NCBI GenBank assembly: GCA_045589175.1
Contig: JAZNFS010000033.1
Coordinates: forward strand, 90,734 to 154,733
Direction: 5' to 3'
Length of the DNA: 64,000 bases
DNA from: Christensenellaceae bacterium
Lineage (GTDB): Bacteria > Bacillota > Clostridia > Christensenellales > Borkfalkiaceae
Shown here: positions 1-64,000 of the stretch, one piece after another
How the letters are laid out: each line of letters starts with the position of its first letter
Position numbering within the stretch: position 1 is the first letter of the stretch
Program-made: the position numbers and the translations under genes
The notes under the pieces: generated by a model
What the model was told of the DNA's origin: nothing
What the model saw: only the letters and a program-made list of their open reading frames with translations
The model's database searches: none

Positions 1-644
1 CCAACTATTAGCCCAGCTAAAGAAATAATACCTAAAATAACACCTAAAACAAAATAAATCTTTATTCCGCGCTCCTTTTTCATATAAACGGGTATTATAT
101 CTTTAAATTTTTCTTCAAGCTTTTGCTTGATTGCAACGTTTTCTTCTTTTTTATACTGCAAAATATCTTCATCGGATAACTTTGCAAGATTGTAAAAATC
201 TTTGTAAAGACGCAATATTATCTTCTTTTCTTCGCTATCAGCACAGTCTATTGCCTTTTTTAAATACTCTTCGTGCGTAGTGTTTCTATAATCTGTTAAA
301 TTTTGGGTTTCAACTCGCACAAGCCCAAAATATATTCTGTAATCGCTTGTAGTAATCGCTAAAGCTTTTTCAAGTTCTTCTTTTGCATTTATAAAATTTT
401 TTCTTTCAAGATGAAATTCAACGCGATTTAAAATACGATCAACTTCAAGATATTCTTCGCCAGATAAACCTTTTTTTGTTGTTTCTGTATTTTTCTCTTC
501 GTATAGCGAATCATAAAGTTTTATAGCTTTTTCGTTATCAAACTGTTTTTTGCAAACGGTACAAAGCCCCGTTCCTTTTTCGTATCCTATATGAAGTTCA
601 GCCCCACAGTATGGGCATTTTGCATTTGGTTTTTGTTCCTGCAT
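1..644 (-). CDS. Zinc-ribbon-containing protein with helical repeats and a C-terminal TM segment. The N-terminus is at 644; the C-terminus is cut by the window edge.
   Basis: ATG at 644 sits after an AGGAG RBS. The translation begins MQEQKPNAKCPYCGAELHIGYEKGTGLCTVCKK (CxxC..CxxC) and ends in a hydrophobic stretch at the window edge. Confidence 0.5.
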   Translation of the reverse strand, partial: MQEQKPNAKCPYCGAELHIGYEKGTGLCTVCKKQFDNEKAIKLYDSLYEEKNTETTKKGLSGEEYLEVDRILNRVEFHLERKNFINAKEELEKALAITTSDYRIYFGLVRVETQNLTDYRNTTHEEYLKKAIDCADSEEKKIILRLYKDFYNLAKLSDEDILQYKKEENVAIKQKLEEKFKDIIPVYMKKERGIKIYFVLGVILGIISLAGLIV

Positions 645-770
645 AATACTCCTAAATATGCGTTTATACGCTTATAGAATGCTTTTTTATTTCTATAATC
701 TACAAACAGCCACTTTTTAGTTTTTGCTTTCTATTAATAAATACAACTTTTGTTTTCTAATTATATATTC

Positions 771-1745
771 TTATTCAAAATTTTGTCTTATAATTTGGTC
801 GCATTTTTCTACCGTTATAAAGTCTCGCATTATTACGTTAACACATCTACTTTCTTCATATTGCTTTAAGTTGTCAATATATTCGCTAACGTTTTTGTTA
901 TGCGATCTTTCACGCGCCCAAGGCCCAAAAATTAAATATCCATCAGTAAGTTGTGCTTGTAAAACGAAAATTCCTTTATAACCTTCGTTATTAAACTTTT
1001 CATCAATTCGCGCATAATATTCGGGAAACGCTTCGTATATTAGAGCTTTACTTGTTCCCTTATGATATTCTTCATAATAATAAGAGTTCAAACTTACCCC
1101 CTCTAAACTACAAGTATCGTTATTTCTTATAAATAAATAGTTTTTTTGAGCAAACTCATCCGATCTATCACCCCAAAACACGATACATTTTCCGCGTGCT
1201 TCGCCAACTGTAAGTTCGCTTATAAACTGTAAATCGCTTTTATCGGTATCGTTAACTACAAGTAAATCATCGCTTGCAAAAAATTCTTCAATTAGCTCGC
1301 GAACACGATGTTGACTACCACCGCTAAAATGTTGAAAATCAAGAAGTAAAACTTCCGTTGGATTTTCAATAATAAAGTCGTAAATATCTTGCAAAATAGG
1401 TATAAATTTAGCCCCATTTATTATACTATGGAATATAACGAACTCACCGTCTTTTTGATTTACCCTTAAGTCGAAATATCTTACGCCAGATAAAAGCTGT
1501 TCTTCAACCGTATAGCACTGCGTTTCGCCAAGCCAAACCATTCCTTTCGTTCCTGCATCGTGACTACCGGGGATGACTATTTCACTTATTAAACAATCAT
1601 CTTCAATATCCATCATCCAGTGAGAATAGTATTCGTCAGCGCCATCGAACTTAATATAGCATTTTCCGCTTATTGCAACAACCGCGGCAAATAAAATCAC
1701 TACGGTTATTATAAAACCAAGTATTTTTTTTATAAATTTAAACAT
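771..1745 (-). CDS. Phosphatidylinositol-specific phospholipase C X-domain protein with an N-terminal signal/TM segment
   Basis: The 324-aa ORF carries the IPGSHDAGT motif typical of the PI-PLC X domain. A GAGGAAA RBS precedes the start. Confidence 0.7.
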   Translation of the reverse strand: MFKFIKKILGFIITVVILFAAVVAISGKCYIKFDGADEYYSHWMMDIEDDCLISEIVIPGSHDAGTKGMVWLGETQCYTVEEQLLSGVRYFDLRVNQKDGEFVIFHSIINGAKFIPILQDIYDFIIENPTEVLLLDFQHFSGGSQHRVRELIEEFFASDDLLVVNDTDKSDLQFISELTVGEARGKCIVFWGDRSDEFAQKNYLFIRNNDTCSLEGVSLNSYYYEEYHKGTSKALIYEAFPEYYARIDEKFNNEGYKGIFVLQAQLTDGYLIFGPWARERSHNKNVSEYIDNLKQYEESRCVNVIMRDFITVEKCDQIIRQNFE

Positions 1746-1806
1746 AAATTTTCCTCACTAAAGTATTTAAAAAAGTGGCGCATACGATATTATAGCGCCA
1801 CTTTTG

Positions 1807-2523
1807 TTATTCTGGTAATTGCATTGTGCCAAGTTCGTTACAGCGCACGCGTAATACTTCTGCAATTTGATATTTATCTAAACCTTGGTTAACAAGGTCG
1901 GTATAATAAATAGGTTTATCAATAACGTAAACCTTTTCTTTTTTACGAAGATAGGTTAAATAAATGGGCAAGTCCATTCCTTTTTTATGGCAATATTTTG
2001 CAAGAGTAACAAACCCAGAAAAGAACCCTGTAAGAGTGCTAAAATATCCGTTTGAAGAATCTTCTGGGAAAATAATTAACGACGCGTTATTTTCAAGCGT
2101 TCTTACGCTTTCTTTTAAAGTGCTTTTAAAACGGTGATCACGATAAGTTGAAATTAAAGTAAGCCCTCTATAAAACGCCCACGCTACAGGTGCTGCTATT
2201 ATACTAAACAACTTTGCACCCCATTTACTCCAATGCTTCTTTTGATAAAAATAAATTTCCGAAAGATACTTATAAACTTCTTTTACGCTTGAGTTCATTT
2301 CATAAGTACCCCAAAATCTAAATGGCTTTGGAAAATGCATTTCTAAGGTAAGTGGCGCGCTTGCTCCAACGTGATTGCTTAAAACGAGCGACCTATCTTG
2401 AAATTCCTCACCAAGAAAAACAAAGCGTGGCTTTTTTATAAAAATTCTTAAAATTGCCTTTACGCATTTAAACCAAACGCGTCTTTCACCAGGCTTAAGT
2501 TTATTCTTCTTTTCTTTTGCCAT
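1807..2523 (-). CDS. Lysophospholipid (PlsC-like) acyltransferase family protein
   Basis: Motifs NHVGASAP and IFPEDSSNG resemble the NHxxxxD and FPEGTR blocks of acyltransferases. Start chosen at MAKEKK (ATG 2523, GGGAG RBS) rather than the TTG at 2541. Confidence 0.5.
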   Translation of the reverse strand: MAKEKKNKLKPGERRVWFKCVKAILRIFIKKPRFVFLGEEFQDRSLVLSNHVGASAPLTLEMHFPKPFRFWGTYEMNSSVKEVYKYLSEIYFYQKKHWSKWGAKLFSIIAAPVAWAFYRGLTLISTYRDHRFKSTLKESVRTLENNASLIIFPEDSSNGYFSTLTGFFSGFVTLAKYCHKKGMDLPIYLTYLRKKEKVYVIDKPIYYTDLVNQGLDKYQIAEVLRVRCNELGTMQLPE

Positions 2524-2807
2524 TTTTCTCCCATTTTTCAAAATTTACCAAAACACCAAAGCGTTTTATTTTGTACTTTTAACAAACACATTTCTTTTGT
2601 TTATTATATAATACAAATGAAAAAATTTCAAGTAATTTTGAACATTTTTTCGCGTGATAATAGCGTTTTCATCTACCTTTCACAATTCAACACGTAGTTG
2701 TTCGTTTGTTATGGCAAAAACAGTTGCACTTTATTAAAATTATTGGTATAATAAGTTATACTATTAATCAATTATTTGGTTGTGCAAATCGCACAATTAG
2801 GTGTAAA

Positions 2808-3788
2808 ATGAAAGTATTTAAAAAAATAAGCGCTCTTTTTATTTGTTTTGCGCTTTTGTTTGCCTCCGCTTGTAACACAAGCGATCCTATAGTTTCTAAT
2901 ATGTTTGCTTCTCAATACTGGCTTTCTAATACAGAAGCCGAAATTGGCGAAATCAATGAAACTAGTGTTTATACACTTTCTTTCGTTGAAGCAGAAGTGG
3001 AAGAAGGCGAAACCAAATTAACCTCAACTTTAAGTGGAACTTTCACAACGAATATTCAAAATTCAACTTATAAAGGTCAATCTTGTTACAAGTTTACAAC
3101 CTCACTTTCTTCAAGTGGAAATTACTCTTACGGTGATAAAACGGTTGATTTTAACGATACGATTACTTCCACCGTTTACTTTTTAGGAATTTCTGCAAAA
3201 TTTTTCCCACTTTATAGTGAAAAAACAGTTAAAACTACTGCGCCAACAAAAATTTCGGGCTTTGACTTTGTATCCCTTGAATATTCGGTTACAACTACTT
3301 ACAATAAAGAAGAAAAATCGGCTTTTGTTAAAGTTACTTCAAACGCGGCAGAAGATGCCCCATATAAGGTTGCCGAAAGCGAAAAAACCTATACGAAACT
3401 AAACAAAAACGGTGCTTATTTTGATAACGAAAGTTTAATTTTTATTCCACGCGCAAGTGATTTATTATCGGGTTTTTCAGCTTCTTTTAATACGATTGAC
3501 GCACCTTCTCAAGAATTTCATAATATGCATCTTGCAGTATCGTCAACTGCGCCAACTAGCGAAATTAAACTTGATGATTACACTATTGACAACGTAAAAG
3601 CTCCTCAAACCTTTAACTGCTATAATGCAACCATTTCAATTAATAGCACGTTTTCAGGTTTACCATTAAAACTATATTACTCTGCCGATGCAAAAACTCA
3701 CGGCAAGCGCCTTGTTAAAATGGAAACCGAACTTGGTTACTCTCTTGGCAAGATAGTTTATACTTTACAGTCTATAACTCACGCTTAA
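2808..3788 (+). CDS. Hypothetical lipoprotein
   Basis: Internal ATG at 2808 follows an AGGTG RBS. The signal peptide MKVFKKISALFICFALLFASAC carries a lipobox. The rest is Ser/Thr-rich with no recognisable domain. Confidence 0.6.
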   Translation: MKVFKKISALFICFALLFASACNTSDPIVSNMFASQYWLSNTEAEIGEINETSVYTLSFVEAEVEEGETKLTSTLSGTFTTNIQNSTYKGQSCYKFTTSLSSSGNYSYGDKTVDFNDTITSTVYFLGISAKFFPLYSEKTVKTTAPTKISGFDFVSLEYSVTTTYNKEEKSAFVKVTSNAAEDAPYKVAESEKTYTKLNKNGAYFDNESLIFIPRASDLLSGFSASFNTIDAPSQEFHNMHLAVSSTAPTSEIKLDDYTIDNVKAPQTFNCYNATISINSTFSGLPLKLYYSADAKTHGKRLVKMETELGYSLGKIVYTLQSITHA

Positions 3789-4006
3789 TTATTTATCATA
3801 CGAAGGAAATTATGGAACAAGCTCCTCAGCCCCAACCGCGTGGCAATTTTAAAACTTATTTTTATCACAATTTAAATATACGCAAATAGCGATCCTTTAA
3901 CTTCATTGCCACCAATGAAATATTTTGCGTTCGCTTTTTTGCGAGCGCTTTTTTATTGCTTTTTATTGATATAAAAGCAAAATCTAATAAGGAATAGGTA
4001 ATATCA

Positions 4007-5401
4007 ATGGATGAATTAAAGGAAAACGAGTTATTAACTCAAGAATTTTCTCAAGAAATAGTACAAATAGTACGTGAAAATTCAGGTGAAAATTTACGCG
4101 AGTTGCTTAGCGACTATCACGAAAACGATATAGCCGAAGCTTTAGAACTTTTATCCCCACAAGAACGTAAAAAACTTTATAACACCTTAAGTGACGAAAC
4201 TTTATCTGAAATTTTTGCCTTTTTAGAAAATCCTGCTCCATTCGTTGAAGAACTTTCAAACGAAAAGGTTGCCGACATTATAGAAAACATGGCTTCAGAC
4301 GATGCCGTTGACCTTTTAGAAGAACTTGACGAAGACAAACAACGCGACCTTATTGAACTCTTAGACGAGGAAGTAGCGCACGACGTTGAACTTATCAATG
4401 CTTATAACGACGAAGAGATAGGTAGCTTGATGACAAACGACTTCGTTTGCGTTAACCAAAACTTAAGCGTTAAAAACGCAATGAAAAAGGTTGTAAAAGA
4501 TGCTGGCGAAAACAACAATATTTCCACTATTTTCGTAACCGATGACAACGGCGTTTATAAAGGTGCCTTTTATCTTCGCGATCTTGTTATTGCGCGAAGC
4601 GAAACTCCGCTTGAAAAAATTATAATAGGTTCGTTCCCTCATGTTTATGCTTTTGATAAAATTGACGATCGCCTTACCGATATAAAAGAGTATGCCGAAG
4701 CAATTTTGCCCATTTTAGATGCCGATAATCGCCTTATAGGCGCACTTACAAGTAGTGATATCGTTGAAGCAGTTGAAGAAGAACAGGCTGAAAACTATGC
4801 AAAACTTGCAGCTCTTCCAGAAGAAACCTTTGAAAGAACTGGTGCTAGCGGTATAATAAGAAATGCTTTTAGAAGACTACCTTGGCTTCTTATTTTGTTG
4901 TTTTTAAGTTTATTTATAGGCGCGTATATAGGGCTTTTTGAAAGCGCAATTATCGCTCTTCCTATATTAGTAAACTTCCAACAACTTATTTCGGGTATGA
5001 GCGGTAACGCTGGAACTCAAACTCTTGCAGTTACGGTTAAACTTTTAGATGATCCCGATTTAACTACAAAAGAAAAGATAAAGCACGTTTTAAACGAAAT
5101 TAGAATTGGCCTTATAATAGGTATTGTTACCGGCTTTATATCAGCGATAGCCATTAGCGCTTACGCCTATATAACTTCAAACGATCCATCCTTTTTAACC
5201 GCCCTTAACGTTGGTGGAGCGGTTGGTCTTGCAATGTTAGCGTCATCAACCACCTCAACCTTAACGGGCTGTATAATTCCTATCACTTTAGATAAATTAA
5301 AAATCGACCCTGCAACCGCAAGCGGACCACTTATTACTACGCTTAACGACTTTATTGCAATAACCGTTTACTACGGAATCGCTCTGTTAATCTTGTTGTA
5401 A
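4007..5401 (+). CDS. mgtE: Magnesium transporter MgtE
   Basis: 464 aa. An acidic N-domain is followed by a CBS pair and a C-terminal TM domain with the MgtE-type segment SGMSGNAGTQTLAV. Confidence 0.85.
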   Translation: MDELKENELLTQEFSQEIVQIVRENSGENLRELLSDYHENDIAEALELLSPQERKKLYNTLSDETLSEIFAFLENPAPFVEELSNEKVADIIENMASDDAVDLLEELDEDKQRDLIELLDEEVAHDVELINAYNDEEIGSLMTNDFVCVNQNLSVKNAMKKVVKDAGENNNISTIFVTDDNGVYKGAFYLRDLVIARSETPLEKIIIGSFPHVYAFDKIDDRLTDIKEYAEAILPILDADNRLIGALTSSDIVEAVEEEQAENYAKLAALPEETFERTGASGIIRNAFRRLPWLLILLFLSLFIGAYIGLFESAIIALPILVNFQQLISGMSGNAGTQTLAVTVKLLDDPDLTTKEKIKHVLNEIRIGLIIGIVTGFISAIAISAYAYITSNDPSFLTALNVGGAVGLAMLASSTTSTLTGCIIPITLDKLKIDPATASGPLITTLNDFIAITVYYGIALLILL

Positions 5402-5470
5402 TTGATTATTGATTCATTATAAAGATAGCGTTATAAAGTATCCACAAAGGATTTTAACTGAATAATAGAT

Positions 5471-5509
5471 AAAACTCGACTTAGAAAAAAAGTCGAGTTT
5501 TATTTTTTT
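5471..5509. terminator. Bidirectional intrinsic terminator between mgtE and the Fic gene
   Basis: Hairpin AAAACTCGACTT-AGAAAAAA-AGTCGAGTTTT is flanked by T-runs. Confidence 0.6.
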
Positions 5510-5526
5510 ATCCCTGTGTTTCTTCT

Positions 5527-6381
5527 TTAATTTTCTTCTTCGTAGTAGTAAGAATAATCTATACCATTCATAAAGATTTCACGGTCATCTATCTTGTCCG
5601 TTAAAGCATTTTTGATAAGAGCTAAAATATCACTATAATCAACAACACTTAATTTCATTGCTTCTAAATATTCAGTTTTATCAATTTTGCTCCAATCGAT
5701 ACATTTAGAAAGATTTTTCTTTAGTATTATATCTAACCAAATACGAGTAGTTCTGCCGTTGCCTTCCATAAAAGGATGCGCAACGTTCATTTCAACGTAT
5801 TTTTTTACGATTTCTTCTACTGTGTTTTCAGGCATTCTTTCAATAGTATTCAAAGTTTGCTCTAAATAACCAACACTTGCAAATACGAAACCACCCTTAC
5901 TAATATTTAACTTCCTAATTTGCCCTGCAAAATCGTATAAACCACCAAATAAATAAGAGTGGATTTGTTGCAAGCCGTTTATCGTTCCAACTTCAATATC
6001 ATTAATAAGACCACTTTCAAACATTTCGTAAGCCTTGTTCTTGCTTTGCTCGTCGATAGACGTGCCTTTTGTTTTAACCCATTTTAGAAATACGGCTGAC
6101 TTTTTGCTTGGAAGAATTGCTATAAGCAAATTAAGTCCGTCGTCATCTATAACGTCCGTCAAATATTTCTTGCCGTCTTTAGCCGTTAATTTCAGTTGTC
6201 TACAAATTGATGACAACTGATTATTTCTCTTTTTTAAGGTGTTCCAATATTTACGTGGAGAAGTGCTTAAAGAAAGGGCTTCTATAATATCAACTGCACA
6301 CAACCACCAATGAGAACTTTCTTCATCCCACACAGAACGAACAGGAACATTATCAAAAAATCTAATAGACGTTTTAATCAT
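5527..6381 (-). CDS. Fic/Doc family protein (AMPylase-type) with an N-terminal Bro-N-like domain
   Basis: The Fic motif [12 protein letters not shown] is present. The N-terminus ([30 protein letters not shown]) resembles the Bro-N phage antirepressor domain. Confidence 0.75.
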
Positions 6382-6589
6382 TTTTATCCTCGCTCACGAT
6401 TTCTAATATATCGTTTAAACCGCAATCAAGGGCGTTGCATATTTTAAAAAGTATATCCATATGCACGGTTTCGTTTCTACCAAGTTTCGCCATAGCGGTA
6501 GTAGTGATACCCGCTTTTAAGCGTAGGTCCTCTTTACGCATATCTCTATCAATAAGAATTTTCCATAATTTTTTATAACTTGCAGCCAT
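6374..6589 (-). CDS. XRE-family helix-turn-helix transcriptional regulator
   Basis: 71 aa with an HTH signature ([21 protein letters not shown]). Its 3' end overlaps the Fic gene start by 8 nt. Confidence 0.7.
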
Positions 6590-6764
6590 TTTTTAATCTC
6601 CGAAATGAAAGTCTATAAGCCATTTTTATTATTGTAGCACATATAAATAATTTTATCAAGATATTCTCCAATATTTAGAGAAAAATTTTATAAATTTTTT
6701 AGAAAAGTGCCTCAACTGACACTTTTAACTTTTTAAATAAATTTCGTGTGTTTTGCAAAGCAAA

Positions 6765-6800
6765 TGAAAAGACTAACGAAAAAATTTCGTTAGTCTTTTG
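6765..6800 (-). terminator. Intrinsic terminator downstream of gyrA
   Basis: Palindrome AAAAGACTAACGAAA...TTTCGTTAGTCTTTT with a U-run on the minus strand. Confidence 0.5.
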
Positions 6801-6966
6801 CAATCCTCTAAAAACCCCTATGTGAGGACACCGTTCATAGCGTGGCTTTTCGTTTTTTAATATAATTTTTTTCTGTGCTTTTTGTTTATATCAATCAAAA
6901 AAGCCTATCGTTTGATAGTCTTTTTTCTTATTATTTAGTTAGTTAATCAACTTATAGGGGCACTTT

Positions 6967-9654
6967 TTAATTTTCGCCGTTTTCTTCGGTTGCTCTTTCT
7001 GTTACGCTTTCAACAGCAACGTCTTCAACAGCTACACCGTTTTCGGTTAAAACTTCTTCGCCCAAATCTTCTTTTTCTTCTTCAGCGTGAGGGACTACCG
7101 CAACGGTAACGACTCTGCCACCGTCAACCTTCATTACCTTAACGCCCTTAGTATCTCTACCGATTTTTGAAACGTCACAGGCAGGAGTTCTAATAACAAT
7201 ACCGTTATCGGCAATAAGCATAATATCTTGATCATCTTTAACGAGTTTTAAGCTTACAAGTCTGCCAGTTTTATCGTTAAATACGCCAGCCTTAATACCC
7301 TTACCTCCACGAGATTGTAAACGGTAATCTTCGATATCACTACGTTTACCAAAACCGTTTGCGCTTATAGTTAAAACGTCAAATTCTGGTTTAACAACAG
7401 TCATATCAACAAGCATATCGTCTTCGCTTATTAACATACAGCGAACGCCTTGAGTATCTCTACCCATAGCGCGAACGTCGTGTTCGCTAAATCTGATACA
7501 CTTACCTTCGTAAGAAGCGGCTAAAATTTCATCATCACCCGAAGAAACTTGAACTGAAATAAGTTCGTCGCCTTCGTTTAAGTTAATAGCAATCTTACCG
7601 TTCTTTCTAATGTTATCAAATTCGCTTACTGCCGTTTTCTTAATTAAACCGCGACGAGTTGCTAAAACGATATATTTCTTTCCATCAACGGCTACTTCGC
7701 TTTCACCGTTAACTTCTTTGCTTGTATTTTCTTCGCCTTCTGCTTCTACTTGAACTTCTTGATCTTCGCTTTCTACTGCTCCCGCATTTGTTTCGTTAAG
7801 AGGAATAATTGCAGAAACGTGTTCGCCTTCGGCAAGTGGCAATAGATTTACCATTGCTCTACCGCGTGCAGCCTTAAGCCCTTCTGGAATTTCATAGCCC
7901 ATAAGTCTATAAACTTTACCAAAGTTGGTAAACATTAATAAGCGGTCGTGCGTTGAAGAGATAAACATATCTTCAACAAAGTCTTCTTCTTTTGGCTTAT
8001 GACCGGTTACACCCCTGCCACCACGTTTTTGAGCGCGATATTCTTCCAAAGATAAACGCTTAATATATCCTAAGTGAGTAACGCTAATAACCACGTCTTC
8101 TTTCTTAACGAGGTCGGCAATGTCGATTTCAGAAAGGTCGTAAGAAAGTTCGGTTTTTCTTGGAGTTGGATATTTTTCTTTAAGTTCGATAAGTTCGTTT
8201 CTAACGATGGCAAGAACCCTTTCAGGTTTTTCTAAAATATCACGTAAATCAGCCATTAGTTCATCTAAAGCAGCGAGTTCGGCTTGTAATTTTTCAACTT
8301 CTAAAGAAGTTAAACGTTGTAAACGCATATCTAAAATAGCGTTTGCCTGCTTTTCAGAAAGTTCAAACGATGCAATTAAGTTTGCTTGCGCTTCTTGACG
8401 ATCGCGCGAGCGTTTAATTACTGCAATAACCTCATCAATAGAAGAAAGAGCAATAACTAAGCCTTTAACGATATGTTCTCGTTCTTCGGTTTTTGCAAGG
8501 TCGTATCTTGTTTTTCTTGTAACTACTTCAACTTGGTGCTTAACGTAAGCTTCAAGAATTTGTTTTAGGTTAAGAATTTTTGGTTCACCGTCAAGCAAAG
8601 CAAGCAAGGTAATACCGTTACTAACTTGAAGTTCGGTGTGCTTATAAAGCATATTTAATAAAACTTGTGGATTTGCATCCTTTTTAACGTCGATAACGAT
8701 TCTCATACCGTGACGATCTGATTCATCGTTAATATCTGCAATACCTTCAATTTTTTTATCTTTTACAAGCTCTACAATGTACTTAATAAGCTTTTCTTTA
8801 TTAACTTGGTAAGGAAGTTCGGTTACAACTATTCTGTGCCTTGTTCCGTTATTAAAGTCTTCAATTTCACATCTACTTCTTAAAATAACGCTACCACGAC
8901 CAGTGCGGTAAGCATTTTTTACGCCGGCTCTACCAAGTTGAATTGCCCCGGTTGGATAATCTGGTGCAGGAATATATTCCATTAATTCATCGATAGTTAT
9001 TTCAGGGTTTTCAATTAAAGCGATAGTGCCGTTTATAACTTCGGTTAAGTTATGAGGTGGAATATTAGTTGCCATACCAACGGCAATACCGTCCGACCCG
9101 TTAACTAAAAGGTTAGGGAATTTTGATGGTAATACGGTTGGTTGCATACGCGTATCATCGAAGTTAGGATAAAAATCAACCGTTTCTTTATCGATATCAC
9201 GAAGAAGTTCAACGGCAAGTTTACTCATTTTCGCTTCAGTATAACGGTATGCTGCCGGTGGATCACCGTCAACCGAACCAAAGTTTCCGTGCCCGTCAAC
9301 AAGTGGTAAGTTGGTTGAGAAATCTTGAGCGAGTCTTACGAGTGCGTCGTAAACCGAACTGTCGCCGTGTGGGTGATATTTACCAAGAACGTCACCAACG
9401 ATGGCAGCACATTTTTTATAACCCTTTTCAGGCGCTAAGCCCATTTCATTCATAGCGTAAAGTATTCTTCTATGAACCGGCTTTAACCCGTCGCGCACGT
9501 CGGGAATAGCACGCGAAACGTTAACCGCCATAGCGTACGCTATAAACGATTTTTTAAGTTCGTTATCAACTTCGATATTTATTATATTCGTTTGTGCAAG
9601 CGTTTGACGAAATTCTTCAGTCAATGCGCTATTCATTTCTTTTTTAGTTGCCAT
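6967..9654 (-). CDS. gyrA: DNA gyrase subunit A
   Basis: The active-site region [12 protein letters not shown] and the GyrA box are present. The C-terminal beta-pinwheel carries an acidic insertion and an acidic tail. Gene order is gyrB-gyrA. Confidence 0.95.
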
Positions 9655-9674
9655 AACAAATTCACCTACCCATC

Positions 9675-11636
<1,962 letters not shown>

Positions 11637-11959
11637 TTATATCAATTTATATAATTATATAATTATATTATATAATATAGTAGAAAATTTGTAAAGCAAA
11701 TTTTTCACTTTTATGTGGATAATCACAAAAAAATATATATTTTTTTGCAATTTTTGGCGCTAGTTATTAACAAATTTCCTTTTTGCGCGCTTTTTGAAAT
11801 TTAATTTGCTTATTTTTTTAGTTTTTTCATTTATTTTTATGTAGCGTATCGTTGACAAATAAGTAAATAATGCTATAATTAAAATGTAAACTGCTTACCT
11901 ATTTTTCATTATACTTGTTTTTTAAAAGCTGTTTGCCAAAAAACTGCGAGGTTGATTTT

Positions 11960-13075
11960 ATGTTTAACGAAGTAAAAAAGAATTTTGGTTTTGGCTGTAT
12001 GAGATTGCCAATGAGCGGCGAAGATGTTAATTTTGAAGAGTTTTCTTTAATGATTGACGACTTTATTTTACAAGGATTTAATTATTTTGATACCGCTCAC
12101 GGCTACCTTAACGGAAAAAGCGAGTTGGCTTTAAAAAAATGTTTAACCTCACGTTATCCAAGAAGTTCTTATATTTTAACCAACAAACTAAGCGGTTGGC
12201 ACTTTGAAAAACAAGAGGATATTATTCCACTTTTTAATTCGCAACTAGAGGCGTGTGGCGTTGATTATTTCGATTTTTATCTTATGCACGCTCAAAACGC
12301 TAACAATTTTGTTAAGTACAAAGAATGTAAGGCCTATGAAACGGCTTTTGAATTAAAAAAACAAGGCAAGATAAAACACGTTGGTCTTTCTTTCCACGAT
12401 ACGGCTGAAGTTCTTGATAACATTTTAACACAATACCCCGAAGTTGAAGTAGTTCAAATTCAACTTAACTATCTCGACTGGGAAGACCCAACAATTCAGT
12501 CGAAAAAATGTTACGAGGTTTGCGTTAAACACAACAAACCCGTTATAGTAATGGAGCCTGTAAAGGGCGGTAAGCTTGTAAACTTTCCACAAGAAATTAC
12601 CCAACTTATTACTGATGCAAACAACGGCTCTCCTGCAAGCTACGCTATTCGCTTTGCGGCAAGCCTTGAAAAGGTATTTATGGTTCTTTCGGGAATGTCA
12701 AACTGCGAGCAAATGAGCGACAATCTTTCTTATATGCGCGAATTTAAACCGCTTGAAAGTGCCGATTACGCGCTTATAGACAGCGTTGTTAAAAAATTAG
12801 CCGAGCTAAAAGTTATACAATGCACCGCTTGCAGATACTGCACCGAAAACTGTCCGCAAGGTATTTTAATTCCCGATATGTTTACTTGCTACAATAATAA
12901 AAAGGCTTATAACGACTGGAACGCCGACCGATATTATGCCGAAACGCTTTGTAAAAATGGCGCAAAAGCAAGCGAGTGTATTAAGTGCGGAATATGTGAA
13001 AGCGTATGTCCACAAAAACTAAAGGTTCGCGAACTTTTAGTTGAGGTTGCAAATACCTTTGAAAATAAAGAATAA
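11960..13075 (+). CDS. Aldo/keto reductase fused to a C-terminal 2x[4Fe-4S] ferredoxin domain
   Basis: ATG 11960 follows a GAGGT RBS. An AKR fold is followed by CTACRYCTENCPQ and CIKCGICESVCPQ cluster motifs. Confidence 0.8.
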   Translation: MFNEVKKNFGFGCMRLPMSGEDVNFEEFSLMIDDFILQGFNYFDTAHGYLNGKSELALKKCLTSRYPRSSYILTNKLSGWHFEKQEDIIPLFNSQLEACGVDYFDFYLMHAQNANNFVKYKECKAYETAFELKKQGKIKHVGLSFHDTAEVLDNILTQYPEVEVVQIQLNYLDWEDPTIQSKKCYEVCVKHNKPVIVMEPVKGGKLVNFPQEITQLITDANNGSPASYAIRFAASLEKVFMVLSGMSNCEQMSDNLSYMREFKPLESADYALIDSVVKKLAELKVIQCTACRYCTENCPQGILIPDMFTCYNNKKAYNDWNADRYYAETLCKNGAKASECIKCGICESVCPQKLKVRELLVEVANTFENKE

Positions 13076-13204
13076 CACACCCTATTACCCCTTGTTCGCC
13101 AAAAATCTCACCTTATTGAACAAGCCTGCGATCTTGGAGATTTTTGCCTTAAAACAAAAACAGCGCCCCTTAAAAAGATGATTACAATTAAACGAATATA
13201 ATAT

Positions 13205-13245
13205 AAAAAGTGCCGATATAACTTTACTATCGGCACTTTCGTTTT
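13205..13245. terminator. Bidirectional intrinsic terminator
   Basis: Hairpin AAAGTGCCGATA...TATCGGCACTTT has T-runs on both sides. Confidence 0.5.
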
Positions 13246-13555
13246 ATTTATTTTCTTCTATGCGTTCTATTAAAAAGCTTACGGGGCGAAACCCGTCGTT
13301 ACAGGATATTAAAGCGGAATATGGATTTTTCATCCAACCGTCATAAAAATTACCGCCACCTAAGGCAAGTTCTTTAACAAAAGGATAAACGCTTTCCCAC
13401 GCGCTTTTACAAAACCCTTTGGGGCAACTTGCGTTCTCGCTTATAAAGGTTGTTCCTATTACGATATCGCAAGCGTGCTCGATAGGATTTTCATACTTTT
13501 CAATTAAATCTTCATAAATCGCCCTTTTTATTGGCGTTATTTTTACTTTATACAT
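13244..13555 (-). CDS. Small cysteine-containing protein (uncharacterised family, possibly TIGR04076-like)
   Basis: 103-aa ORF with conserved Cys residues (CDIV, CPKGFCKSAW). It is translationally coupled to the upstream gene. Confidence 0.4.
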   Translation of the reverse strand: MYKVKITPIKRAIYEDLIEKYENPIEHACDIVIGTTFISENASCPKGFCKSAWESVYPFVKELALGGGNFYDGWMKNPYSALISCNDGFRPVSFLIERIEENK

Positions 13556-14414
13556 GCTTTATTCCCGCTGTTTTTAAAAAACTTTCCCCGTCGTATGGCG
13601 GAATAATTATAAAATAATCTACCCCGCCAGTATTAAAATAAACTTTTATGCAGTTTTTAACGCTAAATAGCCCTACCGTAGTTATTTTTACTCCATAAGG
13701 CTTTATTGCTTTATCGTTTAAGGGTAAATTTTTATTCCAACTATTAAAGGTTACTGCCTTTTTTATAACTTCGTAGCCCTTAAAATCCTTCCTTTTTATA
13801 CCAAAAACGGTTGTTAAATCGCCAAACATTAAATATTCGCCCGAGCAAAAAATACGTACCGAAGTGTTTACGTAATTAAATGCTTTAACTACGGGCTTTA
13901 GCTCGCCGTTTTTATTTTCATAAACGGATAAAAATATATCACATTCTTTTGCTTGCGCAGGGATTTTTAAATCTTTTATACATTCGTCGTAAAGAGTCTC
14001 GCCGTTTTTGATAGTATCTAAATACTCGCTATCTTTAACAAGTTTTTTTTCGCGAATGGTTTTTATTATTAATAATACCGTTCCAACCAAAGCAAATATA
14101 CAGCCGAAAATAAAAATTATTAAGCCTTTATTAAAAGCGGTTTTTAAATCGCTTTCTTTTGTAACTGAAACAAAAAACACAACCAACAAAAACAAACCTA
14201 TCATTAGTGACAAATATCTTATTAACACCAAAAAATTAGGTTCTTTTGCGCGCTTTTCATATTCAGTTATTTTTTCAGTAAACTTTATTTGTTTTTGCAT
14301 AAGCTCTTCGCTTAATTTACGCACCACAAATTTCTCGCTTTCGCTATAACCGCTTGAAACGTCAACTGCAAAAAGTTCTTTCATAATTTTATCCTTAAGC
14401 ACGAAATCGCGCAC
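13548..14414 (-). CDS. Hypothetical membrane protein
   Basis: 288 aa with two central TM helices and no recognisable motif. Confidence 0.45.
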   Translation of the reverse strand: MRDFVLKDKIMKELFAVDVSSGYSESEKFVVRKLSEELMQKQIKFTEKITEYEKRAKEPNFLVLIRYLSLMIGLFLLVVFFVSVTKESDLKTAFNKGLIIFIFGCIFALVGTVLLIIKTIREKKLVKDSEYLDTIKNGETLYDECIKDLKIPAQAKECDIFLSVYENKNGELKPVVKAFNYVNTSVRIFCSGEYLMFGDLTTVFGIKRKDFKGYEVIKKAVTFNSWNKNLPLNDKAIKPYGVKITTVGLFSVKNCIKVYFNTGGVDYFIIIPPYDGESFLKTAGIKHV

Positions 14415-14415
14415 T

Positions 14416-15447
14416 CTATTTAGTTTCTTCCTTTAACTGTTTTAATCGTTTTTCGTATTCTTTAACAAATTTAGTGCTTGAATTTAATAACCTTTGATAA
14501 CTTTTATCTAAAGTTCGAGCCCAGTTAGTTTCGCCCGTAAACTTTCTATATTCGCGATGCGCCCTAACGGTAGATAAATCGCTTATGGATCCCACAAAAA
14601 AGTTTTCAGCAAGGTTTTTGTTTTGTTCGCTAAGGTTTCCGTTTAAACACTCGTTATAAATAATTTCAGGGAAAATAAGTAGGTATTCTTGATCGTCAAA
14701 TTGTAAAATATCAGCCGATAAGTCGATTAACACCTCGTTAGCACGTTTAAACTTTTCGCGAACAATAAGGTGTTTGTAATAATAAATACGGGCAAGCGGT
14801 TGTTTTGAATTTTGCAAAATGGCAGGACAAGAAGGAATTATACCCTTTGAGATTTGCCTTTCTTGGTGCATAATTTCAACCAAAACGTCGGCGTAATCGC
14901 TACTTGAAAAAATTAAGTATCCATCAGAAGTTTTATCAAAAGTTAAACAGTTAACAACTAATAAGTAAGTAGCAGGCAAACTTGCTACACCCACCAAGCA
15001 AAAAACTACGGGATTGGTTATACAAAGCGCCAAAACAATACCTAAAAGCGCATATAAAAACGAAAATAACAATCCGCCAAAGGCAGTTAAGCGTAGCTTT
15101 TCTTTAGTTGTTCCCTTATAAGGTAAAAATAGGCTTTCTCCTGCGTTTTCACCAAAAAACGTAAAAAACTTAACGCGTTTTTCTTTTTTTGTAAAATCAA
15201 TTGCAAACAATCCAAAATTTACGTAATTAACGGCAAACTTGTTTTTCTTAGCAAAAATTAAATGCCCGAGTTCGTGTAAAAAACAAGCTATAAAGTAATG
15301 TACTACCCACCCCACGACAAAACAAGTGATGGCAACCCATACTTTTGCCTTTAAGGTACTTATAGCGTATAGATTAAACAATACTGCCAAACCCAGCCAA
15401 GCTAGAACTAATATTAAATTGATAAAAAACGCTTTTTTATTTTTCAT
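14416..15447 (-). CDS. Putative membrane-embedded zinc metalloprotease (HExxH, M50-like)
   Basis: Polytopic protein with HELGH inside a TM helix (FLHELGHLIFAKK). Confidence 0.5.
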   Translation of the reverse strand: MKNKKAFFINLILVLAWLGLAVLFNLYAISTLKAKVWVAITCFVVGWVVHYFIACFLHELGHLIFAKKNKFAVNYVNFGLFAIDFTKKEKRVKFFTFFGENAGESLFLPYKGTTKEKLRLTAFGGLLFSFLYALLGIVLALCITNPVVFCLVGVASLPATYLLVVNCLTFDKTSDGYLIFSSSDYADVLVEIMHQERQISKGIIPSCPAILQNSKQPLARIYYYKHLIVREKFKRANEVLIDLSADILQFDDQEYLLIFPEIIYNECLNGNLSEQNKNLAENFFVGSISDLSTVRAHREYRKFTGETNWARTLDKSYQRLLNSSTKFVKEYEKRLKQLKEETK

Positions 15448-15452
15448 AAGTT

Positions 15453-16334
15453 CTATATCTTCCCGTTTTGTTCAAGCCACAAATAGTAGCCCTCTAAATT
15501 ATCGTCCTCGGTTAAAATTATTTTATTTGCACAAAGTTTATTTACTAAAAACCAAAGTATTAACGCCCCTGAATGAATAACTTTGGAGCGAAGATCATCT
15601 ATTAAAAATTGTGCTGAAATTTGCTCGCTTTCAATTAAGTAAAGTTTTTTAGCAAGCTCAAATAAATAATCTTTTGTAACAGTCATGCCGTTGGTTGCGT
15701 TGCGATCAAAATTTTTAAGTCCGCTTTTTATAAAAGCAATTATGTTTGCGCTTCCACCTATACCGTAAACTTCACCAATCTCTTTAGGCAGTTTATCAAA
15801 CTCTTCATCAATTTTATTTTTTAAAAAGTCGTAGGCGGTAAAGAAATCTTTACCAACTTTATCGGTTAAAGAAACTGCACCCACTTGCATCGAATGCGCA
15901 TAAATTATTTGCCCACCGCAAGAGCAAACTACTTCACTCGATGCCCCGCCAACGTCGATTATGCATCCACTTTTACCCTTTAACGCCCCTAAAACGCCCA
16001 TTTTTCCTTCCTTTTCGCCAGATAAAACGTCTAAACTTTCGCCGTATTTGCTATTGAATTTAGAAATAAAACTCTCTGCGTTTTTAGCGTTCCTTATCGC
16101 TGCTGTAGCAAATGCAAAAACCTTTGCCTTACGTTCGCGCGCAAGATTAAATAACGTATCAAGCCCATCAAAGGTGCGCGACATCGAGCACTCGTTTAGA
16201 TAGCCGTTTTGCATATTTTTTGCAAGTTGAGTGGTTATAACCCTTCTTAAAAAAACTTTTCCGTTACAAGAAATGCGTTCTCGAACGGAATTGCTACCTA
16301 TATCTATAATTGCTATATTTTGATTTTTATCCAT
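15453..16334 (-). CDS. Ppx/GppA phosphatase family protein (N-terminal actin-like domain only)
   Basis: The IAIIDIGSNSVR motif of exopolyphosphatase / guanosine pentaphosphate phosphohydrolase is present. Confidence 0.7.
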   Translation of the reverse strand: MDKNQNIAIIDIGSNSVRERISCNGKVFLRRVITTQLAKNMQNGYLNECSMSRTFDGLDTLFNLARERKAKVFAFATAAIRNAKNAESFISKFNSKYGESLDVLSGEKEGKMGVLGALKGKSGCIIDVGGASSEVVCSCGGQIIYAHSMQVGAVSLTDKVGKDFFTAYDFLKNKIDEEFDKLPKEIGEVYGIGGSANIIAFIKSGLKNFDRNATNGMTVTKDYLFELAKKLYLIESEQISAQFLIDDLRSKVIHSGALILWFLVNKLCANKIILTEDDNLEGYYLWLEQNGKI

Positions 16335-16391
16335 AATTTTATTTTTAAAAGTTGTTTAATTGCAATTAAACATAACAAAAGAAGCGAATAA

Positions 16392-16655
16392 TTACTTATC
16401 CGTTTCGTATAGATAACCAAGTTCATTTGCGCGTTCGATTATTTTCCATTCGCAAAGCCACAATTCAATACCTTTTTCCGTTTTTTCCTTTTTTTCTTCT
16501 AATAGGTGTATTTCGGTTTCCAACTGCTCGATTTTCGCCTTTTTGCCCTTTATCACACCCATTCCATAAACCATTATGGCAACCAAAATGAAAAGTAATA
16601 TTACGGCGGCTGAGGTTATTGCCGTTTGTATTCTTCTTGCTTTTTCTTCTGTCAT
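16392..16655 (-). CDS. divIC: Septum formation initiator (DivIC/FtsL-like)
   Basis: 87 aa with a single TM and a coiled coil. It lies immediately downstream of yabP-yabQ, as in Bacillus. Confidence 0.55.
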   Translation of the reverse strand: MTEEKARRIQTAITSAAVILLFILVAIMVYGMGVIKGKKAKIEQLETEIHLLEEKKEKTEKGIELWLCEWKIIERANELGYLYETDK

Positions 16656-16998
16656 TTAGCTTTTTTCTCCACGAAATAAATACTTTACTTGCTTTATTAT
16701 ACAACTTTTTTAATAATATTGCAATACTTTTGCCTAATGTTTTTTTATATAGATAAAAACCAAACAAACAAATTATTCCCATATACAAGCGAAACTCGCC
16801 CATTGCATAAGCGTTTTTAAAAAAAATGAATATAAAGGTAAGAAAAACAAACTCAAAAAAAGCACAAATATCTTTTAATATTTTTGTTTTAAATAAAAAA
16901 TTAAAAAAGCAAAAAGGGGCAAGTATAATTCCCGAAATATAGCCCAAAGAAAAACAAAGAATAATATGTATCGGTTGCGATTGTACTGTAAAAATCAT
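16465..16998 (-). CDS. yabQ: Spore cortex protein YabQ-like membrane protein. The ORF tail overlaps divIC in another frame.
   Basis: The hydrophobic N-terminal ~120 aa and the position after yabP fit YabQ. The last ~60 codons are a basic, low-complexity read-through into divIC. Confidence 0.4.
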   Translation of the reverse strand: MIFTVQSQPIHIILCFSLGYISGIILAPFCFFNFLFKTKILKDICAFFEFVFLTFIFIFFKNAYAMGEFRLYMGIICLFGFYLYKKTLGKSIAILLKKLYNKASKVFISWRKKLNDRRKSKKNTNGNNLSRRNITFHFGCHNGLWNGCDKGQKGENRAVGNRNTPIRRKKGKNGKRY

Positions 16999-17255
16999 TT
17001 TAATAGTTTTTTAATAAGAGAACCCTTTTTATAGCCGTACTTTATTTCAAAAATTACACCTTCGGCAATAAAAGTGGCGTTTTGCTTAGAAAAGCCACCC
17101 ATTTTTAAAGATTGCCCTACAACGGTTAATTTTTTATCATTAAAAAGTAGTAATGATATTTTTTCTTCAGTAATACTTTCTACCTCTTTAACTGCAGTAA
17201 CGTATATTCTTTTCTGCCCGTCTATTTGCACGGTATGAAGGTTTTTTTCGTCCAT
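16995..17255 (-). CDS. yabP: Sporulation protein YabP
   Basis: 86 aa (MDEKNLHTVQIDGQKRIYVTAVKEVESITEEK...) typical of YabP. It overlaps yabQ by 4 nt. Confidence 0.8.
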   Translation of the reverse strand: MDEKNLHTVQIDGQKRIYVTAVKEVESITEEKISLLLFNDKKLTVVGQSLKMGGFSKQNATFIAEGVIFEIKYGYKKGSLIKKLLK

Positions 17256-17513
17256 GAGTTATAACCACCTTAAATACGTAATCGATTTATTATATGCAAA
17301 AATATACCTAAAATATAACAAAAAACAATGCTTATAGAGTATAAAAATATAAAAAAATGAAAAATACTTGAATATAAAAGATAAAATTTTTGCTAATAAA
17401 GTAAAATTTTTGGTTTTTTTCATTTACAACCTTACGAATTTATGTTATAATGTTAAAACTATTATTAGTTTTTTGCCCAAACAAAATACAAATGGGCACA
17501 AAAGGAGAAAAAA

Positions 17514-18812
17514 ATGGATTCTGACGAACCTGAACCTGATAGTATTACGCTGTATATCGTAATCAGCATAATATTAGTTATTCTATCTTCATTCTTTTCG
17601 GCTACCGAAACAGCCTTTTCAGCCGTGAACAAAACACGCCTACGCGTAAGAGTTCAAGAAGGTCAAAAGGGCGCTCAAAGTGCACTTGATCTTGCCGAAA
17701 ATTTTGACAAATTAGTTTCAACGATTTTAGTAGGTAACAACATAGTTAATATCACACTTGCAACCGTCGCTCTTGCAATGTTTGAAAAGTTAATTGCAAA
17801 CGGCAACGTTGCCGATACGGTTTCAACTATCGTTACTACCGTTGTAGTATTAATTTTTGGCGAAATAGTACCTAAAATGATAGCTAAAGAAAAAAGCGAA
17901 GGCGCTTGTATTTGGCTTTCATACCCAATAAAGTTCTTTATGTTTATTTTAACCCCGATTACCATAATTTTTTCGGGCTTAAAGATTTTACTTCGCAAAA
18001 TGTTTAAATTCCAAGGCGAAGAAAAAATTACTGAAGAAGAACTTTTAACAATCGTTGAAGAAGCGCAAGAAGACGGGGCTTTAGATGAAAGCGAAACTAA
18101 GCTTATTTCAAGCTCGATCGAGTTTGATGACGTTTTGGTTGAAGATATTTTAGTTCCACGAGTTGGCGTTATAGCTGTTTCGCTTGATATGTCGATGAAC
18201 GAAATTAAAAAACTTTTCTTAGAGCACAATTTCTCGCGTATGCCAGTTTATAACGGCACGATAGACTCCATCGTTGGAATGATACACAATATTGACTTTT
18301 TTGCTGCCTTAGAACGTGGCGAAACATCAATTAAAAACGTAATCTCACCAACCGCGTATGCTACCGAACATATGAAAATTTCAACGCTACTAAAAAGTAT
18401 GCAAAAACAAAAGGTACATATGGCAATCGTTGTTGACGAATACGGTGGAACACTTGGTATTGCAACTTTAGAAGATATTTTAGAAGAGCTCGTTGGCGAA
18501 ATTTGGGACGAACACGACGAAATTATTAACTATTTTAACAAGATTGACGACGTTACCTATATGGTGGACGGAAGAGCCGAACTCGATAAATTCTTTACGC
18601 TTTTCAACCTTGAGGGTGACGACGAAGAATTTGAATCACAAACGGTTAACGGTTGGGTAATTGAAAAAATAGGAACTTTCCCTAAAAAGTTTGATAGCTT
18701 TGACTATAAAAACCTAACCATAATAACTAACAAAATTACTCAACGCCGAGTTTTAGACGTTAAAGTAGTTATAAACCCAATTGATGAAAACGGGGAATCA
18801 AAAGAAAATTAA
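17514..18812 (+). CDS. HlyC/CorC (CNNM) family transporter: DUF21 TM domain, CBS pair and CorC_HlyC domain
   Basis: 432 aa with the domain order typical of the TlyC/CorC hemolysin family. Confidence 0.85.
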   Translation: MDSDEPEPDSITLYIVISIILVILSSFFSATETAFSAVNKTRLRVRVQEGQKGAQSALDLAENFDKLVSTILVGNNIVNITLATVALAMFEKLIANGNVADTVSTIVTTVVVLIFGEIVPKMIAKEKSEGACIWLSYPIKFFMFILTPITIIFSGLKILLRKMFKFQGEEKITEEELLTIVEEAQEDGALDESETKLISSSIEFDDVLVEDILVPRVGVIAVSLDMSMNEIKKLFLEHNFSRMPVYNGTIDSIVGMIHNIDFFAALERGETSIKNVISPTAYATEHMKISTLLKSMQKQKVHMAIVVDEYGGTLGIATLEDILEELVGEIWDEHDEIINYFNKIDDVTYMVDGRAELDKFFTLFNLEGDDEEFESQTVNGWVIEKIGTFPKKFDSFDYKNLTIITNKITQRRVLDVKVVINPIDENGESKEN

Positions 18813-18897
18813 TTACTAAAGAGATAGCAAGTGGATAACTACGCCCTTGCTATTTTTGTTACCACTTAATTTAATAAGTTTTTATAAAGGAGTGTTT

Positions 18898-19686
18898 ATG
18901 AAAAAATTAGGTCTTGCCTTGGGCGCCGGCGGTGCACGCGGAGTTGCTCATATAGGCTTTTTAAAAGCTCTTGAAGATAACGATATAAGACCCTCGTATA
19001 TATCGGGCAGTTCAATGGGCTCGGTAGTTGGTGCGTGCTACGCTATGGGAATAACCCCAGATTATATGATAAAAATTGTTTCTGCCCTTCGTGCTCGCGA
19101 TATTTTAGACCTTTCGCCTTCCGCACTAAAAAACGGCACGCTACTTAAGAGTAAAAAAATGGCCGCCCTTCTTTCCAGATACTTAGGCGACACTCAATTT
19201 GAAGATTTACATCTACCCTTTTCTTGCGTAGGAACTGATATTATAAGCGGAAATAAGGTGGTTTTTAAACAAGGTAGGGTTGCAACGGCAATTCAAGCAA
19301 GTTCTTCCATTCCTCTTGTTTTTGCACCAGTTGCCTATGAAAATATGCTTATTGCCGACGGCTCGCTCGTAACCCGTGTTCCCGTTGAAGAAGTAAAAAA
19401 TATGGGGGCTGACGTTGTAGTTGCGGTTGACGTTTTAGGCCCTATTGGTGAAATTGATGAAATTAAAAGCATTTTTTCTTACTTTTTTAGGCTAATCGAC
19501 GTTTACGATAGCCAAGTTAACAAAATGAATCTTGAAAAACACCCTGCCGATTTCTACTGCGCACCTGCTATGGGCGATATGAGTCAATACAAGATTGACA
19601 GTACAAAAATGCAATTCGCATACGAAAAGGGCTATGAAAGCGCAATGAAAATAATGAATAGATTAAAACAAAAGCTTAATAGTTAA
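18898..19686 (+). CDS. Patatin-like phospholipase
   Basis: ATG 18898 follows an AAGGAG RBS. The GAGGARGVAHIG oxyanion loop and the GSSMG nucleophile motif are present. Confidence 0.8.
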   Translation: MKKLGLALGAGGARGVAHIGFLKALEDNDIRPSYISGSSMGSVVGACYAMGITPDYMIKIVSALRARDILDLSPSALKNGTLLKSKKMAALLSRYLGDTQFEDLHLPFSCVGTDIISGNKVVFKQGRVATAIQASSSIPLVFAPVAYENMLIADGSLVTRVPVEEVKNMGADVVVAVDVLGPIGEIDEIKSIFSYFFRLIDVYDSQVNKMNLEKHPADFYCAPAMGDMSQYKIDSTKMQFAYEKGYESAMKIMNRLKQKLNS

Positions 19687-19719
19687 AAATTAAGTTATAA
19701 ATCACAAGAAATATAAAAC

Positions 19720-19762
19720 AAAAGTGCCGATAATTAAGCTATATCGGCACTTTTTTGTTTTT
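19720..19762. terminator. Bidirectional intrinsic terminator (patatin gene / miaA)
   Basis: Hairpin AAAGTGCCGATAATTAAGCTATATCGGCACTTTTTTG. Confidence 0.55.
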
Positions 19763-19770
19763 ATATATTT

Positions 19771-20649
19771 TTATTTATTATAAAATTCTTCGCAAAGTTT
19801 GATTGCTTGGGCTTCGTAATCACCCGTCATATCAAGCCAAACGGCGTTTTTTTCTTTTTTAAACCAGGTTATTTGGCGTTTAGCAAAATGGCGAATTTCT
19901 TTTAACAGTTCGGCACGGTAATCTTCGTAGGTATAAACACCTTCTAAATATCTATTAGTATAGCGGTATTCAAGCCCTAACCCTTCTAAAAAAGCTGAAG
20001 TTGCACCTTGTTTTTTTAGATTTTCAATCTCTTCAACCATACCCATTTTTAAACGTTTATCAAGTCGCTCCTCAATGCGTGCGTATAAAACGTCACGTGG
20101 GAAAACCAACACTAATTGCATAACGTTATAAAGGGGAACGCTTTCTTTATGGCCAACACCCTTTATAGCCTTTTCAAGCCTTCTCGCTAAATGCCTTGGC
20201 GAAATTCCCTCGGGCACTTCTTCGCCTAAAGCGATTAGTTTTTCTTTAACCTGCTCGTAAGATAAAGCGTTTATCTCTTCGCGAAGCTTTGGATCGTTTT
20301 CTTCTTCGCCCATATTAAAACCTTCGGTAACGGCACGAGAATATAAACCCGTACCGCCAACCAGAAACGGGCATTTACCACGCGCTAATATATCGTTAAT
20401 TGCGTTATAGGCAAGTTTTTGATATTCTGAAACACAAAAATATTCGTTTGGCTCAACGATATCTAAAAGGTGATGAACAGCCATTTGTTGTTCTTCTTTA
20501 GTAACCTTTCCTGTCCCTAAATCAAGCCCCTTAAACACTTGGCGCGAATCACACGAAACGATTTCGCCGTTAAAATGCTTAGCCAAAACGATACCTAAAT
20601 CGCTTTTACCCGAAGCAGTTGTTCCAACAACGCTTACTAATTTTTGCAT
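19771..20649 (-). CDS. miaA: tRNA dimethylallyltransferase
   Basis: P-loop GTTASGKS plus the conserved MiaA core. Confidence 0.9.
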   Translation of the reverse strand: MQKLVSVVGTTASGKSDLGIVLAKHFNGEIVSCDSRQVFKGLDLGTGKVTKEEQQMAVHHLLDIVEPNEYFCVSEYQKLAYNAINDILARGKCPFLVGGTGLYSRAVTEGFNMGEEENDPKLREEINALSYEQVKEKLIALGEEVPEGISPRHLARRLEKAIKGVGHKESVPLYNVMQLVLVFPRDVLYARIEERLDKRLKMGMVEEIENLKKQGATSAFLEGLGLEYRYTNRYLEGVYTYEDYRAELLKEIRHFAKRQITWFKKEKNAVWLDMTGDYEAQAIKLCEEFYNK

Positions 20650-20729
20650 AAGTATCTCCCATATAAAAATCCCCTTGCTTTACCTAATAACTGCAAGGGA
20701 ATTTTTGTTTACTATTTTTTCAAAAAGAA

Positions 20730-21677
20730 TTAACGAGCGCAACCTTGTTTTTCAAGACTAACGCTAACTTTAATGCTAACCACTGGAATAGTAATAGCAA
20801 TTCCGTTAGATGCTAATTTTGTTTTTAAAGTAGCTAATTCTTCACCCGTGATTTCGTTTTCTGGAGTACCTTCTAAATAAACGCCTTTAAAATAAGTAAA
20901 ATCGCCTTCTTCATTTTCAGCGTAAGTAAAGCAAGTTCCAGCAAGCCATTTGTTACCTTCTGCATCTTCTGCCTTGTTTTCATCGATAACAACGTCTTTT
21001 TCTAAACGGTAAACCTTAACGCCCTCTGCAGTAGCTAAATAATCTTTTAATTTTAAAGCTTTTTCTAAACTGCTTAAGTATTCGGCTGAGGAAGAGTCTG
21101 CATCCTTGTTGCCGTCATCTGAAACGATTTGAGCGAAAAGACAGTATTCTTGTGGATTAAAAGGTGCAGCTGAAGAAAATGCAACGGTTAAAGTAGCTTT
21201 ACCTGTATCATATTTTGTTTTTTGATTATCAATAGCTTCATCGGCACGGTTAAGTAAAATAGAACCTGCATTTAGCGTTAATCTATTACCTGTATGGCCG
21301 TTTTTAACGAATTGACCTTTAATATAGCCAACGTTTGTATCAATTCTTTCGGTAAGTGGATCTGCTTTTGAAAGATCAACCTTACGGTCGCCAAATGATA
21401 AGTATGAAGAAGTTAATGCACTTACGTCAACGTTATTATAGTAGCCACTTTTAATAAGACTTTTAACGTGTTCAACCGTTAAATCAGCGAAGTTTAAGTA
21501 CATTTTAGCGTGAATATCGTAAGTGATTTGTTCGCCTTCTGCGTTCGTTAAACTAACCGTGATTGTAAAACGTTCAATCTTACTGCCGTTTTCAACTTCT
21601 GCAGAGCATGATGCAAAAGAGAACAAACAAGCTAAAGAAAGTACAATTGCAATGATTTTTGCTGTAAATTTTTTCAT
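20730..21677 (-). CDS. Hypothetical lipoprotein
   Basis: Signal peptide MKKFTAKIIAIVLSLACLFSFASC carries a lipobox. Confidence 0.55.
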   Translation of the reverse strand: MKKFTAKIIAIVLSLACLFSFASCSAEVENGSKIERFTITVSLTNAEGEQITYDIHAKMYLNFADLTVEHVKSLIKSGYYNNVDVSALTSSYLSFGDRKVDLSKADPLTERIDTNVGYIKGQFVKNGHTGNRLTLNAGSILLNRADEAIDNQKTKYDTGKATLTVAFSSAAPFNPQEYCLFAQIVSDDGNKDADSSSAEYLSSLEKALKLKDYLATAEGVKVYRLEKDVVIDENKAEDAEGNKWLAGTCFTYAENEEGDFTYFKGVYLEGTPENEITGEELATLKTKLASNGIAITIPVVSIKVSVSLEKQGCAR

Positions 21678-21782
21678 TATGTTCCTCCAGGGAAAAATAT
21701 TATTTCTTAATTTATAATAGCGTCACTTTATTAATTTTCATTATGATGAAACCTTGTTTTTAGAGAAAAACGCTTATAATTT

Positions 21783-22937
21783 TCAAATTTTTATACTAAG
21801 CAGGTTATCAACCGAAGAAAATAATTCTTCAAGCACCCCACTATGCATGAGTGCAAAATATAACCCAATAGCAAGCCCTACACCTAAAATTATTGCTATT
21901 AAAACCCTTAATGGTGATATAGGTGATTTGCCGGTTACTTTGCCGTTATTCCCATTAACTAAAACGGGATAATCTTTTTTGTTATACCTATAATTTAAGC
22001 GGTAAATAGGTAATAAAACGTATTTATATTTAACTGAATTATGTACTGTTGAAACGTTTAAATAGTCAATAACGTCGTAGCCGTAATAATGCAAAATATC
22101 CTGACGAAGCTGTTTATCTATAACCTCTTTAGCGTCCGCCCAACAGTCTTTAATATCCCTTGAATAATGCCTTGCCGTAAAACCCGATAAAAACTTGTTT
22201 TCGTAAACGCAAAGTGTTTCTTTTTTAAAGGGTTGAAGTTTATCAAGTTCATTTTGCGATATTCCGCCTGCAGAAATTGAAACGTCGTCAAACAATTTAG
22301 CAAAAGTTCCCTGAACGTGATGCCAAACTATGTAAGTTTCGGTGCGAGTTTTACCCTTTGAATCTCTTACCGTACGTGTTCTGCGTTCGCCAAGCCTACC
22401 TTCGTAATCTGAATAAGTATCGCTATCAAAGGTAAAAAATGGCATATAAATACCGTGAAGATTGCTTTCAACTAAGTTCTTTTTAAACTTAGTAGGCGCA
22501 AAAATACGCCTTTTTGCCCATTTTTTCGATAGATCAAGTGCACTTAAATTATCAATTAAAAAGGGATAAACTGCGGTAGGTTTTACACCGGCAAGGTCTT
22601 CGCGCTTAACGATATGCGTAGTTGAACAGTATGGGCAAATAACCGAAACTTCAACGTTTGAAACACTAAAGTTTGCACCACAGTTTTCACAACAATACAT
22701 CGTTGTTTCTTCATTCCATTTGGGAGCTTTTTGTAAAGCTTCTTCTAAACAAAACTCAGCTACGCTTTGATTTTTTTTAAAATCGACCTGCTTACCGCAA
22801 TGCCCGCATTTTAAAGTTTGAGTTAGTGGGTCAAACGACATATTTGATCCACACCCATCACATTTAATAAACACGCTTTCTTTTTGAGGGCTTGAATTTT
22901 CGCTTTCAAATTGATTAACGTTTTTATTTTCTTCCAT
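21783..22937 (-). CDS. Double zinc-ribbon protein with a C-terminal TM anchor
   Basis: Two zinc ribbons (CDGCGS...CGHCGK and CENCGA...CPYCS) and a C-terminal hydrophobic helix. Confidence 0.5.
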   Translation of the reverse strand: MEENKNVNQFESENSSPQKESVFIKCDGCGSNMSFDPLTQTLKCGHCGKQVDFKKNQSVAEFCLEEALQKAPKWNEETTMYCCENCGANFSVSNVEVSVICPYCSTTHIVKREDLAGVKPTAVYPFLIDNLSALDLSKKWAKRRIFAPTKFKKNLVESNLHGIYMPFFTFDSDTYSDYEGRLGERRTRTVRDSKGKTRTETYIVWHHVQGTFAKLFDDVSISAGGISQNELDKLQPFKKETLCVYENKFLSGFTARHYSRDIKDCWADAKEVIDKQLRQDILHYYGYDVIDYLNVSTVHNSVKYKYVLLPIYRLNYRYNKKDYPVLVNGNNGKVTGKSPISPLRVLIAIILGVGLAIGLYFALMHSGVLEELFSSVDNLLSIKI

Positions 22938-23220
22938 CTTTTCTTCTTTTTAGTGTAAGTTTAATGTTAAATAATATTTAAAAATGATAACTTACCTTTA
23001 ATCAATAAAATCCTTCGATTGCGCTTCTCTTCACTCAGGATGACTAAGGGAGCAAGGCTTCGCCGTATAAAAATTAAAAGTCTGTTATATTGCAAAATAA
23101 GGCTTAGATGCGAGTTAGAGTGGTGAAACCGAGTTTTTACCGACGGGCGCGTACTTGTACGTACGTAACCGAGGAAAAACGCAAGGCTTCGCCTCTATAA
23201 CGAAGTATATAAAGCTTATT

Positions 23221-23418
23221 TTATTCTGATAAATTATTTAACTCTTCCAATAAAGCGTCTAAATCAACGCCGTGAACGCCTACTGCTTGTTCAATAGTTT
23301 CCATATGAGCAAGAGCGCAACCTAAACAGTGCATACCGTATTTTTGTAAAATTCTAACTGATTCTGGGTTGATTTTTACGATATCCATAATAAGAGTGTC
23401 TTTAGTGATTTTTTCCAT
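23221..23418 (-). CDS. DUF1858 (hybrid-cluster-protein-associated redox disulfide) small protein
   Basis: 65 aa containing YGMHCLGCALAH. Confidence 0.65.
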   Translation of the reverse strand: MEKITKDTLIMDIVKINPESVRILQKYGMHCLGCALAHMETIEQAVGVHGVDLDALLEELNNLSE

Positions 23419-23533
23419 AATTATATCTCCTTAAGCCCAAAGTGGCTAACAATATTATTTACTTTTTTGCAACCTCATAAACATCGGTTGATTTTAAACA
23501 AATTTTATCAATCATCTGTTGTGTCAAGCACCA

Positions 23534-24598
23534 TTAATTTAATTTATTACCGCAAGATGCGCAGAATTTATCGCCAGACGCTACTTCGTTTCCACATTCT
23601 GGGCAAAAGCGCTTAACGTCCATTTTAGCGCCACATTCTGGGCAGAACTTACTGCCTGCTGCAACCTCTTTTTTACATGACTTACAAATTACGGTTGCTT
23701 TTTTAGGCTCTTCTTTTTGTGGCTTACTTTCGCTACCCTTCATTGCATCGCTCATAATAGCGCCAACTTGCGCGCCTGCACCCATGCCAACACCAACGCC
23801 CATAAACGCTCCGCCAACACCTGGGTTTTTAGCCGCGCTTCTCATTGCTTCGGCAGCAGAAACCTTCATCATAGTGTCGGTAGCATCGCCTAAAATACCG
23901 TATTTAGAGCGTTCGTCTAAAGCCTTTTCAACTTCTTGTGGAACAGACATATTTTCGATTATAAGCGTTTGTAAACTTAAACCGATTTCTTTAAACATAC
24001 TTTGTATTTTAGCCTTAACTATGGTTTGAAATTCCATTGTGTTGCCGGCTAAATCAATAACTGAAATTTTACTTTCGCCGATAGCATCTGTAATTCCCGA
24101 AACGATCATACCTTTTAGGTACTCTTGAATTGCGCTAGTTTCAAAAGAAGAATTAGTGCCAAAAAGTTGACGCATAAAGGTTGGAGCATCGTCAACCTTA
24201 AAAGCGTAAGAACCAAAACCGCGTACGCGTATAACCCCAAATTCGGGATCACGCATCATAAATGGGTTTTGTGTTCCCCATTTCATATTAGTAAATAGTT
24301 TGGTGTTAACAAAATATACGTCTAAAGTAATAGGGGTTTCAAATTTATATTTCCAAGAAGCAAGTTTAGTAAGAACGGGTAAAATTTCGCTTTCTAAGTT
24401 GTATAAGCCTGGTGTAAAAACGTCGGCAATTTGACCTTTATGTACGAAAATTGCTACTTGTGATTCTCTAACGGTAAGCGAGCTTTTGTTGTTAACTTCT
24501 TTACCACTGTTTTTAAAAGGATATTTATATACCATTCTGTTGGTGGTATCGTCTGACCATTCTATATTAAGCCTAAATAAGTTATCAAAAAGTCCCAT
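23534..24598 (-). CDS. SPFH/Band-7 domain protein with a C-terminal double zinc ribbon
   Basis: Start at MGLFDNLF (ATG 24598, AAGGAG RBS). A Gly-rich linker follows the SPFH core. The C-terminus has CKSCKK..CPECG..CPECG..CASCG. Confidence 0.7.
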   Translation of the reverse strand: MGLFDNLFRLNIEWSDDTTNRMVYKYPFKNSGKEVNNKSSLTVRESQVAIFVHKGQIADVFTPGLYNLESEILPVLTKLASWKYKFETPITLDVYFVNTKLFTNMKWGTQNPFMMRDPEFGVIRVRGFGSYAFKVDDAPTFMRQLFGTNSSFETSAIQEYLKGMIVSGITDAIGESKISVIDLAGNTMEFQTIVKAKIQSMFKEIGLSLQTLIIENMSVPQEVEKALDERSKYGILGDATDTMMKVSAAEAMRSAAKNPGVGGAFMGVGVGMGAGAQVGAIMSDAMKGSESKPQKEEPKKATVICKSCKKEVAAGSKFCPECGAKMDVKRFCPECGNEVASGDKFCASCGNKLN

Positions 24599-24768
24599 AA
24601 CATACTCCTTTGTGTCAATAAAATCATAAAATGCGCACACGCACGCATTATGATTATATATTATATCATCACTTTTATAATTTTACAATCATTTTTTATA
24701 AGTTTTTTGCTTTTTATTTTTGTTTATAGTTTATAAACACTCGTTTTTTAGTTTTTTTAAACAACTGC

Positions 24769-25386
24769 CTATTCTTCATCATCGGAGTTGTCGATATCGT
24801 CATCAAACTCTTCTATATCATCATCGAGGTCATCTTCGCAATCATCATCCGCATAATCGATATCTTCTTTCGTTTCATCTTCATCAATAGGATCTTCTTC
24901 ATAGTCTTCTATATCGTCATCCTCATCAATCGAATCTTCTTCATCATCTGGAGAGTCAAACGATAAAACCACGTCGTTTTGCTTTGGTTTTCTAAATACG
25001 ATAAAGGTATCGTAAAGATATTCGGTTGCAAAGTTTATAATCATATTCATAACAACAACCACAGTATCATTCCAACCTATTTGCACTAAAGCGTCGCCCC
25101 ACCAAGTTGAAAGTGGTGTAAATACTAAATAGTAGCAAGCAACCAAGAACATTGCAAACGGAACGTTAACCGCGCTTTTAAAGGTAAATTTACGGTTGAA
25201 AGTAAAATTCCATAAAACCGAAAGCGCAAGCGAAATTACGTAAACCCACCAGTAATATTGTTCTGGAGTAAACCAAATACCGCAAAGTAGTGCCAAAAGC
25301 TCGTAAGAAACTATTTGAATTACACCTGCCGAAATTGAAAATGCAGTAAATTTTAAAATTTGAATAAATCTTTCCTTCTTTGTCAC
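24769..25386 (-). CDS. GtrA-family membrane protein with a poly-acidic C-terminal tail
   Basis: Four-TM GtrA-like core. The last ~65 aa are nearly all D/E. Apparent GTG start at 25386 with an AAGGA RBS. Confidence 0.6.
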   Translation of the reverse strand: MTKKERFIQILKFTAFSISAGVIQIVSYELLALLCGIWFTPEQYYWWVYVISLALSVLWNFTFNRKFTFKSAVNVPFAMFLVACYYLVFTPLSTWWGDALVQIGWNDTVVVVMNMIINFATEYLYDTFIVFRKPKQNDVVLSFDSPDDEEDSIDEDDDIEDYEEDPIDEDETKEDIDYADDDCEDDLDDDIEEFDDDIDNSDDEE

Positions 25387-25426
25387 TTTTATTTCCTTTT
25401 AACAATAAAAATTGAAGATTTTTTAT

Positions 25427-25452
25427 TAAAAACCACGCTATAACGCGATTAA
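25427..25452 (-). promoter_or_regulatory. Copy A of the conserved upstream motif (TAAAAACCACGCTATAACGCGATTAA), 5' of the GtrA-like gene
   Basis: 26/26-nt identity with copies at 26122 and 28612. It lies ~40 nt upstream of the start codon. Confidence 0.55.
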
Positions 25453-25489
25453 AGGCGCTTTCATATCCTTTTAAAAGGATTTAAAAGTT

Positions 25490-26092
25490 TTATTTTAGTT
25501 TAAGCCACATAGCAGGACGCACTGCAACGTTATTACTATATGCAATATCACCACGAGTATCTATTATACCTTCACCGTCAACAAGCGCTTCACGACGTTC
25601 ACCCACGCCGGGCGAACGAAGCCACCAAAAACACGCTTTAGTAGCCGTATTTTGGTAAGCGTTATTTTTCATTGCGTACATAGTTGGCTCGCTTTGTTTG
25701 GATTTATCCGTAGGTAAATATTCTTTTGCTTCCTTTACGCTAAAAACAAATAATTTATCCTCAGTTGTAGTTATAAAACCTAATAACGACTTTTCTTCTT
25801 CAGTTTTAGTTGTTTCAATCATTTCTTTTTCTTCTTGAGTAAAGGCGTTATTATAAAATTCACCGTTTAGCCAAGCCCTTAAAGTGCATTTTTTCCAACT
25901 TGTTTTTTCATATTTTTCGTGGTAAGGCTTACAATCAATGCCGTATTTGCTAATAACAAGCACCATATTATCATCTTTTTTAACCAACAACCACTCGATA
26001 GGTTCTTTGATTTTAGGGTTAGACTTAGTATAATTACCAAACTCAATACTATCTCCTCTTTTCATTTTTGCAACTTCTTCTTTTTTTAACAT
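25490..26092 (-). CDS. DUF6273-like single-domain protein
   Basis: Motifs IEWLLV, SKYGIDCKPY, CTLRAWLNGEFYNNAF, WWLRSPG and VRPAMWL. ATG 26092 follows a GGGAGAA RBS. Confidence 0.55.
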   Translation of the reverse strand: MLKKEEVAKMKRGDSIEFGNYTKSNPKIKEPIEWLLVKKDDNMVLVISKYGIDCKPYHEKYEKTSWKKCTLRAWLNGEFYNNAFTQEEKEMIETTKTEEEKSLLGFITTTEDKLFVFSVKEAKEYLPTDKSKQSEPTMYAMKNNAYQNTATKACFWWLRSPGVGERREALVDGEGIIDTRGDIAYSNNVAVRPAMWLKLK

Positions 26093-26121
26093 TTTCACGT
26101 TCTCCCGAATTTGTTTTCATC

Positions 26122-26149
26122 TAAAACCACGCTATAACGCGATTAACAG
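26122..26149 (-). promoter_or_regulatory. Copy B of the conserved upstream motif (TAAAACCACGCTATAACGCGATTAACAG)
   Basis: Lies ~30 nt upstream of the 25490-26092 gene. Confidence 0.55.
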
Positions 26150-26195
26150 CGGTTTTGCGTTTCTTGTACTTGTCGTTTGTTTTTTATTAAGTATT

Positions 26196-28580
26196 TTAAT
26201 CTAACGTAACCCACATTGCTGGGCGCACACAACGATTCGTAAGATTCACATTTTTACCACTATCCTTAACTTTGCCATCCGAATTTACATAACCAACGAA
26301 ATTTTGATTACTACCTGGTGTTCTAATCCACCACATACAATTTTCACCATCCACATATGCACCATTTTCCCTTGCAAAGGCGGTAGGTTTACATGCCCTT
26401 TCTTCATCAACTTCAAAATGTTCTTTTGCCCCTTTGAGGCTTAATAAAAACATTTTATCGTTAGTTGAATTCCCTGGGTTTCTATTATATAAAGGGTTTT
26501 TGTCCGCGCTTACATGCATTAATTGAATTTTTAACTGTTCTTCACTGTTAAATGCACTGTTTAAAAACTCATTATTTAGCCATTTTCTTAAAGTACAACG
26601 CTCCCATGTTATATTAGTATCTTGAGAATTGTATGGCTTGCAGTCAAGAGCATATTTACTAATAAGTAACACCTTATCTTCTTGTTTTTCAAGAAGTAAC
26701 CACTCGATATCTTCTTTTATGCTAGCATCACTTTGTGGGTATTTACCAAACTTTATATAGCCACCAACTTTTGCATCGTTAAAAGGATTTAAAACCGCCT
26801 TTAAGTTTGTTTTTTCGGCTTCTTGCTTATCTTGTTTAGTCACAGCATCAAGTTCAATCCATATTACCGGACGCACAGCCATGTCAGTATTATTAACAAT
26901 GCTACCACCATTATGTATATGCCCATCACTATGGACATAACTTGCATTACTTTGAAAATGACCAGGAGTACAAAGCCACCAATTAACATTGTTTCTAAAA
27001 TCAACACTTAAGCCGTTTTGTTTTGCATAAGCAGTAGGCTTACATATTCTTAATGTATCGCTATTAAAATGCTTATTTACATCAGATATCGTTAATAAAT
27101 TTACTTTATCTTCTGTTGGTTTTCCAGCCTTTGTTCCATAAACAGGATTGCATCCTGCAGATATTAAAACTGTTGATATTTTAGTTTTCTCATCTACTGA
27201 AAAGGCATTATTAAAAAATTCATTATTTAGCCATTTTCTTAAACTGCAATTTGCCCAAGTGATATCTTCAAATTTATCATGATATTGCTTGCAATCAAGA
27301 GCATATTTACTAATCAGTAAAGCCCCGCTACCTTGTTTATCAAGAACTAACCACTCGATATCTTCTTTTGTGCTGGCATCACTTTGTGGGTATTTACCAA
27401 ACTTTATATAGTCACCCACTTTTACATTATTTAAAGCATGTTGCTTATTTTTGCTAACGCTTGGCGCTCTTCGTGACTTTTCACTTATTAATGAATCATT
27501 TTGTTCAAGCTCTTTTTTAAAACGCTTTTGCTCTTCAATTTGTTTTTGAGAATCAAAATCTTCTTCAAAACAATCGTCTGCGCACATATATTTCATAATG
27601 CGCGCTTTTACGCCATCAATATCGTAGCAATATTCAAGCCCTGCAAAAATTTCGTTAACGATACCGTCTGCCATACTCTTTGTATCGTCGAGCCTTAACT
27701 GAATACGCGGTTTTTTATACTTACAATTTATTTTATCATAAGAAAGATTAGGGAATTTATATCGCAAATTTTCTAAATCGCTCTTTTTTAAATATGGCAA
27801 TTCGTGCTTTATTGCGTCGCACTTAAAATTGCGCGAATTTTTTGAAGAGATAAATAAAAAGATTTTACTGTTATCAATAGCCTTTTCAAGCGCTTGTTGA
27901 TAGTTATTAACCGCGCCAACACCGTGCTGTAGGTTACGCATTGCAACAAAGCAAGTTAACCCTTCTTCTTCAAGGGCGGTTACAATTTGTTGAACTTTAC
28001 CCATGTCGGCGCTTGAATACGCCACGAATACGTCACGCGGTAAATTAAGCTCGTAAACGCCTTCTTCAACAAGTTCGGCTTGAGTAGCAAAAGCGGTTGT
28101 TAGGCGATTATAGGTTTGTAAATCACTACCCTTATACGCCCTTTCAATTAGGTTATTAACGCATAGCAAATATTCACTTTTTAGCGATTTAATTAAAAAG
28201 TTAACGATAGGCTCAATAACTTCGTAATGCTCTTTTACGTTTATGTTATCAATAAAATCAATTACCGCTTGTTCGTATTGACCACAAACAACTTCGTAAA
28301 AGTTTGCTAAAAAATCTTCGGGATAAATATTTTTAATATTTAAACATATAGAAACTATTTTTTCGCTATCAATAAATTTTGCAGTTGCTTCTTGCCATAA
28401 ATGACGGCGAAGCGAATTTAACTGCTCTTGCTTTTGTTTATCTAAAAAACTATCAAGAAGCTCTTGTTGTTTTTTTGCGGTAACTTGCGCATAGGTAGAG
28501 CCACAGTTTTCACACTTGCAAATTTCTTCACTTATAGGCTGTAGCGTTCCACCACAGTTTTTACAAAATAACTCTTGCAT
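26196..28580 (-). CDS. Multi-domain protein: N-terminal zinc ribbon, helical domain, TIR-like domain and three DUF6273-like repeats
   Basis: N-terminal CKNCGG..CKCENCGS. The TIR-like block reads DVFVAYSSADMGKVQQIVTALEEEGLTCFVA...KIFLFISSKNS. Three repeats each carry the EWLVL / SKYALDCK / CSLRKWLNNEF / WWL(C/R)TPG / VRP(V/A)(I/M)W motifs. Confidence 0.6.
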   Translation of the reverse strand: MQELFCKNCGGTLQPISEEICKCENCGSTYAQVTAKKQQELLDSFLDKQKQEQLNSLRRHLWQEATAKFIDSEKIVSICLNIKNIYPEDFLANFYEVVCGQYEQAVIDFIDNINVKEHYEVIEPIVNFLIKSLKSEYLLCVNNLIERAYKGSDLQTYNRLTTAFATQAELVEEGVYELNLPRDVFVAYSSADMGKVQQIVTALEEEGLTCFVAMRNLQHGVGAVNNYQQALEKAIDNSKIFLFISSKNSRNFKCDAIKHELPYLKKSDLENLRYKFPNLSYDKINCKYKKPRIQLRLDDTKSMADGIVNEIFAGLEYCYDIDGVKARIMKYMCADDCFEEDFDSQKQIEEQKRFKKELEQNDSLISEKSRRAPSVSKNKQHALNNVKVGDYIKFGKYPQSDASTKEDIEWLVLDKQGSGALLISKYALDCKQYHDKFEDITWANCSLRKWLNNEFFNNAFSVDEKTKISTVLISAGCNPVYGTKAGKPTEDKVNLLTISDVNKHFNSDTLRICKPTAYAKQNGLSVDFRNNVNWWLCTPGHFQSNASYVHSDGHIHNGGSIVNNTDMAVRPVIWIELDAVTKQDKQEAEKTNLKAVLNPFNDAKVGGYIKFGKYPQSDASIKEDIEWLLLEKQEDKVLLISKYALDCKPYNSQDTNITWERCTLRKWLNNEFLNSAFNSEEQLKIQLMHVSADKNPLYNRNPGNSTNDKMFLLSLKGAKEHFEVDEERACKPTAFARENGAYVDGENCMWWIRTPGSNQNFVGYVNSDGKVKDSGKNVNLTNRCVRPAMWVTLD

Positions 28581-28611
28581 AATTTATCTCCTTCGTTAAA
28601 ATATTTTCACT

Positions 28612-28640
28612 AAAAACCACGCTATAACGCGATTAACAGC
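28612..28640 (-). promoter_or_regulatory. Copy C of the conserved upstream motif (TAAAAACCACGCTATAACGCGATTAACAG)
   Basis: Lies ~30 nt upstream of the 794-aa gene start. Confidence 0.55.
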
Positions 28641-28700
28641 CCTTTGAATTATTTTTTTTATCTAAATTTATAAAACCTGCTATTAAGTTTTAACGTTGTA

Positions 28701-29483
28701 TCACTTTACACTTATTTGTAGAACTGGAACAATTCCTTTCATCGACGTTTGAAATGAATAGAAAATAGAGCCGTCTGTATTTCCAATCCATGCATAGTTA
28801 ATAGACGCGTGATAAGGCGAACGAAGCCACCAAGTTCCATTACCATATCTATCCAAGGTGGTAAGTATACCAACACCAGTTGCGCGAGCATAGTCGCTGG
28901 CTATCTTTTCTCTTACTGAACTTCTTCCTTCATTTTGATTATCAAGATTACATGCTTCTTGTTTACTTAATAAATAAATTTTATCTTTAGTATTTTTGCA
29001 TGCATTTTTATTTGAAGAATGCCCAGTACTTGCTTTAGTGTTGTTTACGGTTGTAACAGCGATTAACTTTTTTTGAATTTCATTAAATGCAAGATTATAA
29101 AACTCAGCGTTAAGCCAAGCCCTAATTTCACTATCCATATAAGTTTGTGGGATAGTGGAAAAAACTCGACCATCAATTATGTTTGTGCATAAAACCGATA
29201 AAGTTTCACTATCTTTTGAAAGAACTATCCACTTTATGGGCTCAACTTTAAAATAATATTCATTACCTTTAGTTATGATAGTTCCGTTTGAAAACTTATA
29301 ATTCGTATTATATGGGGTTGCTACTATTTTTGAATAACATTCGCCGTCGCTACCCAAGTAATAACCATTTTCATTTACAGTATCGGATACAACAACATCA
29401 TCTTCTTTAACTGATTGCGGATAAAAACCAAAATCTACTATCTCGCCTATTTTTACATTTTTTAGGATATCGTTCATTACCAT
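28701..29483 (-). CDS. DUF6273-like protein, translationally coupled to rsmA
   Basis: Motifs IKWIVL, IRAWLNAEFYNLAF and WWLRSPY. The start lies 3 nt after the rsmA stop. Confidence 0.55.
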   Translation of the reverse strand: MVMNDILKNVKIGEIVDFGFYPQSVKEDDVVVSDTVNENGYYLGSDGECYSKIVATPYNTNYKFSNGTIITKGNEYYFKVEPIKWIVLSKDSETLSVLCTNIIDGRVFSTIPQTYMDSEIRAWLNAEFYNLAFNEIQKKLIAVTTVNNTKASTGHSSNKNACKNTKDKIYLLSKQEACNLDNQNEGRSSVREKIASDYARATGVGILTTLDRYGNGTWWLRSPYHASINYAWIGNTDGSIFYSFQTSMKGIVPVLQISVK

Positions 29484-29486
29484 TTT

Positions 29487-30326
29487 CTATCCCTTATAAC
29501 CTTTTTGCTTAATTACGTTAGATAGCTTTACAAAATCGGCTTCGCAAAGGGTTTCGCCACGCGCAAGCAAATCAATTTCACATTCTAAAAGTAAATTTTC
29601 GATTGAAACTTTATCAATCTTAAGCCATTCACGCAAATTATTAGCAAGCGTTTTTCTTCTTGATAAAAAAGCGTTTCTAACCGTTTCGCGATATAAAATT
29701 CTATCAACACCCTCGAACTTGTTTCGATTAAAGGTTATTTTCACCACCGCACTATCAACGTTTGGCGCAGGATAAAACATTTTACGCGAAACACTTAAAA
29801 TGCGCTCACTATCTGCAACAACGTTAATACCTGCGGTAATTGCACCGTATTCACTAGTTCCGGCTTTAGCGCAAATTCTATCCGCCACCTCTTCTTGCAC
29901 CATAATAACTATGCCCTTACAAAGTTTAGATTCTTCAATAAACTTCATAATGATAGGAGTTGTTATATAGTAAGGTAGATTTGCAACGAGCATATAAGGT
30001 TCGCCAATGCGGTTTTCGGTTTCGTGCGTTTTTTCACGCATAATATCCTTAAAAGTTATGTCGCAATTTTCAATCCCTGCAAGATTTTCACCCAAAACAG
30101 GTGCTAACGTTTTATCAATTTCGTAGCCGTAAACGTATTTTGCTCTTTCGCATAAAACCTTGGTTAAAGTTCCTGCACCGCACCCTATTTCAAGCACGGG
30201 GGTAGTTTTATCAACCCCACTTTTTATAACGATACTTTCAAGCAAATTGCTGTCGCTTAAAAAGTTTTGCCCGTATTTTTTACTAAACTTAAAATCGTGT
30301 TTTTTAAGTAATTCGCCAAGTTTCAT
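29487..30326 (-). CDS. rsmA: 16S rRNA (adenine1518/1519-N6)-dimethyltransferase
   Basis: The N-terminus KKYGQNFL and the SAM-binding motif are present. Confidence 0.9.
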   Translation of the reverse strand: MKLGELLKKHDFKFSKKYGQNFLSDSNLLESIVIKSGVDKTTPVLEIGCGAGTLTKVLCERAKYVYGYEIDKTLAPVLGENLAGIENCDITFKDIMREKTHETENRIGEPYMLVANLPYYITTPIIMKFIEESKLCKGIVIMVQEEVADRICAKAGTSEYGAITAGINVVADSERILSVSRKMFYPAPNVDSAVVKITFNRNKFEGVDRILYRETVRNAFLSRRKTLANNLREWLKIDKVSIENLLLECEIDLLARGETLCEADFVKLSNVIKQKGYKG

Positions 30327-30339
30327 TTATAATTCCTTT

Positions 30340-31113
30340 TTAATTTCCAAGTTGTTCTTCCCCAAAAAATTTAACCGCGTTTTCGGCAACTTGTTTTATA
30401 AACTTTTGTAAACTAATTTCGTAAATATCAGCCATAGCCTGATAGACTATCGCCACCCTTTTAGGCTCGTTTACCTGCCCACGGTATGGTACGGGTGACA
30501 TATACGGACAGTCAGTTTCGCACATAACACGCTCGATTGGTATATTTTTTATAATATCTTCCTTTTTAGCGTTTTTAAAGGTGATTGCCCCGCCAAAGGC
30601 GAAATATCCGCCAAGCTTTAGGTATTCTTTCGCACTTTCAAGACTTTCGGAATAGCAATGCATCAAAAAGCCCTTTTTTAGCTTTGGCGCGTAAATCGAA
30701 AGAATATCAAGCATATCTTTTGTTGCTTCGCGCGAGTGAATAACAACCGGTAAATCGAGCTCGCAAGCTAACTTTAATTGCTCTATAAAGGCATTTTGTT
30801 GTTCTTCTTTATTATCTTTACCGTAATGATAATCAAGCCCGATTTCTCCAATAGCAAGACACTTTTCGTGTTTGATTATTGGCAAAAACTTTTGTATAAG
30901 TTCGCTGTTTAAAAACTTACAATCAGATGGGTGAACGCCAACGGTAAAAAACACCTTTTCGTTATTTTCGGCAATTTCTTTACCTAAAAAAGAGGTTTCT
31001 TCATTACAACCAACGGTTATTATTTTATTAACGCCCTCATTTTTAGCGTTTTGTATAATTTCGCTGGGGTTTTGGTATATTTTATCGGTTAAATGCGCGT
31101 GAGTATCTATCAT
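30340..31113 (-). CDS. tatD: TatD family metal-dependent hydrolase
   Basis: MIDTHAHL start. Follows metG as in Bacillus. Confidence 0.85.
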   Translation of the reverse strand: MIDTHAHLTDKIYQNPSEIIQNAKNEGVNKIITVGCNEETSFLGKEIAENNEKVFFTVGVHPSDCKFLNSELIQKFLPIIKHEKCLAIGEIGLDYHYGKDNKEEQQNAFIEQLKLACELDLPVVIHSREATKDMLDILSIYAPKLKKGFLMHCYSESLESAKEYLKLGGYFAFGGAITFKNAKKEDIIKNIPIERVMCETDCPYMSPVPYRGQVNEPKRVAIVYQAMADIYEISLQKFIKQVAENAVKFFGEEQLGN

Positions 31114-33050
31114 TAGCGAACAATGCTTCCTTCAGGCATTTGAGCGTTAGGTTCAACTAAAGTTACAACGCCATCCTTTTCGGCACATAAAACCATACCT
31201 TCGCTTTTAATTCCGCGTAGGTTTGCAGGCTTTAAATTGCTTACTAAAATAACCTTTTTACCAACAACTTCTTCAGGCGCGTAATATTTTGCAATACCGC
31301 TAGCAACAGTTCTAGTTTCATTACCAAGTGAAAGAGTGAGTTTTAAAAGCTTATCGCTCTTTTCAACTCTTTCGCAAGCAGTTACCAAAGCAACCTTTAA
31401 ACTGATTTTTGCAAAATCTTCAATGCCTATTTCAGGTAGTTTTGGCTCTTCTTTTATAGGTTCTTCTTTAACTTGATATTTTTTAGCAATTTCTTCAGCT
31501 TTTTTTAAAACTTCGCTTACGTCAAGGCGAGCAAAAATAACCTTTGGATCTTCGGTTACCTTAGTTCCGTCTTTATATAAACCGAACTTATCAAGGCTAT
31601 CAAAGGCGCGAATTTCCGTATTCAATTCGTTTAAAACTTCTTCACTAGTTGCAGGCATAAATGGGTGCAATAAGCTTGCGCAAATAACTATAGTTTCAGT
31701 TAAGTTGTACATAACCTCTTTTAAACGTGGCATACTCGCTTCTTCTTTTGCTAGTACCCAAGGCGCAGTTTCGTCGATATACTTATTTGCTCTCCTTAAA
31801 AGCGTGAAAACACAAGAAAGAGCGTCGGCAATCTTACATTCATCCATAAGCGCGCTTACCTTTGAATAGGTTGAAGTGGCTAAAGCTTTTAGTTCTTGGT
31901 CAATTTCTTCTTCTACTCCACTTCTTTCAACAACGCCATCAAAATATTTGTTAGTCATTGAAATAGTACGCTTAACAAGGTTTCCGTAAACGTTTGCAAG
32001 TTCGGCGTTTATTTTTTCAGTCATCATTCCCCAAGAAACTAAGCCGTCATTATCAAAAGGCATACCGCTTAAAACGTAATATCTAACCGCATCTACACCA
32101 AAAACACTAGCTAAATCATCTGCGTAAAGTACGTTACCCTTTGATTTGGACATTTTTCCACCTTCTTGAAGTAGCCATGGATGACCAAATACTTGTTTAG
32201 GTAAAGGTTCGCCCATTGCCATTAAGAAAATTGGCCAGTAAATCGTATGGAATCTTATAATATCCTTACCGATAACGTGAACGTCGGCAGGCCAATATTT
32301 TTTATATAATTCGTTGTGGTTACCCTCCAAATCAAAGCCTAAGCCTGTAATATAATTAGTAAGAGCGTCCAGCCATACGTAAACTACGTGTTTATCGTCA
32401 AAATCAACCGGGATACCCCATTTAAACGAAGTTCTTGAAACACATAGGTCTTGAAGCCCAGGTAATAAGAAATTGTTCATCATTTCATTCTTTCTTGAAA
32501 CGGGAACTATAAAATCGGGGTTTGCATTGATATGATCGATTAGTTTTTGAGCATACTTGCTCATTTTAAAGAAGTACGCTTCTTCGTTTGCCTTTTTAAC
32601 TTCTCTACCGCAATCGGGGCATTTACCGTCAACTAATTGGCTTTCAGTCCAAAAAGATTCGCAAGGGGTGCAATACCAACCCTCGTAAGAACTTTTATAA
32701 ATATCGCCTTGTTCGTAGAATTTTTTAAATATTTTTTGAACTTGCTTTTCGTGGTGTTCGTCGGTAGTTCTTATAAACTTATCGTAAGATACGTTCATAA
32801 TATCCCAAATACCTTTTATAGTGGTTGAAACTTCGTCAACGTATTGCTTGGGAGTTTTGCCAGCAAGCTTTGCTTTTTCTTCTATTTTTTGACCGTGCTC
32901 GTCAGTTCCCGTTTGAAAGAAAACGTCGTACCCTTGCATCCTTTTAAATCTAGCCATACCGTCAGCTAAAATAGCTTCGTAAGTGTTGCCGATATGTGGT
33001 TTTGATGAAGTGTAAGCTATCGCCGTTGTAATGTAGTATTTTTCTTTCAT
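31113..33050 (-). CDS. metG: Methionine--tRNA ligase with a C-terminal tRNA-binding domain
   Basis: HIGN and KMSKS motifs. 645 aa. Confidence 0.95.
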   Translation of the reverse strand: MKEKYYITTAIAYTSSKPHIGNTYEAILADGMARFKRMQGYDVFFQTGTDEHGQKIEEKAKLAGKTPKQYVDEVSTTIKGIWDIMNVSYDKFIRTTDEHHEKQVQKIFKKFYEQGDIYKSSYEGWYCTPCESFWTESQLVDGKCPDCGREVKKANEEAYFFKMSKYAQKLIDHINANPDFIVPVSRKNEMMNNFLLPGLQDLCVSRTSFKWGIPVDFDDKHVVYVWLDALTNYITGLGFDLEGNHNELYKKYWPADVHVIGKDIIRFHTIYWPIFLMAMGEPLPKQVFGHPWLLQEGGKMSKSKGNVLYADDLASVFGVDAVRYYVLSGMPFDNDGLVSWGMMTEKINAELANVYGNLVKRTISMTNKYFDGVVERSGVEEEIDQELKALATSTYSKVSALMDECKIADALSCVFTLLRRANKYIDETAPWVLAKEEASMPRLKEVMYNLTETIVICASLLHPFMPATSEEVLNELNTEIRAFDSLDKFGLYKDGTKVTEDPKVIFARLDVSEVLKKAEEIAKKYQVKEEPIKEEPKLPEIGIEDFAKISLKVALVTACERVEKSDKLLKLTLSLGNETRTVASGIAKYYAPEEVVGKKVILVSNLKPANLRGIKSEGMVLCAEKDGVVTLVEPNAQMPEGSIVR

Positions 33051-33163
33051 AAAAATCTCCTTGAGTTAGAAAACTTGCATTTTATCGTTTATTGTATTGA
33101 TTATACAATAAAACCAAAAAAATGTAAAACATAAAAAGCGAATTATGAACATATTATTTTGTT

Positions 33164-33727
33164 ATGAACGCCATTTTTTTGTTATTTTGCACCTTTTCAC
33201 TAATTTTTTGTATTTTTAAAAGTCCCGAAACTGCTCTTTCGGCTATGCTTGAGGGGGCTAATAAATCAATTTCGCTGATTTTTACGCTTGCAAGCGTTTA
33301 TATCGTTTGGATGGGCGTTTATAATTTGCTTGAAAAATCGAAGGTTACAGATAAGATAGCTTTGGGATTAAAAAAACCTATAAATAAACTACTAAAAAAC
33401 AAGGATAGCGATACCGAAAAACTGCTTTGTATGAATTTTGCTTGCAATCTTTTAGGTCTTGGCGGAATAGCTACCCCACTAGGCATAAAAGCTTGCAGTA
33501 AAATGCAAGATAGCAATAATTTTTTTGGAGCGGAGCTTTTGGTCGTTATAAGCGCAACCTCAATTCAAGTTTTACCAACTTCAGTAATTTCGCTTGCAAT
33601 AAGTTACGGAGCTAAAAGTGCATACTCTTTAATTTTACCCTGCTTTTTATGCACCATTTTTTCAAGCGCTTTTGGAGTGCTTTTATTTTACTTTTTTAAA
33701 TCAAAAAAGTTAAAAGGGAAAAAATGA
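33164..33727 (+). CDS. spmA: Spore maturation protein A (nucleoside-recognition domain membrane protein)
   Basis: Membrane protein forming a 4-nt-overlapping pair with spmB. Typical length. Confidence 0.7.
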   Translation: MNAIFLLFCTFSLIFCIFKSPETALSAMLEGANKSISLIFTLASVYIVWMGVYNLLEKSKVTDKIALGLKKPINKLLKNKDSDTEKLLCMNFACNLLGLGGIATPLGIKACSKMQDSNNFFGAELLVVISATSIQVLPTSVISLAISYGAKSAYSLILPCFLCTIFSSAFGVLLFYFFKSKKLKGKK

Positions 33728-34236
33728 AAGTATTTGCTTTTATATTGCCTTGTTTTGTTTTATTCGCTTTTATTTCGGCTTTTTTAAAAAAAGTAAACGT
33801 TTACGATGCCTTTATATGTGGCATTAACGATGCTATAGCCCTACTTTTATCAATTTTTCCTTATATTTGCGCGGTTCTTATAATGAACGAGTTAGCGCTA
33901 AAAAGTGGGCTTTGGGATTTAGTGTGTAAACTTTTAAATCCAATATTTTCTTTTTTTAACCTTCCAACCGAGCTTACAAAGTTAATACTTATAAAGCCAC
34001 TTTCTGGAAGTGGCTCGCTTGCAATCCTTAGCGATATTTATAAAGCCTACGGGGTGGATAGTTATATCGCAAGGTGCGCCTCTTGTATTTTTTCAAGCAG
34101 TGAAACCGTTTTTTATATAGGAGCTTTGTATTTTTCTAAATGCAAAAATAAAAAGCTTACCACCGCAATTATAACCTGCCTTTTAAGCAATTTTGCATCT
34201 TGTATTTTCGCTTGCTTTATATGTAGGTTTTTATAA
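33724..34236 (+). CDS. spmB: Spore maturation protein B
   Basis: Membrane protein, partner of spmA. Confidence 0.7.
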   Translation: MKVFAFILPCFVLFAFISAFLKKVNVYDAFICGINDAIALLLSIFPYICAVLIMNELALKSGLWDLVCKLLNPIFSFFNLPTELTKLILIKPLSGSGSLAILSDIYKAYGVDSYIARCASCIFSSSETVFYIGALYFSKCKNKKLTTAIITCLLSNFASCIFACFICRFL

Positions 34237-34272
34237 ATGATTTTTTAAAACGCCGTTTGTTTTTTTGCATAC

Positions 34273-34296
34273 AAAAAGCGCGCTTTTTTTAAAGCC
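34273..34296 (+). terminator. Intrinsic terminator after spmB
   Basis: AAAAAGCGCGCTTTTTTT palindrome followed by a T-run. Confidence 0.45.
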
Positions 34297-34649
34297 CGCT
34301 TTTCTTTTTATTATTTTCAACACAAAAGTGCCGTTAATTGCCTTATACGGGCACTTTTTAAAAAATTCTTATATCCTCGCTAACAATTTTTACTTTAATG
34401 AAAAATTAGATATCTTACTACTTTCGAACTTACCCATCAAAAATTATTGTTAGAAAAAAGAGCTTTTTTTATAACCAAAAATCGCGCAAAAAACCTTGAT
34501 AATCAACTTATTGGGACTTTTTTATTACTTTTATAGTCATTTTTCGATAATTTGTTGTTTTTTTGTTGACTTTTGAATAATATAGTTGTAAAATTAATTT
34601 ATAATTAATTGTGATATAATTATTCTTTCATATAAGGGAGGGGTTAGAA

Positions 34650-35732
34650 ATGGCAGAAAAAGAGCTTATAAAATACGTTGGTGACAACAATACTTTAGTA
34701 CATAAATTCACTTGTCCCGATTTAAAACCAACTGCAGAACTTATGGTTCACGACTCGCAAGAAGCGGTTTTTTATAAAAACGGCCAAGCGTTAGACGTTT
34801 TTCCAGGCGGTATTCATTCTTTAAAACCTGAAAACGTACCATTTTTAAAACGTGTTTTCGGCGCTATTTTTGGCGGACCAAACACCTTCCCTTGCGATAT
34901 ATTCTTTGTAAATAAAGTTTCTGTGCTTGATATAATTTGGGGAACTGATTCTCCTATAGCGCTTGAAGATCCAAAATACCCTATGCTTATAAACGTTCGC
35001 GCAAACGGCCAAACGGGTTTAAAAATTAAAGACTCTAGCAAATTCGTTGCAAACGTAGTTGGTCAACTTCCAGAAATTAGCGTTGAAGCCGTTCGCCGTG
35101 CAATTAAAGGTATGATGATGAGTTCTATCAAAGAGTGTATTGCCATAGCAATTGCCGAACATAAAGTAAGCATTTTAGAAATTTCAACTAAACTTAGCGA
35201 ACTTTCTAACGCTATTTTAGCAAAATTAAACGCAAGAGTTGCCGATTTAGGTATTGAACTTAACCACTTTGCAATCAACTCAATCTCTGCAAGCGAAAGC
35301 GATCTTGAACAACTTCGCAAAACTAAAGCTGAAATGCTTAAGGGCTTTAGTGAAGCAGATATTGAAGCATATAAAATTTCAAGAATCAGTGAAGCGCGCG
35401 CCAAAGCACGTGAAACTGAAGGCTACACTTATGCCGACGAACGCAAATTTGACGTTTTAGAAGAAGCAGCAAAAAATGCTAACGCCCCTGCTTTTGCAGG
35501 CAACGCAGTTAACCAAATGGGCAACTCAACTTTAAACGCTCCTGCATCTAAACCAGTTCAACAAGGCACTGGTAAGGTTTGCCCCGAATGTGGTGCGCCA
35601 GTTGCAGAAGGTGCTAAGTTCTGTATGAACTGCGGTAAACAACAACCTGTTGCTATGTTCTGCCCTGAATGTGGTAACAAATGCGTTCCAGGAAGTAAAT
35701 TCTGCATGAACTGCGGAACTAAGCTCGGCTAA
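34650..35732 (+). CDS. SPFH/Band-7 domain protein with a C-terminal double zinc ribbon, paralog of 23534-24598
   Basis: SPFH core. The C-terminus has CPECGAP..CMNCGK..CPECGNK..CMNCGT. An upstream promoter reads TTGACT...TGTAAAAT. Confidence 0.7.
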   Translation: MAEKELIKYVGDNNTLVHKFTCPDLKPTAELMVHDSQEAVFYKNGQALDVFPGGIHSLKPENVPFLKRVFGAIFGGPNTFPCDIFFVNKVSVLDIIWGTDSPIALEDPKYPMLINVRANGQTGLKIKDSSKFVANVVGQLPEISVEAVRRAIKGMMMSSIKECIAIAIAEHKVSILEISTKLSELSNAILAKLNARVADLGIELNHFAINSISASESDLEQLRKTKAEMLKGFSEADIEAYKISRISEARAKARETEGYTYADERKFDVLEEAAKNANAPAFAGNAVNQMGNSTLNAPASKPVQQGTGKVCPECGAPVAEGAKFCMNCGKQQPVAMFCPECGNKCVPGSKFCMNCGTKLG

Positions 35733-35761
35733 AACTAAAACGCAAAATTAAAATTTACAAA

Positions 35762-36139
35762 ATGCGCAAACAAATACGTGAAATAAAAATTATCGACCTT
35801 ATCACTTACGCAGTTATCCCTGCTATTTTAATCGTTTTAGTGTGGACGGTTGGTTTAAAGACTTTACCAAAACTTTTAAAATACGAACTCGTTTGGTGGG
35901 TTTACCTAATTTACGGCGTTGTTACCTACTTTTTAACACAAAGGTTTGTAATAGGAATGGTGCTTTTTTATAAAGCATTCGCCCCACTTAGTGTAAGATC
36001 GGAATGTAGATTCGAGCCAACCTGCTCGACTTATATGATTATGGCTATACAAAAATACGGGCTAATAATCGGTGTAATAAAAGGAATCAAGCGGTTGCTT
36101 CGATGCCGTCCACCAAACGGCGGTGTTGACTACCCTTAA
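35762..36139 (+). CDS. yidD: YidD-family membrane protein insertion efficiency factor with an N-terminal TM extension
   Basis: Matches the YidD signature CRFEPTCSTY...RLLRCRPPNGGVDYP. Confidence 0.6.
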   Translation: MRKQIREIKIIDLITYAVIPAILIVLVWTVGLKTLPKLLKYELVWWVYLIYGVVTYFLTQRFVIGMVLFYKAFAPLSVRSECRFEPTCSTYMIMAIQKYGLIIGVIKGIKRLLRCRPPNGGVDYP

Positions 36140-36184
36140 TTTAATAAAAAGAAATAAAAATAAATGTTTTTTTTGGAGGAAAAA

Positions 36185-38992
36185 ATGGCTAATTTTTTAA
36201 CAGGTCGTTGTCCTAATTGTGACAGCAAGTTAGAATATTCAAGCAATGACCAAGTGGTTGTTTGTAATGCTTGTGATAGTTCTATCAGCGTTGCTCAATT
36301 ACAAGGCAACAGCGGTGCAAGCGTAGCACCTGCAGCAGCAGCATTCAGTCCTATGATGATGTTAGGTTTTGATAACCCAGAATCAGGAGTTGTTTTCGTT
36401 GAAAACTTCTTTGAAAACTATGATTGGGCAGATTATCAAGATTCAACTGAAATCAAACTTTACGAAATCAACGAAGTTATTGAAAACAATAAAATCAAAA
36501 ACGGCGCTGATGCACATTCTTGGTACTTAGCATTCAAAGGTTTAGCAGTTCCAGTAAGCAAGAAAATTGAAGGCTTGGCATTAAAAGCTAAATACATGCA
36601 CGACCAATACAATAGCGACGATAACAGCGAAAGCTTTGCAGCGTTTGACGTTTATCGTAGAGTTGTTGAAACTTTAGTTGCTCAACAAGGCGCTATCGTT
36701 AAAGAATTAGAATCAGCTATCAAATACGCTGAAAAGTTTAACCTTTCTGCCGATAAATTAGCTGAAATCAATGCTGAATTAGATGGTTTAAAGTCTCAAC
36801 TTTCTGCTTTACACCCAGTTAAAGATATCAACGAAATTCCTGAATATCTTGAAGCTCAACGCGCAGCAGATGCAAAGCTTGAAAAAGAATTACACGAAAC
36901 TAAAGGTATTAACGCGCCTGCTCTTTACCAAGCAGCTGTTGAAAATTTCAATGCTGGTGGCGAAGCTAAGAGAGCAGCTTTAAGAAGCTTTACTGAAATT
37001 CGTGGTTATGCCGACAGTAATCGTTACATTGAAAGAATCAATCACTACTATAAATATTTTGACGGCGATTTATTCTTCTTCGGTGATAAATACTATTTAT
37101 TTAGAAGAGAAGCTGCCCCAGCTCCAACCTTTGACGTTAAGAACTTAGGCGACAGCATTAAGGGTAAATTAGGCAAGAAGGGTAAAAAAGAAGCTGCTCC
37201 AGCTCCAGCACCTGTTGCTCAACCAACAGAAGTTGTAAAAACTCTTTCTTTATACGAAGTTGTTGTTGATGAAAAGAGTGGTAAGCCTGTTAAAGCTGAT
37301 AAACCTGTTTTAAGAGGTATTGAACAAGTTATTAAATACTTCAACAACTGCCTATACTTCTTCAACAGCAAGGGTATTTGCAAATTTGATTTAATTGGTA
37401 AATCTGAAACAGTTGTTGATACTGGTAAGCTTGCTGACTACAAGGCTGGTGGTAAATATCAAACAAGATTAGTTCTTAACGAAACTCACCTTCTTGTTAA
37501 GAAAAAACTTCAACCTAAGAAAGCAGAAGAGGCAAAGAAAGGTTGCTTATCATTCTTACCATTCGGCAAGAAAGCACCTGCTGCTCCTGAAAAAACTTTC
37601 AATAACTACGAATTAATTCTTATCGACTTAATGAGTGGCGAAAAGAAAACGGCTGTTAGCGAATTAGTTGACGTTGCTCTTGCATACGATAAAGAAATTT
37701 TCTACGTAAAAGCAGAATCATTAATCAAACCAGCACCTGCTAAGAAAGGTTGCTTATCATTCTTACCATTTGGCAAGAAAGAAGAAGCTCCTAAGGGTCC
37801 AGAATTCAAAACAGAACTTATGTTCTGCAACTTAAAAACAGGCGCTTGCTCAAAGATTCTTAATGAAGATTGCCAAATCCACAACGTTGTTGACGGTAAG
37901 GTTGTTTACACTCATTGGGAACCTGTTAGCCTTAACCAAGATTTATACGTTTACGATATTGCAAGCGCTCAATCAACTCTTATCGAAAATAACATTTACA
38001 GTTACTTCGACGTTATCGGTGGTAAAGTTTACTACACTATCGGTAATAAGGACTTCCGCCCATTAGTTCGCGCTAACTTCGACGGTACTGATAGAAAAGA
38101 ACTTATGAGAAACGTTGAACGCGTTATTTCTGCTAAGGGTAACTGGTTATACCTTAAGAAAGGTTCTGGTAGAAACGCTGCTATTGTTAAATTTAACGTA
38201 GAAACTGGCAAACGCGTTGTAATTTGTACACAAGTTGATAGAATTCTTCGTGAAACTTCAACTCATATCCACTACGTTGACATTTATAACAACCTACGCG
38301 TTGTTCGTACAGATGGTAAGGAAAATAGACTTATTGCTGAAAACTTTGAAACATTCTTCATCGTTGGTAAAGATTGCATCTACTATGCTCGTAACGAAGC
38401 AGTTGATACAAATGCAAGCGGTTTATCACTTTACGTAATGGATCCAGACGGCAACAATTCAAGAAAGTTAGTATTCAACGTTGAATCTATTTCAGATTAC
38501 GATGAACAATACTTATACTACAAGAAGGTTGAAACCGTTCGCTTCAAAGTTACTAAAACTATCGGCAAAGGTCAAACTGAAGAATCATTTGAATCTCGTA
38601 AGTTAACAAGCTACTACAAGTACAATAAGGAAACTGGCAAGAGCGAAGAAGTATTACTTGTTGGTTGGCCAACCGGTAGCTCAACTTACCAAGAAAAGAC
38701 TGGTTGCTTAGCTAAATTCGGTATTGGTAAGACTAAAGACGTTAAGACCGATAACATATACGAAAGAATTCCTGCTAAGTGCAGATTTAAATACAGAGGT
38801 CTTGCTGCTGCCGGCGCTGTAGAAGCTGAACACGCTGCAGAAGAAGAAAAGAAGAACAATCCAGCACCTGCTGCTGGCGCACCTGCTAACGCTCCAGCTG
38901 CTCAAGGCGGAATTTTAGGTAAAATTACTTCTGCTTTAACTAACCTTAAAAACCGCGTTGTTGGATTCTTTAAAAAACTTTTCAAAAAATAA
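36185..38992 (+). CDS. Large zinc-ribbon / DUF5050 (beta-propeller-like) protein with an internal tandem repeat and a C-terminal amphipathic helix
   Basis: ATG 36185 follows a GGAGG RBS. N-terminal CPNCDS..CNACDS. KKGCLSFLPFGKK occurs twice. Propeller-like DG-x-VYYT repeats follow. Confidence 0.55.
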   Translation: MANFLTGRCPNCDSKLEYSSNDQVVVCNACDSSISVAQLQGNSGASVAPAAAAFSPMMMLGFDNPESGVVFVENFFENYDWADYQDSTEIKLYEINEVIENNKIKNGADAHSWYLAFKGLAVPVSKKIEGLALKAKYMHDQYNSDDNSESFAAFDVYRRVVETLVAQQGAIVKELESAIKYAEKFNLSADKLAEINAELDGLKSQLSALHPVKDINEIPEYLEAQRAADAKLEKELHETKGINAPALYQAAVENFNAGGEAKRAALRSFTEIRGYADSNRYIERINHYYKYFDGDLFFFGDKYYLFRREAAPAPTFDVKNLGDSIKGKLGKKGKKEAAPAPAPVAQPTEVVKTLSLYEVVVDEKSGKPVKADKPVLRGIEQVIKYFNNCLYFFNSKGICKFDLIGKSETVVDTGKLADYKAGGKYQTRLVLNETHLLVKKKLQPKKAEEAKKGCLSFLPFGKKAPAAPEKTFNNYELILIDLMSGEKKTAVSELVDVALAYDKEIFYVKAESLIKPAPAKKGCLSFLPFGKKEEAPKGPEFKTELMFCNLKTGACSKILNEDCQIHNVVDGKVVYTHWEPVSLNQDLYVYDIASAQSTLIENNIYSYFDVIGGKVYYTIGNKDFRPLVRANFDGTDRKELMRNVERVISAKGNWLYLKKGSGRNAAIVKFNVETGKRVVICTQVDRILRETSTHIHYVDIYNNLRVVRTDGKENRLIAENFETFFIVGKDCIYYARNEAVDTNASGLSLYVMDPDGNNSRKLVFNVESISDYDEQYLYYKKVETVRFKVTKTIGKGQTEESFESRKLTSYYKYNKETGKSEEVLLVGWPTGSSTYQEKTGCLAKFGIGKTKDVKTDNIYERIPAKCRFKYRGLAAAGAVEAEHAAEEEKKNNPAPAAGAPANAPAAQGGILGKITSALTNLKNRVVGFFKKLFKK

Positions 38993-39013
38993 TAACTAAA
39001 TATTAAACAGCTT

Positions 39014-39051
39014 AACGCCGTGAGTGAATTTTTACTCACGGCGTGTTTTTT
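39014..39051 (+). terminator. Intrinsic terminator
   Basis: ACGCCGTGAGTGAATTTTTACTCACGGCGT followed by a T-run. Confidence 0.6.
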
Positions 39052-39226
39052 ATATTCCGCAACTCATTTTAAAAGTAATAATTTTATTACTATACGCTTT
39101 TGCTTTTTATAAAAATTATGTAAAAAAAGATTACCTTTTAAATTAATATTTTTACCTTTTTAACTTTCTTTTTTAAGCGCTGTTAAAAGAATGGACTAAA
39201 ACGCGTAATTATGTTATAATTTTTCT

Positions 39227-40540
39227 ATGTTTGACAAAAGCCTTTTTAACAAACAAGAAAGTGTTGCCGTTGCCCTTTCGGGTGGGAAAGATTCGGTTTT
39301 CTTATTACACCTTCTTTATAAAAACGCCTTAGAGCTTGGCATCACTTTAAAAGCTATTAACGTTGAACACGGAATACGTGGCGAATCTTCCATTCGCGAT
39401 AGCGAGTTTGTAAAAGAGCTTTGCGCAAAACTCAACGTAGAACTTTTATGCTTTAGCGTAAACACTTTAGCGCACTGCAAAGAAAATGGCTATAGCGAAG
39501 AGCAGTCTGCACGCATTTTACGCTATGAATGCTTTAAAAAAGCAATAAGCGATGGGTTTTGTGATAAGGTTGCTACAGCCCACCACGCTAGCGACAACGC
39601 CGAAACGGTGCTTTTAAACCTATTTAGGGGAAGCGCTCTTTCTGGCGTTTCTGGCATTCCTAAAACCACCTTAAACGGCAAGATCGTGCGACCTATACTA
39701 AATACTTCAAAACAAACGATTGAAGAATATATTAAAAAAAATAATCTGCCTTTCGTTATTGACGAAAGCAATGAATCTAGCGATTATTCGCGAAATTTCA
39801 TAAGAAACTGTGTTTTACCGCAAATTGAAAAAAGGTTTGAAAGCGCAACCACCGCCATCAACCGCTTTTCTTCTATTGCCTTTGAAGAAAACCAACTACT
39901 TGACCAACTTGCGCAAAAACTAATTGAAAATAATAGTGTAATTATTCCCGAAAAAGAGCAGTTTGTTCTATTTAAGCGCGCTTGTTTAAAAATTATTAAG
40001 TCTATGGGTTTTGAAAAAGACTTTACTAAAACTCATCTCGACAATATTATTGATTTAACCAAAAAACAAACCGGAAGAAAAATAAATTTAAAATTTGGGC
40101 TTATCGCGCATAAAGTGTCGAATAGAATTGTATTTATAAAAAACGAAAAAATCGACGAAAATATTTATCAAATAACTTTTGATAAACCAATTGAAACCAA
40201 ACGTTATATAATCAATTTAGAAACAGTAAAAAAGCCTACAAAAGAGCAATTAACAAATGGCGAAGTTTTATATTTTGATAAAAACAAACTTCCCGAAAGC
40301 GCAATAATTCGCACGAAAAAAATAGGCGATGAAATATATACTTTCGGCAAAAAACAAATATCACTAAAAAAGTTTTTTACCGATAAAAAAATTGATAGCA
40401 CTACCAATAAACACTTACCCTTAATTGCTATTGAAAGCGAGATTTTTGCCGTTTGCACGGTTGATATTTCTCAAAAGTTAGCAGTGGATGAAAACACCAC
40501 TCAAATAATTAAACTTACCGCAAAGAAAAAAGGAGAGTAG
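39227..40540 (+). CDS. tilS: tRNA(Ile)-lysidine synthetase
   Basis: PP-loop SGGKDS. Followed by hpt as in Firmicutes. Confidence 0.9.
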   Translation: MFDKSLFNKQESVAVALSGGKDSVFLLHLLYKNALELGITLKAINVEHGIRGESSIRDSEFVKELCAKLNVELLCFSVNTLAHCKENGYSEEQSARILRYECFKKAISDGFCDKVATAHHASDNAETVLLNLFRGSALSGVSGIPKTTLNGKIVRPILNTSKQTIEEYIKKNNLPFVIDESNESSDYSRNFIRNCVLPQIEKRFESATTAINRFSSIAFEENQLLDQLAQKLIENNSVIIPEKEQFVLFKRACLKIIKSMGFEKDFTKTHLDNIIDLTKKQTGRKINLKFGLIAHKVSNRIVFIKNEKIDENIYQITFDKPIETKRYIINLETVKKPTKEQLTNGEVLYFDKNKLPESAIIRTKKIGDEIYTFGKKQISLKKFFTDKKIDSTTNKHLPLIAIESEIFAVCTVDISQKLAVDENTTQIIKLTAKKKGE

Positions 40541-40541
40541 C

Positions 40542-41078
40542 ATGTATAATCAACTTGAAAGAATTTTATTTTCTAAACAGCAACTTGAAAAACGAGTAAA
40601 AGAACTTGGCTCAACTTTAAGCGCCGATTATAAGGATAAAAATCCCCTGCTTATTTGCATTTTAAAAGGAAGCACACTTTTTTACGCAGATTTAGTTAGA
40701 GCGATGGATATCCACCTTAATTTCGACTTTATGGCAGTTAGCAGTTACGGTGCAGAAACTCGTTCTTCTGGCGAAGTTAAAATGATAAAAGACCTTGACT
40801 ATTCTATCGCCGACCGTCACGTTATTATAGTTGAAGATATAGTAGATACCGGTTTTACTTTAAAGTATTTAAAGAAACTGTTATGCGCTAGAAAGCCAGC
40901 ATCACTAAAAATATGCACTCTTTTAAATAAACCAAGCCGTAGAGAAGTTGATTTGATGCCTGACTACGTGGGATTTGAAGTTGGCAATCACTTCGTTGTT
41001 GGCTACGGACTTGATTACGATGAAAAGTTTAGAAATCTACCCGAGATAGGCGTTTTAAAAGAGGAAGTTTATAAATAA
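40542..41078 (+). CDS. hpt: Hypoxanthine phosphoribosyltransferase
   Basis: PRPP-binding motif VIIVEDIVDTGFTL. Confidence 0.9.
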   Translation: MYNQLERILFSKQQLEKRVKELGSTLSADYKDKNPLLICILKGSTLFYADLVRAMDIHLNFDFMAVSSYGAETRSSGEVKMIKDLDYSIADRHVIIVEDIVDTGFTLKYLKKLLCARKPASLKICTLLNKPSRREVDLMPDYVGFEVGNHFVVGYGLDYDEKFRNLPEIGVLKEEVYK

Positions 41079-41079
41079 A

Positions 41080-42015
41080 ATGTTTGATAATATACTTGAG
41101 CAAATTAAAAATCACGATACAATAATCATTCACCGCCACACCAAGCCCGACGGCGACGCACTCGGCTCGCAGATAGGCTTAAAGCACCTTATTAAACACA
41201 ATTTTCCCAACAAAAAAGTGTTTGTCGTTGGCGATATGACCGAGCGTTATTCCTTTATTAACGACTGTGTAATGGATGAAATTGACGATAGCGTATATAG
41301 CGATGCTCTCGCCTTTGTTTTAGACCTTTCTGCTCCACATTTGGTATCCGACGAAAGATATAAATTAGCAAAAACAACCGTTCGTATCGACCATCACCTT
41401 TTTATTGAAAAGTTTTGCGATATAGAAGTTACGGACAGTAGTTTTGAAAGTTGCGCAGGGCTTATTGCGTACTTTGCCAAGAGCTGTAATCTTGGTTTAA
41501 ACGCGCAAAGCGCAAGCGCGCTATATACGGGAATGGTAACCGATTCTGGCCGTTTTAGATATGATTCAACCACTTCACGAACCTTTGAAGTTGCATCTTT
41601 TTTATTAACCGTTCCTTTTTCGTTAACCGATATATACGTAAACCTTTACGCCGACGATTTTGAGTTTATAAAACTTCGCGCAAGCTTTATTTTAAAAATT
41701 AATTTTACAGATAAAAAGGTTGCATATATCTATACTACTAAAGAAGAAATGGCTAAGCTTAACAAAGATACTTTTACTATTTCACGCGGAATGGTTAATA
41801 CTATGTCCGATTTAAAGGGCGTTGACGTTTGGGTTAACTTTACCGAAACTGAAGATGCTGTTCTTTGCGAAATTCGCTCGTCAAAGTATAACATTAACCC
41901 CATTGCTGTTAAGTACGGCGGTGGCGGACACGCAAAAGCAAGCGGAGCAACCCTACCCAACAAACAAACCGCTATGGCGCTACTTAACGACTTAAACGAC
42001 TTAATTGTAGAATAA
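41080..42015 (+). CDS. nrnA: DHH-family bifunctional oligoribonuclease / pAp phosphatase
   Basis: DHH motifs HRHTKPDGDALGS and IDHH, plus the DHHA1 segment GGGHAKASGA. Confidence 0.8.
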   Translation: MFDNILEQIKNHDTIIIHRHTKPDGDALGSQIGLKHLIKHNFPNKKVFVVGDMTERYSFINDCVMDEIDDSVYSDALAFVLDLSAPHLVSDERYKLAKTTVRIDHHLFIEKFCDIEVTDSSFESCAGLIAYFAKSCNLGLNAQSASALYTGMVTDSGRFRYDSTTSRTFEVASFLLTVPFSLTDIYVNLYADDFEFIKLRASFILKINFTDKKVAYIYTTKEEMAKLNKDTFTISRGMVNTMSDLKGVDVWVNFTETEDAVLCEIRSSKYNINPIAVKYGGGGHAKASGATLPNKQTAMALLNDLNDLIVE

Positions 42016-42055
42016 ATAGCATGAGATGACTCGACTTGCGCGTAATCACAACGCA

Positions 42056-42103
42056 TTCTCCTTCCACCGCTAAAGCGGTCCCCCTTCCTCCCGGAGGACG
42101 GCT
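42056..42103 (+). repeat. GC-rich repeat, type B copy 1 (TTCTCCTTCCACCGCTAAAGCGGTCCCCCTTCCTCCCGGAGGACGGCT)
   Basis: Carries two short hairpins (ACCGC-TAAA-GCGGT and TCCTC-CCG-GAGGA). Near-identical copies lie at 42616 and 44721. Confidence 0.6.
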
Positions 42104-42161
42104 AATTTATATAAGCAAAATAAAAAAAAATATAGTTAATTAAAAAGGTTTTATATAAATA

Positions 42162-42539
42162 ATGTCGCTTGATTATAATAAAAAAAATATAACACTTGCA
42201 AAAAATTTACGCAAGAATGCAACGCCTCAAGAGAATCATTTATGGTATGACTTTTTATCAAAATATGATATTAGGTTTCAGCGACAAAAAGCAATAGATA
42301 ATTTTATTGCAGACTTTTATTGTCATAAAGCAAAACTTGTTATAGAAATTGACGGTTCGCAACATTATACCGAAAAGGGGAAAAGTCAAGACTTTTTTAG
42401 AACCGAGATTTTAGAGGAATATAATTTACAAGTTATACGATTTACAAACTTCGATATTGATTCCAACTTTCAGGGCGTATGCGAGTATATCGACAAAGTA
42501 GTAAAGCAAAATATTATAAACTATAAAAAGCGAATTTAA
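42162..42539 (+). CDS. DUF559 (Vsr-like endonuclease fold) protein
   Basis: Carries the ATPQENHLW..FQRQKAI.NFIADFYC..AKLVIEIDGSQH..VIRF pattern typical of the DUF559 family. Confidence 0.65.
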   Translation: MSLDYNKKNITLAKNLRKNATPQENHLWYDFLSKYDIRFQRQKAIDNFIADFYCHKAKLVIEIDGSQHYTEKGKSQDFFRTEILEEYNLQVIRFTNFDIDSNFQGVCEYIDKVVKQNIINYKKRI

Positions 42540-42542
42540 GTT

Positions 42543-42593
42543 AAGGCTCCTTCGGGGAGGGAGCTGGCGCGTATGAGACTGAGGGAGAATGCC
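42543..42593 (+). repeat. GC-rich repeat, type A copy 1 (AAGGCTCCTTCGGGGAGGGAGCTGGCG...GAGGGAGAATGCC)
   Basis: GCUCC-UUCGGGGAG-GGAGC hairpin containing a UUCG loop. Second copy at 42707. Confidence 0.55.
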
Positions 42594-42615
42594 CTTTACG
42601 TGCTTTTAATTTTTT

Positions 42616-42667
42616 CGCTTTCTCCTTCCACCGCTGAAGCGGTCCCCCTTCCTCCCGGAGGACGGCT
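42616..42667 (+). repeat. GC-rich repeat, type B copy 2
   Basis: 50/52-nt identity with copies 1 and 3. Confidence 0.6.
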
Positions 42668-42706
42668 TGGAAAATTTTGCTTAGACTTACATTATTAGTA
42701 TAAAAT

Positions 42707-42757
42707 AGGCTCCTTCGGGGAGGGAGCTGGCGTGCAAACGCCTGAGGGAGAGTGCCA
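42707..42757 (+). repeat. GC-rich repeat, type A copy 2
   Basis: Near-identical to 42543-42593 over the first 27 nt and the last 13 nt. Confidence 0.55.
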
Positions 42758-42845
42758 TTTTGCTTTTAAACGCGTTTTAAAATAGAAAAAGTTAAAAAAC
42801 AAAAACGGCTTTGTAATAATACCAAAGTCCAAAAAGGTATAAAAT

Positions 42846-43829
42846 ATGAACGAACAAATAATGCAAAGCATTTTGCAAAAAATTAAAGATTACCAAAGTA
42901 TAATGATATTCCGCCATATTCGTATGGATGGTGACTGTACTGGCGCAACAAAGGGCTTTAAGGATATTTTAACCGCATCTTTTCCCGAAAAAGACGTTTA
43001 TTTAATTGACCCAAGCCAAAGTAGCGAATTTTTAGCCTTTTTAGGTAGCGATGATGAAGACGTAAGCGACGAAATTTATGCAAAATCGCTTGCTATAGTT
43101 TTAGATACCGCTTCGCTTGACAGAATTTCTAATAAAAAATACGCCCTTTGCAAAGAGATTATAAAAATAGACCACCATATCAATATCACGCCCTACGGTG
43201 ATTTAAGTTGGGTTGAAGAAGAGCGCTCTTCTACTTGCGAAATGATAACTCATTTTTACAAAACCTTTAAAGATGAGCTTAAAATAACTAAAGAGGGAGC
43301 AAAATATCTTTTCACAGGTATGGTAACCGATTCTGGCCGTTTTAGATATCGTGAAGTTTCGGGCGAAACCATGCGACTTGCCGGCTTTTTATTAGATACG
43401 GGCATCGATACCGATACACTTTACGCACACCTTTATATGCAAACTAAAGAAAGTATGATTTATAAAGGCTATATTTTAAAAAATATGAAGGTAACCGAAA
43501 ACGGCGTTGCTTACTTTTACGTATCAAACAAAACTCAAGAAAAACTTGGTTTATCGCGCGAAGATGCAAGCGCCGGTGTTTCAGCTCTTGAAAATATTGA
43601 AAACTGCTTGATTTGGATTGCTTTTATTGAAAACGAAGATAAATCAATCCGTGTGCGCCTACGCTCACGCTTTATAACTGTTAACGATATAGCCGAAAAA
43701 TATCACGGTGGTGGGCATTCTTGCGCGAGTGGAGCAACCGTTTATAGCAAAAAAGAACTAAAAGCCTTAATTGACGACGCTGACGCTAAACTAAAAGAAT
43801 ATAAAGAAAATAACGAGGGCTGGCTATGA
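42846..43829 (+). CDS. Second DHH-family phosphoesterase (NrnA paralog)
   Basis: DHH motifs FRHIRMDGDCTG and IDHH, plus GGGHSCASGA. Shares TGMVTDSGRFRY with the upstream nrnA. Confidence 0.75.
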   Translation: MNEQIMQSILQKIKDYQSIMIFRHIRMDGDCTGATKGFKDILTASFPEKDVYLIDPSQSSEFLAFLGSDDEDVSDEIYAKSLAIVLDTASLDRISNKKYALCKEIIKIDHHINITPYGDLSWVEEERSSTCEMITHFYKTFKDELKITKEGAKYLFTGMVTDSGRFRYREVSGETMRLAGFLLDTGIDTDTLYAHLYMQTKESMIYKGYILKNMKVTENGVAYFYVSNKTQEKLGLSREDASAGVSALENIENCLIWIAFIENEDKSIRVRLRSRFITVNDIAEKYHGGGHSCASGATVYSKKELKALIDDADAKLKEYKENNEGWL

Positions 43830-44551
43830 GAATACTTATAACCAACGACGACGGTATAAACGCTCCCGCGCTTAAACCGCTTGCTAAGTGGGCTAAAAAA
43901 CACGGCGAAGTTACTGTGGTTGCTCCAAAGGTTGAACAAAGCGGAAAGAGTCACGGCATTGAAATTATAAAGGCAATGGAAATTAAAAAGGTTGAATTTA
44001 CTAGTGGCATTGAAGCTTATTCGGTTGATTCTACCCCTGCCGATTGCGTAAGATTTGGTATTATCGGGCTTAAGCGCGATTACGATTTGGTTATTTCGGG
44101 CATAAATCGCGGATATAATTTAGGCAAAGATATTGTTTATTCGGGTACTATTGGCGCAATTTTTGAGGCAAGCGGACTTGGTATTAAATCGGTGGCGCTT
44201 TCTACCGCACCCGATAGTTTAGATAATGCTCTTTCACTTTTAGATGAAGTTTATGAGTTTTTTGTTTACAATAAATTGCTTGATAAAAACCCAATTTATA
44301 ACGTAAACTTACCAAGTTTAAAATGTAAAGGAATTAAAATTACTAAAACCGGTGGCGGTTATTATTCTGATGATTTTAAAGAAGTTTCGCCTAATATGTT
44401 CGTCCAAGTTGGAAAAATGATTTGGGATGATAAAAACGATATGAATATTGATACCGATGCCACAATGCACGGTTACGTATCGATTACTCCCCTTTCTAGT
44501 GAACGCACTGAAATTAGAGTGTATAACGAGCTAAAAGTTTTAAACGATTAA
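43826..44551 (+). CDS. surE: 5'/3'-nucleotidase SurE
   Basis: MRILITNDDGINAPAL signature. Confidence 0.9.
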   Translation: MRILITNDDGINAPALKPLAKWAKKHGEVTVVAPKVEQSGKSHGIEIIKAMEIKKVEFTSGIEAYSVDSTPADCVRFGIIGLKRDYDLVISGINRGYNLGKDIVYSGTIGAIFEASGLGIKSVALSTAPDSLDNALSLLDEVYEFFVYNKLLDKNPIYNVNLPSLKCKGIKITKTGGGYYSDDFKEVSPNMFVQVGKMIWDDKNDMNIDTDATMHGYVSITPLSSERTEIRVYNELKVLND

Positions 44552-44720
44552 TCTCTTTTAATTAAATATTATAGCACGGTAGAATATCGTTATGGTCAAA
44601 TGATAAACTACCGTGCTTTTTTATTGTTTTGGTTGTTATATTTTTTTTGAGACCTTTCGACTGACGCTCAAGGTGACATTACAATGCTCAACATGACAAA
44701 AGAAAAAGCGCGGTGTATAA

Positions 44721-44772
44721 CGCTTTCTCCTTCCACCGCTAAAGCGGTCCCCCTTCCTCCCAGAGGACGGCT
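44721..44772 (+). repeat. GC-rich repeat, type B copy 3 (followed by TTTTTT)
   Basis: CGCTTTCTCCTTCCACCGCTAAAGCGGTCCCCCTTCCTCCCAGAGGACGGCT. Confidence 0.6.
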
Positions 44773-44797
44773 TTTTTGGGGGTGGCATTATAAAAGA

Positions 44798-44830
44798 AAA
44801 AAGCAAGTGCGGTTGGGCACTTGCTTTTTG
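44798..44830. terminator. Bidirectional intrinsic terminator
   Basis: AGCAAGTGCGGTTGGGCACTTGCT flanked by A- and T-runs. Confidence 0.6.
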
Positions 44831-44869
44831 AGTTTTTATTTGTAATAACTTTTAGCTTTTTACAAAATC

Positions 44870-47800
44870 TTAGTAGTAAATAACTTCGATTGCTGTTATT
44901 CTAGCTTGACCGTTCGTTGCACTACCTGTATTGCCTACGCCAAAGGTTGTTGTTGTTGCATTAACTGTTACAACTGTTCCGCTAGTAATATTGCTACCAT
45001 TATGTGTTAAACAGCCACTGTTGTTTACTACATATGTAATTTTTACTGATTTAATAGTTTTACCATTAGCTGCACTTATTGTAAGTTCTGCAGATTCAGA
45101 TTGATATAAACGCCAGTTTGTGCCAGATGTATAGTATTTACCACTATTGCCGCCACCGTTTACTGTAACACTAATATTATTATCCATTGTCATGGTTGTA
45201 TATTGTGTACCATTCTCCCAACCATTTGCACTAGCATAATTAGCAATTGAAACAGTTATTTCTGTTTCTTGTACGCCAGCTTGCTTTCCACATACACAAC
45301 TACCACTTGATAAGTCGTGTTCTTCAGTTTCTAACGGAGCATTACAAATTGAACATGGCTTCCAGTGGTTACTATCATCAGAACCCCAAGTACTTGAAGC
45401 AACGCATTCATGTTTATCAATATCTAGTAATGTACAACCATTAAATTCAATAGTTGCATAATAGTTTAATATTTTACCAGTAGCAGTAATTGTATCGCCA
45501 ACAGAAACTCTATCAATACCATCACCAGCTAATTTATAACATTTAACTACATAATCACTATGATTTAAAATTTTAATATCAACAGTAATACTAGTTGCAT
45601 TTGGTGTATATGCATAGCTAATATTATCAACTACACCAACTAAAGTAACTTGATTAGGATAAGTTGTTGTATTATTATTTTTATCAGCAATTGCAAATAT
45701 GTCAGCTAACAAATCGCCAGTTGCTATAGTTTCTTTGTGTGATTCATCATTTCCACAAACACGAACGTGAGTGTCGTTTTCTGCAGGAGTCCATGCGCCA
45801 TATTTGTGACCTAAAGCAGGAGCTAAAACTTTTTCACATACTTCACATTTTTGAGCTGTTTCACAAGTAGCAGCCGCACCAGGAGTATGAGCTACCTTTT
45901 CATCTGCAAGATCACTACATACTGTACAAGCGTGCCAATGGTTGTCACCGTCTGATGACCAATCTTCTGAAGCGGTGTGACCAGTTTCAGGAACCTCATC
46001 TTTGTGTTTAGTTGATTGGCAACCTTCAAAGTTACAATGGTAAACAGTATAACCAGCTTCTGTACAAGTAGGAGCAACAGTTTCGCCCTTTACTGAGAAA
46101 TCACAAGTGTGTGATAATGCACGACAAGTTGTACATTTGTTATCTGCGCCGTAAACGTGAGCTTCTTTTTCAGTTGCAGGGTTACCGCAAGTTTCACATG
46201 CGTGCCAGTGACCTTCGCCATCGCTTGACCATTCAGCTGAAGCAACGTGATCAGCTAAAGGAAGTTCTTCTGTGCTAACTGTTTCGCCACAGTCATCACA
46301 AACAACAGTTATTGAGCCAGCTTCTGTGCAAGTAGCATCTTCTTGAGTTGTAGTAGTTTCAGCATGTGCACAAGGAATAACTTCGCCATAGAACTTACAA
46401 TAGAAACCTTCGTATGAAACTTTGCAAGGACCTACTGTTGTATACTTTTGATCGTTTCTTGTACCAAACCAGTAATCTTCATCATTAACTACAGCGATAA
46501 GAGTTTGCTTTTCTGAATCATATCTGTAAACAGTTGAAGCAGTTGCTTCGTAAGCACCATTTACATGCGTTCCGCTAACTACACAGTTAATATATAATTT
46601 TGATTCACCATTTAAAGTGTATAAGTAGTAACCACCTTCTGTAGCTTCAAGATATACGTCAATAGCTGCTTCTACGTTTTCAGTAGTAGCTAAATAGTAA
46701 CTATTCATACCACCAGCTAGGTAGTACATCTTGTCATCAAGATTGCCTTGAGCCATACCAAACTTGTATGCAGTTCCTACTACTGGAGCTTTAATTAAAC
46801 CAAATTCAGGAGCTTTATGCTCAAAAGCAATAATTGTTGCATTTTTGAATTGAATTGCATCGTTATAAGTGCTTAATTCACCATATAAGTAAACAATATC
46901 ACCAGCAACTGGTTTGAATGTCATATCAGCATAACCAACACCGCGTGGATCGTAAGAACCGTAAACAGTTACTTTTAATTGACGGTTTTCATCGGTTACA
47001 TACATGTTACCATATTGTGCATTGTAAACTTCGGTAACAGTAACTTTTGCAAAGAATTTGCCCGCTGGAACTTCTGTGAATGCAGCGATATCAGCAAGAT
47101 CTGTAGGTGCTGTAAATGAAACGATATCAGCATTCTTCATTTGAGCTGTACCGTTGTATTGACCCATAGGACCAACAACTTTTACGTAATCACCAACAAC
47201 TGGTTTGCTTTCCATTTCACCGTATTTCTTGCCGTTACCATCGTATAAACCGTAAATGTAAAGTTTATCGCCGTTGCCATCCATAATGTACATATTGCCG
47301 TATTGTGCACTTGCAATTTCAACAACAACACCTTCTGCGATGTATTTATCAGCAGTGTAAACGTTATGTGCTTGTGCAGAACCAATAGCATTAAGTTCTT
47401 TAATAGCTGTAGTAAATTTGTTTAATTCAACTTTAAATGATTTAGTTGCAGTTTCACCGTTTAAAGTAGCAGTTGCAACTAAAGTAACAGTTGTTTTTCC
47501 CTCAGGAAGAGTGAATGTTGCAGTACCTTCAGCGTTATCAATAACAACTGCATCTGATTCAGATGCCCAAGTAAATGTAACTTCTGGGAATAAAGAACCA
47601 ACCATTGTTAAGTTAACAACTTTATCACTATTTAAACTTTCAACACATTCAAGAGCTTCTAATTCGAAAGCAACTCTGCCTGCATCGTCTAATTCAGCAG
47701 CGGTAATGTAACGGAAGATAGTTGTAGAGAAGCCATCAACTGTGATAGTAGCTGTTAAGCAAGCTCTTTCCATATTGCCAGGGTTGATAACTAAGTTGCC

Positions 47801-49321
47801 TTGGTCAATAGCAAAAGATCTTGGTGTACCGATGATGCGGTAAGAAACTTCGCAACCTTCAAGTTCAGCAGGAAGATTTACGTTTTTAGCAAGTGCAACA
47901 ACTGCTGCATCTAAACCGTTTTCAGCAATAATAGCATCGATAGCAGCAACAGCCTTAGCAGCTGTTTTACCAGCGTAAACGGTGCCTTCTGGGTCAGCAG
48001 TGCCACCTTTAACAACTGCGCTTGCGCTTAATGGAGCGATTTGGTGACCTTTGTAGTTACCTAAAATACCTGTTACAGATACTACGTCGCCAACTTGTAA
48101 AGAGCTTTGTAAGCCGATAAGAGCTGAACAAGTAGCATCGCTTGTTTTATATGCGTATGCGCCTTCGTAATATTTTGAAATAACAACAGGAACGTCAACA
48201 CCGCCCTTTGTAAGAACGAATAAAGTTTGAGTTCCGCTTGATAAATCAGGAGTATCTTTAATTTCTTTTACAGTCCAGTTAGTAAGTGATACTAATCTTG
48301 ATTGATTGTAGTATGCAGATTGTAAGTTACCGATAATGTCGTTATCAACAGCGTAAACCTTTTCGCTTACGTTGATAGGAGCAACGTCGGTATCAACAAC
48401 TAAATTACCACCGGCGTTAGTTTCCATAAGGCCGTTGTAATCGGTGTTAATTGTTTCGGTAACGGTGATGTGAACGCCTGGTTGTAATAATGCTGCGTTT
48501 GCATCGTCTGTTTTAACGCGGTATAAGTAGTAACCAGCAGTGAAATCATCGTTAACCATATAAAGAGTTACGTTTTTGTATTCATCACTATATACTGTAC
48601 CGATTGTTACAACGTAACCACTCATAACGATACCTACACCGGTGTTAGTGTACCAATAGTCAACTTCTTGTAAAGGTTCTTTTTGTTCAGAAACAGTCAT
48701 TCTGTAGCTCTTGGTAGTGCTTACGCCGTTGTATGTGAAAGTAGCGTTAATTTTTACTTGTGGGTTAAGTGATGATGGGTAAACGTAGCAAGTTTTACCG
48801 TCTTCACTGATTTCAAGATAGTTTGCATATTCTTCGTCAACCGACCAAGCGATAGTAGCAGTGTGACCTTTAAATTCGCAAGAAGTATCAAGCGCGAAGT
48901 CTTCAACTACGGTGCCGTTGTTGTTAACAAAGTTGTAAGAACCACTAAAATCGTAAACGCTTAATGGATTAACGTAAACGGTAAAGGTTTTAGAAATTCT
49001 TTTAGATTTGAATAAAACTGTAAGGTCAACTTCCGTTCTTTCGGTAGGTAAACCAACTTTTGCAACGTATTGTCTTTCAATTCCATTTTCTTTGTCTGCT
49101 TCTACTTCTGTTAACGTAATTAAATCGCTATTAGAAGACCAGGTAGCTTTAAATTCGCCAATTGTGCCTGGAAGAACAAAGTCTTCTGAAATCGTTTGAC
49201 CATCTTTTTCAAAGATGTACATATCCAATGTTGCTTGAGGGTCTGTTTTGCTACAAGCTACTAAGCCGAAGCAAGAAAGAGCAAGAACAAGCGATAGGAT
49301 GACAAGTAGGGTTTTCTTCAT
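44870..49321 (-). CDS. 1483-aa surface lipoprotein with multiple OB-fold (nucleic-acid-binding-like) modules and Cys-rich HWHxCxxC repeats
   Basis: Lipobox LVAC. Repeated segments of the type AQYGNMY..DG....YG.Y...VGD.V.V.G....YN...Q.KNA resemble OB modules. SDGxxHWHACxxC occurs three times. Confidence 0.55.
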   Translation of the reverse strand: MKKTLLVILSLVLALSCFGLVACSKTDPQATLDMYIFEKDGQTISEDFVLPGTIGEFKATWSSNSDLITLTEVEADKENGIERQYVAKVGLPTERTEVDLTVLFKSKRISKTFTVYVNPLSVYDFSGSYNFVNNNGTVVEDFALDTSCEFKGHTATIAWSVDEEYANYLEISEDGKTCYVYPSSLNPQVKINATFTYNGVSTTKSYRMTVSEQKEPLQEVDYWYTNTGVGIVMSGYVVTIGTVYSDEYKNVTLYMVNDDFTAGYYLYRVKTDDANAALLQPGVHITVTETINTDYNGLMETNAGGNLVVDTDVAPINVSEKVYAVDNDIIGNLQSAYYNQSRLVSLTNWTVKEIKDTPDLSSGTQTLFVLTKGGVDVPVVISKYYEGAYAYKTSDATCSALIGLQSSLQVGDVVSVTGILGNYKGHQIAPLSASAVVKGGTADPEGTVYAGKTAAKAVAAIDAIIAENGLDAAVVALAKNVNLPAELEGCEVSYRIIGTPRSFAIDQGNLVINPGNMERACLTATITVDGFSTTIFRYITAAELDDAGRVAFELEALECVESLNSDKVVNLTMVGSLFPEVTFTWASESDAVVIDNAEGTATFTLPEGKTTVTLVATATLNGETATKSFKVELNKFTTAIKELNAIGSAQAHNVYTADKYIAEGVVVEIASAQYGNMYIMDGNGDKLYIYGLYDGNGKKYGEMESKPVVGDYVKVVGPMGQYNGTAQMKNADIVSFTAPTDLADIAAFTEVPAGKFFAKVTVTEVYNAQYGNMYVTDENRQLKVTVYGSYDPRGVGYADMTFKPVAGDIVYLYGELSTYNDAIQFKNATIIAFEHKAPEFGLIKAPVVGTAYKFGMAQGNLDDKMYYLAGGMNSYYLATTENVEAAIDVYLEATEGGYYLYTLNGESKLYINCVVSGTHVNGAYEATASTVYRYDSEKQTLIAVVNDEDYWFGTRNDQKYTTVGPCKVSYEGFYCKFYGEVIPCAHAETTTTQEDATCTEAGSITVVCDDCGETVSTEELPLADHVASAEWSSDGEGHWHACETCGNPATEKEAHVYGADNKCTTCRALSHTCDFSVKGETVAPTCTEAGYTVYHCNFEGCQSTKHKDEVPETGHTASEDWSSDGDNHWHACTVCSDLADEKVAHTPGAAATCETAQKCEVCEKVLAPALGHKYGAWTPAENDTHVRVCGNDESHKETIATGDLLADIFAIADKNNNTTTYPNQVTLVGVVDNISYAYTPNATSITVDIKILNHSDYVVKCYKLAGDGIDRVSVGDTITATGKILNYYATIEFNGCTLLDIDKHECVASSTWGSDDSNHWKPCSICNAPLETEEHDLSSGSCVCGKQAGVQETEITVSIANYASANGWENGTQYTTMTMDNNISVTVNGGGNSGKYYTSGTNWRLYQSESAELTISAANGKTIKSVKITYVVNNSGCLTHNGSNITSGTVVTVNATTTTFGVGNTGSATNGQARITAIEVIYY

Positions 49322-49360
49322 CTTTTTTTTCTCCTTAAATTTGTTTAAAATAAATTTTAA

Positions 49361-50644
49361 TTATTTGATTTGAATATCGGCAAAATTTAAAATTGTTAAT
49401 TCGCCTGAATTTTCTTCATACTGATAGCCTTTCACACTAAACTGCTTGCCTACAGTAAATTCGTTTGTATAATTTGCGGGAACTTCAACGCTAAAGGTGA
49501 AGCTTTCAACTTCTTCCTTTACGCCGTCTTTCATGCGTTTTTGAGCCGTTGCTACAATGGTAAGAGTTGTTCCTTCAATCGACGAACTTACTACCGTTGC
49601 GTCAGTATAAAGGGTATCACTATATTGAGTAAGGTAATTTGTTGATGAATTAAATGTTAAAAGGTAATTTTTTTGAATTGGTGACGTGTGGTCCATTAGG
49701 TTAGCACCGTAAATCACGTCATATAAAATACCTGAAATTTGATAATTACCGTAATGCATTTGGATTGTACCAACTACACGGTATAAATGCCCTATCTTCA
49801 TTTTAGATGCTGCACTTGAAGAATATCCCGCATATACGTCAATCGCATATCTCGTGCCGTTTTCGTCATAATACTCTGCAACAAAAGTGCGAGTTCCGCT
49901 GTTTGAAATTCTTAAATCACAAATACAAGCGGTGAAGCGAACTTTTGAACCAGCTTCGGTTTCAACGTTGTAATATGCTTCCTCGTTATCAAAAAATTGC
50001 TTTAGAGTAATATCTTCGGGGTCGGTAGAGAATAGTGGGTCGTCAAGATCAGAATAAATACGAAGTTTAATTTTTCTTGCAAACGATTCTGCCTTTGCAA
50101 AATAACTGTTATATGGATACTTGTCTGTAGCCATACCGCCGTTTGAGCTAAAACCATTTTCAACCAATTCTAAATTTAGGCACTTAAAGTCGCTATCTTG
50201 TGCGGTTTTATACCATACGTAACCCAAATATCTTGTGCCATAACTATCCTTTTCGGCACGGGGAGCAGTTGCTTCCAATACGATTTCGGTTGCACTTGAT
50301 AAACGGGTTTTGGTAAATAATGATGCCGCTTTGCCCCATTTTTGCACGTTTCCGGTTGATTCGGGCGTGTCAATTTGGTAATATCTAACGGCTATAATAT
50401 TGCCTTGTTCTAATCTAAAACGGGTGGTATCACCGTCGGTATGGGCATCGACTGTTGCTCTGCCTATACCGTCGGTTAAAAATGATTTCCCCTCAAAACT
50501 TTTGTTTAATTTTAAACCAGAGGTGATTTCGTTATAATATTCGGTATTGTCAGCAACTTTTTCTTTTCCGCCATCGCAGGCAAAGAAAACTAAGCTACTT
50601 AACGTTATTAATATTAAAACGATAATCGATAAAATCTTTTTCAT
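49361..50644 (-). CDS. Thermonuclease (SNase) family lipoprotein with C-terminal OB-like domains
   Basis: Lipobox FFAC. The SNase core reads DGDTTRF...IDTPE...GKAAS.F......VLE......D.YGR.LGYV. Confidence 0.7.
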   Translation of the reverse strand: MKKILSIIVLILITLSSLVFFACDGGKEKVADNTEYYNEITSGLKLNKSFEGKSFLTDGIGRATVDAHTDGDTTRFRLEQGNIIAVRYYQIDTPESTGNVQKWGKAASLFTKTRLSSATEIVLEATAPRAEKDSYGTRYLGYVWYKTAQDSDFKCLNLELVENGFSSNGGMATDKYPYNSYFAKAESFARKIKLRIYSDLDDPLFSTDPEDITLKQFFDNEEAYYNVETEAGSKVRFTACICDLRISNSGTRTFVAEYYDENGTRYAIDVYAGYSSSAASKMKIGHLYRVVGTIQMHYGNYQISGILYDVIYGANLMDHTSPIQKNYLLTFNSSTNYLTQYSDTLYTDATVVSSSIEGTTLTIVATAQKRMKDGVKEEVESFTFSVEVPANYTNEFTVGKQFSVKGYQYEENSGELTILNFADIQIK

Positions 50645-50682
50645 TTTCTTAAATTTCTTTTCTTTATTATTTTTATTTGTTC

Positions 50683-52038
50683 TTATTTACCGCCACAGTT
50701 TGTGTATGCGTCAGCTAATGCTTGAGCTGCGGTCTTTTCGCCTCTTAATGCGAATACTAATGCTGTTCCAACTTGTTCACGTGCAGTTGAAGAACCAACG
50801 AATGCAGGTGAAGTGTAGAATCTTGAGCTTAATTCTCTTGCAACGTTTGCAGCTTGTGCAGTAAGTGATTCGGTATCAGCCATGTGAGCTACATAATCTG
50901 GGATATCAAATGTTGATAAACGGCAAGGATTGTAACCAGATGAGATTGAGAATGATGCTTGGAATGTAGGATCTAAAAGTTCCTTCATAAATAACCAAGT
51001 CATAAGTTGTTTTTCTTCGCTGTTAGATACGCCGTGACCATCCTTAAGCATAACTAGTGATGGACCTTGTGAAATAACTGAGTAATCAACTGAACCATCT
51101 TCTAAAGTTGAACCAGGAATTGGAGCAATACCCCATTCAAACTTATCGCCTGGGTCTTGGTGAGATGCACCACCAGATGAACCGATACAGTAAACTAAAC
51201 CGCCATCTTCAACACCCTTTGTGAATAGTGCGCTTGTATATGCGCCGTAGTCTTCTTGAGTTGTGATGTAACCTTCTTTATAGTATCCATTAAGTTGTTC
51301 TAACCAAGCAGTTGTTTCTGGGTTGTTAAATAAGAAGTGGTTTCCTTCTGCACTAGTGTAACCCCAACCGTTTTGTTCACACATTGTGATAAACCAGTTT
51401 GCTTCAGAGTCGTATCCTAAAGGAGTTGCAGTAGGATAAGCTTTTACGATAGTTTCGCATTGTGCCCAAAGTTGATCCCAAGTTGTTGCTACTGGAAGAT
51501 TTAAAGCATCAAGTGCAGTTTTGTTGTAATATAATAATTCGGTTGACTTAACAAATGGTAGAGTTAACATAGATTCTGCAGTGTAACCATTAGCTGCATA
51601 ACCAGCATAGTTAGTTGCATAACCTTCGTTATAGTAACCTGGAACGAAGTCTTGAACTTCTGTTGCAGTATAACCGTGTTCTGCACTTGAAATAAACTGG
51701 CTAAGATCAACTACCTTGCCGGTTTGAATGTATTGTGCAACGTGGTCTGGATAGCAGTATGCTAAGTCTGGTTGGTTTTGACCTTGGAAATCTGAAACGA
51801 TTTTTGACTTTACTTCGTCGTAGCCACCTGGTTGAGAGTGTTCTACCTTCCAACCTGGATATTTAGCTGTAAATGAAGCAATAGCGTTTGCAGTAACCTT
51901 TTGAAGTGCGTCACCTTGTGTTGAGTAGAAGAAGATGGTGTGTTCATAATCAACTGGTTCTTCAGTTTTACCACAAGCAGCCATTGTGCTAAAAAGCATA
52001 ACTACGAACATTAATGTTGCTAAAAGTTTGTTTTTCAT
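50683..52038 (-). CDS. ABC transporter substrate-binding lipoprotein (family 1 / CUT1 type)
   Basis: Lipobox MAAC. 451-aa solute-binding fold. Confidence 0.75.
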   Translation of the reverse strand: MKNKLLATLMFVVMLFSTMAACGKTEEPVDYEHTIFFYSTQGDALQKVTANAIASFTAKYPGWKVEHSQPGGYDEVKSKIVSDFQGQNQPDLAYCYPDHVAQYIQTGKVVDLSQFISSAEHGYTATEVQDFVPGYYNEGYATNYAGYAANGYTAESMLTLPFVKSTELLYYNKTALDALNLPVATTWDQLWAQCETIVKAYPTATPLGYDSEANWFITMCEQNGWGYTSAEGNHFLFNNPETTAWLEQLNGYYKEGYITTQEDYGAYTSALFTKGVEDGGLVYCIGSSGGASHQDPGDKFEWGIAPIPGSTLEDGSVDYSVISQGPSLVMLKDGHGVSNSEEKQLMTWLFMKELLDPTFQASFSISSGYNPCRLSTFDIPDYVAHMADTESLTAQAANVARELSSRFYTSPAFVGSSTAREQVGTALVFALRGEKTAAQALADAYTNCGGK

Positions 52039-52148
52039 GTGTTACTTCCTTCCTAAAAAAAATTTTTATTTTTGTTAACGCACTTTCGTGCGATTTAACC
52101 TTTAATTGTTTTGTGCGCCTTTACACGCGCGTTATTCTATAATAAGGC

Positions 52149-53114
52149 TTAACCCTTTGTTCCACTCTTTGATACGCCGTGCATAATGTATTTACGGCAG
52201 AAGATGAATAGTACAAACAATGGAAGTGATACTATACATACCGCCGCCATTTTTAAAGTGTTAAGAGGTTCGCTTCCGTAGTCACCACCGTAAATCAAAC
52301 CATCTTTATCGGTAAATCCGCCGGTAACCCAGTTGGTTATCATTTGCCACTTATCCATATTTACAAGACGAGGCCAAATGTATGAGTTCCACGTTCCTAT
52401 AAACTTTAAAAGAGTTATTGATATTAAGGTTGGTGCTGTTAACGGAACCATTACCTTAATTAAATAGCCCATATCGGAAAGCCCGTCAACCTTTGCTGCC
52501 TGGTATAGCGAATTTGGTATTTGCATAAAGTTGTTTCTCATAAGGTAAATATAATATACGCTTACTAAAAAAGGAACTATTAAAACGGTGTAAGTATCCT
52601 GCCAATGAAGTTTTGATATAGTTAAGTAGTTAGTAATGGTGTACATTTCGCCCGGTATCATCATCGTGCCAAGCATTATTGAGAATAGTAAGTTTTTGCC
52701 CTTAAAATCCATTCTTGCTAATGCGTATGCCGTGATTATTATTATCACCAAGCCTATTATAGTGGAGGTGAAACCTACTACCAATGTGTTAACTAAAATT
52801 TGTGCAAAGCTCGTTCCACTTGAAGAGCCTTCGGTTTGGTTTAAAACCATTGAATAGTTTTCCCACATTGCCTTTTCTGGAAAGAACGATGAGGTTGGAT
52901 CGCGGTATTCAGGCTCGCTCTTTATAGATGATATAAACATCCAAAAGAAGGGTAAAAATGCAAGAATAGCGCAGATTGAAAGAAAGAAATAAACAAAAAT
53001 ATTTTTAATTATTTTTTGTATTCTTTGCTTTTTATATTCCTTCTCGATATCGAAAATGGGGTTTTCTTGTGGTAGAGATGAATTTTCAGAAATGTTTTTA
53101 ATATTATCTTCCAT
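52149..53114 (-). CDS. Carbohydrate-type ABC transporter permease (MalG/UgpE-like)
   Basis: Six TM segments and an EAA-like loop. Confidence 0.8.
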   Translation of the reverse strand: MEDNIKNISENSSLPQENPIFDIEKEYKKQRIQKIIKNIFVYFFLSICAILAFLPFFWMFISSIKSEPEYRDPTSSFFPEKAMWENYSMVLNQTEGSSSGTSFAQILVNTLVVGFTSTIIGLVIIIITAYALARMDFKGKNLLFSIMLGTMMIPGEMYTITNYLTISKLHWQDTYTVLIVPFLVSVYYIYLMRNNFMQIPNSLYQAAKVDGLSDMGYLIKVMVPLTAPTLISITLLKFIGTWNSYIWPRLVNMDKWQMITNWVTGGFTDKDGLIYGGDYGSEPLNTLKMAAVCIVSLPLFVLFIFCRKYIMHGVSKSGTKG

Positions 53115-53125
53115 ATTGCACCTCC

Positions 53126-54256
53126 TTAGTAGGTTACGCGCTTTTTACTAACGCGTAAGTTGATAGCAGTTATAATCATTATTATTATAAACAATAATAA
53201 AGAACCTGCGTATGCGTAACCCGTTTGACCGAGTTCTAAGTATTGGTAAATGTAACCTACCATCGTTCCCATATCGTAGTTAGTACCCATATCTGCGCCG
53301 AATACACCTACTACTGCCGAATATTGTTTCATACCGCCCATAATACCCGTAATCAATAAATAAGATATCATTGGAGAAATTAAAGGAGTGGTTATTTTCC
53401 ATAATACGGTGCTCTTTGACGCCCCGTCAATTTTTGCAGCATCGTAATATTGCTTGTTAACGCTTTGTAACGCGCTGAATAAAATTAAAATTTTAAAAGG
53501 TAAGCCAGACCAAACTTCATATACAATCATTATAGAATATTTAGTCCACGGAATATCAACCTTGCCTAAATGCCAAACTAAACTTTCGTTTGTGCTTAAG
53601 TTCGTTCCCCTTATCCAGTTGATTGGGTCAGCCCCAAACCAGCCAAGTAAATCGTTTACTATACCAAGTTGTGCTGTTCCAGCAGCGATTTGACGTGTCG
53701 TTCCTATTACTTGGAAGAAGGTTAAGAAAACCGCACCCATCGCTAACGAGTTGGTTAGGTATGGTAAAAACAATACCGTTTGAAAGGCTTTTTGTAAAGG
53801 TTTAATTGAGTTTAAGGCTACCGAAATGAATAATGCAATAAATGTTGAAAGTGGAACTGATACGAAGGTTAGTACCATCGTGTTGGTTAAGCATTGCAAA
53901 AAGTTTGCTCCGCCCGTTCCCGTGTCACCCTTTAAAACACGAATAAAATTTTCAACCCCCCAGCCGTTATAGGTGCTGGCTAAACCATTGTATTCTTGCT
54001 TAAAAGAGTTTACGAACGCACTTACGATGGGATAGAAAGTGAATATAACCATTAAAAGCAAAGCGGGTAAAACAAATAACCAGCCTTGTTGAGCACGGAA
54101 AAAACGACTTAACTTTTCTTTGGTTGAAAGTTGTGGAATTGCCTCGCTCGCTTTTTTAGCTACGGGAGAATCCGTATTTTCAGCATCGCTTTCTATAACA
54201 ACGTTTTGTTCGGTAATATTTTCATTTTCGGGCAAATTTCTTTTGTCCATAGTCAT
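53126..54256 (-). CDS. Carbohydrate-type ABC transporter permease (MalF/UgpA-like)
   Basis: Polytopic permease with an N-terminal extension. Confidence 0.8.
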   Translation of the reverse strand: MTMDKRNLPENENITEQNVVIESDAENTDSPVAKKASEAIPQLSTKEKLSRFFRAQQGWLFVLPALLLMVIFTFYPIVSAFVNSFKQEYNGLASTYNGWGVENFIRVLKGDTGTGGANFLQCLTNTMVLTFVSVPLSTFIALFISVALNSIKPLQKAFQTVLFLPYLTNSLAMGAVFLTFFQVIGTTRQIAAGTAQLGIVNDLLGWFGADPINWIRGTNLSTNESLVWHLGKVDIPWTKYSIMIVYEVWSGLPFKILILFSALQSVNKQYYDAAKIDGASKSTVLWKITTPLISPMISYLLITGIMGGMKQYSAVVGVFGADMGTNYDMGTMVGYIYQYLELGQTGYAYAGSLLLFIIIMIITAINLRVSKKRVTY

Positions 54257-54257
54257 A

Positions 54258-55334
54258 TTAATAAATCCTCTCTTCAGTTTCTGCGTTAAATAAGAAAACT
54301 TTGTTTGGTTTCAAGTTGAACTTAAGTTGTTTTGCCTCTTCTGGAAGCGCTATGTCAGAATCGATTATGCTTCTTACTGTATCTTTAGTTGAGTTAGGGT
54401 GGGTTGAAACAACCGTTTTATCTCTTCCCATAACCTCAATATGATCGGTATTTAAAGTGAACCTGCCGTTCTCATCGTAAATAAAGCCTTCTGGTCTAAT
54501 ACCTACGAATACCGCTTGGTCTTCAAGTTCGGGCTTTTCTAAAACCACTTCACCGCCAATGATTAGCTTGCCGTTAACGATTTCGCCCTTAAATATATTG
54601 ATTGGTGGCGTTCCTAAGAAGTTTGCTACGAACATATTTGATGGATTGTCGTATATCTTTTGAGGCGCACCGACTTGTTGAACAACGCCAAGTTTCATAA
54701 CTACCATTATATCACAAATGGACATCGCTTCTTCTTGGTCGTGCGTTACGAATACGGTTGTAATTCCCGTTTCACGTTGGATACGTTTAATTTCTTCACG
54801 AGTTTGTAAACGTAATCTTGCGTCAAGGTTTGAAAGTGGTTCGTCAAGCAATAAAACGTTTGGCATTTTTACAAGTGCACGTGCTATTGCTACACGTTGT
54901 TGTTGACCACCCGAAAGTTGCGATGGCTTACGCGCCATAAGATCTTCTATTTGAACTAATTTTGCCGCGTCTAAAGCCCTTGCTTTTGCTTCTTCTTTAG
55001 GCATTCTCATATTTACTAAAGGAAACATTATGTTTTGTTCCACCGTCATATGTGGGTATAACGCGTAGTTTTGGAAAACTAAACCTATTCCACGTCTTTC
55101 AGGGGCTAAGGTTGTTACGTCTTGGTCTTCAAATAAAATGTGGCCCGACGTTGGGTTTTCTAATCCTGATAACATAAACAATGTGGTTGATTTACCACAA
55201 CCTGATGGACCTAAAAGACCAACAAGTTTGCCTGATGGAATTTCAAGACACATATCGTTAACTGCAACTACTTCGTCGCCTTTTTTGTTTCTACTTGGGA
55301 AAATTTTCGTTAGATTGTTGATTGTAATTTTCAT
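54258..55334 (-). CDS. ABC transporter ATP-binding protein (MalK/UgpC type, with a C-terminal TOBE-like domain)
   Basis: Walker A GPSGCGKST, signature LSGGQQQR and Walker B LLLDEP. Confidence 0.85.
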   Translation of the reverse strand: MKITINNLTKIFPSRNKKGDEVVAVNDMCLEIPSGKLVGLLGPSGCGKSTTLFMLSGLENPTSGHILFEDQDVTTLAPERRGIGLVFQNYALYPHMTVEQNIMFPLVNMRMPKEEAKARALDAAKLVQIEDLMARKPSQLSGGQQQRVAIARALVKMPNVLLLDEPLSNLDARLRLQTREEIKRIQRETGITTVFVTHDQEEAMSICDIMVVMKLGVVQQVGAPQKIYDNPSNMFVANFLGTPPINIFKGEIVNGKLIIGGEVVLEKPELEDQAVFVGIRPEGFIYDENGRFTLNTDHIEVMGRDKTVVSTHPNSTKDTVRSIIDSDIALPEEAKQLKFNLKPNKVFLFNAETEERIY

Positions 55335-55345
55335 TCGCGTTCTTC

Positions 55346-56626
55346 CTATCGCCTTATAATTTTTGCCTCAACGGCTTTTCTATAACCTTCAGCAACGATG
55401 GTTGCTGGTATAGATTTCGTTTCAAAAGTTGTTTCCAGTTCGGATGACTGCAAACTGTAAACCCCTGCTTTCATCCTTTGCTTATCCCTATAACCGTTTA
55501 CGTAATTAAAGGTAAAGGTTACGCTTTCAGTTTCGTTTGCGTAGGTTAGCTTAATCTCTTCCGATTCGCTTAAACCTTCGGCTTGTAACGTTATTTCTAC
55601 CTGACTGTAATAATCTGTTCCAAAAGTTGATTCGTCAAGTTTTGGTTCTTTAGGCTTGATTTTTAATACCTTTGTGCCAAACCATTTTATAAACTTTAAA
55701 ATATATCTCGTGCCTAAAAGAAAATCGCCAAGCACGTAAACACATACGAAATATATTATTATGGTTTTAGTCGCGCGCTTATCTGCGCTTGATCTTGCTA
55801 TACTCGTGTTGCTTTTGGCATAGTTTTCGTTTGATAGAAGTTGAGCATCTAACGCGGTTAATTCAGCGCCTAACGCTTGGTTATTTTGGTTAAAATCTTC
55901 ATCTCCTGCGTGAAGAGCCGCATAATCGGCTACTTCGTTATTTTTTTCAATAAAAGCTTCAACGTCATTAAAAAATTGGGTTTTAAACAAATTTTCACTA
56001 CTAAAAGTTGGATTCGTGGTTTCAATAGTGCCATATTCGCCACCATTCGCCATTATAAAGGTTAGAGACAAAATATTCGTAACACCTAATGACTGCATAT
56101 CACTATCCGAAAACTCTAAAAAGAAAAAGTTGTTGGTTAAAAGCGATGATATATTGTCGAAAACTTGGTCGTTATTAGTATCACAATTTAAAAGCTCAAA
56201 CTCTTTCGCTCCATCTGTTGTGTTGATTAAAAGTTTGGTTTTATTTTCAGCAGTGGAAGAAACTGCAAATTTATCATCCAACCCAAAAACAAAACCTGCG
56301 TAAGACTTGTGCATTTTATATTTTTTTACAACATTTTCTGCACTCGTATCGTCGCCGTATTTATGCTCGTATAGGGTTGCGGATTCAAAAATTACAACAC
56401 TTCCGCCCCTTTCGAAGCTTTTGTATAATACGTATTGCTCGTTGTAGTACCCGCCAACCAGACCCATTGCTTGGCTATAATTCCCAACCTCAAGCGACTG
56501 TTGTATGGTGTTTAATGCTTCCCCATCATACATATAAACGAAGGGTAAAAAAATAGCCAGCATAATACCTAACGAAAAAGCGAATAAATAGTAAACTATT
56601 TTTGCAAACAAACTTCCCTTTTTCAT
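55346..56626 (-). CDS. Hypothetical two-TM membrane protein with a large extracytoplasmic domain
   Basis: N-terminal and internal TM helices. No recognisable motif. Confidence 0.4.
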   Translation of the reverse strand: MKKGSLFAKIVYYLFAFSLGIMLAIFLPFVYMYDGEALNTIQQSLEVGNYSQAMGLVGGYYNEQYVLYKSFERGGSVVIFESATLYEHKYGDDTSAENVVKKYKMHKSYAGFVFGLDDKFAVSSTAENKTKLLINTTDGAKEFELLNCDTNNDQVFDNISSLLTNNFFFLEFSDSDMQSLGVTNILSLTFIMANGGEYGTIETTNPTFSSENLFKTQFFNDVEAFIEKNNEVADYAALHAGDEDFNQNNQALGAELTALDAQLLSNENYAKSNTSIARSSADKRATKTIIIYFVCVYVLGDFLLGTRYILKFIKWFGTKVLKIKPKEPKLDESTFGTDYYSQVEITLQAEGLSESEEIKLTYANETESVTFTFNYVNGYRDKQRMKAGVYSLQSSELETTFETKSIPATIVAEGYRKAVEAKIIRR

Positions 56627-56629
56627 AGT

Positions 56630-56896
56630 TTATTTATCGCTAATGTCCTCATCGTTTGGAGTCGATAAATCAATCGTGTCGTCACTTACGGATTCAGCAT
56701 CTCTGGCTTTTTTGGCAGCGTTAAACGCGCTTTCTCTTTCTCTTAAATTATTGCGTTGCGTTTCGTATTGCTCTCTTCTAAAAATTGGTATTAAAAAATA
56801 CACAGCAATTATTACGGCAATGATGATACCACAAATTAAAAAGAAATTGCGGTCGACCTTGCCTAATCTATTTAATAACAACAAAGTATTTAACAT
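56630..56896 (-). CDS. Small single-TM protein
   Basis: 88 aa, first gene of the minus-strand operon. Confidence 0.35.
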   Translation of the reverse strand: MLNTLLLLNRLGKVDRNFFLICGIIIAVIIAVYFLIPIFRREQYETQRNNLRERESAFNAAKKARDAESVSDDTIDLSTPNDEDISDK

Positions 56897-57805
56897 AACT
56901 TTATACTCCTTTACGATAATCGCTACTATATCATTAAAGTTTCGCTTTAGTTTAATATTTATTTTTTTTAGCCCTATTTTTGTTTAATCTTTGTTTTTAA
57001 ATGCGGGTTCAACACCGTTTCTCTTGTTTTTATTGTGTTTTTCGCGCACGCGCGCACCTATGCGAGTCAAAATTATAACATATTCAAACACATATCTGTC
57101 TAAAAAGATTATTTTTCCTCAAGGTTTTAAAAGCAACTGTGTTCATATGCTTTGAGAAAGCCAATTACACAATTTTTTTACAAAAATCAACGCTTTTTGT
57201 ACGGACTTAAAAATCTTAACCTTAGCATGCGCAATTCTGAAGTTTATACAAGCAACAAAACATTTTTTTTTGCGCTTTTGATCGTTGAAACGATAATGTG
57301 CCAAGTTTATCTTATTCTCAGTTTTACCTTTGGTAACAACTCTTTTTTTAAAGAATAAAAAATTTTTGTGTGTTTTTTTTAAAAAACCAAATCTTGCGTT
57401 TTTATTATATCACAAAAATCGACAAAACGCCACTATTTTACTACCCTTTATTAATAATTAATAAAATTATTTTCTTACTTGATTTTTTATGCCAAAAATT
57501 ATAAATAAAATTGCCGAATTTTTGTGGTTTTTTACTAACTTTTCTAAAAAATAAGGTGTTTTTTCAATTTCCAAACAAAACTAAAGTTGTAAGCGACAAA
57601 CTTTTAATTGTATCTTCAAATAAACCCACGACTTCGCTTAAAAAACGTAACAAAAATAGCGAGCTTTAACGAGATAAAATTTTTTAAAAAACACGGGGAA
57701 TTTTAATATAAAAGTGACGTTTATCAACTTATAGGCTTACTTTTTTGTAATTTATAATCCTTAAAAAACGCTTAAAAATAATCCGATATTTTTTTAAGAA
57801 AGTTA

Positions 57806-57845
57806 AAAAACCAAAAAGTTGTAGCACACAAAAGTATACTACAAC
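57806..57845 (-). terminator. Intrinsic terminator after the M20 peptidase gene
   Basis: AGTTGTAG...CTACAACT hairpin plus a T-run. Confidence 0.5.
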
Positions 57846-57851
57846 TTTTAA

Positions 57852-59123
57852 CTATTCGGTTAATTCCTTAATCGTTCTTTTATAAATTACACACATTCTT
57901 TCAATGTTTTTTACCGTAATATATTCATTAGGTTCGTGTACGGGAGCATCTTCGCCTGGAAATTCAGGACCAAAAGCCGCACCAATAGGTAAAGCTCTTG
58001 CGTAAGTTCCACCACCAATAGCCATAGGCTCTTCGATAGAATTTGTTTCTTCGTTATATACCTTTAATAAAGTTTTAATCAAAAAGCTATCTTTACTATT
58101 ATAAAGTGGTAGTTGATGGTTGCCGATTAATGTATATGGCGCAATTTTTTCACTTGCTTTTTGAATAAAGTCAGCTGGCAAGGTGCATGGATATCTAAAA
58201 TCAACAATAATATCTAATTTACCATTCTTTGCGCTAATCACGTTTGGCGACATCGTTAAAAATCCACTTTCATCATTAGTTTGTTTTAATTTAAAGCAAT
58301 CGTCAAATAACTTTTCGTGTACAGTTTTATCAACCAAACCAAGCTCTATTAGATATTTTAAAAGTGCCGAAATTGCATTTTTGCCCTTTTCTGGAGTAGA
58401 TCCATGAGCAGAAACGCCAAAGCTTTCAATTTTTTCGCCCTTTATTTGCAATCCGTATTTTTCAACCAGTTTTTCATCAATAGGAGCAATCGCGCAAGCG
58501 TAATCACATACCATATTGGGCATTTCTCCACCTTGAATTACTATATTTTTATCACACTCAAAGTGAAATTGTGGGTGAAAAATACCCTTTTCTGCATAAA
58601 TAACAGGAAAATTTCCGTCTGGAGAAAACCCAAAATCTGGCATTTTTGCAACTTCTGCGTAATGCTTCATGCAAGCCCAACCGCTTTCTTCGTTACAACC
58701 AAGTATTAGTTTTATCGTCTTCTTTGGCTTAAATCCTTCATCTTTAAGTTCTTTAAGCATATGTAATACGCAAATTGCAGGCCCCTTATCGTCTAACGTT
58801 CCACGCGCATAAATTTTACCGTTTTCTTCAGTTGGTTCAAACGGTGGATATTTCCAATCTTGCAATCTTCCTGCTTTAACAACGTCTAAATGGCACAAAA
58901 TACCCATCGTTTGTTCACCTTCTTCACCATTAAAAATAACTTCGCCAACGTATCCGTCATAATTTACGGTTTCAAATCCCATTTCGCTTGCAAGATTTAA
59001 CGTAAACAATAGTGCATCGTTAACCTCTTTACCAAATGGCATTCCGGGCAACGCAGGCGCTTGCACGCTTGGAATTGCGCATAATTTCATAATATTTTTC
59101 TTTATTTCATTAATTTGTTGCAT
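57852..59123 (-). CDS. M20-family dipeptidase (PepV/Sapep-like)
   Basis: Metal-binding blocks HLDVV, GTLDDKG and NEESG. Confidence 0.75.
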   Translation of the reverse strand: MQQINEIKKNIMKLCAIPSVQAPALPGMPFGKEVNDALLFTLNLASEMGFETVNYDGYVGEVIFNGEEGEQTMGILCHLDVVKAGRLQDWKYPPFEPTEENGKIYARGTLDDKGPAICVLHMLKELKDEGFKPKKTIKLILGCNEESGWACMKHYAEVAKMPDFGFSPDGNFPVIYAEKGIFHPQFHFECDKNIVIQGGEMPNMVCDYACAIAPIDEKLVEKYGLQIKGEKIESFGVSAHGSTPEKGKNAISALLKYLIELGLVDKTVHEKLFDDCFKLKQTNDESGFLTMSPNVISAKNGKLDIIVDFRYPCTLPADFIQKASEKIAPYTLIGNHQLPLYNSKDSFLIKTLLKVYNEETNSIEEPMAIGGGTYARALPIGAAFGPEFPGEDAPVHEPNEYITVKNIERMCVIYKRTIKELTE

Positions 59124-59236
59124 TATTTTACCTCAATTTTTAAAAATTCGTCTTTATTTATTATACACTTTTTTTTAAATGTGGTAAAATAGATTAGCAG
59201 GCTTTTTGAATTTTTACTAAATTTTAGGAGAAATTT

Positions 59237-59932
59237 ATGCACGAAGGACATAGAGAACGCCTCATTTCTAAACTGCTTGAAGGAAATACTATACTTTCAG
59301 ATCACGAAATTTTAGAAATTTTGCTATTTTATTCAATACCACGCAAAAATACTAACGAACAAGCACATTTAATACTTGACAATTTTGGTTCATTAAAAGC
59401 TTGTTTTAGCGCAGACCATTCTGCACTTATGGCAATCGAGGGTATAGGGCACAAAACTGCTTCTTTCATCGTCACATTAGGCGAAATTTTCCGTAGGATG
59501 GAAGAAGACAAACATCAACTTCCAATAATTTTTAGTTACGACGGTTGTAAAAAAATTTTAATTGATAGTTTTAAGCACTTAAGTGAAGAAAAATTCGTTG
59601 CTCTTTTCTTAAACAAGTCGGGTGAAATTATTCTAAGAAAGATTTTCTCTTCTCATTCTGATAATATGGTTAATATTGATATAAGCGATCTTTTAAAGGG
59701 CGTTTTGATTAAAAAGCCAAAAAGCGTAGTAATTTGTCATAACCATTTATCGGGAATTAACCAACCTTCATTTTGTGACGATAATGCAACGGCAAAAATT
59801 CATCTTGCGCTTAAGCTTAATAATATTACCCTAAGCGATCATATTATCGTTGCCGGTAATAAAACTTTTAGTTACAGGGCAAGCGATCGACTTACAACAA
59901 TTATTAATAACATTAAAGAATTTTTATATTAA
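59237..59932 (+). CDS. radC: RadC-like JAB/MPN domain protein
   Basis: JAMM motif HNHLSG plus an N-terminal HhH-like segment. Confidence 0.75.
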   Translation: MHEGHRERLISKLLEGNTILSDHEILEILLFYSIPRKNTNEQAHLILDNFGSLKACFSADHSALMAIEGIGHKTASFIVTLGEIFRRMEEDKHQLPIIFSYDGCKKILIDSFKHLSEEKFVALFLNKSGEIILRKIFSSHSDNMVNIDISDLLKGVLIKKPKSVVICHNHLSGINQPSFCDDNATAKIHLALKLNNITLSDHIIVAGNKTFSYRASDRLTTIINNIKEFLY

Positions 59933-60086
59933 TTTGAAAAAATTGGTTTTATAAAAATATTGTGAAACACTTATTAACGAAATTATAGGCTTATTTTTAG
60001 CTGTGAAACATAATTTAACGACTAAAAAACGACCTTTAAAAATTTAAATAAATTATACGGCGCATTTTTTGCGACGGGAGGATAAA

Positions 60087-61526
60087 ATGGAAAAAATTAG
60101 AACGAGATTTGCCCCCAGTCCAACGGGATTTATGCATTTGGGTGGCTTACGTACGGCACTTTATTGTTATCTTTACTCAAAAAAGCACGGCGGTGACTTT
60201 ATTTTAAGAATTGAAGATACCGACCAAGAACGTTTTGTTGAAGGCGCTGTCGAGGTTATTTATTCTTCACTAAACGAGTCGAGTATTCATTACGACGAAG
60301 GTCCCGATAAAGGCGGTGAGTTCGGCCCATACGTACAAAGCGAAAGAAGAGCTATTTATCTAGAATACGCTAAAAAATTAGTTGAATTAGGCGGTGCTTA
60401 TTACTGTTTCTGCACTAAAGAACGCCTTGAAAGCTTAACCGATGAAAATGGCAATAGAAAATATGACAAACATTGCTTAAAACTATCAAAAGAAGAGGTT
60501 GAAACGCGAATTGCTGCAGGCGAACCTTACGTTATCCGTCAAAATATTCCAACGGAAGGCACTTCTGTTTACGAAGATATGGTTTTTGGAACGATCTCAG
60601 TTGATTATGCCGACCTTGAAGACAACATTCTTATTAAAAGCGATGGGTTACCAACCTATAACTTCGCCAACGTCGTTGACGACCACCTAATGAAGATTTC
60701 ACACGTTATTCGTGGTACTGAATATTTATCTTCTACACCAAAATACAACTTGATGTATGATACTTTTGGTTGGGAACGCCCACACTATATACACTTACCT
60801 ATTATAATGAAAGATCAAACCCGTAAACTTTCAAAGCGTTACGGCGATGCAAACTTCGATGATTTTGTAAATAAAGGATATTTACCAGAAGCAATCGTTA
60901 ACTACGTTGCACTTTTAGGCTGGTCACCAAAGGAAAACGTTGAAAAAATGAGCATGGCTCAAATGATTGACTTGTTTTCATTAGACGGCGTATCAAAAAG
61001 TCCATCTATTTTTGACGACGTTAAACTTCGTTGGTTAAACGGCGAATATTTAAAAGAGTTATCAGACGAAGAATTTTTAAAGGTCGCAACTCCTTTCTTT
61101 AAACAATCAAAAGTTTATGGAAAGTACGATTTGTTACAACTTTCTGCGCTTTTAAAAACAAGAATTGAAATTTTAAGCGAAATTCCAGATAAAATTAATT
61201 TCTTAGAAGAGTTTGGCGAATACGACACTGCTCTTTTCTTCCACAAGAAGATGAAAACTGATGCTGAACTAGCTAAAACCGTACTGCCTTGGATTCGCGA
61301 AAAACTTGAAAGCGCCCCATCTTTCGACCACGACACCATTCACGATTTATTAATCGGCTTAGCAACCGAAAAAGAAATGAAAAACGGTCAAATTTTATGG
61401 CCTGCACGAGTTGCTTTATCGGGTAAAGACGTTACCCCCGGTGGTGCTATCGAATTAGCACTTATTTTAGGTAAAGAAGAATGCTTACGCAGAATAGATT
61501 TCTCGCTTGAACTTTTAAATAAATAA
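60087..61526 (+). CDS. gltX: Glutamate--tRNA ligase
   Basis: ATG 60087 follows a GGGAGGA RBS. HIGH-region HLGGLRTA and KLSKR motifs. Confidence 0.95.
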   Translation: MEKIRTRFAPSPTGFMHLGGLRTALYCYLYSKKHGGDFILRIEDTDQERFVEGAVEVIYSSLNESSIHYDEGPDKGGEFGPYVQSERRAIYLEYAKKLVELGGAYYCFCTKERLESLTDENGNRKYDKHCLKLSKEEVETRIAAGEPYVIRQNIPTEGTSVYEDMVFGTISVDYADLEDNILIKSDGLPTYNFANVVDDHLMKISHVIRGTEYLSSTPKYNLMYDTFGWERPHYIHLPIIMKDQTRKLSKRYGDANFDDFVNKGYLPEAIVNYVALLGWSPKENVEKMSMAQMIDLFSLDGVSKSPSIFDDVKLRWLNGEYLKELSDEEFLKVATPFFKQSKVYGKYDLLQLSALLKTRIEILSEIPDKINFLEEFGEYDTALFFHKKMKTDAELAKTVLPWIREKLESAPSFDHDTIHDLLIGLATEKEMKNGQILWPARVALSGKDVTPGGAIELALILGKEECLRRIDFSLELLNK

Positions 61527-61546
61527 TTTTAACTAACAAATTTTTA

Positions 61547-61582
61547 CCCTCTAATTGCTCGTCGCGATTAGAGGGTTTTTTT
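61547..61582 (+). terminator. Intrinsic terminator after gltX
   Basis: CCCTCTAAT...ATTAGAGGG followed by a T7 run. Confidence 0.65.
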
Positions 61583-61920
61583 GTGAAACATTTTTATAAA
61601 ATTCAAGTTAATGAATATATAGGCCTGTTTTTTGTGAAATATTTTTTAATACAAGAAGTTAAAAACTTGCTTGCAAGGGTTTTAAACTTCGCAGGATTAT
61701 ACACTTGAAGTTTAAAAACATGAGTTTTTAAAGCAAAACCCACAGTTTTTGCAAAGATTTTGCCAGTGGCAAAAGATTTAACTTCTTATCGTTTTTAATA
61801 TTTACTTAAAAAAATAAAACATTTATAGTAATTTTTATTTTTTTCTTTTTTATAATTTTTTCGTATTTTACTATTTTTTAAGTTTTTTGATAAAAATTAA
61901 GATATAAAAATACATAAAAG

Positions 61921-62532
61921 TTAGCCTATAAGTCGATTATTGGCACTTTCAAGCATACTTTTTATATCTTCGTTTGAGAGTGTGTCTTTTTGCTTTTTAT
62001 TACTATATCTCTCTTTTATAAACACTTCAATCCCTTTTGCAACGTTCGTTGCCATTTTGTATATACTAGAAAGGCGGATATCTGTTAAAAAACCTCTTTT
62101 AAAGTCAGCTTTTTCTCCAACAACCCCTATAATCGACAAGTCCCCCACCATTGGCAAATCTTTGTCCACTCCAAGCCCTGGTTTTAAGCCCGTTTTTTGA
62201 ACCTTTACCCTTCCAACGTCCCATTTTTTACCCACAGCGGCATCGACAACCACTACAGTACTATCAGGATGAGCTTTTTTTATATATTGTGCTATAAACG
62301 GTACTTCTTTTGCCGTTATCGGATGAGTTAAGTTGCCGTAAGTAAATATATTCCCCACGTTAAGGTTGATTAAAGTTGCACTTAGCGGAGCTAAAGAGTC
62401 ACCTATATTACTGTCTGTACCGATGAAAACGAACACAAGGTTTTCACTTTTATAATCAACGTATTTTTCAAGCGCTTTTGCAATTGACAAATATAAATAT
62501 TTATCTTCAATATAAAAATTTAACTCTTTCAT
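61921..62532 (-). CDS. yyaC: Spore protease YyaC-like protein
   Basis: IGTDSNIGDSLAPL motif. An alternative TTG start lies at 62550. Confidence 0.55.
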   Translation of the reverse strand: MKELNFYIEDKYLYLSIAKALEKYVDYKSENLVFVFIGTDSNIGDSLAPLSATLINLNVGNIFTYGNLTHPITAKEVPFIAQYIKKAHPDSTVVVVDAAVGKKWDVGRVKVQKTGLKPGLGVDKDLPMVGDLSIIGVVGEKADFKRGFLTDIRLSSIYKMATNVAKGIEVFIKERYSNKKQKDTLSNEDIKSMLESANNRLIG

Positions 62533-62674
62533 ACAGTTAATTTTAACCAAATATGTCTTTTTTAATCATTTTTAATTGCAAATTGAATATTTTAGTGATA
62601 TAATGATAAAGAAGGTAATAAAATAAACAAGGTTTAGTTTATTATTTTAAATTTAATACAAAAGGAGATTTGAT

Positions 62675-63406
62675 ATGAACACATTAATGGGTAACGTAGG
62701 CTTAATTGTCGATCTCGTTTGTCTTGCTTTAATTTTAGCATTTGTCATCACTGGGCTAATTCGAGGCTTTTTCAAGCGAGTTTTTAAAATTGCCGTTACG
62801 ATTGGCGCACTTTTAATCGCATATTTCTTTTGCGATAACCTAGTAAACTTACTAGAAGATCAATTTCAATTACTAACTAAACTCACCGATAAAATTGTAG
62901 GACTAGATTTATTTAAAATCCCTGCAGACGTTATCAAAGGTAGCTTAAGCGAAAGCATAAAAGCCGCCGTTGAATCAATGGGATTACCACAATTTATTGC
63001 TGAAGCAGCACAAAGTTCTGCGGCATCACTTGAAACAAGTATTGGAAACTCAATTGAAGGCATTACCCTTCATATTTCAACAGTTCTTTCAAGATATATT
63101 TTAATAGGCGCAAGCTTTGTTGCATTACATATAGTTTCAAAATTAATTTTATCAGTAGTCGCTATTATTTTAACAAAAATTATTGAATTACCAATCATAA
63201 ACGGTGTTGATAAACTTTTAGGCGCTATAATGGGTTTAATTAAAGGATTTTTAGTTTTAACTGTTGTGATTTACTTAATCAGCGTTATTCCTGGCGGAAT
63301 TTTTGAAGACTTAAGACAAATGCTTTCAACAGCAACATTTGGCGGATTCTTGCAAGAACACAACCTATTCGAAGCTATTATTTCAGCCGTAGTTGCAAGA
63401 TTTTAA
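62675..63406 (+). CDS. cvpA: CvpA-family membrane protein
   Basis: Four TM helices with a typical CvpA N-terminus. Confidence 0.65.
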   Translation: MNTLMGNVGLIVDLVCLALILAFVITGLIRGFFKRVFKIAVTIGALLIAYFFCDNLVNLLEDQFQLLTKLTDKIVGLDLFKIPADVIKGSLSESIKAAVESMGLPQFIAEAAQSSAASLETSIGNSIEGITLHISTVLSRYILIGASFVALHIVSKLILSVVAIILTKIIELPIINGVDKLLGAIMGLIKGFLVLTVVIYLISVIPGGIFEDLRQMLSTATFGGFLQEHNLFEAIISAVVARF

Positions 63407-63423
63407 AACATTTTAAAGTTTAA

Positions 63424-63453
63424 AAACGAGCATATCTTTGCTCGTTTTTTTGT
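63424..63453 (+). terminator. Intrinsic terminator after the cvpA-like gene
   Basis: AAACGAGCATATCTTTGCTCGTTT followed by a T-run. Confidence 0.55.
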
Positions 63454-64000
63454 TTGTAAAAAACGAATTTTTCAGCTAAAAATAATTGTTTAACAGTGTT
63501 TCATACTTGTTTTGTGAGCGTTTTTTGCTCATTTTTTACAGTTTTTAGTTGTTTTACTAGTCTAACAATAATTGTTTGATATTAATTTTGTGTTTTTCTT
63601 CGTGAAACACTATTGTTTCACATTTTTAGCTATTAGAATTAATCGGCTAAAGAAAAATATATTGTTTTTCTATAAATAAAAAATCAAAAATTCGGCATAA
63701 AATCTACAATTTTAAAACTTTAAAACTTTTTATTAATTAATAGGAATATTTAAAATGTTTCACGAGAAACAATTTTTTATCGCTTATCAAGTTTCACGTG
63801 AAACACGCAAATTTTTAAAAATTTATTCTAATCAAAAATCATAGTTATTAATGAACGTAACCCCATTATTTTTATGATTGTTGATTAGATATTTTTAAAT
63901 AAAAGCGCGACCATTTTTAAATATCATTTAGCAATAAAAGTTTATGTTGCTTTAACGATTGAATTAAAAAACAACCTTTTAAAAAAAATATTAAATAAAT

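Follow-up and report, generated by a model that had tools for sequence, protein, structure and literature searches.

Repeats of the BoxC/PIT/TMECO class were already known in the 1990s; they form triplexes in vitro and are present in thousands of copies in hundreds of genomes. Reportedly, they were described from E. coli, other Proteobacteria and Cyanobacteria in the work of Bachellier in 1999 and of Hoyne in 2000. In TMECOs, type A always pairs with type B, and no transposase was found nearby (Holder et al., PMC4666352). Hypervariability is a feature of TMECO/BoxC loci; a gene for mobility was not found in their vicinity and the mechanism is described as 'unclear', the instability being ascribed to the triplex motif itself (Holder et al., PMC4666352). 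PIT elements in E. coli showed neither promoter nor terminator activity, as cited in the same paper (PMC4666352). In the literature, no paper was found that ties DUF559 to BoxC/PIT/TMECO repeats.

The locus described here, a DUF559 nuclease gene accompanied by short GC-rich modules, lies in a 64-kb stretch of DNA, the whole of which is referred to as the window. From their block plan, the modules are predicted to represent a Clostridial form of the BoxC/PIT/TMECO 'intrastrand triplex' repeats. They are likewise GC-rich, roughly 35-50 nt long and intergenic, have three blocks, of which one pyrimidine and one purine arm are complementary and the third is a mirror repeat, occur as two types in inverted pairs, and differ strongly in copy number and local arrangement among close strains. 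In contrast, their blocks are CTCCCTC/GAGGGAG and not the published CCCTCNCCC/GGGNGAGGG, such that the window modules depart from the published consensus CCCTCNCCC-N3-6-GGGNGAGGG-N3-GGGNGAGGG; where the published repeats have a second loop of 3 nt, the modules have a variable hairpin of 14-40 nt that covaries; and the copies are few and clustered round one gene, in a Firmicute host of 35% GC.

In its general arrangement, the locus resembles REP/REPIN-RAYT systems, with a single-copy nuclease-type gene flanked by inverted, short, structured GC-rich repeats (A1 on the plus and B1 on the minus strand in the window), with inverted doublets and BIME-like alternating arrays of repeats, and, in Proteobacteria, with repeats dispersed away from the gene too. 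However, the window enzyme is of the PD-(D/E)XK Vsr fold, whereas RAYTs have the HUH Y1 transposase fold; the repeats are of the triplex type and not GTAG-tagged palindromes; their five copies in 2.8 kb, with none elsewhere in 64 kb, contrast with the genome-wide population of REPs; and the DUF559 gene looks horizontally mobile, whereas RAYTs are mostly vertical. With the Vsr-fold homing endonucleases (EDxHD, I-Bth0305I; PMC3239194), the locus shares a Vsr-related fold in a selfish gene, and with homing endonuclease genes the filled and empty alleles at one site and a gene younger than its flanks, as with co-conversion. Unlike these, the DUF559 gene is embedded in repeats, without intron or intein, and its 125-aa product is missing the N-terminal DNA-binding (NUMOD-type) region of I-Bth0305I (PMC3239194). 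The Vsr repair endonuclease and Caulobacter VsrA belong to the same PD-(D/E)XK Vsr-like superfamily, and an enzyme that nicks T:G mismatches would be in keeping with the T-G mismatches in the stems of many modules, on the purine strand; in contrast to Vsr, the window gene has no adjacent cytosine methyltransferase, and is classified by Pfam as DUF559. From IS and MITE elements, the islet differs in having neither a transposase nor a short fixed target-site duplication. An analogy to integron attC sites was rejected, given different core sites and the absence of an integrase.

Layout of the islet and structure of its modules

The preliminary description had placed a DUF559 gene with a Vsr-like nuclease fold in an 830-nt interval between two divergent DHH paralogues of a tilS-hpt-nrnA-surE cluster, which was borne out by coordinates and Pfam (Table 1). 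The gap between DHH#1 and DHH#2 is 830 nt, the two proteins share 33% identity, and both match the NCBIfam NrnA model at scores below its cut-off (240 bits for DHH#1, under a cut-off of 350). The DUF559 product scored 95.1 bits against PF04480 (cut-off 20.6, E 3e-27) over profile positions 3-108 of 109, and matched PDB 3HRL with an E-value of 5.5e-9. Its neighbours in the window are tilS, hpt, the two DHH genes, surE and large surface-type proteins; according to gene and Pfam annotation of these neighbours, no methyltransferase or R-M gene lies beside it, and none of them is a Dcm-type cytosine methyltransferase.

Table 1. Features of the DUF559 islet and its surroundings, in window coordinates
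Feature	Position	Strand	Remarks
tilS	39227-40540		First of the tilS-hpt-DHH-DUF559-DHH-surE order
hpt	40542-41078		Between tilS and DHH/DHHA1 #1
DHH/DHHA1 phosphoesterase #1 (NrnA-like)	41080-42015	+	Left insertion flank; Pfam DHH E 2.3e-12, DHHA1 E 4.6e-11
Junction segment between DHH#1 stop codon and A1	42016-42054	.	No counterpart in empty L261 site
Module A1 (subtype S2)	42055-42103	+	CM 15.1 bits
AT-rich leader of DUF559 gene	42104-42161	+	
DUF559 (Vsr-like PD-(D/E)XK) nuclease gene	42162-42539	+	125 aa; Pfam PF04480 E 3e-27
Module B1 (subtype S1)	42544-42590	-	Variable hairpin degraded; CM 47.3 bits, E 4.7e-9
B1-A2 head-to-head spacer	42591-42618	.	Same spacer type between B and A copies in L001
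Module A2 (subtype S2)	42619-42667	+	CM scan
A2-B2 tail-to-tail spacer	42668-42706	.	
Module B2 (subtype S1)	42707-42753	-	Best-preserved copy; CM 58.4 bits, E 1.5e-11
Native DHH#1/DHH#2 spacer, probable remnant	42754-42845	+	Similar to 55-nt spacer of empty L261
DHH/DHHA1 phosphoesterase #2 (NrnA-like)	42846-43829	+	Right insertion flank; NCBIfam NrnA match below cut-off
surE	43826-44551		After DHH/DHHA1 #2
Module A3, solitary	44724-44772	+	Downstream of surE; CM 16 bits

A full covariance-model (CM) scan of the 64 kb with filters off returned exactly five modules and nothing more, all within 2.8 kb and none in the remaining 61 kb; the core motif has 6 matches, far above the 0.14 expected by chance. 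An nhmmer module profile, which misses the A subtype, was used for rough layouts only. Five GC-rich copies had been assigned to the surroundings of the DUF559 gene; all five are genuine elements, but only four full modules lie in the interval, the fifth being the copy beyond surE. The length and composition given for them, about 50 nt and 65% GC in a background of about 38% GC, agree with the modules (about 48 nt, 61-66% GC in a window of 35.5% GC). The separation into two distinct elements was not upheld: aligned to A, the reverse complement of B yields 28 invariant columns. A and B form a single family with two subtypes (S2 and S1, respectively), copies of which follow one another in opposite orientation, both in the window and in most loci. 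A2 is a direct repeat of A1, 564 nt apart and with 96% identity. A3 is orthologous to a copy at 8855-8907 of the related locus L001, where three further modules and a Bro-N/Fic gene are found.

Each module follows the same plan: a block of pyrimidines comes first, then a variable hairpin, and then a conserved pyrimidine/purine hairpin, in which the pyrimidine arm is the mirror of the initial block. In A1, the 5' block CTCCTTCC is followed by the hairpin ACCGC-TAAA-GCGGT and the hairpin CCTTCCTC-CCG-GAGGACGG, the block being an exact mirror of the pyrimidine arm (CTCCTTCC mirrors CCTTCCTC in A modules). As single-stranded DNA, A1 is predicted to adopt a two-hairpin fold, B2 to fold with z = -2.5, and A2, spacer and B2 to fold together into one extended composite hairpin (z = -2.2). 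A finder with strict criteria for the pyrimidine-purine-purine (Y-R-R) triplex pattern accepts both B1 and B2. Across 101 distinct modules, third block and pyrimidine arm are mirror images in 98.6% of cells, with three-way covariation. In the stems, 94.4% of cells are paired, compared to 83% when shuffled and 45-58% when slid, and changes on both sides of a pair were counted in 140 cells, compared to 39 in shuffles, as expected for Watson-Crick covariation. G-T pairs occupy 6 of about 1400 cells, and the excess mismatch is C-A on the module strand; T-G stem mismatches are seen on the purine strand of many modules. The module structure is under selection and DNA-like.

Two further candidates were rejected: the segment 42016-42054 as a truncated extra module, with a similarity to the B module that is not significant (p about 0.05), and the A2-B2 spacer as an internally deleted, MITE-like gene copy, with matches to the gene start and leader that are not colinear in either orientation.

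Insertion, polymorphism and age of the islet

As an insertion specific to its lineage, the islet measures about 745 nt; it sits immediately 3' of the first nrnA-like gene's stop codon and splits an otherwise conserved DHH-DHH-surE operon. The spacing between DHH#1 and DHH#2 ranges from -17 to +122 nt across the 51 GTDB species that have the two genes complete; in two more loci with a truncated DHH#1 the genes are also adjacent, giving 53 other species in total. Both insert and modules are absent from the closest relatives (L261 with 85%, L262 with 75% and L263/L264 with 71% amino acid identity), and in the empty site of L261 the DHH spacer is merely 55 nt long. Resemblance of the probable native spacer to that of L261 is recognisable over 42763-42845, a stretch that includes a promoter-like site before DHH#2 (42792-42820). 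Filled sites were found in three sister lineages, each with its own layout: A-gene-B-A-B in the window, B-A-B-A-gene-B-A in L001/L020, and gene-B-A in L156. Exact matches to the window's own hpt, DHH#1 and DHH#2 proteins were not found in the collection searched, which therefore does not include the window genome.

The cassette is far younger than its flanks, and was exchanged between lineages much later than the flanks diverged. Between the window and L001, synonymous differences amount to 3/123 (2.4%) in the DUF559 gene, compared to 24-30% for the genes on either side (third positions, Fisher p = 2e-12), and the DUF559 genes are 99.2% identical at the nucleotide and 100% at the amino acid level. 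Leader and A1 are 95% identical to L001, where the upstream flanking genes reach only 82-88%, and the final 60 nt before DHH#2 are 98% identical. Compared to L156, the values are 16-18% for the DUF559 gene and 34-39% for the flanks. The proposal of a small mobile or selfish insertion in the preliminary description is supported by the empty sites, the polymorphism of the layout and the youth of the cassette; comparison with related genomes revealed an islet that is not fixed, and GC-rich elements that do occur elsewhere, namely beside DUF559 homologues in many genomes and in phage contigs.

At the window insertion site, no target-site duplication was found. In L018 and L128, the cassette is flanked by duplications of host gene ends (41 nt and roughly 125 nt), as in a recombination-type insertion. 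Low synonymous divergence could also stem from ordinary homologous replacement of the locus.

DUF559 genes and their modules across bacteria

The conserved acidic/histidine catalytic core (D...E-x-D-G-x-Q-H) is present in the window protein; residues D51, E62, D64, G65, Q67 and H68 are unchanged across 22 homologues and aligned with 3HRL. In the Pfam search, there was no match to the Vsr family (PF03852), with DUF559 being accompanied by a sub-threshold match to DUF2726 only. An AlphaFold2 model computed from the 22-sequence alignment (mean pLDDT 68.9) was unlike a nuclease core, and too poor for a view of the active site. More than 7,800 close relatives of the window protein were found, with none in a protein-based scan of viral contigs. 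The gene is of foreign base composition and under purifying selection, with 30-39% GC in the ORF although its hosts have 36-57%, and an amino acid identity of 76-90% despite 39-57% synonymous change.

Modules flank DUF559 in 76 of 80 metagenome loci, a count inflated by one human-gut element that makes up 28 of the 80. In 378 kb of DUF559 loci, 243 CM hits were obtained, compared to 0 in 430 kb of control loci, and modules are densest within 250 nt of the ORF, with 12.7 per kb on its upstream and 7.2 per kb on its downstream side, falling to at most 0.2 per kb beyond 500 nt. Flanking modules were also found for all nine distant homologues inspected, from Azospirillum, Sinorhizobium, Sphingomonas, Deinococcus, Synechocystis, Pseudanabaena, Photobacterium, E. 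coli (ycjD) and a gut contig; ycjD is followed by three BoxC/PIT/TMECO-type elements. The pairing of gene and repeats thus recurs almost always, across phyla, from gut Clostridia to E. coli. Compared to the preliminary description, this cross-phylum pairing is new, as are the membership of the modules in a known class of triplex repeats and the unity of A and B.

The converse does not hold: in 90 phage-contig loci (828 kb), canonical modules have no DUF559 gene within reach, and a gene in cis is therefore not needed for modules to persist and, apparently, to multiply. In E. coli, 13-30 TMECOs are present in strains of the ycjD-carrying phylogroups A, B1 and C, and 1-2 in B2 strains, which are without ycjD. 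This correlation is confounded by phylogeny; phylogroup E is without ycjD and yet has 10-11.

Proposed mechanism and alternatives

We consider the chances about even that the islet is a recombination-mobilised selfish cassette of nuclease and repeats, in which the nuclease probably acts on the structures of the repeats. The DUF559 nuclease would recognise and nick non-B structures (hairpin, cruciform or triplex) formed by the modules, and the breaks would stimulate homologous recombination, both from one module copy to another and through short homologous stretches in the flanks, resulting in local amplification or loss of modules. Copies in opposite orientation would give rise to inversions, the direct repeats A1/A2 could allow excision and re-integration of the gene, and the locus might be replaced in a homing-like manner between related genomes. 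The logic of such a unit would be akin to that of REP/RAYT or of free-standing homing endonuclease genes, with a PD-(D/E)XK nuclease and triplex-type repeats as parts, and the window locus would be a selfish cassette interrupting a conserved nucleotide-metabolism operon.

A possible though not favoured alternative is that the modules are unstable, recombinogenic hot spots of insertion and DUF559 is, like Fic, a frequent cargo with its role elsewhere, in Vsr-like mismatch repair or R-M. It would accommodate the 90 phage-contig loci with modules and without DUF559, the modules around the Bro-N/Fic gene of L001 and a 257-aa ORF in L145, the many DUF559 homologues inside type I R-M or BREX loci, the Caulobacter DUF559 protein proposed as a Vsr-type repair enzyme (PMC12907096), and the instability that Holder et al. 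(PMC4666352) blame on the triplex motif itself. Yet it gives no account of the near-universal flanking by modules in the clade and in 9/9 distant homologues, as against 0 hits in 430 kb of control loci, nor of a module density that peaks at or below 250 nt from the ORF, and the window gene has no adjacent methyltransferase or R-M gene.

That the modules act at the RNA level, as transcribed cis-elements (terminators, insulators, mRNA stabilisers) of the DUF559 transcript, is very improbable. They do overlap the ORF ends and sit in the 5' and 3' untranslated regions, their stems covary, and A3 is followed by a T run with a terminator-like score; however, T-tracts are absent after A1, A2, B1 and B2, one array holds both orientations, and PIT elements are without promoter or terminator activity in E. 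coli (cited in PMC4666352). Rfam contains no family matching the modules at gathering or E-value thresholds, and this, with the near absence of G-U pairs and the excess of C-A mismatches on the module strand, argues against a known or typical RNA element. The inverted arrangement of A1 (+) and B1 (-) around the gene and the module doublets, which are like MITEs or REPINs, would suit terminal inverted repeats moved by a transposase encoded elsewhere, with DUF559 as cargo. We regard this as extremely improbable, given that inspection of about 170 loci revealed no transposase, that none was found near TMECOs by Holder et al. (PMC4666352), that host duplications of 41-125 nt take the place of short target-site duplications of fixed length, and that layouts vary (gene-modules, modules-gene, both).

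Extending the selfish-cassette reading, we tentatively suggest, as a rather doubtful generalisation, that DUF559/YcjD-family Vsr-fold nucleases may be the missing partner enzymes of BoxC/PIT/TMECO repeats bacteria-wide, which would recognise and nick triplex or hairpin DNA and thereby not only make the repeats spread and become hypervariable but also bring about the homing-like transfer of the nuclease genes themselves. If true, this would be a REP-RAYT-like partnership of nuclease and repeat built from wholly different parts, as a second, mechanistically distinct example. If the pairing reflects function, two orphan phenomena, the triplex repeats and DUF559, one of the large uncharacterised nuclease families, would account for each other. 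Both parts are present in E. coli K-12, which has ycjD and 23 TMECOs. It would also supply a reason for the flagging of DUF559 genes as targets of 'programmed inversion', their proteins being 14-fold enriched among predicted inversion targets (PMC9881135).

Locus and insertion site

The islet between two NrnA-like DHH/DHHA1 genes (DHH#1 and DHH#2) is, with confidence, a cassette made up of a DUF559 nuclease gene and BoxC/PIT-type modules; it is specific to its lineage, was exchanged recently and interrupts a conserved DHH-DHH-surE operon. The two DHH proteins share 33% identity and both score under the NCBIfam equivalog cut-off; their genes are 830 nt apart in the window (GC 35.5%). The DUF559 protein also matches the solved structure of the N. 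gonorrhoeae 'endonuclease-like protein' (3HRL, E 5.5e-9). The preliminary description had counted five copies of two GC-rich elements, A and B, in this interval; it holds four, a candidate fifth copy there finding no support, and an unfiltered search of the full 64-kb window with R1, a covariance model of the modules, returned five modules and no others, the fifth (A3) lying 3' of surE. A and B proved to be a single family in opposite orientation, with 28 invariant columns in the alignment of reverse-complemented B to A.

Positions of genes and other features in the window
Feature	Position	Strand	Remark
942-aa ORF	36164-38992		upstream of tilS
tilS	39227-40540	+
hpt	40542-41078	+
DHH/DHHA1 gene #1	41080-42015	+	NrnA-like
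Module A1	42055-42103	+
DUF559 ORF, 125 aa	42162-42539	+	Pfam DUF559, E 3e-27
Module B1	42544-42590	-
Module A2	42619-42667	+
Module B2	42707-42753	-
DHH/DHHA1 gene #2	42846-43829	+	NrnA-like
surE	43826-44551	+	start overlaps end of DHH#2
Module A3	44724-44772	+	3' of surE
Terminator-like hairpin	44798-44829		bidirectional, 13-bp stem; between A3 and surface-protein gene
Surface-protein gene, 1483 aa	44870-49321	-	convergent

Empty sites were surveyed in one genome per GTDB species carrying DHH#2, giving 56 loci. The DHH genes were spaced by -17 to +122 nt (median ~1 nt) in 51 of these, and in two more they were adjacent, but truncated; DUF559 lay between them only in the window's own species (L020, 'Clostridia bacterium' RGIG6167, sheep rectum, 95% identity). 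The nearest metagenome relatives (DHH#2 identity 85%, 75% and 71%) all lacked cassette and modules. The 55-nt spacer of the 85% relative (L261) is similar to window 42763-42845, which places the insertion at ~42016-42762, immediately 3' of the DHH#1 stop codon. The suspected insertion is thus borne out at the orthologous locus, and so is polymorphism, as three lineages carry differing module sets at the same site: A-gene-B-A-B in the window, B-A-B-A-gene-B-A in the sister lineage L001/L020, and gene-B-A in L156, where the ORF begins 24 nt past DHH#1. The conserved core is accordingly the ORF with its 3' head-to-head module pair, and module copies outside it are lineage-specific gains or losses.

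Between window and L001, 3 of 123 synonymous codons differ in the DUF559 gene (2.4%), compared with 24-30% in hpt, DHH#1, DHH#2 and surE (Fisher p = 2e-12, third positions); against L156, the values are 16-18% for DUF559 and 34-39% for the flanking genes. The cassette was therefore swapped between lineages long after their split. DUF559 ORFs have a GC content of 30-39% in hosts of 36-57%, and homologues with 76-90% amino-acid identity use different codons at 39-57% of identical residues, which indicates foreign composition and purifying selection. One homologue (P0037), divergent in its N-terminal 45 residues and otherwise identical to the window protein, looks from its sequence like a recombinant of two DUF559 genes.

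In L001, the stretch from surE to the A3 orthologue (7310-8850) contains a Bro-N/Fic gene and three extra modules (A-B-A); the window counterpart (44552-44723) is only ~170 nt. A second accessory gene bracketed by the same repeats is hence present or absent between lineages. The tandem of NrnA-like DHH/DHHA1 genes followed by overlapping surE (window 41080-43829; loci L021-L075) is conserved in >50 species, among Clostridia, Bacilli-like and Spirochaete-labelled MAGs. Its genes mostly overlap or sit a few nt apart, suggesting that the DHH genes are a co-translated pair, possibly forming a heteromer.

Module structure

Across loci, the module consensus is NN-CTCCCTC-AG-(variable 5-9-bp hairpin)-CAG-CTCCCTC-NNN-GAGGGAG-CC, with two subtypes, S1 (B in the window) and S2 (A in the window; CTCCTTCC ... 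CCTTCCTC-CCG-GAGGAAGG). They alternate in opposite orientation, with different head-to-head and tail-to-tail spacers, and a tandem period of 163 nt in the window. A set of 101 distinct modules had 94.4% of its stem cells paired, compared with 83% in shuffles and 45-58% with the partner slid. Both partners of a pair were changed in 140 cells, where shuffles gave 39. G-T wobble occurred in 6 of ~1400 stem cells, the most frequent mismatch being C-A on the module strand, equivalent to T-G on the purine-rich strand. While such pairing and covariation could be those of an RNA element, their combination with near-absent G-T points to a Watson-Crick DNA structure and makes the RNA reading unlikely.

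The 5' block mirrors the pyrimidine arm of the hairpin in 98.6% of cells, and one variable position covaries across three blocks (T,T,A, n=72; C,C,A, n=18; C,C,G, n=10). In window A modules, the 5' block CTCCTTCC mirrors the arm CCTTCCTC exactly and is no direct repeat of it. Intrastrand-triplex motifs are defined by this layout, here read from sequence. The proteobacterial representative, BoxC, PIT or TMECO (consensus CCCTCNCCC-N3-6-GGGNGAGGG-N3-GGGNGAGGG), has 3,610 copies in 262 genomes, 23 of them in E. coli K-12, always combines type A with type B in inverted pairs, formed a triplex in vitro and occupies loci hypervariable across strains, near which the study found no mobility gene (PMC4666352). 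The Clostridial modules share its layout but depart from its consensus, their second loop being an expanded hairpin.

Association of DUF559 genes with modules

More than 7,800 proteins are related to the window protein at E < 1e-5; the best 120 are ~75-100% identical and mostly come from very short contigs. The homologues occupy unrelated genomic contexts. Modules were found at 76 of 80 metagenome DUF559 loci, a redundant set in which 28 are one element. R1, trained on the same module family and with rough E-values, gave 243 matches in 378 kb of DUF559 loci and 0 in 430 kb of controls from 55 related species. Module density within 250 nt of the ORF is 12.7/kb upstream and 7.2/kb downstream, falling to <=0.2/kb beyond 500 nt; ORF 3' ends often extend into a module, yielding variable '...SLREGGG' C-termini.

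BoxC-like modules also flank all nine inspected distant homologues (31-50% identity; Azospirillum, Sinorhizobium, Sphingomonas, Deinococcus, Synechocystis, where the gene adjoins BREX pglX, Pseudanabaena, Photobacterium, E. coli ycjD and one gut contig). With a generic triplex finder applied to the surrounding 50 kb, two of six modules abut the ORF in Deinococcus, three of seven lie within 400 nt of it in Sinorhizobium, and an array of 12 begins 190 nt downstream in Photobacterium. The Photobacterium sp. GJ3 chromid (L170) has alternating-orientation triplex-type arrays at 25361-26652 (12 modules) and 43648-44778 (13).

The pairing of gene and modules is general, yet asymmetric. The strict S1 pattern occurred in 90 loci (828 kb) of viral contigs, which may contain host fragments, among ordinary phage genes, and no DUF559 was found in these loci; modules can thus exist, and even build arrays, where the gene is not present in cis, and BoxC in E. 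coli is a parallel case. In some IMG/VR phage contigs, such as L174 and L204, 7-11 canonical S1 modules cluster in the gaps separating structural genes, with DUF559 not nearby, so that the repeats spread among phage genomes too.

As a literature cross-check in E. coli, 3,378 of 5,426 complete genomes carry ycjD. Phylogroups A, B1 and C, as well as ST69 and ST182, have it at the fabI-sapF site, which eefRABCD occupies otherwise (PMC12817139), as in B2 strains. TMECO counts are 13-30 in A/B1/C, 1-2 in B2, 6-7 in F, 10-11 in E and 13-15 in D (supplement, PMC4666352). They fit proliferation of repeats where the gene is present, with few independent contrasts and phylogroup E as an exception. Three BoxC-like modules lie 3' of ycjD (L165 1010-1270).

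Mobility and interpretation

In L018, the cassette lies in a 41-nt duplication that derives from the 3' end of the upstream gene. In L128, L131 and L132 the duplicated stretch, present on both sides, measures ~125 nt and comes from the 5' end of hsdR with its ribosome-binding site and ATG; an intact hsdR remains. The length and variability of these duplications fit integration by homologous recombination, not a transposase, and a classical-transposon reading is unlikely. Integration could proceed by single crossover of a circular intermediate bearing donor flank, or by break repair templated on a donor allele. The most frequent layout is doublet-gene-doublet; the window's own A1 and A2, direct repeats of 96% identity, could excise the DUF559 gene. 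DUF559 proteins are enriched 14-fold among predicted programmed-inversion targets (PMC9881135), which inverted modules overlapping the ORF ends would explain.

We give even chances to a mechanism in which the nuclease would act on module structures, the resulting breaks driving module turnover and a homing-like spread of the cassette via host recombination. The main rival, that the repeats are unstable by themselves and DUF559 is a frequent cargo with another function, we regard as possible but rather doubtful. Module class and protein family are each already known; in the literature on DUF559 and triplex repeats, we found no paper linking both, and Holder et al. (PMC4666352) mention ycjD solely in a supplementary table, among flanking genes.

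A type I R-M operon from the human gut has a module doublet and DUF559 enclosed by the directly duplicated ~125 nt from the 5' end of hsdR (L128 2226-2350 and 2846-2970; also L131, L132 and L136); the DUF559 stop codon there overlaps the start of the restored hsdR. Many other homologues sit between hsdS and hsdR. The 942-aa ORF of the window, for which related contigs give a faint beta-propeller Pfam hint and nothing stronger, shows a CxxC pair resembling a zinc ribbon at its N-terminus and contains the motif 'KKGCLSFLPFGKK' twice.

Follow-up and report, generated by a model that had tools for sequence, protein, structure and literature searches.

BoxC/PIT-like structured DNA repeats accompany a DUF559 nuclease cassette in a Christensenellaceae genome

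The BoxC/PIT/TM repeats, with which the locus described here is compared on the basis of Hoyne et al. 2000 and Holder et al. 2015 (PMC4666352), occur in large numbers in enterobacteria, cyanobacteria, Neisseria and other groups. TM_ECO follows the pattern CCCTCNCCC-N3-6-GGGNGAGGG-N3-GGGNGAGGG, and its types A and B are always combined as inverted pairs and always intergenic (PMC4666352). Triplex formation has been demonstrated in vitro for the TM_ECO single strand, and Holder et al. 2015 did not detect the triplex in vivo in E. coli (PMC4666352). TM_ECO sites are rearrangement hotspots tied to local genome variability, PIT elements in E. coli show neither a promoter or terminator role nor an association with genes, and RNA does not support triplexes of the purine motif (PMC4666352). 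No associated protein, mobility mechanism or function has been reported for these repeats (PMC4666352). The other close point of reference is the REP family with its BIME and REPIN arrangements, whose partner enzyme RAYT is a Y1 HUH, IS200/IS605-like transposase. The stretch of DNA analyzed here (the window, 64,000 nucleotides from a Christensenellaceae bacterium) carries a structured repeat that, judged by its sequence, appears to belong, as a clostridial relative, with the BoxC/PIT intrastrand triplex repeats known from enterobacteria.

Five copies of this repeat are present in the window, all of them intergenic and with a G+C content of ~60-65% against ~35% for the window as a whole. The initial annotation had described two families of GC-rich repeats, type B with three copies and type A with two. 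The copies themselves are borne out, with no matches to either type in dinucleotide shuffles. The division into two families is not, as a single ~50-nt structured DNA module covers both types, with type A as its alpha subtype and the reverse complement of type B as its beta subtype. When the 64 kb were scanned with one covariance model, its only matches were the A copies on the plus strand, at 51.6 and 55.5 bits, and the B copies on the minus strand, at 36-40 bits. The copies are therefore not co-oriented as had been thought, three of them pointing opposite to the other two, and the resemblance of A to the reverse complement of B, noticed earlier over ~24 nt, is a genuine inverted relationship that spans the whole length. 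A nhmmer profile overlooked the beta copies of the window, and our own scanners and the covariance model (R1) were used instead.

The first beta module, B1 (42055..42106, minus strand, which is its canonical orientation; 46-nt core 42058-42103), is matched by R1 over its full length (36.1 bits) and lies 56 nt upstream of the start of a DUF559 gene. Its hairpin 1 is GCCGTCCTC/GAGGAAGG, its hairpin 2 is CCGC-TTTA-GCGG, and its tail GGAAGGAG is the mirror of GAGGAAGG. On the far side of the gene, the alpha module A1 (42541..42590, plus strand, 51.6 bits; type A match 42544-42597) begins 2 nt past the stop codon; its hairpin 2, GGCGCGTATGAGAC, is degenerate and unpaired in this strain, where a sister strain (L003) has GGCGC-GTAT-GCGCC or GCGAC. 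A linker kept among repeat units (42591..42618) joins the tail of A1 to that of B2 (42619..42670, minus strand, beta, 37.4 bits; 46-nt core 42622-42667), which shows one mismatch to B1 over 46 nt. A second linker, recognizable in sequence and spacing (42671..42703), connects the hairpin-1 sides of B2 and A2 and occupies the place that is filled by the DUF559 gene between B1 and A1. A2 (42704..42753, plus strand, 55.5 bits; type A match 42707-42760) is an intact alpha copy with the hairpin 2 GGCG-TGCAAA-CGCC and a fold z of about -2.0. The solo beta copy B3 (44724..44775, minus strand, 40.2 bits; 46-nt core 44727-44772) stands downstream of surE and of the surE operon's own terminator. The three type B copies differ by 0-1 mismatch over 46 nt, while the two type A copies are identical over their first 26 nt and 85% identical over 54 nt. 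Start-to-start distances are 90-91 nt from B to A and 72-74 nt from A to B, giving a period of 163 nt, so that the repeats of the window and of the sister strain alternate in orientation with regular spacing in the manner of a BIME. The units of the sister strain match the window at ~93% identity with linkers included.

Each module runs from an A-rich leader (AAAAGCC...) through a pyrimidine arm, a 3-nt loop and a purine arm to a second hairpin and finally to a purine tail that repeats the purine arm in mirror image. In hairpin 1 the consensus pyrimidine arm CTCCCTC is separated by the 3-nt loop from the purine arm GAGGGAG. Consensus and folds give a stem of 7-9 bp, CTCC(T/C)TC / GAGGGAG, in place of the UUCG loop proposed at the outset; the TTCG falls mostly within the stem. 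Hairpin 2 (13-25 nt) has a conserved stem and a free sequence, with 65 distinct versions of which nearly all make stems of 4-8 bp. Both hairpins are supported by covariation. Among 94 distinct sequences, 96.4% of cells are paired, compared to 41-56% in slid controls, double changes occur at 8 of 15 pairs, and the covariation score of 0.272 (0.089 in shuffles) was reached by none of 500 shuffles. The stem pairs comprise 711 Watson-Crick and 10 G.T pairs, and hairpin 1 shows a compensatory G-C / C-G swap between alpha and beta. The folding energies of single copies fall short of significance by themselves (z between +0.1 and -2.2). The initial annotation named as its refutation a lack of additional copies elsewhere in the genome and of covariation in support of a conserved structure; covariation is present and further copies occur outside the window, so that it is not refuted on this count.

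The mirror relationship between tail and purine arm is what relates the module to intrastrand triplexes. Most heptamers are their own mirror image, so that only a minority of modules can distinguish a triplex from alternative pairing. Within that minority of asymmetric variants, 38 of 42 distinct modules have a tail that mirrors the purine arm, a mirror fits 7/7 positions where a direct repeat fits 5/7, and C-G*G / T-A*A triads can be written at 6-7 of 7 positions. In 15 of these asymmetric modules the triads are complete (7/7), whereas a Watson-Crick duplex between tail and pyrimidine arm contains a mismatch. In the common beta class, the tail GGAAGGAG mirrors the arm GAGGGAGG at 7 of 8 positions. 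A Watson-Crick switch, in which the tail would pair with the pyrimidine arm, was considered and set aside; symmetric heptamers fit it equally well, while the CCCCCTC and CTTCCTC variants fit it worse than the mirror, and the switch is retained just as one component of the RNA-level alternative discussed below. A generic triplex scanner run over the 64 kb returned A1 and A2 as its only strict candidates, the B copies failing the filter because of one mismatch in hairpin 1.

B1 and A1, inverted relative to each other, enclose a gene that is key to the context of the repeats and was absent from the initial annotation; it encodes a 125-aa Vsr-like PD-(D/E)XK nuclease of the DUF559 family (42162..42539, plus strand; Pfam PF04480, E 3e-27, 95.1 bits against a cut-off of 20.6). 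The protein also matches PDB 3HRL (E 5.5e-9). It retains D51, E62, D64, H68 and the other residues that are invariant across 13 aligned sequences, and with them the conserved D...ExD...H core of putative catalytic residues. It has 7,897 homologues, hundreds of them at ~80% identity; no close relatives were found on viral contigs. The PD-(D/E)XK clade to which it belongs includes Vsr and a Vsr-like homing endonuclease, I-Bth0305I, and members of this clade nick distorted or mismatched DNA, or spread themselves by cleavage and repair. Compared to these enzymes, the DUF559 gene of the window differs in that it does not lie within an intron or intein and in that no cytosine methyltransferase was seen among the checked genes adjoining it. 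Only weak domain-level PADLOC matches connect it to defense systems.

The DUF559 gene and its modules form an inserted block. B1, the gene, A1, B2, A2 and the linkers make up ~830 nt (42016..42845) between two tandem nrnA-like genes. The corresponding nrnA genes of relatives lie 55 nt apart (L092, 85% amino acid identity) or 1 nt apart (L093-L095, 74%), with neither DUF559 nor a module between them. The two nrnA genes are co-oriented, and the DUF559 cassette entered the junction between them; the modules of the window are its flanks and local offshoots. No target-site duplication is obvious, occupied and empty sites (neighbors at 85% amino acid identity) being too diverged for base-resolution alignment. 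Furthermore, in a group of loci at 82% identity, a cassette of ~690 nt sits together with its beta and alpha modules in unrelated flanks.

Close strains differ in these repeats. Where the window reads B / DUF559 / A-B-A, the sister strain reads A-B-A-B / DUF559 / A-B, its units alternating A, B, A, B with the 163-nt period and conserved linkers, and it carries an additional B-A-B at a site where the window has nothing. The position of A2 has no copy in the sister strain. B3 is missing at the orthologous place in L092 and present in the sister strain (at 4496-4547 of that locus), and it is at the same intergenic sites that the window, the sister strain and L090-L092 differ from one another. A Bro-N/Fic gene in the sister strain is likewise flanked by B copies. 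Changes in unit number among strains can be explained by homologous recombination between repeats without any enzyme. Given the alternation in the sister strain, the A-plus-B pair put forward initially is indeed a natural unit; its reading as the degenerate inverted ends of a MITE-like element is not supported as stated, with no transposase relative seen beside the repeats in the loci inspected and no target-site duplication definable, and BoxC/PIT/TM-type repeats are the class that fits.

The association of the module with DUF559 extends well beyond the window. Of 52 metagenomic DUF559 loci, 50 have a module no farther than 300 nt from the gene. A few lineages and their variants supply many of the 80 metagenomic loci (that in a type I R-M context, for instance), so that the number of independent observations is closer to 25 than to 80. 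Module density reaches 16.5 per kb within 150 nt of DUF559 and falls to 0.03-0.2 per kb beyond 300 nt, a contrast that is still large even though the former figure is inflated by overlapping and both-strand matches. One alpha and one beta module bracket the gene in inverted orientation in 33 of 41 loci, with the gene pointing either way relative to the pair, and in many lineages the modules overlap its stop codon; the C-terminal tails of homologues read into them. Five further bacterial groups show the association as well, and the repeat sequence is a different one in each. BoxC-like motifs judged by eye stand beside DUF559 in all nine loci considered from cyanobacteria, Deinococcus, alpha- and gamma-proteobacteria; a strict scanner found such motifs in 7 of 10 loci but in no shuffled sequence. 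Three stretches of 50 kb hold 19 triplex-type candidates, of which 12 are no farther than ~115 nt from the single DUF559 gene of their stretch, and in E. coli a canonical TM_ECO is found 180 nt downstream of ycjD, itself a DUF559 gene. No report of this link was found in the literature.

Modules also exist apart from the gene. Several loci carry modules without DUF559 (L001 and L002, with none within 8 kb, L094 and L095), and modules occur on more than 120 viral or prophage contigs, whose 740 kb hold no DUF559. E. coli has ~23 TM_ECO copies for its one ycjD, and genomes that lack ycjD keep copies. In a sample of 60 E. coli genomes, near-identical TM copies are more numerous in ycjD+ genomes (~2-5 elsewhere) than in ycjD- ones (1-4, with none in 281 genomes), a comparison confounded by phylogroup and by the 28-mer requirement of megablast. 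At the ycjD place, the ycjD-less strain examined has a different efflux operon, so that E. coli offers no clean empty-site comparison.

Taken together, these observations suggest, with a probability of roughly 55%, that a DNA-level structured repeat travels with a DUF559 nuclease cassette and is probably acted on by the nuclease, in analogy to REP and RAYT; it is the position of gene and modules that points to an interaction between them. In single-stranded or torsionally stressed DNA the module would fold into its hairpins and possibly a purine-motif triplex, and the Vsr-like nuclease could then recognize or nick the folded form. Repair against another copy, by gene conversion or unequal recombination, would spread, duplicate or delete units and carry the DUF559 gene along, a course parallel to that of REP/REPIN and RAYT.

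The modules might instead be autonomous or passive REP-like hotspots of breakage and recombination, in or beside which an unrelated selfish DUF559 cassette tends to land without mobilizing them. The insertion sequences IS1397 and ISKpn1 target REP/BIME sequences in this way. Such a target preference would fit the modules that lack DUF559 in phage and prophage contigs and elsewhere, the rearrangements at TM_ECO sites, the B-flanked Bro-N/Fic gene and the free polarity of DUF559 relative to the pair. It fits poorly with the cassette of the 82%-identity group, where gene, beta module and alpha module move as one into unrelated flanks, and with the overlap of modules and stop codon in many lineages. 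The recurrence of the association in five other groups with differing repeat sequences, and the empty nrnA junctions that lack gene and modules alike, also speak against it, and we regard it as unlikely. More doubtful is an element acting at the RNA level, with the modules as terminators, insulators, mRNA-stabilizing hairpins or translational switches of DUF559, the pyrimidine arm serving as an anti-SD and the purine arm and tail being SD-like. Although both hairpins fold with RNA parameters and the beta tail stands 5-12 nt before the DUF559 start in some loci (L073, GGAAGGAGTTAACatg, and L074), the orientation relative to DUF559 is not fixed. Since alpha and beta are always opposed, one of them is always antisense to the gene, and since the stems are nearly pure Watson-Crick, both strands fold equally, an unusual property in an RNA that acts from one strand. 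When the opposite strand is read, TTT(T) follows hairpin 1, and B3 scores as terminator-like (5-bp stem plus T6), the only copy to do so, as the others have at most 3-4 T; a stronger terminator (44565-44625) stands upstream of it. The T-run that had been remarked on after B3 is real but not special to the third copy, being the complement of the conserved A-rich leader. Rfam 15 yields no match to the repeats at the gathering threshold in the window or at E<=10 in the repeat region, nor any at the gathering threshold in 15 related loci, which otherwise give one tRNA. In E. coli, PIT elements act neither as promoters nor as terminators, and RNA forms no purine-motif triplexes (PMC4666352). The orientation of flanking genes on viral contigs (++ 7 versus -- 11) carries no usable signal, as GC-rich contigs yield spurious long ORFs, inside which 26 of 64 modules fall. 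The earlier suggestion of a stable small RNA thus finds nothing in its favor, with no Rfam match, stems nearly devoid of G.U and no fixed orientation to the gene; a long A+B hairpin considered as an sRNA reaches -52 kcal/mol at a z of just -1.4.

A classical MITE, in which the A+B pair would be a non-autonomous transposon with terminal inverted repeats mobilized in trans by an IS transposase, has very little to recommend it. A and B are imperfect inverted repeats, the pair measures ~125-140 nt, B1 and A1 share 9 nt of perfect complementarity at their outer ends (GCATTCTCC and GGAGAATGC), and copy number differs among strains. Against this stand the tandem arrays with conserved linkers, a covarying hairpin 2 and a mirror tail conserved far past the needs of a terminal repeat, the want of a definable target-site duplication, and a non-systematic screen of the window region and the related loci inspected, in which no transposase gene adjoined the copies. 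Least credible of all are antitoxin-like RNA repeats that would neutralize the adjoining nuclease in the style of type III toxin-antitoxin systems. The repeats do abut the nuclease gene on both sides and occur in tandem arrays, but they are inverted rather than direct and vary in orientation to the gene, DUF559 has a Vsr-like DNA-nuclease fold and not that of an endoribonuclease, and no PADLOC or type III TA family was matched.

If the nuclease-repeat coupling is taken beyond Clostridia, DUF559 proteins could be the dedicated partners of BoxC/PIT-type repeats throughout bacteria, structure-specific Vsr-like nucleases that would recognize the repeat in its folded form and drive repeat spread and local rearrangement in the way RAYTs act for REPs, with the clostridial alpha/beta modules as one lineage. 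This is a tentative proposal, which, if true, would provide a mechanism and an origin for a class of repeats known since the 1990s and a function for a very large DUF family. DUF559 is a large nuclease family of unknown function, and the coupling merges the repeat puzzle and the nuclease puzzle into one testable hypothesis. It is seen in gut Clostridia, Deinococcus, cyanobacteria, and alpha- and gamma-proteobacteria including E. coli K-12, and the repeat class would be extended to AT-rich Firmicutes and to a hairpin-containing variant. The modules also explain spurious peptide tails on annotated DUF559 proteins and could be the reason why contigs often break in assemblies of gut metagenomes.

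Compared to known systems, the modules share with bacterial MITEs their small size, the inverted-repeat pair, the intergenic location and presence or absence that differs among strains. Unlike MITEs, they have a conserved internal structure and form tandem arrays of fixed period, no transposase relative is seen nearby and no target-site duplication is definable; in place of terminal inverted repeats akin to IS ends, the inverted arms are whole structured modules. They resemble REP, BIME and REPIN elements in being short, structured and intergenic, with alternating orientation, conserved linkers and lineage-specific sequences, and they resemble REP/RAYT in that an enzyme gene is bracketed by inverted copies and the repeats far outnumber the enzyme genes. 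They differ in that no GTAG/CGTC tag is noted in the consensus and in that the bracketed gene encodes a PD-(D/E)XK Vsr-like nuclease (PF04480) rather than a Y1 HUH transposase. With BoxC/PIT/TM_ECO they have in common a GC-rich, strictly intergenic sequence, the succession of pyrimidine arm, complementary purine arm and mirrored purine block with compatibility with C-G*G / T-A*A triads, subtypes that pair in inverted orientation, and copy number and surroundings that vary among close strains. Whereas the loops of those repeats are short (1-6 nt, the second 3 nt), the module has a first loop of 3 nt and, as its second connector, a covarying hairpin of 13-25 nt, so that the published finder (loops of 1-6 nt) would miss it. 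Its arms measure 7-8 nt and contain A/T positions (CTCCCTC), compared to 9 nt in TM_ECO (CCCTCNCCC), and its host has an AT-rich clostridial genome. Copy number is low, with five in the window, and the beta variant occurs in only one of ~185,000 species-representative genomes, with 7 exact beta-core matches there. Finally, unlike the BoxC/PIT/TM_ECO repeats, for which no protein was reported, the clostridial module is strongly associated with DUF559.

The GC-rich repeats of the window are real: all are copies of one module, a new variant of the BoxC/PIT class that contains an extra hairpin. The initial annotation's three type B copies (42058-42103, 42622-42667 and 44727-44772, with 0-1 mismatches over 46 nt) and two type A copies (starting at 42544 and 42707, identical over the first 26 nt and 85% identical over 54 nt) were all recovered from the sequence, while shuffled sequence held no match to either pattern. 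The repeats are ~60-65% G+C vs ~35% for the window, and have no Rfam match at gathering thresholds or at E<=10. Their division into two families in one shared orientation does not hold: a covariance model, R1, derived from 35 diverse copies at related loci (alignment A1, distinct from copy A1), gives exactly five full-length matches in the 64 kb: the plus strand has A1 and A2, the minus strand B1, B2 and B3. Type A does resemble reverse-complemented type B, as had been proposed, but over its whole length rather than a part of it. In its canonical sense the module reads AAAG(G/C)CTCCCTC, a 3-nt loop, GAGGGAG(C/G)TG, a stem-loop of free sequence and C(T/G)GAGGGAGT. Type A (alpha) and type B (beta) differ at a few fixed positions, including a compensatory G-C/C-G swap in hairpin 1.

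Covariation across copies, suggested earlier as a check, is present. In 94 distinct sequences, whose alignment was fitted to the model and so favours the structure, 96.4% of cells are paired (41-56% in slid controls), 8 of 15 pairs have changed on both sides, and the covariation score is 0.272 vs 0.089 in shuffles, a value reached by 0 of 500 shuffles. Independently of the alignment, hairpin-2 regions were folded separately, and nearly all of 65 distinct sequences formed stems of 4-8 bp. These stems contain 711 Watson-Crick and only 10 G.T pairs, and therefore both strands are foldable, which looks less like an RNA read from one strand than like an element of the DNA. The folding of single copies is not thermodynamically exceptional (z +0.1 to -2.2), and hairpin 2 of copy A1 has decayed. 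One beta variant, present at L023 622-680, L026 3906-3964 and many further loci in the 65%-identity group, has GGATGCGAGCAAAGCGAGCAGAC in place of hairpin 2; this sequence carries a direct repeat, GCGAGC, instead of a stem and folds poorly.

The 3' heptamer, or purine tail, varies in step with hairpin 1. The observed sets of pyrimidine arm, purine arm and tail are CTCCCTC, GAGGGAG and GAGGGAG; CCCCCTC, GAGGGGG and GGGGGAG; and CTTCCTC, GAGGAAG and GAAGGAG. In 38 of the 42 distinct modules whose asymmetry makes them informative, the tail mirrors the purine arm and does not copy it directly. What an intramolecular purine-motif triplex requires is a pyrimidine-purine hairpin whose purine strand is met by a purine tract that folds back antiparallel. 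C-G*G and T-A*A triads are complete (7/7) in 15 of these asymmetric modules, where Watson-Crick pairing between tail and pyrimidine arm would contain a mismatch.

Between B1 and A1, which are mutually inverted, lies a DUF559 gene (42162-42539; Pfam E 3e-27, PDB 3HRL E 5.5e-9). Among PD-(D/E)XK nucleases, its product belongs to the Vsr/DUF559 clade, one member of which is a homing endonuclease. The full order is nrnA-like 1, B1, DUF559, A1, linker L1, B2, linker L2, A2, nrnA-like 2, surE, a terminator, a 'type C' repeat and B3. Relatives found via nrnA-like 1 have an nrnA-nrnA gap of 55 nt (L092, 85% identity) or 1 nt (L093-L095, 74%), with neither DUF559 nor a module between the two genes; B3 is also absent from L092. 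The ~830 nt between the nrnA-like genes have therefore been inserted into an operon. The modules entered this locus together with the DUF559 cassette. The flanking tandem paralogues (DHH/DHHA1; 41080-42015 and 42846-43829), which adjoin directly in relatives, are 94% identical to each other over 36 nt (41527-41562 and 43314-43349) that encode the motif GMVTDSGRFRY. A perfect 13-bp bidirectional terminator hairpin (44798-44829) separates the surE side from a lipoprotein-like gene on the minus strand (44870-49321; 1,483 aa, with many Cys/His-rich repeats), whose middle (~45817-47671) is unalignable to the sister strain while both ends align.

The number of units at these sites varies between strains. 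Among ~185,000 species-representative genomes, only one contains the beta core, a Clostridia MAG from sheep rectum. Its contig L003 is the orthologous locus (89-99% identity) with different unit numbers: A-B-A-B precedes DUF559, A-B follows it, and surE is followed by B-A-B and an additional Bro-N/Fic gene. The units have a 163-nt period, and their linkers are conserved. In a third strain, contigs end at this site within arrays of a repeat other than the module. The extra L003 segment (~1.4 kb; 3017-4547, orthologous to window ~44552-44775), which has beta copies at its bounds (3182-3233 and 4496-4547), carries the Bro-N/Fic-domain gene at 3382-4236; the window has a paralogue of this gene, 81% identical, at 5526-6411 on the opposite strand. 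A further repeat family, the third, is type C (~30-40 nt; GAGA(C/T)C(T/C)TTCGACTG...CTCA(A/G)G(G/A)TGACA), which occurs at window 44649-44678 (+), L091 2360-2629, L003 4300-4480, L092 4400-4435 and in the flanks of L001 and L002. It adjoins B3 in the window and is present in L092 although B3 is missing there; in a strain 94% identical, type C arrays occupy the nrnA junction and contigs break at that place. L093 has a gene for a 93-aa GIY-YIG nuclease beside an inverted type-C-like pair (GTCATTCTGAGG... and ...CTCAGGATGAC; 1080-1260 and 1349-1630), a hint that other small nuclease genes have repeat partners of their own.

The association extends well beyond this locus. The DUF559 protein has 7,897 homologues, hundreds of them ~80% identical; nrnA, by contrast, decays steadily to 68%. 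In 80 metagenomic loci, modules stand directly beside the DUF559 gene and often overlap its stop codon; homologue C-terminal tails such as ...SLREGGGPR and ...LPPGGSLW are read-through into modules. Module density is 16.5/kb within 150 nt of the gene vs 0.03-0.2/kb beyond 300 nt, a count inflated by overlapping matches, though the contrast is large. A module lies within 300 nt of the gene in 50 of the 52 loci with enough flank, and one alpha and one beta, inverted, bracket it in 33 of 41, in either polarity. In the 82%-identity group, a ~690-nt cassette (own promoter region, gene, beta, alpha) sits within unrelated flanks. Many loci are variants of a few lineages, notably a type I R-M context, so the independent contexts number ~25. 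Cassettes often lie within defence loci, namely in L099 (a Synechocystis plasmid) and 58-66%-identity metagenomic loci, either beside BREX pglX or, in type I R-M systems, with an hsdS-like gene on one side and hsdR on the other; at the R-M loci, the 3' end of the upstream gene (...LMKKALMQEYFG*) recurs downstream of the cassette.

Distant bacteria show the same arrangement. A tblastn search of plasmid records gave 24 matches to the DUF559 protein in distant taxa, and nine loci at 31-41% identity were fetched (Synechocystis, Picosynechococcus, Pseudanabaena, two Deinococcus, Azospirillum, Photobacterium, Sinorhizobium and Sphingomonas). BoxC-like motifs were recognised by eye at all nine, within ~150 nt of the gene and in many cases as an inverted pair enclosing it; a strict generic scanner found such motifs in 7 of 10 loci and 0 in shuffles. 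In three 50-kb stretches, each with a single DUF559 gene, triplex-type candidates cluster near that gene: both of the 2 candidates in D. psychrotolerans (whose cassette separates paaD from paaZ), 3 of 6 for S. meliloti and 7 of 11 for Sphingomonas, all of these within ~115 nt of it. The Sphingomonas plasmid (L110) also carries, ~17 kb from its DUF559 gene, an inverted module pair (42395-42529; GGGGGACCGCCGCGAAGCGGTGGTGGAGGGG and GGTGGCAGGCCGAAGGCCTGACGGAGGGG) that has a hairpin as second connector, resembles clostridial beta and matches R1 weakly (19.4 and 16.1 bits). In E. coli K-12, the DUF559 gene ycjD has a degenerate motif at its end and a canonical type A copy of TM_ECO, the E. coli triplex motif, 180 nt downstream; 3,378 of 5,426 complete genomes carry ycjD. 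The last ~45 nt of ycjD (GGAGACGGTGCTGGAGAATATTC...GAACCG) are duplicated ~120 nt downstream, before TM_ECO (ycjD-fabI, L097 297-520), in what looks like the remnant of a second cassette end.

Repeats stand beside nearly every DUF559 gene of this kind, but many repeats have no such gene nearby. Further copies, whose existence elsewhere the initial annotation had left to be checked, were found in the MAG, in related loci and in contigs of viruses or prophages, of which more than 120 carry modules. Modules without DUF559 occur at two places on another contig of the MAG and in L094 and L095; no DUF559 was found in 740 kb around the modules of the viral and prophage contigs, and E. coli genomes without ycjD retain TM copies. 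The coupling is therefore one-directional. Contigs such as L119, L137 and L184 have up to 11 module-pattern matches each, with DUF559 absent nearby; in the IMG/VR contig L119 (5780-6320), and also in L137 and L184, tandem arrays of ~159-nt period are built from an alpha module plus another conserved repeat (GTAGGGGCGATGAAAATCGCCCGCA...). The folded module, single-stranded or cruciform, may be recognised or nicked by the Vsr-like DUF559 protein, and recombinational repair would then copy or delete units. The main rival to such a role for the enzyme is that DUF559 merely prefers repeats of this type as landing sites.

BoxC (1990s), PIT element (Hoyne et al. 2000) and TM_ECO are three names for one kind of repeat (Holder et al. 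2015, PMC4666352). TM_ECO follows the pattern CCCTCNCCC-N3-6-GGGNGAGGG-N3-GGGNGAGGG, is always intergenic, and comes in types A and B, one of each making up every palindromic pair (PMC4666352). Its isolated strand forms a class II purine triplex in vitro, a structure undetected in vivo and one of a motif that RNA does not form; TM_ECO is accompanied by local genome variability and has neither promoter or terminator activity nor an associated gene function (PMC4666352). That study makes no mention of DUF559, endonucleases, Clostridia or Firmicutes, and no paper in the literature searched joins DUF559 with triplex, BoxC, REP or MITE. The published triplex finder is limited to loops of 1-6 nt, so the window modules would escape report. 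They match the BoxC/PIT/TM_ECO class in layout, subtype pairing, intergenic position and instability, and differ from it in that a hairpin takes the place of TM_ECO's 3-nt loop. As for the enzyme, DUF559 and the module resemble RAYT and REP, in which the coupling likewise runs one way and the repeats outnumber the enzyme genes.

Follow-up and report, generated by a model that had tools for sequence, protein, structure and literature searches.

We describe a predicted eight-gene operon, from a host-associated and apparently reduced bacterium of the Bacillota, that probably serves to degrade nucleic acid at the cell surface, to import the resulting mono- or oligonucleotides through an ABC transporter and to trim them in the cytoplasm. 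The operon lies within a 64,000-nucleotide stretch, termed here the window, of a Christensenellaceae genome. An initial annotation of this DNA had proposed capture and degradation of external nucleic acid with uptake of the products. That proposal is supported by a gene order kept across about 80 species, by linkage to NrnA-like and SurE genes, and by a solute-binding protein that resembles the structurally characterized protein 7C0F. The scavenging idea itself is not new, having already been published for nuclease-ABC operons of Mycoplasma, of which the present operon is an enlarged version.

In the scheme that we favor, a membrane-anchored, staphylococcal-type nuclease would cut external DNA or RNA at the surface of the cell, with RNA being as likely a substrate as DNA. 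A 1483-aa lipoprotein with five OB folds on Ig-like spacers would keep the polymer, or fragments of it, close to the membrane, and a solute-binding lipoprotein would capture small phosphodiester products. These products are most likely mono- to oligonucleotides, because staphylococcal nuclease, as is established enzymology, leaves 3'-phosphate ends. A CUT1-type ABC transporter would then import the captured fragments. In the cytoplasm, two linked NrnA-like nano-oligonucleases could cut short oligonucleotides, SurE could strip phosphates, and hypoxanthine phosphoribosyltransferase (HPRT) and other salvage enzymes could recycle the bases.

Organization and conservation of the operon

The eight genes all lie on the minus strand at positions 44870 to 56896, and their ORF boundaries coincide exactly with those of the initial annotation. 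In 5' to 3' order, they encode an 88-aa single-transmembrane (TM) protein, a 426-aa membrane protein, an ATPase, two permeases, the solute-binding protein, the nuclease and the 1483-aa multi-OB protein (Table 1). The gene string and gene content originally described were confirmed by ORF, Pfam, NCBIfam and hydropathy analyses, the last of which showed, in three lipoproteins (the binding protein, the nuclease and the 1483-aa protein), a signal segment at the N terminus with a Cys after it. Intergenic gaps measure 1 to 39 bp, with the sole exception of 110 bp between permease 2 and the binding protein. Strong intrinsic terminators flank the gene string (57849-57814 and 44829-44798), and a terminator scan found no convincing same-strand terminator inside it. 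The tight gaps, the terminators found only at the ends and the conserved gene order suggest that the eight genes are co-transcribed, and speak against the separate transcripts that the initial annotation had named as grounds for refutation.

Table 1. Coordinates of the operon, its domains and its neighbors in the window
Feature	Position	Strand	Evidence or remark
AT-rich non-coding leader of ~950 bp, from pepV terminator (57849-57814) to first gene	56897..57851	-	
88-aa single-TM protein, first operon gene	56630..56896	-	TM 18-36 (hydropathy)
426-aa two-TM orphan membrane protein	55346..56626	-	TM 14-32, 288-306 (hydropathy)
MalK/UgpC-type ABC ATPase with C-terminal regulatory domain	54258..55334	-	ABC_tran E 2.5e-38
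ABC permease 1, UgpA/MalF-like	53126..54256	-	BPD_transp_1 E 3.6e-15
ABC permease 2, UgpE/MalG-like	52149..53114	-	BPD_transp_1 E 5.1e-11
CUT1-type solute-binding lipoprotein	50683..52038	-	SBP_bac_8 E 6.7e-31 (also SBP_bac_1)
Staphylococcal-nuclease-family lipoprotein, 427 aa	49361..50644	-	PF00565, phmmer
SNase catalytic domain of nuclease lipoprotein	50036..50464	-	PF00565, phmmer, family alignment
1483-aa multi-OB lipoprotein	44870..49321	-	ORF, Pfam, self-BLAST, hhalign, AlphaFold
OBa-OBb tandem OB folds, residues 216-440	48002..48676	-	Most conserved part of the 1483-aa lipoprotein
OBc-OBd tandem OB modules, residues 641-842, PF01336 type	46796..47401	-	Pfam, hhalign
X domain, residues 843-988, aromatic-rich, 1-3 copies in homologs	46358..46795	-	
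Two Cys-rich "HWH-C" repeats, residues 989-1180	45782..46357	-	Self-BLAST E 1e-11
OBe, residues 1181-1300, OBa paralog	45422..45781	-	hhalign
C-terminal domain, residues 1349-1483, common to many homologs	44873..45277	-	
Bidirectional intrinsic terminator, operon end and convergent SurE end	44798..44829	.	13-bp stem, U-runs on both strands
SurE 5'/3'-nucleotidase, convergent neighbor	43826..44551	+	TIGR00087, 167.7 bits (cut-off 135.1)
NrnA-like DHH/DHHA1 phosphoesterase 2	42846..43829	+	Pfam DHH, DHHA1; NrnA E 6e-79
NrnA-like DHH/DHHA1 phosphoesterase 1	41080..42015	+	Pfam DHH, DHHA1; NrnA E 3e-71
Hypoxanthine phosphoribosyltransferase (purine salvage)	40542..41078	+	TIGR01203, 220.9 bits (cut-off 150)

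The operon promoter presumably resides in the leader upstream of the first gene. By nhmmer, this leader is conserved only in a near-identical strain (L006). A regulatory RNA in the leader was also considered and was dropped, with no Rfam match at either gathering or E-value thresholds.

The complete run of eight genes, in the same order, is present in 60 of 80 species-level genomes, an arrangement that is far beyond chance. In a further 16 of the 80 loci, the run is interrupted by contig ends and is otherwise consistent. Across loci, nuclease identity ranges from 36% to 77%, and the flanking genes vary. The majority of carriers are uncultured MAGs labeled Clostridia or Christensenellaceae, from gut and rumen. 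The cultured Anaeroplasma bactoclasticum (ATCC 27112) and Acholeplasmatales MAGs also carry the operon.

The nuclease lipoprotein

The nuclease consists of a lipobox (Cys23), an SNase domain (approximately residues 61 to 203), a middle domain (204 to 330) and a C-terminal portion (331 to 427). Residues 86 to 198 match PF00565 with 49.1 bits (Pfam cut-off, 21), and phmmer relates the protein to Staphylococcus aureus nuclease with an E-value of 1.6e-8. When the two are aligned, the segments DGD, vRy, DTPE and ygtRy fall at equivalent positions, and the equivalents of SNase D21, R35, D40, T41, E43 and R87 are retained. Among 37 diverse family members, all of which match PF00565, the lipobox Cys and residues D72, R87, T93, E95 and R138 never vary, and D92 (the D40 equivalent) is conserved in at least 90%. 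The catalytic and Ca2+-binding residues, on which the initial annotation had made its reading depend, are present and invariant or nearly so, and the predicted active site is intact.

The same annotation assigned extra OB-like domains to this protein. Although the SNase domain was borne out, the OB-like part was less so (hhalign probability, 67%): the middle domain is probably OB-like, and sub-threshold PF01336 matches occur in four of the 37 family members.

The binding protein, the linked enzymes and the imported substrate

With its SBP_bac_1/8 binding protein, a pair of BPD_transp_1 permeases and an ATPase of the MalK type, the transporter falls into the CUT1 class of importers (TC 3.A.1.1), which usually carry sugars. 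The OB_MalK domain of the ATPase is borderline (26.6 bits; cut-off, 27). The best PDB sequence match of the binding protein is the 7C0F group (E 1e-16), which surpasses the UgpB proteins (8e-8 to 2e-4) by about nine orders of magnitude in E-value; this match, one of overall sequence, lies mainly in residues 159 to 391, with a weak N-terminal segment. PMC12718374 (main text and SI Table S5) gives 7C0F as the uridylyl-3'-5'-phosphoguanosine (UpG/U3G) dinucleotide-binding protein of Thermus thermophilus. The binding protein also has a weak match to the NCBIfam model of the Mycoplasma P68 lipoprotein (E 1.5e-7). Overall, a mono- or oligonucleotide appears to be the imported molecule.

Genes that could process such a molecule are found next to the operon. 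Two NrnA-like genes and surE adjoin it in the window and in 18 of the 40 loci that have enough downstream sequence to judge this linkage. NrnA is the best NCBIfam match of both DHH genes, with scores (240 and 265 bits) that are below the equivalog cut-off of 350. In most linked loci, these genes are convergent to the operon, and in two (L001 and L009) they are co-directional. This varying orientation argues that the linkage is functional, not accidental. SurE acts on 3'- as well as 5'-nucleotides, and both NrnA-like enzymes and SurE are housekeeping enzymes in many bacteria. A gene for HPRT lies within 10 kb of the operon in seven of 80 loci, and both HPRT and TilS come and go in the neighborhood.

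These observations can also be accommodated by a scheme in which nucleic acid is scavenged, but the imported products are unphosphorylated (nucleosides, deoxyribose or ribose), having been released by an unlinked surface phosphatase, and in which the NrnA-like and SurE genes are mere housekeeping neighbors. Such products would suit a CUT1 system, because these systems classically carry uncharged sugars, and adjacency in fewer than half of the checkable loci, as well as the floating HPRT and TilS genes, would be expected of bystanders. However, Pfam and NCBIfam searches found no extracellular phosphatase or nucleotidase in the operon, and the nearest relatives of the binding protein are phosphodiester or phosphate binders (the UpG-binding protein, then UgpB), not sugar binders. 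Also, SNase products bear 3'-phosphates. We consider import of unphosphorylated products unlikely, and import of mono- or oligonucleotides remains our preferred reading.

The 1483-aa multi-OB lipoprotein

From its N terminus, the largest protein of the operon contains two Ig-like domains, OBa, OBb, a helix plus an Ig-like domain, aBig_2, OBc and OBd; these are followed by the X domain, two Cys-rich repeats, OBe, a third Cys-rich "HWH-C" repeat (residues 1301 to 1348) and the C-terminal domain. Pfam detects aBig_2 and one PF01336 OB fold, with OBd passing the PF01336 cut-off of 27 marginally, at 28.1 bits. OBc and OBd share 46% identity (hhalign probability, 100%) and are related to OBa and OBb with probabilities of 92% to 96%, and OBa is related to OBe at 99.8% (E 4.7e-29). 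The five OB modules are interrelated with hhalign probabilities of 83% to 100%, except for the OBa-OBb pair (64.8%). An AlphaFold model of OBa-OBb (pLDDT 92.7) matches only OB-fold nucleic-acid binders, and the beta-barrel of the OB modules has five strands, with a helix inserted between strands 3 and 4. The OBa-OBb model and the hhalign ties of OBc, OBd and OBe set at five the "several" OB-fold-like modules of the earlier description. Modeling also answers the concern that the repeated modules might be adhesin domains, in that OBa-OBb is predicted to adopt OB folds of the nucleic-acid-binding class, not Ig-like adhesin folds. The four Ig-like aBig_2 domains are separate from the OB modules.

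Residues 641 to 760 had a pLDDT below 50 in the first AlphaFold model. A Foldseek search with the 737-residue N-terminal model returned only generic multi-Ig matches and was uninformative regarding OB folds, whereas the cropped OBa-OBb model was informative.

Residues 1 to 640 form a core that is kept in all homologs, and the C-terminal part is a variable mosaic. The C-terminal half is misaligned with full-length homologs because module order varies, and it differs even between strains with 100% identical nucleases. The Cys-rich repeats resemble those of an IgA protease (PDB 9qa6, E 0.0033). Neither the X domain nor the C-terminal domain has a Pfam match, even when five homologs of each are included in the search. 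Pfam and NCBIfam revealed no catalytic domain in the protein, and an exact-sequence look-up returned no record of it. The OBc/d-type module is found in 1854 representative proteins. Among 58 sampled carriers of the module from elsewhere, 27 match PF01336 (best E 1.3e-19), and the only enzymatic partners are 5'-nucleotidase/metallophosphoesterase (two proteins) and Endonuclease I (one). The module elsewhere also pairs with cohesin, dockerin and LRR domains.

All modules of the lipoprotein are acidic (OB modules, pI 4 to 5.6; mature protein, pI 4.5). OBa, for example, has a pI of 4.05, with 4 K+R against 14 D+E, and the median pI values of the modules across the family range from 4.1 to 5.1. This acidity is unusual for polyanion binders, so direct DNA binding by the OB protein is not secure, and its invariant Tyr, Trp and Asn residues would also suit a sugar-binding site. 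Fold and family suggest that the OB array binds nucleic acid, and the acidic charge urges caution.

One might therefore suppose that the lipoprotein is chiefly an adhesin or variable antigen directed at host, prey or matrix glycans, that the nuclease clears eDNA, NETs or biofilm, and that the ABC transporter is a co-transcribed sugar importer. The acidic OB modules, the four Ig-like domains, the swappable C-terminal mosaic and the cohesin, dockerin and LRR partners would all fit, as would the generic multi-Ig adhesin and S-layer matches that dominate the model of residues 24 to 760. Moreover, NET evasion and cytotoxicity are further roles of the nuclease homologs of Mycoplasma (PMC9740415). 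However, it is difficult to account for an invariant eight-gene order over about 80 species unless the genes have a common function, and conservation within the lipoprotein resides in the OBa-OBb core and not in the variable tail. The OB-fold matches are all nucleic-acid binders, and the carriers are mostly gut commensal MAGs, not pathogens. We judge a primarily adhesive role to be quite improbable, and retain capture of nucleic acid as the favored role of this protein.

Transporter identity and the orphan membrane proteins

Escherichia coli UgpBAEC has the same ABC architecture as the present transporter and provides the best NCBIfam names for its ATPase and permeases (UgpC, UgpA and UgpE). 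UgpB is the second-best NCBIfam match of the binding protein, and UgpB structures are among its PDB matches. Ugp-like uptake of glycerophosphodiesters or glycerol phosphate, with the nuclease acting as a general phosphodiesterase that supplies phosphate, would account for these resemblances, but all four components score far below their NCBIfam equivalog or subfamily cut-offs: 33.3 bits against 411 for UgpB, 63.6 against 335 for UgpA (permease 1, E 2.6e-17), 117.6 against 297 for UgpE (permease 2, E 8e-34) and 355.9 against 432 for UgpC (ATPase, E 2.2e-106). A Ugp identity of the transporter was rejected on this basis. The operon also has no glycerophosphodiesterase (UgpQ, which is absent here, or GlpQ), and the UpG-binding protein is by far the better match of the binding protein. 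A Ugp-like function is very unlikely.

The first two genes encode proteins without recognizable relatives. The 88-aa protein has no significant Pfam or NCBIfam match, and an ortholog occupies its place in the 60 complete loci. The 426-aa protein has a domain of about 255 aa between its TM segments and a C-terminal domain of about 120 aa. It has no match in Pfam, NCBIfam or PDB (phmmer), even when a 14-sequence profile is compared with PDB and Pfam. Its position is likewise conserved in the 60 complete loci, and the 14-sequence alignment contains 25 invariant residues. We infer that both proteins are accessory subunits.

A surface nuclease, OB folds and membrane proteins without known relatives might also be expected of an anti-phage or anti-plasmid surface defense, or of a competence-like machine importing long DNA, but we give these ideas almost no weight: PADLOC returned only generic domain matches (SNc+LTD for the nuclease, ABC ATPase models for the ATPase), the solutes carried by binding-protein-dependent Type I ABC importers are small, and Pfam and NCBIfam searches found no ComEA, ComEC, ComF or pilin genes in the operon.

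Comparison with known systems

In Mycoplasma agalactiae, the binding protein P80 (MAG_5030), the SNase MAG_5040 and a sugar-type ABC transporter (MAG_5050/60/70) are co-transcribed, and import of nucleotide precursors has been proposed. The same SNase/ABC association is reported for M. hyopneumoniae mhp379, M. pneumoniae Mpn133 and M. hominis MHO_0730 (all from PMC3585158 and PMC9740415). As compared by published description, the Mollicutes operons and the present one both place an SNase surface lipoprotein beside an SBP-type lipoprotein, a MalK-like ATPase and two CUT1 permeases, all co-oriented, and for both it is proposed that the cell takes in products of nucleic-acid degradation. Within the Mollicutes, the present operon is found in Anaeroplasma and Acholeplasmatales. 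Most of its carriers are the gut MAGs noted earlier. However, the order here is ATPase, permease, permease, binding protein and nuclease, whereas in M. agalactiae it is binding protein, nuclease, ATPase, permease and permease. In addition, there are three extra conserved genes (for the 88-aa, 426-aa and 1483-aa proteins), the nuclease has approximately 225 extra C-terminal residues, and two NrnA-like genes and surE are linked.

Izemoplasmatales and the wall-less isolates Xianfuyuplasma coldseepsis and Hujiaoplasma nucleasis have extracellular nucleases beside phosphohydrolases, NrnA and ABC transporters, and growth of the isolates on DNA was shown, according to the available excerpts of PMC8289736, PMC8397711 and PMC10470597. 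These organisms are relatives on the path from Bacillota to Mollicutes and are from marine sediment, not gut. Their loci, as described in those excerpts, contain EddB, DNase/RNase endonucleases and phosphate ABC transporters, with no report there of a multi-OB lipoprotein or CUT1 transporter.

The Thermus 7C0F protein, the best solved-structure match, is likewise a CUT1/UgpB-related binding protein; unlike the binding protein here, it is not a lipoprotein. Chandravanshi et al. (FEBS J, 2021; cited in PMC12718374) reportedly described a T. thermophilus dinucleotide-binding protein of an ABC transporter, and we know of no association of that protein with a nuclease.

Bacillus subtilis YhcR and ExeM/NucH, which are extracellular nucleases, join OB folds of the PF01336 type to hydrolases of nucleic acids or nucleotides at the surface. 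In the present operon, most OB folds and the catalytic domain are instead on separate polypeptides, the nuclease having at most one weakly supported OB-like domain. Also, the anchor is a lipid, in place of sortase attachment or secretion, and the unit includes an ABC importer.

Implications

Salvage of nucleotides is a necessity for many bacteria that live with a host and have reduced genomes. This locus shows the logic of the Mycoplasma nuclease-ABC operons in a larger and highly conserved version in at least 80 gut and rumen species-level genomes. To our knowledge, the molecule transported by the Mycoplasma systems has never been identified. The present locus provides three clues to the substrate: a binding protein whose nearest relative binds a dinucleotide, linkage to nano-oligonucleases, and linkage to a nucleotidase whose substrates include 3'-nucleotides. 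The locus further brings out two families of orphan membrane proteins and two extracellular domains of orphan type, all tied to one pathway, as well as a surface protein that swaps its set of C-terminal modules between close strains.

A more specific version of our scheme, which we offer tentatively and with more doubt than belief, is dedicated import of short 3'-phosphorylated oligonucleotides (di- to perhaps penta-nucleotides). In it, a metal-bridged, acidic OB array would pass nuclease products on to a binding protein of the dinucleotide type, the ABC transporter with its two novel membrane subunits would carry them intact, and the paired NrnA-like enzymes and SurE would act on them inside. 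Because the operon is present in the cultured A. bactoclasticum ATCC 27112, the substrate question is directly testable. If this version is true, bacteria would have in this operon their first defined system for oligonucleotide uptake, and it would reveal what is carried by the long-studied nuclease-ABC operons of Mycoplasma.

Organization and conservation of the operon

Eight minus-strand ORFs make up the putative operon, with boundaries exactly as placed in the initial annotation; the table numbers them in order of transcription. Gaps between them measure 1-39 bp, the sole exception being 110 bp ahead of the binding-protein gene; two small hairpins lie in this gap, and a search of it found no clear terminator. 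The flanking strong intrinsic terminators lie 3' of pepV on the upstream side and, on the downstream side, at a position common to the operon and the convergent surE gene. The window (~36% GC) is chromosomal, because it carries gyrA/B, metG and gltX.

The leader 5' of the operon is AT-rich, non-coding and unusually long (~950 bp). It matches nothing in Rfam, and its sequence is conserved only in the near-identical strain. Upstream gaps are also long in the loci of other genomes (~0.4-0.5 kb in L001 and L002, ~1 kb in L004).

Features of the operon, of its 1483-aa lipoprotein and of the surrounding DNA
Feature	Strand	Window positions	Residues
Operon, eight genes	minus	44870-56896	
Gene 1: 88-aa protein, one TM segment	minus		
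Gene 2: 426-aa protein, TM segments	minus		14-32, 288-306
Gene 3: MalK/UgpC-type ABC ATPase	minus		
Genes 4 and 5: two BPD_transp_1 permeases	minus		
Gene 6: SBP_bac_8/SBP_bac_1 lipoprotein	minus		
Gene 7: 427-aa lipoprotein, staphylococcal nuclease domain	minus		
Gene 8: 1483-aa lipoprotein; Pfam aBig_2 and one PF01336 OB fold	minus		
Gene 8, lipobox Cys			23
Gene 8, two Ig-like domains, aBig_2-related			24-215
Gene 8, OBa			216-325
Gene 8, OBb			326-440
Gene 8, helix and Ig-like domain			441-545
Gene 8, aBig_2			546-640
Gene 8, OBc			641-742
Gene 8, OBd			743-842
Gene 8, X domain, aromatic-rich			843-988
Gene 8, two Cys-rich repeats		45782-46357	989-1180
Gene 8, OBe			1181-1300
Gene 8, third Cys-rich repeat		45278-45421	1301-1348
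Gene 8, C-terminal domain			1349-1483
Leader		56897-57851	
Upstream terminator		57849-57814	
Downstream terminator		44829-44798	
59-nt repeat, three copies		42050-42108, 42614-42672, 44719-44777	
54-nt repeat, two copies		42544-42597, 42707-42760	
DUF559 gene		42162-42539	
794-aa protein, TIR_2 domain	minus	26196-28580	184-252
SPFH/Band-7 paralog	minus	23534-24640	
SPFH/Band-7 paralog	plus	34650-35732	
942-aa DUF5050-domain protein	plus	36164-38992	

Homologs of the large lipoprotein (521 matches) and of the nuclease (598 matches) come from gut and rumen metagenomes. When one genome per species was scanned, the nuclease was found in 105 genomes; 80 loci were retrieved, and their ORFs were matched to the window proteins. 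The complete eight-gene run occurs in unchanged order in 60 of the 80 loci, is consistent where cut by a contig end in 16, and is affected by split or duplicated calls in four. Flanks vary from locus to locus, and the run persists at nuclease identities as low as 36%. The loci are labelled Clostridia, Christensenellaceae, Oscillospiraceae, Bacilli, Acholeplasmatales or Anaeroplasmataceae, and one carrier, Anaeroplasma bactoclasticum ATCC 27112 (L068), is cultured. Some "cleanbin" assemblies with this Bacillota-type operon (L036, L037 and L063) bear the names Parasutterella, Ruminococcus bicirculans or Phascolarctobacterium, and NCBI taxonomy places Candidatus Fimimonas in Myxococcaceae; such names appear to reflect mislabelling of bins or taxa.

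The nuclease lipoprotein

The 427-aa lipoprotein aligns with Staphylococcus aureus nuclease (E = 1.6e-8), and the Ca2+ ligands and catalytic residues expected of the annotated thermonuclease are present (DGD = D21, R = R35, DTPE = D40/T41/E43, R = R87). Among 37 diverse relatives (51-77% identity), these active-site residues show little or no variation, and the same is true of the lipobox Cys. Roughly 225 residues follow the catalytic domain. Of the extra OB-like domains initially proposed here, the first (residues 204-330) is a probable OB fold, judging from a weak likeness to the OB modules of the large lipoprotein (BLAST E = 0.01; hhalign, 67%) and from PF01336 matches, below threshold, to the middle domain in 4 of 37 family members.

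Modules of the 1483-aa lipoprotein

The layout of the large lipoprotein was derived from self-comparison, profile comparison and homolog mapping. Its five OB modules are mutually related, with hhalign values of 83-100% in 9 of 10 pairs; the remaining pair, OBa-OBb, gives 64.8%. Residues 24-760 were modelled with AlphaFold2, with high confidence at 24-637 (pLDDT ~90); the Foldseek matches of this model are mostly generic multi-Ig proteins and are uninformative. A cropped OBa-OBb model (pLDDT 92.7, pTM 0.90) has strands 1-3, a helix and strands 4-5, present twice, and all of its Foldseek matches are OB-fold nucleic-acid binders (best E = 2.6e-6): HIN-200 domains of AIM2, IFI16 and p204, Teb1, Thermus and Deinococcus SSB, RPA, POT1 and CST. 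The predicted structure thus agrees with the annotated OB folds and, because it matches only such binders, argues against unrelated beta-sandwich adhesin domains; Ig-like spacers are also present beside the OB folds.

No catalytic domain was found in the large protein, so the operon does not encode a YhcR-type fusion of the kind to which it had been compared. Pfam recognizes neither the X domain nor the C-terminal domain. The Cys-rich repeats, with the motif GHT..W..D...HWH.C, resemble IgA protease repeats (PDB 9qa6, E = 0.0033) and may constitute a metal-binding extracellular module. The DUF5050-domain protein encoded near the operon is also large and probably surface-exposed; comparison with the large lipoprotein revealed no OB, X or C-terminal modules in it.

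A role for the OB protein in capturing nucleic acid is plausible but tentative. All of its modules are acidic (pI 4.5 for the mature protein and 4.05 for OBa), and median pI values of OB modules across the family are 4.1-5.1, which is unusual among proteins that bind polyanions. OBa-OBb has 48 invariant residues, many of them Tyr, Trp or Asn, a composition that fits base stacking and would suit sugars too. A wider search identified 1854 representative proteins with an OBc/d-type module. Among 58 sampled, the only enzymatic partners are 5'-nucleotidase/metallophosphoesterase (two proteins) and Endonuclease I (one), which lends some indirect support to a nucleic-acid role; the rest carry cohesin, dockerin, LRR or no recognizable domain.

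Variation between close strains suggests that the C-terminal module set is swapped as a cassette. The locus of the near-identical strain, L006, comes from a sheep-rectum MAG. Its nuclease protein is 100% identical to that of the window, and DNA identity across the operon is 96.7% between the leader and codon ~548 of the large gene, versus 83-90% in the housekeeping flanks. The middle of the large gene (window ~47677-45817, L006 12968-14120) is practically unalignable, with a single 128-bp match at 80%, and the L006 protein, of 1247 aa, lacks OBc and OBd and has a different module set. From these sequence comparisons, the operon appears either better conserved than the DNA around it or exchanged at a later time, and was possibly transferred recently.

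Transporter and linked cytoplasmic genes

By sequence, the best solved relatives of the binding protein are the group of PDB entry 7C0F (E = 1e-16); UgpB proteins score E = 8e-8 to 2e-4. The 7C0F protein, from Thermus thermophilus, binds uridylyl-3'-5'-phosphoguanosine and stands beside UgpB in the CUT1 family (PMC12718374). The transporter is not Ugp itself, because all four components score far below the NCBIfam Ugp cut-offs.

Convergent with the operon are, in order, genes for HPRT, an NrnA-like DHH/DHHA1 protein, a DUF559 protein, a second NrnA-like protein and SurE. The NrnA-like pair and SurE adjoin the operon in 18 of the 40 loci with sufficient sequence. In L001 and L009, all three are co-directional with the operon instead of convergent, so adjacency is kept despite the change of orientation. 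Staphylococcal nuclease yields mono- and dinucleotides with a 3'-phosphate; NrnA cleaves 2-5-mers and takes the 3'-phosphate off pAp, and SurE hydrolyses both 3'- and 5'-nucleotides. The NrnA-like pair and SurE would finish the breakdown of the nuclease products if these enter the cell still phosphorylated.

The DUF559 gene lies between the two NrnA-like genes in the window and L006, is not at that position in L001-L005, and adjoins SurE in L053, L055 and L067; given this shifting occurrence, it may be a small mobile insertion. Intergenic GC-rich short repeats with small hairpins flank this gene and the operon terminator, and several copies also occur in L006. Elsewhere in the window, a 794-aa protein combining TIR_2 with a C-terminal DUF6273 domain has no PADLOC match and may act in defence or signalling, and two paralogs each join an SPFH/Band-7 domain to C-terminal zinc ribbons.

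Relation to known systems and proposed biological role

The closest known system is found in Mollicutes, where genes for a surface SNase lipoprotein, a sugar-type ABC transporter and a lipoprotein resembling a binding protein are grouped (M. agalactiae MAG_5030 to MAG_5070, mhp379, Mpn133, MHO_0730). In M. agalactiae these genes are co-transcribed, and import of nucleotide precursors was proposed (PMC3585158, PMC9740415). The window operon shares this core logic but differs in gene order, three extra conserved genes, a longer nuclease, linkage to NrnA and SurE, and host organisms. DNA-degradation loci have also been reported from Izemoplasmatales and related isolates, where the nucleases are of other kinds and the transporters are for phosphate (PMC8289736, PMC8397711, PMC10470597).

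The proposal of surface nucleic-acid capture, degradation and import is supported, with corrections on substrate, cargo, OB role and novelty. We consider it reasonably probable that the operon scavenges and imports nucleic acid. RNA is as likely as DNA for the substrate. Among the imported products suggested initially, nucleotides or short oligonucleotides are favoured over sugars; a cargo of specifically short oligonucleotides is a tentative and rather doubtful refinement. The concept already has a clear mycoplasma precedent, and the locus introduces no new principle. It represents a known one in a form that is unusually complete and conserved across many genomes, is present in a culturable organism, and could settle what such nuclease-ABC systems import.

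What the first reader, a model, noticed from the sequence alone, without database searches (positions are those of the whole stretch)
59956..63805. Recurrent TGTGAAACA composite motif in the last 4 kb of intergenic regions
TGTGAAACA(C/T) or its reverse complement occurs at about 59960, 60001, 61582, 61633 (TGTGAAATA), 63497, 63601, 63614, 63757 and 63791. The last of these is the perfect 14-nt palindrome GTTTCACGTGAAAC. Two ~60-nt segments are clearly homologous: 59959-60010 and 61581-61642, of the form TGTGAAACA-N15-27-ATAGGCYTRTTTTT-TGTGAAAYAT. A third related copy reads ATAGGAATATTTAAAATGTTTCAC at 63740. All copies are intergenic. This looks like the operator set of an unidentified dimeric regulator or a small interspersed repeat.
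Basis: seen in the sequence. Interest (0 to 1): 0.5.

Follow-up and report, generated by a model that had tools for sequence, protein, structure and literature searches.

The report
Chromosome centromere (parS) sites with half-sites
The recurring TGTGAAACA motif is the arm of the bacterial chromosome-segregation site parS: two full parS palindromes sit at the window's end, next to where relatives encode ParA and ParB, and several conserved single-arm copies lie nearby, so this is an ordinary centromere region with a moderately unusual set of half-sites.

Summary
GTGAAACA occurs 7 times in the 1.3 kb of intergenic DNA between 59.9 and 64 kb, against 0.04 expected. It occurs once in the other 60 kb.

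The interpretation needs replacing. The 16-mers at 63756-63771 (TGTTTCACGAGAAACA) and 63790-63805 (AGTTTCACGTGAAACA) each differ by one base from the parS consensus TGTTNCACGTGAAACA. In the relatives that keep this gene order (L001, L009, L010, L014), the same cvpA-ftsH spacer carries one or two parS sites, followed by ftsH-parA-parB. The region is origin-proximal.

The other copies are single parS arms ("half-parS"). They are fully conserved in the closest relative, and half-sites recur beside parS in five other genomes. ParB binding to such heptamers is documented in Pseudomonas aeruginosa and some other species, but not for Bacillus subtilis Spo0J.

The two "homologous 60-nt segments" are tandem [half-parS + element] units duplicated on both sides of gltX.

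CRP/FNR/Rex operators, DnaA boxes and promoters are not supported. Verdict: known kind (parS), new member; the role of the half-sites is inferred.

The parts
63756..63771 (.). parS-1, TGTTTCACGAGAAACA (1 mismatch to TGTTTCACGTGAAACA)
   Evidence: Identical in L001 and conserved at the aligned position in L009 and L010.
63790..63805 (.). parS-2, AGTTTCACGTGAAACA (1 mismatch). It contains the perfect 14-nt palindrome.
   Evidence: Identical in L001 and present in L009 as AGTTTCACGTGGAACA.
63601..63622 (.). Everted pair of half-parS arms, CGTGAAACA-CTAT-TGTTTCACA. It can also form an 8-bp hairpin followed by a T run.
   Evidence: -6.8 kcal/mol, z -5.3; terminator-like. Conserved in L001 and L009.
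63497..63505 (-). Weak half-site-like TGTTTCATA (1 mismatch)
   Evidence: Not conserved at the aligned position in L001.
59961..59969 (+). Half-parS TGTGAAACA, first unit upstream of gltX
   Evidence: CGTGAAACA in L001, L009 and L011 at the equivalent place.
59974..59999 (+).
   Evidence: 5 mismatches to the core; nhmmer E 0.078.
60002..60010 (+). Half-parS TGTGAAACA, second unit upstream of gltX, 41 bp after the first
   Evidence: D18. Conserved in L001 and L009.
61546..61581 (+). Intrinsic terminator of gltX (13-bp stem plus T run), immediately before the next half-site
61582..61590 (+). Half-parS TGTGAAACA downstream of gltX
   Evidence: Identical in L001.
61608..61632 (+). Decayed box A element (TTAATGAATATATAGGC + CTGTTTTT)
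   Evidence: (E 0.14).
61633..61641 (+). Variant half-site TGTGAAATA, 51 bp after the previous one
   Evidence: D5, D16. Identical in L001.
61912..61953 (-). Canonical box A element (TTGAAAGTGCCAATAATCGACTTATAGGCTAACTTTT) overlapping the yyaC stop codon
   Evidence: E 2.6e-10. Same place in L001, L004 and L009.
59237..59932 (+). radC-family gene
60087..61526 (+). gltX, glutamate-tRNA ligase, bracketed by the two composite units
61921..62532 (-). yyaC-type spore protease (DUF1256)
62675..63406 (+). CvpA/Colicin_V family membrane protein. The spacer after it carries the parS sites.

Best explanation
The last 4 kb of the window is the chromosomal centromere region of an uncultured spore-forming Clostridia bacterium.

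The two 16-bp palindromes at 63756-63771 and 63790-63805 are parS sites. ParB (Spo0J) dimers would load there with their helix-turn-helix domains. They would then close as CTP-dependent clamps and slide over several kb of neighbouring DNA, building the partition complex that ParA and SMC act on. This mechanism follows from established knowledge of ParABS and was not shown here.

The remaining TGTGAAACA/CGTGAAACA copies are single arms of parS (half-parS) and lie inside that expected ParB zone. I infer that they are low-affinity ParB contact points that help retain or bridge ParB within the complex, as reported for Pseudomonas aeruginosa.

The 'composite' form is a by-product. Around gltX each half-site sits next to a decayed copy of an unrelated dispersed gene-end element (box A, core ATAATCGACTTATAGGC). 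This [half-site + box A] unit is tandemly repeated and duplicated on both sides of gltX.

Shown: the sequence match, the local enrichment, conservation in relatives, and the neighbouring parA-parB in relatives. Inferred: ParB binding, and any role for the half-sites.
For: - parS match. Only two sites in 64 kb lie within 3 mismatches of the palindrome, and both have 1 mismatch. The consensus TGTTNCACGTGAAACA is taken from the review PMC7022226.
- Synteny. L001, L009, L010 and L014 share radC-gltX-yyaC-cvpA-[0.8 to 2.5 kb spacer]-ftsH-parA-parB. L001 ParB carries ParB_N and HTH_ParB, and its best solved relatives are the H. pylori Spo0J-parS complex 4UMK and B. subtilis Spo0J 6SDK.
- parS recurs. 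One or two parS sites lie in the spacer after cvpA in L001, L009, L010, L014 and L017.
- Origin-proximal setting. The window holds metG-tatD-rsmA, yabP, tilS-hprT and gyrBA. In L010, L011 and L012, dnaA or dnaN-rpmH-rnpA-yidC-jag lie within 10 kb.
- Half-sites are local. GTGAAACA occurs 7 times against 0.04 expected in the local intergenic DNA, and once in the other 60 kb.
- Half-sites are conserved. All 9 sites are conserved in L001, against 9% of background 8-mers. Half-sites accompany parS in the same spacer in L001, L009, L010, L014 and L017.
- gltX link. No half-sites flank gltX in the two loci where it sits in another gene context with no parS site in the locus (L013, L016).
- Shared flank. 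The half-site flank AAAATGTTTCAC is the same as the outer flank of parS-1 (I22).
- Literature. ParB binds GTTCCAC/GTTTCAC half-parS in P. aeruginosa and several other species, and 39 such motifs lie in its oriC-spanning peak. V. cholerae ParB2 needs a half-site in the ori2 39-mer.
Against: - The window ends before any parA or parB, so the cognate protein is seen only in relatives.
- Half-site binding is not universal. Per the review, B. subtilis Spo0J showed no half-site binding in its re-analysis of ChIP-seq data.
- L011 keeps three half-sites upstream of gltX, yet has no parS within its 21 kb.
- L010 and L014 have parS near gltX but no half-sites flanking gltX. L017 has none downstream of gltX, and its contig holds too little upstream DNA to tell.
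- In several units the half-site occupies exactly the position where generic box A copies read TTGAAAG. It could therefore be a variant flank of that element.
- The everted pair at 63601-63622 has the wrong geometry for one ParB dimer and also scores as a terminator hairpin.
Confidence: 0.6

Rival explanations
1. Only the two palindromes are ParB sites. The single GTGAAACA copies are parts of a local composite repeat, built from variant flanks of the dispersed box A gene-end element plus a terminator hairpin. They were kept or duplicated for reasons unrelated to ParB, and their identity to a parS arm is coincidental.
For: - The half-site aligns in register with the TTGAAAG flank of generic box A copies.
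- The [B-A] units are tandem and duplicated on both sides of gltX.
- L011 has three units and no parS nearby.
- In L001 the first half-site pairs with GTGTTTT after box A.
- The everted pair is terminator-like.
Against: - Half-sites also occur without box A, right beside parS, in six genomes.
- About 45 generic box A copies elsewhere carry TnAAA rather than GTGAAAC; only gltX-flanking copies carry GTGAAAC.
- An exact 8-nt identity to the parS arm, repeated 5 or more times within 4 kb of the only parS sites in 64 kb, is very unlikely by chance.
- No structural covariation supports a hairpin role.
Confidence: 0.25
2. One reading: the sites are the operator set of a CRP/FNR- or Rex-like dimeric transcription regulator that controls gltX, yyaC, cvpA and their neighbours.
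For: TTGTGAA resembles a Rex half-site and TGTGA a CRP half-site. All sites are intergenic.
Against: - No site forms a Rex or CRP palindrome. Matches to those consensus patterns are at chance level (12 against 8.3, and 11 against 19.7).
- The real palindromes have CACGTG at the centre, which is parS geometry.
- Two sites lie between the convergent genes gltX and yyaC, after a terminator.
- The distance from the half-sites to the gltX start is not conserved: 77 nt in the window and about 245 nt in L009 and L011.
Confidence: 0.05
3. The sites are DnaA boxes of a replication origin or DnaA-titration cluster. TGTTTCACA is one mismatch from the relaxed box TTWTNCACA.
For: The setting is origin-proximal, and there is an AT-rich non-coding spacer after cvpA.
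Against: - In this lineage canonical TTATCCACA boxes cluster next to dnaN: L010 2679-3006, L012 16749-16993, L013 13543-13828.
- No DnaA box with 1 mismatch or fewer lies in 63407-64000.
- Relatives read CGTGAAACA, which breaks the CACA end of a DnaA box.
Confidence: 0.02

Closest known systems
Chromosomal parS/ParB (Spo0J) centromeres of Firmicutes and most bacteria (consensus TGTTNCACGTGAAACA)
   Same: 16-bp palindrome with 15 of 16 positions matching, origin-proximal, close to parA-parB in relatives, canonical ParB with ParB_N and HTH_ParB domains, and conserved across species.
   Different: The sites lie as a close pair, 34 bp start to start, in a long gene-free AT-rich spacer upstream of ftsH-parA-parB. 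In B. subtilis, by my recollection, they lie inside genes such as spo0J. Binding was not tested here.
Half-parS heptamers (GTTCCAC/GTTTCAC) bound by P. aeruginosa ParB (PMC5961200, PMC10419367; review PMC7022226)
   Same: The motif is identical (GTTTCAC = GTGAAAC). The single arms lie in the same origin-proximal zone as the full parS sites.
   Different: In Pseudomonas there are hundreds of sites scattered genome-wide, mostly inside genes, and only 15% are intergenic. Here there are a few copies, all intergenic, clustered within 4 kb of parS, positionally conserved, extended to 8 or 9 nt (YGTGAAACA), and partly arranged as direct pairs 41 and 51 bp apart. Firmicute ParB has not been shown to bind half-sites.
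V. cholerae ParB2 half-site in the ori2 39-mer (PMC3688505)
   Same: It is a functional single parS arm outside a centromere.
   Different: It is a different ParB/parS family (parS2) with a role in replication control. Nothing comparable is indicated here.
REP/BIME-type dispersed intergenic elements (for the box A part)
   Same: It is short (about 40 nt), partly palindromic (GCCnATAA-TCGAC-TTATnGGC) and present in many copies at gene 3' ends on either strand. It sometimes occurs in tandem or as a mosaic with another motif, and its orientation flips between relatives.
   Different: No stable conserved hairpin or covariation was found. The sequence is conserved across genomes of 35 to 45% GC. 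No associated transposase is known, and there is no Rfam or literature match.

Membership tests
Chromosomal parS (ParABS centromere) | 16-bp inverted repeat matching TGTTNCACGTGAAACA | tested here: met
   63756-63771 and 63790-63805 have 1 mismatch each. No other site in 64 kb has 3 mismatches or fewer.
Chromosomal parS (ParABS centromere) | A cognate ParB with HTH_ParB, plus ParA, is encoded in the genome, usually nearby | tested here: inconclusive
   None in the window, which ends 195 nt after parS-2. The syntenic relatives L001, L009, L010 and L014 encode ftsH-parA-parB directly downstream of the spacer. L001 ParB matches 4UMK and 6SDK.
Chromosomal parS (ParABS centromere) | Origin-proximal location | tested here: met
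   The window has origin-region gene content. In L010, L011 and L012 the same radC-gltX block lies within 10 kb of dnaA or dnaN and DnaA-box clusters. No dnaA lies in the window itself.
Chromosomal parS (ParABS centromere) | Conservation of the site at the orthologous position in related genomes | tested here: met
   L001 is identical. L009, L010, L014 and L017 keep 1 or 2 parS sites in the spacer after cvpA.
Chromosomal parS (ParABS centromere) | Specific, CTP-dependent ParB binding and spreading | not testable with these tools
   Needs ChIP-seq or in-vitro binding.
Half-parS sites (ParB single-arm binding) | Heptamer identical to one parS arm (GTTTCAC/GTTCCAC) | tested here: met
   Six isolated GTGAAAC(A) copies plus one GTGAAAT variant.
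Half-parS sites (ParB single-arm binding) | ParB occupancy at the isolated arm | not testable with these tools
   Only the literature precedent exists, and that is for other species. B. subtilis Spo0J was negative in the review's re-analysis of ChIP-seq data.
CRP/FNR or Rex operators | Palindrome TGTGA-N6-TCACA, or TTGTGAA-N4-TTCACAA | tested here: not met
   Matches are at or below chance, and none of the motif sites forms such a palindrome.
DnaA boxes / oriC | Cluster of TTATCCACA-type 9-mers | tested here: not met
   No box with 1 mismatch or fewer lies in 63407-64000. Canonical clusters lie next to dnaN in relatives.
REP-like hairpin elements (box A part) | Conserved imperfect palindrome that forms a stable stem-loop | tested here: inconclusive
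   The core is partly palindromic and one copy folds (z -1.96), but others do not. RNAalifold gives no consensus structure, and the pair counts equal the shuffled controls.

The most novel reading that the evidence does not exclude
The conserved half-parS arms are functional accessory centromere elements of a Clostridia lineage. They lie in phased direct pairs (41 and 51 bp apart) embedded in tandem units with a lineage-specific gene-end element on both sides of gltX, and as everted pairs beside the full parS sites. They would anchor, bridge or bound the sliding ParB clamps and so shape the partition complex. Such an organised and positionally conserved use of half-sites has not been described for Firmicutes.
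Probability: 0.2. Interest if true: 0.55.

Novelty: new member of a known kind. Interest (0 to 1): 0.3.

Why it matters
- It locates the chromosomal centromere, and by implication the origin-proximal domain, of an uncultured gut Clostridia lineage known only from metagenome assemblies.
- It gives a small, well-defined natural test case for whether a Firmicute-type ParB uses isolated parS arms. That question is open outside Pseudomonas.
- It shows that what looked like a regulator's operator set is chromosome-segregation DNA.
- As a by-product it exposes an undescribed, abundant gene-end sequence element in this lineage, about one copy per 4 to 5 kb.

Tried and rejected
- Rfam. Four searches found no family: the whole window, four relatives, and two permissive regional scans.
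- tRNA/tmRNA. None.
- Sigma-70 promoters. Promoter-like matches are at chance level (18 against 16.7). The half-sites do not sit at a fixed distance from gltX. By eye I found no fit to sigma D, E, F, G, H or K consensus sequences recalled from memory.
- Small ORF. The 41-aa GTG ORF starting in the half-site at 61583 is not conserved; L001 reaches a stop after 8 codons.
- DnaA boxes and Rex/CRP palindromes. Rejected.
- Box A as a conserved RNA or DNA hairpin. No support from RNAalifold or pair counts.
- Box A as a phage element. One exact hit in 2.9 million viral contigs.
- Literature string search for box A. Nothing.
- Extending the window's own contig. The exact-protein look-up failed.
- Genome and metagenome scans with CvpA. 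They gave one useful locus and only short contigs. Relatives were reached through GltX homologues instead.
- An 896-aa ORF in L001 that I suspected to be gyrA. It is not.
Full report
**1. Observation**

- TGTGAAACA is at 59961, 60002 and 61582 (+) and at 63614 (-).
- CGTGAAACA is at 63601 (+), 63756 (-) and 63797 (+).
- TGTGAAATA is at 61633.
- The perfect palindrome GTTTCACGTGAAAC is at 63791-63804.
- The copy listed at 63497 is only TGTTTCATA.

All copies lie between genes. These are radC (59237-59932), gltX (60087-61526), a yyaC-type spore protease (61921-62532, minus strand) and a CvpA-family gene (62675-63406).

The 8-mer GTGAAACA occurs 7 times in the 1284 nt of intergenic DNA after 59933. 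Dinucleotide shuffles give 0.04 on average and never more than 1. It occurs once, inside a gene, in the other 59.9 kb. None of the roughly 6.6 kb of intergenic DNA elsewhere in the window carries YGTGAAAYA. The motif is therefore a local cluster, not a general promoter or operator word of this genome.

**2. What the palindromes are**

Searching the window for TGTTTCACGTGAAACA with up to 3 mismatches returns exactly two sites, each with one mismatch:
- 63756-63771, TGTTTCACGAGAAACA
- 63790-63805, AGTTTCACGTGAAACA

This is the chromosomal parS consensus TGTTNCACGTGAAACA, as tabulated in the review PMC7022226.

The window stops 195 nt after the second site and holds no parA or parB. Relatives supply the missing context. 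I reached them through a CvpA scan (L001, a sheep-rectum Clostridia MAG with 85% CvpA identity) and through GltX homologues (loci).

L001, L009, L010 and L014 share the order radC-gltX-yyaC-cvpA-[0.8 to 2.5 kb gene-free spacer]-ftsH-parA-parB. L001's proteins carry the ParA domains and ParB_N plus HTH_ParB. Its ParB is closest to the H. pylori Spo0J-parS complex 4UMK and to B. subtilis Spo0J 6SDK.

| Locus | Full parS in the spacer after cvpA |
|---|---|
| L001 | both sites, identical to the window |
| L009 | TGTTTCACGTGGAGCA, AGTTTCACGTGGAACA |
| L010 | TGTTTAACGTGAAACA, TGTTTCACGTGAAACG |
| L014 | TGTTTCACGTGAAATA, TGTTTCACGTGAAACT |
| L017 | GGTTTCACGTGAAACA |

The region is origin-proximal. 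The window has metG-tatD-rsmA, yabP, tilS-hprT and gyrB-gyrA. In L010, L011 and L012 the same radC-gltX block lies within 10 kb of dnaA or of dnaN-rpmH-rnpA-yidC-jag.

**3. The single copies**

Every other copy is one arm of parS.

Between the window and L001, all 9 arms (counting those inside the palindromes) are fully conserved. Only 9% of other intergenic 8-mers in the same alignments are.

In the cvpA-ftsH spacer, isolated arms accompany the full sites in every genome that keeps the spacer:
- an everted pair, GTGAAACA-N4-TGTTTCAC, in the window, L001 and L009 (with a 6-nt spacer in L009)
- two direct TGTTTCACAAAAA copies 19 bp apart in L010
- two arms in L014
- four in L017, two of them an overlapping everted pair

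Around gltX the arms form direct pairs, 41 bp apart upstream and 51 bp apart downstream. The pairs are kept in L001 and L009. L011 has three copies upstream of gltX.

No arms flank gltX in L013 and L016, where gltX sits in a different gene context and the locus holds no parS site.

Binding of ParB to exactly these heptamers (GTTCCAC/GTTTCAC) is documented for P. aeruginosa and several other species. In P. aeruginosa, 39 such motifs lie inside the oriC-spanning ParB peak. B. subtilis Spo0J showed no such binding in the review's re-analysis of ChIP-seq data. A functional half-site is also known for V. cholerae ParB2.

**4. The 'composite' part**

It is a decayed copy of a dispersed element I call box A. 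Its consensus is roughly tTGAAAgtGCCG-ATAATCGACTTATAG-GCtaACTTTTT.

An nhmmer profile built from 29 copies returns 50 matches at E up to 1 (about 40 at E below 0.01) in the 170 kb examined: window 16, L001 7, L009 10, L010 5, L011 6, L012 6. The copies are mostly at gene 3' ends and occur on either strand.

Orthologous positions are conserved: after the M20 peptidase, overlapping the yyaC stop codon, in the parA-parB spacer, and after parB. The orientation in the parA-parB spacer flips between L001/L010 and L009.

The two '60-nt homologous segments' are tandem [half-parS + box A] units duplicated on both sides of gltX (families D5 and D18). L011 has three such units in a row.

The box A core is partly palindromic. 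I found no consistent hairpin and no covariation. There is no Rfam match, no literature string match, and only one exact copy in the viral collection. Its function is unknown.

**5. Mechanism**

Established ParABS biology gives the most likely working. ParB dimers load at the two palindromes, close as CTP-dependent clamps, and slide over neighbouring DNA. ParA and SMC act on that complex. The window's 59.9-63.8 kb cluster lies within the few kb over which ParB normally spreads.

I infer that the isolated arms are weak ParB contact points that help retain or bridge ParB there.

Four points count against this reading of the single arms:
- The negative Bacillus precedent.
- L011, which keeps three arms but has no parS within its 21 kb.
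- In some units the arm sits in register with the TTGAAAG flank of generic box A copies.
- The everted pair also scores as a terminator-like hairpin.

I give about 0.9 to the parS assignment and about 0.5 to ParB use of the half-sites. That is 0.6 for the explanation as a whole.

**6. Rivals**

- CRP/FNR/Rex operators. Consensus palindromes are at chance level and none involves the motif sites. Two sites lie after the gltX terminator between convergent genes. The distance to the gltX start is not conserved.
- DnaA boxes. This lineage uses canonical TTATCCACA clusters next to dnaN, and relatives read CGTGAAACA.
- Sigma-70 promoters. Not above chance.
- A purely repeat-based origin for the single arms remains possible (0.25).

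**7. Novelty and score**

parS next to parAB is textbook. This is a new member in an uncultured Clostridia lineage. The organised, conserved half-sites and the undescribed box A element add modest interest. Interest is 0.3.

Noticed in passing
window 61912-61953(-), 57709-57748(+), 34322-34361(+), 34487-34524(+), 6942-6971(+), 25425-25463(-), 26123-26159(-), 28610-28647(-), 19719-19757(+); also many copies in L001, L009, L010, L011, L012, L014: A dispersed element of about 40 nt (box A, core ATAATCGACTTATAGGC with an A run before and a T run after). It occurs about once per 4 to 5 kb, mostly at gene 3' ends on either strand. It is conserved across genomes of 35 to 45% GC, and its orientation flips at orthologous positions. 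It has stop codons in all three forward frames. No Rfam or literature match, no hairpin covariation. Function unknown.
   Followed up: partly
window 61653-61788: A segment of about 135 nt bounded by 11-bp inverted repeats (AAGAAGTTAAA...TTTAACTTCTT). It folds well (-34.4 kcal/mol, z -2.9) and is absent from the orthologous gltX-yyaC spacer of L001. It could be a MITE-like insertion or a small RNA gene.
   Followed up: partly
window 63407-64000; L001 10736-11544; L009 13543-15457; L010 13111-15675; L014 12835-13645: The spacer between cvpA and ftsH is gene-free and AT-rich, and its length varies widely among close relatives (0.8 to 2.5 kb). Apart from the parS sites, the half-sites, a few short conserved islands (for example TTAATCGG..AAAGAAAA and AAAATCCCGCATAAAATCTA) and a conserved ftsH promoter, nothing in it was identified. 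No Rfam hit.
   Followed up: partly
window 24769-28580 (three minus-strand genes): Three consecutive genes, one of them DUF6273 and one a 794-aa protein with no family match. Each is preceded by a nearly identical box A variant, TTAATCGCGTTATAGCGTGGTTTT, about 40 nt before the start codon.
   Followed up: no
window 56988-57851: An 864-nt stretch without an ORF of 80 aa or more, between a 114-aa ORF and the 3' end of the M20 dipeptidase gene. It contains a box A copy. No Rfam or tRNA hit.
   Followed up: no
window 44870-49321 (-): A 1484-aa ORF that I did not annotate. It holds the only GTGAAACA outside the cluster. The local sequence shows repeated TGTGAA (Cys-Glu) codon pairs, which suggests a Cys-rich repeat protein.
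   Followed up: no
window 11714-11722 (-): A single perfect DnaA box, TTATCCACA, in the 308-nt spacer upstream of gyrB. dnaA, dnaN and recF are not adjacent to gyrB here, unlike the usual Firmicute order.
   Followed up: no
L012 8204-8219: A parS-like 16-mer, TGTTTCACGGGAAACG (2 mismatches), inside the M20 peptidase gene of a more distant relative. There the radC-gltX block lies next to jag-yidC-rnpA-dnaN instead of cvpA-ftsH-parAB.
   Followed up: no
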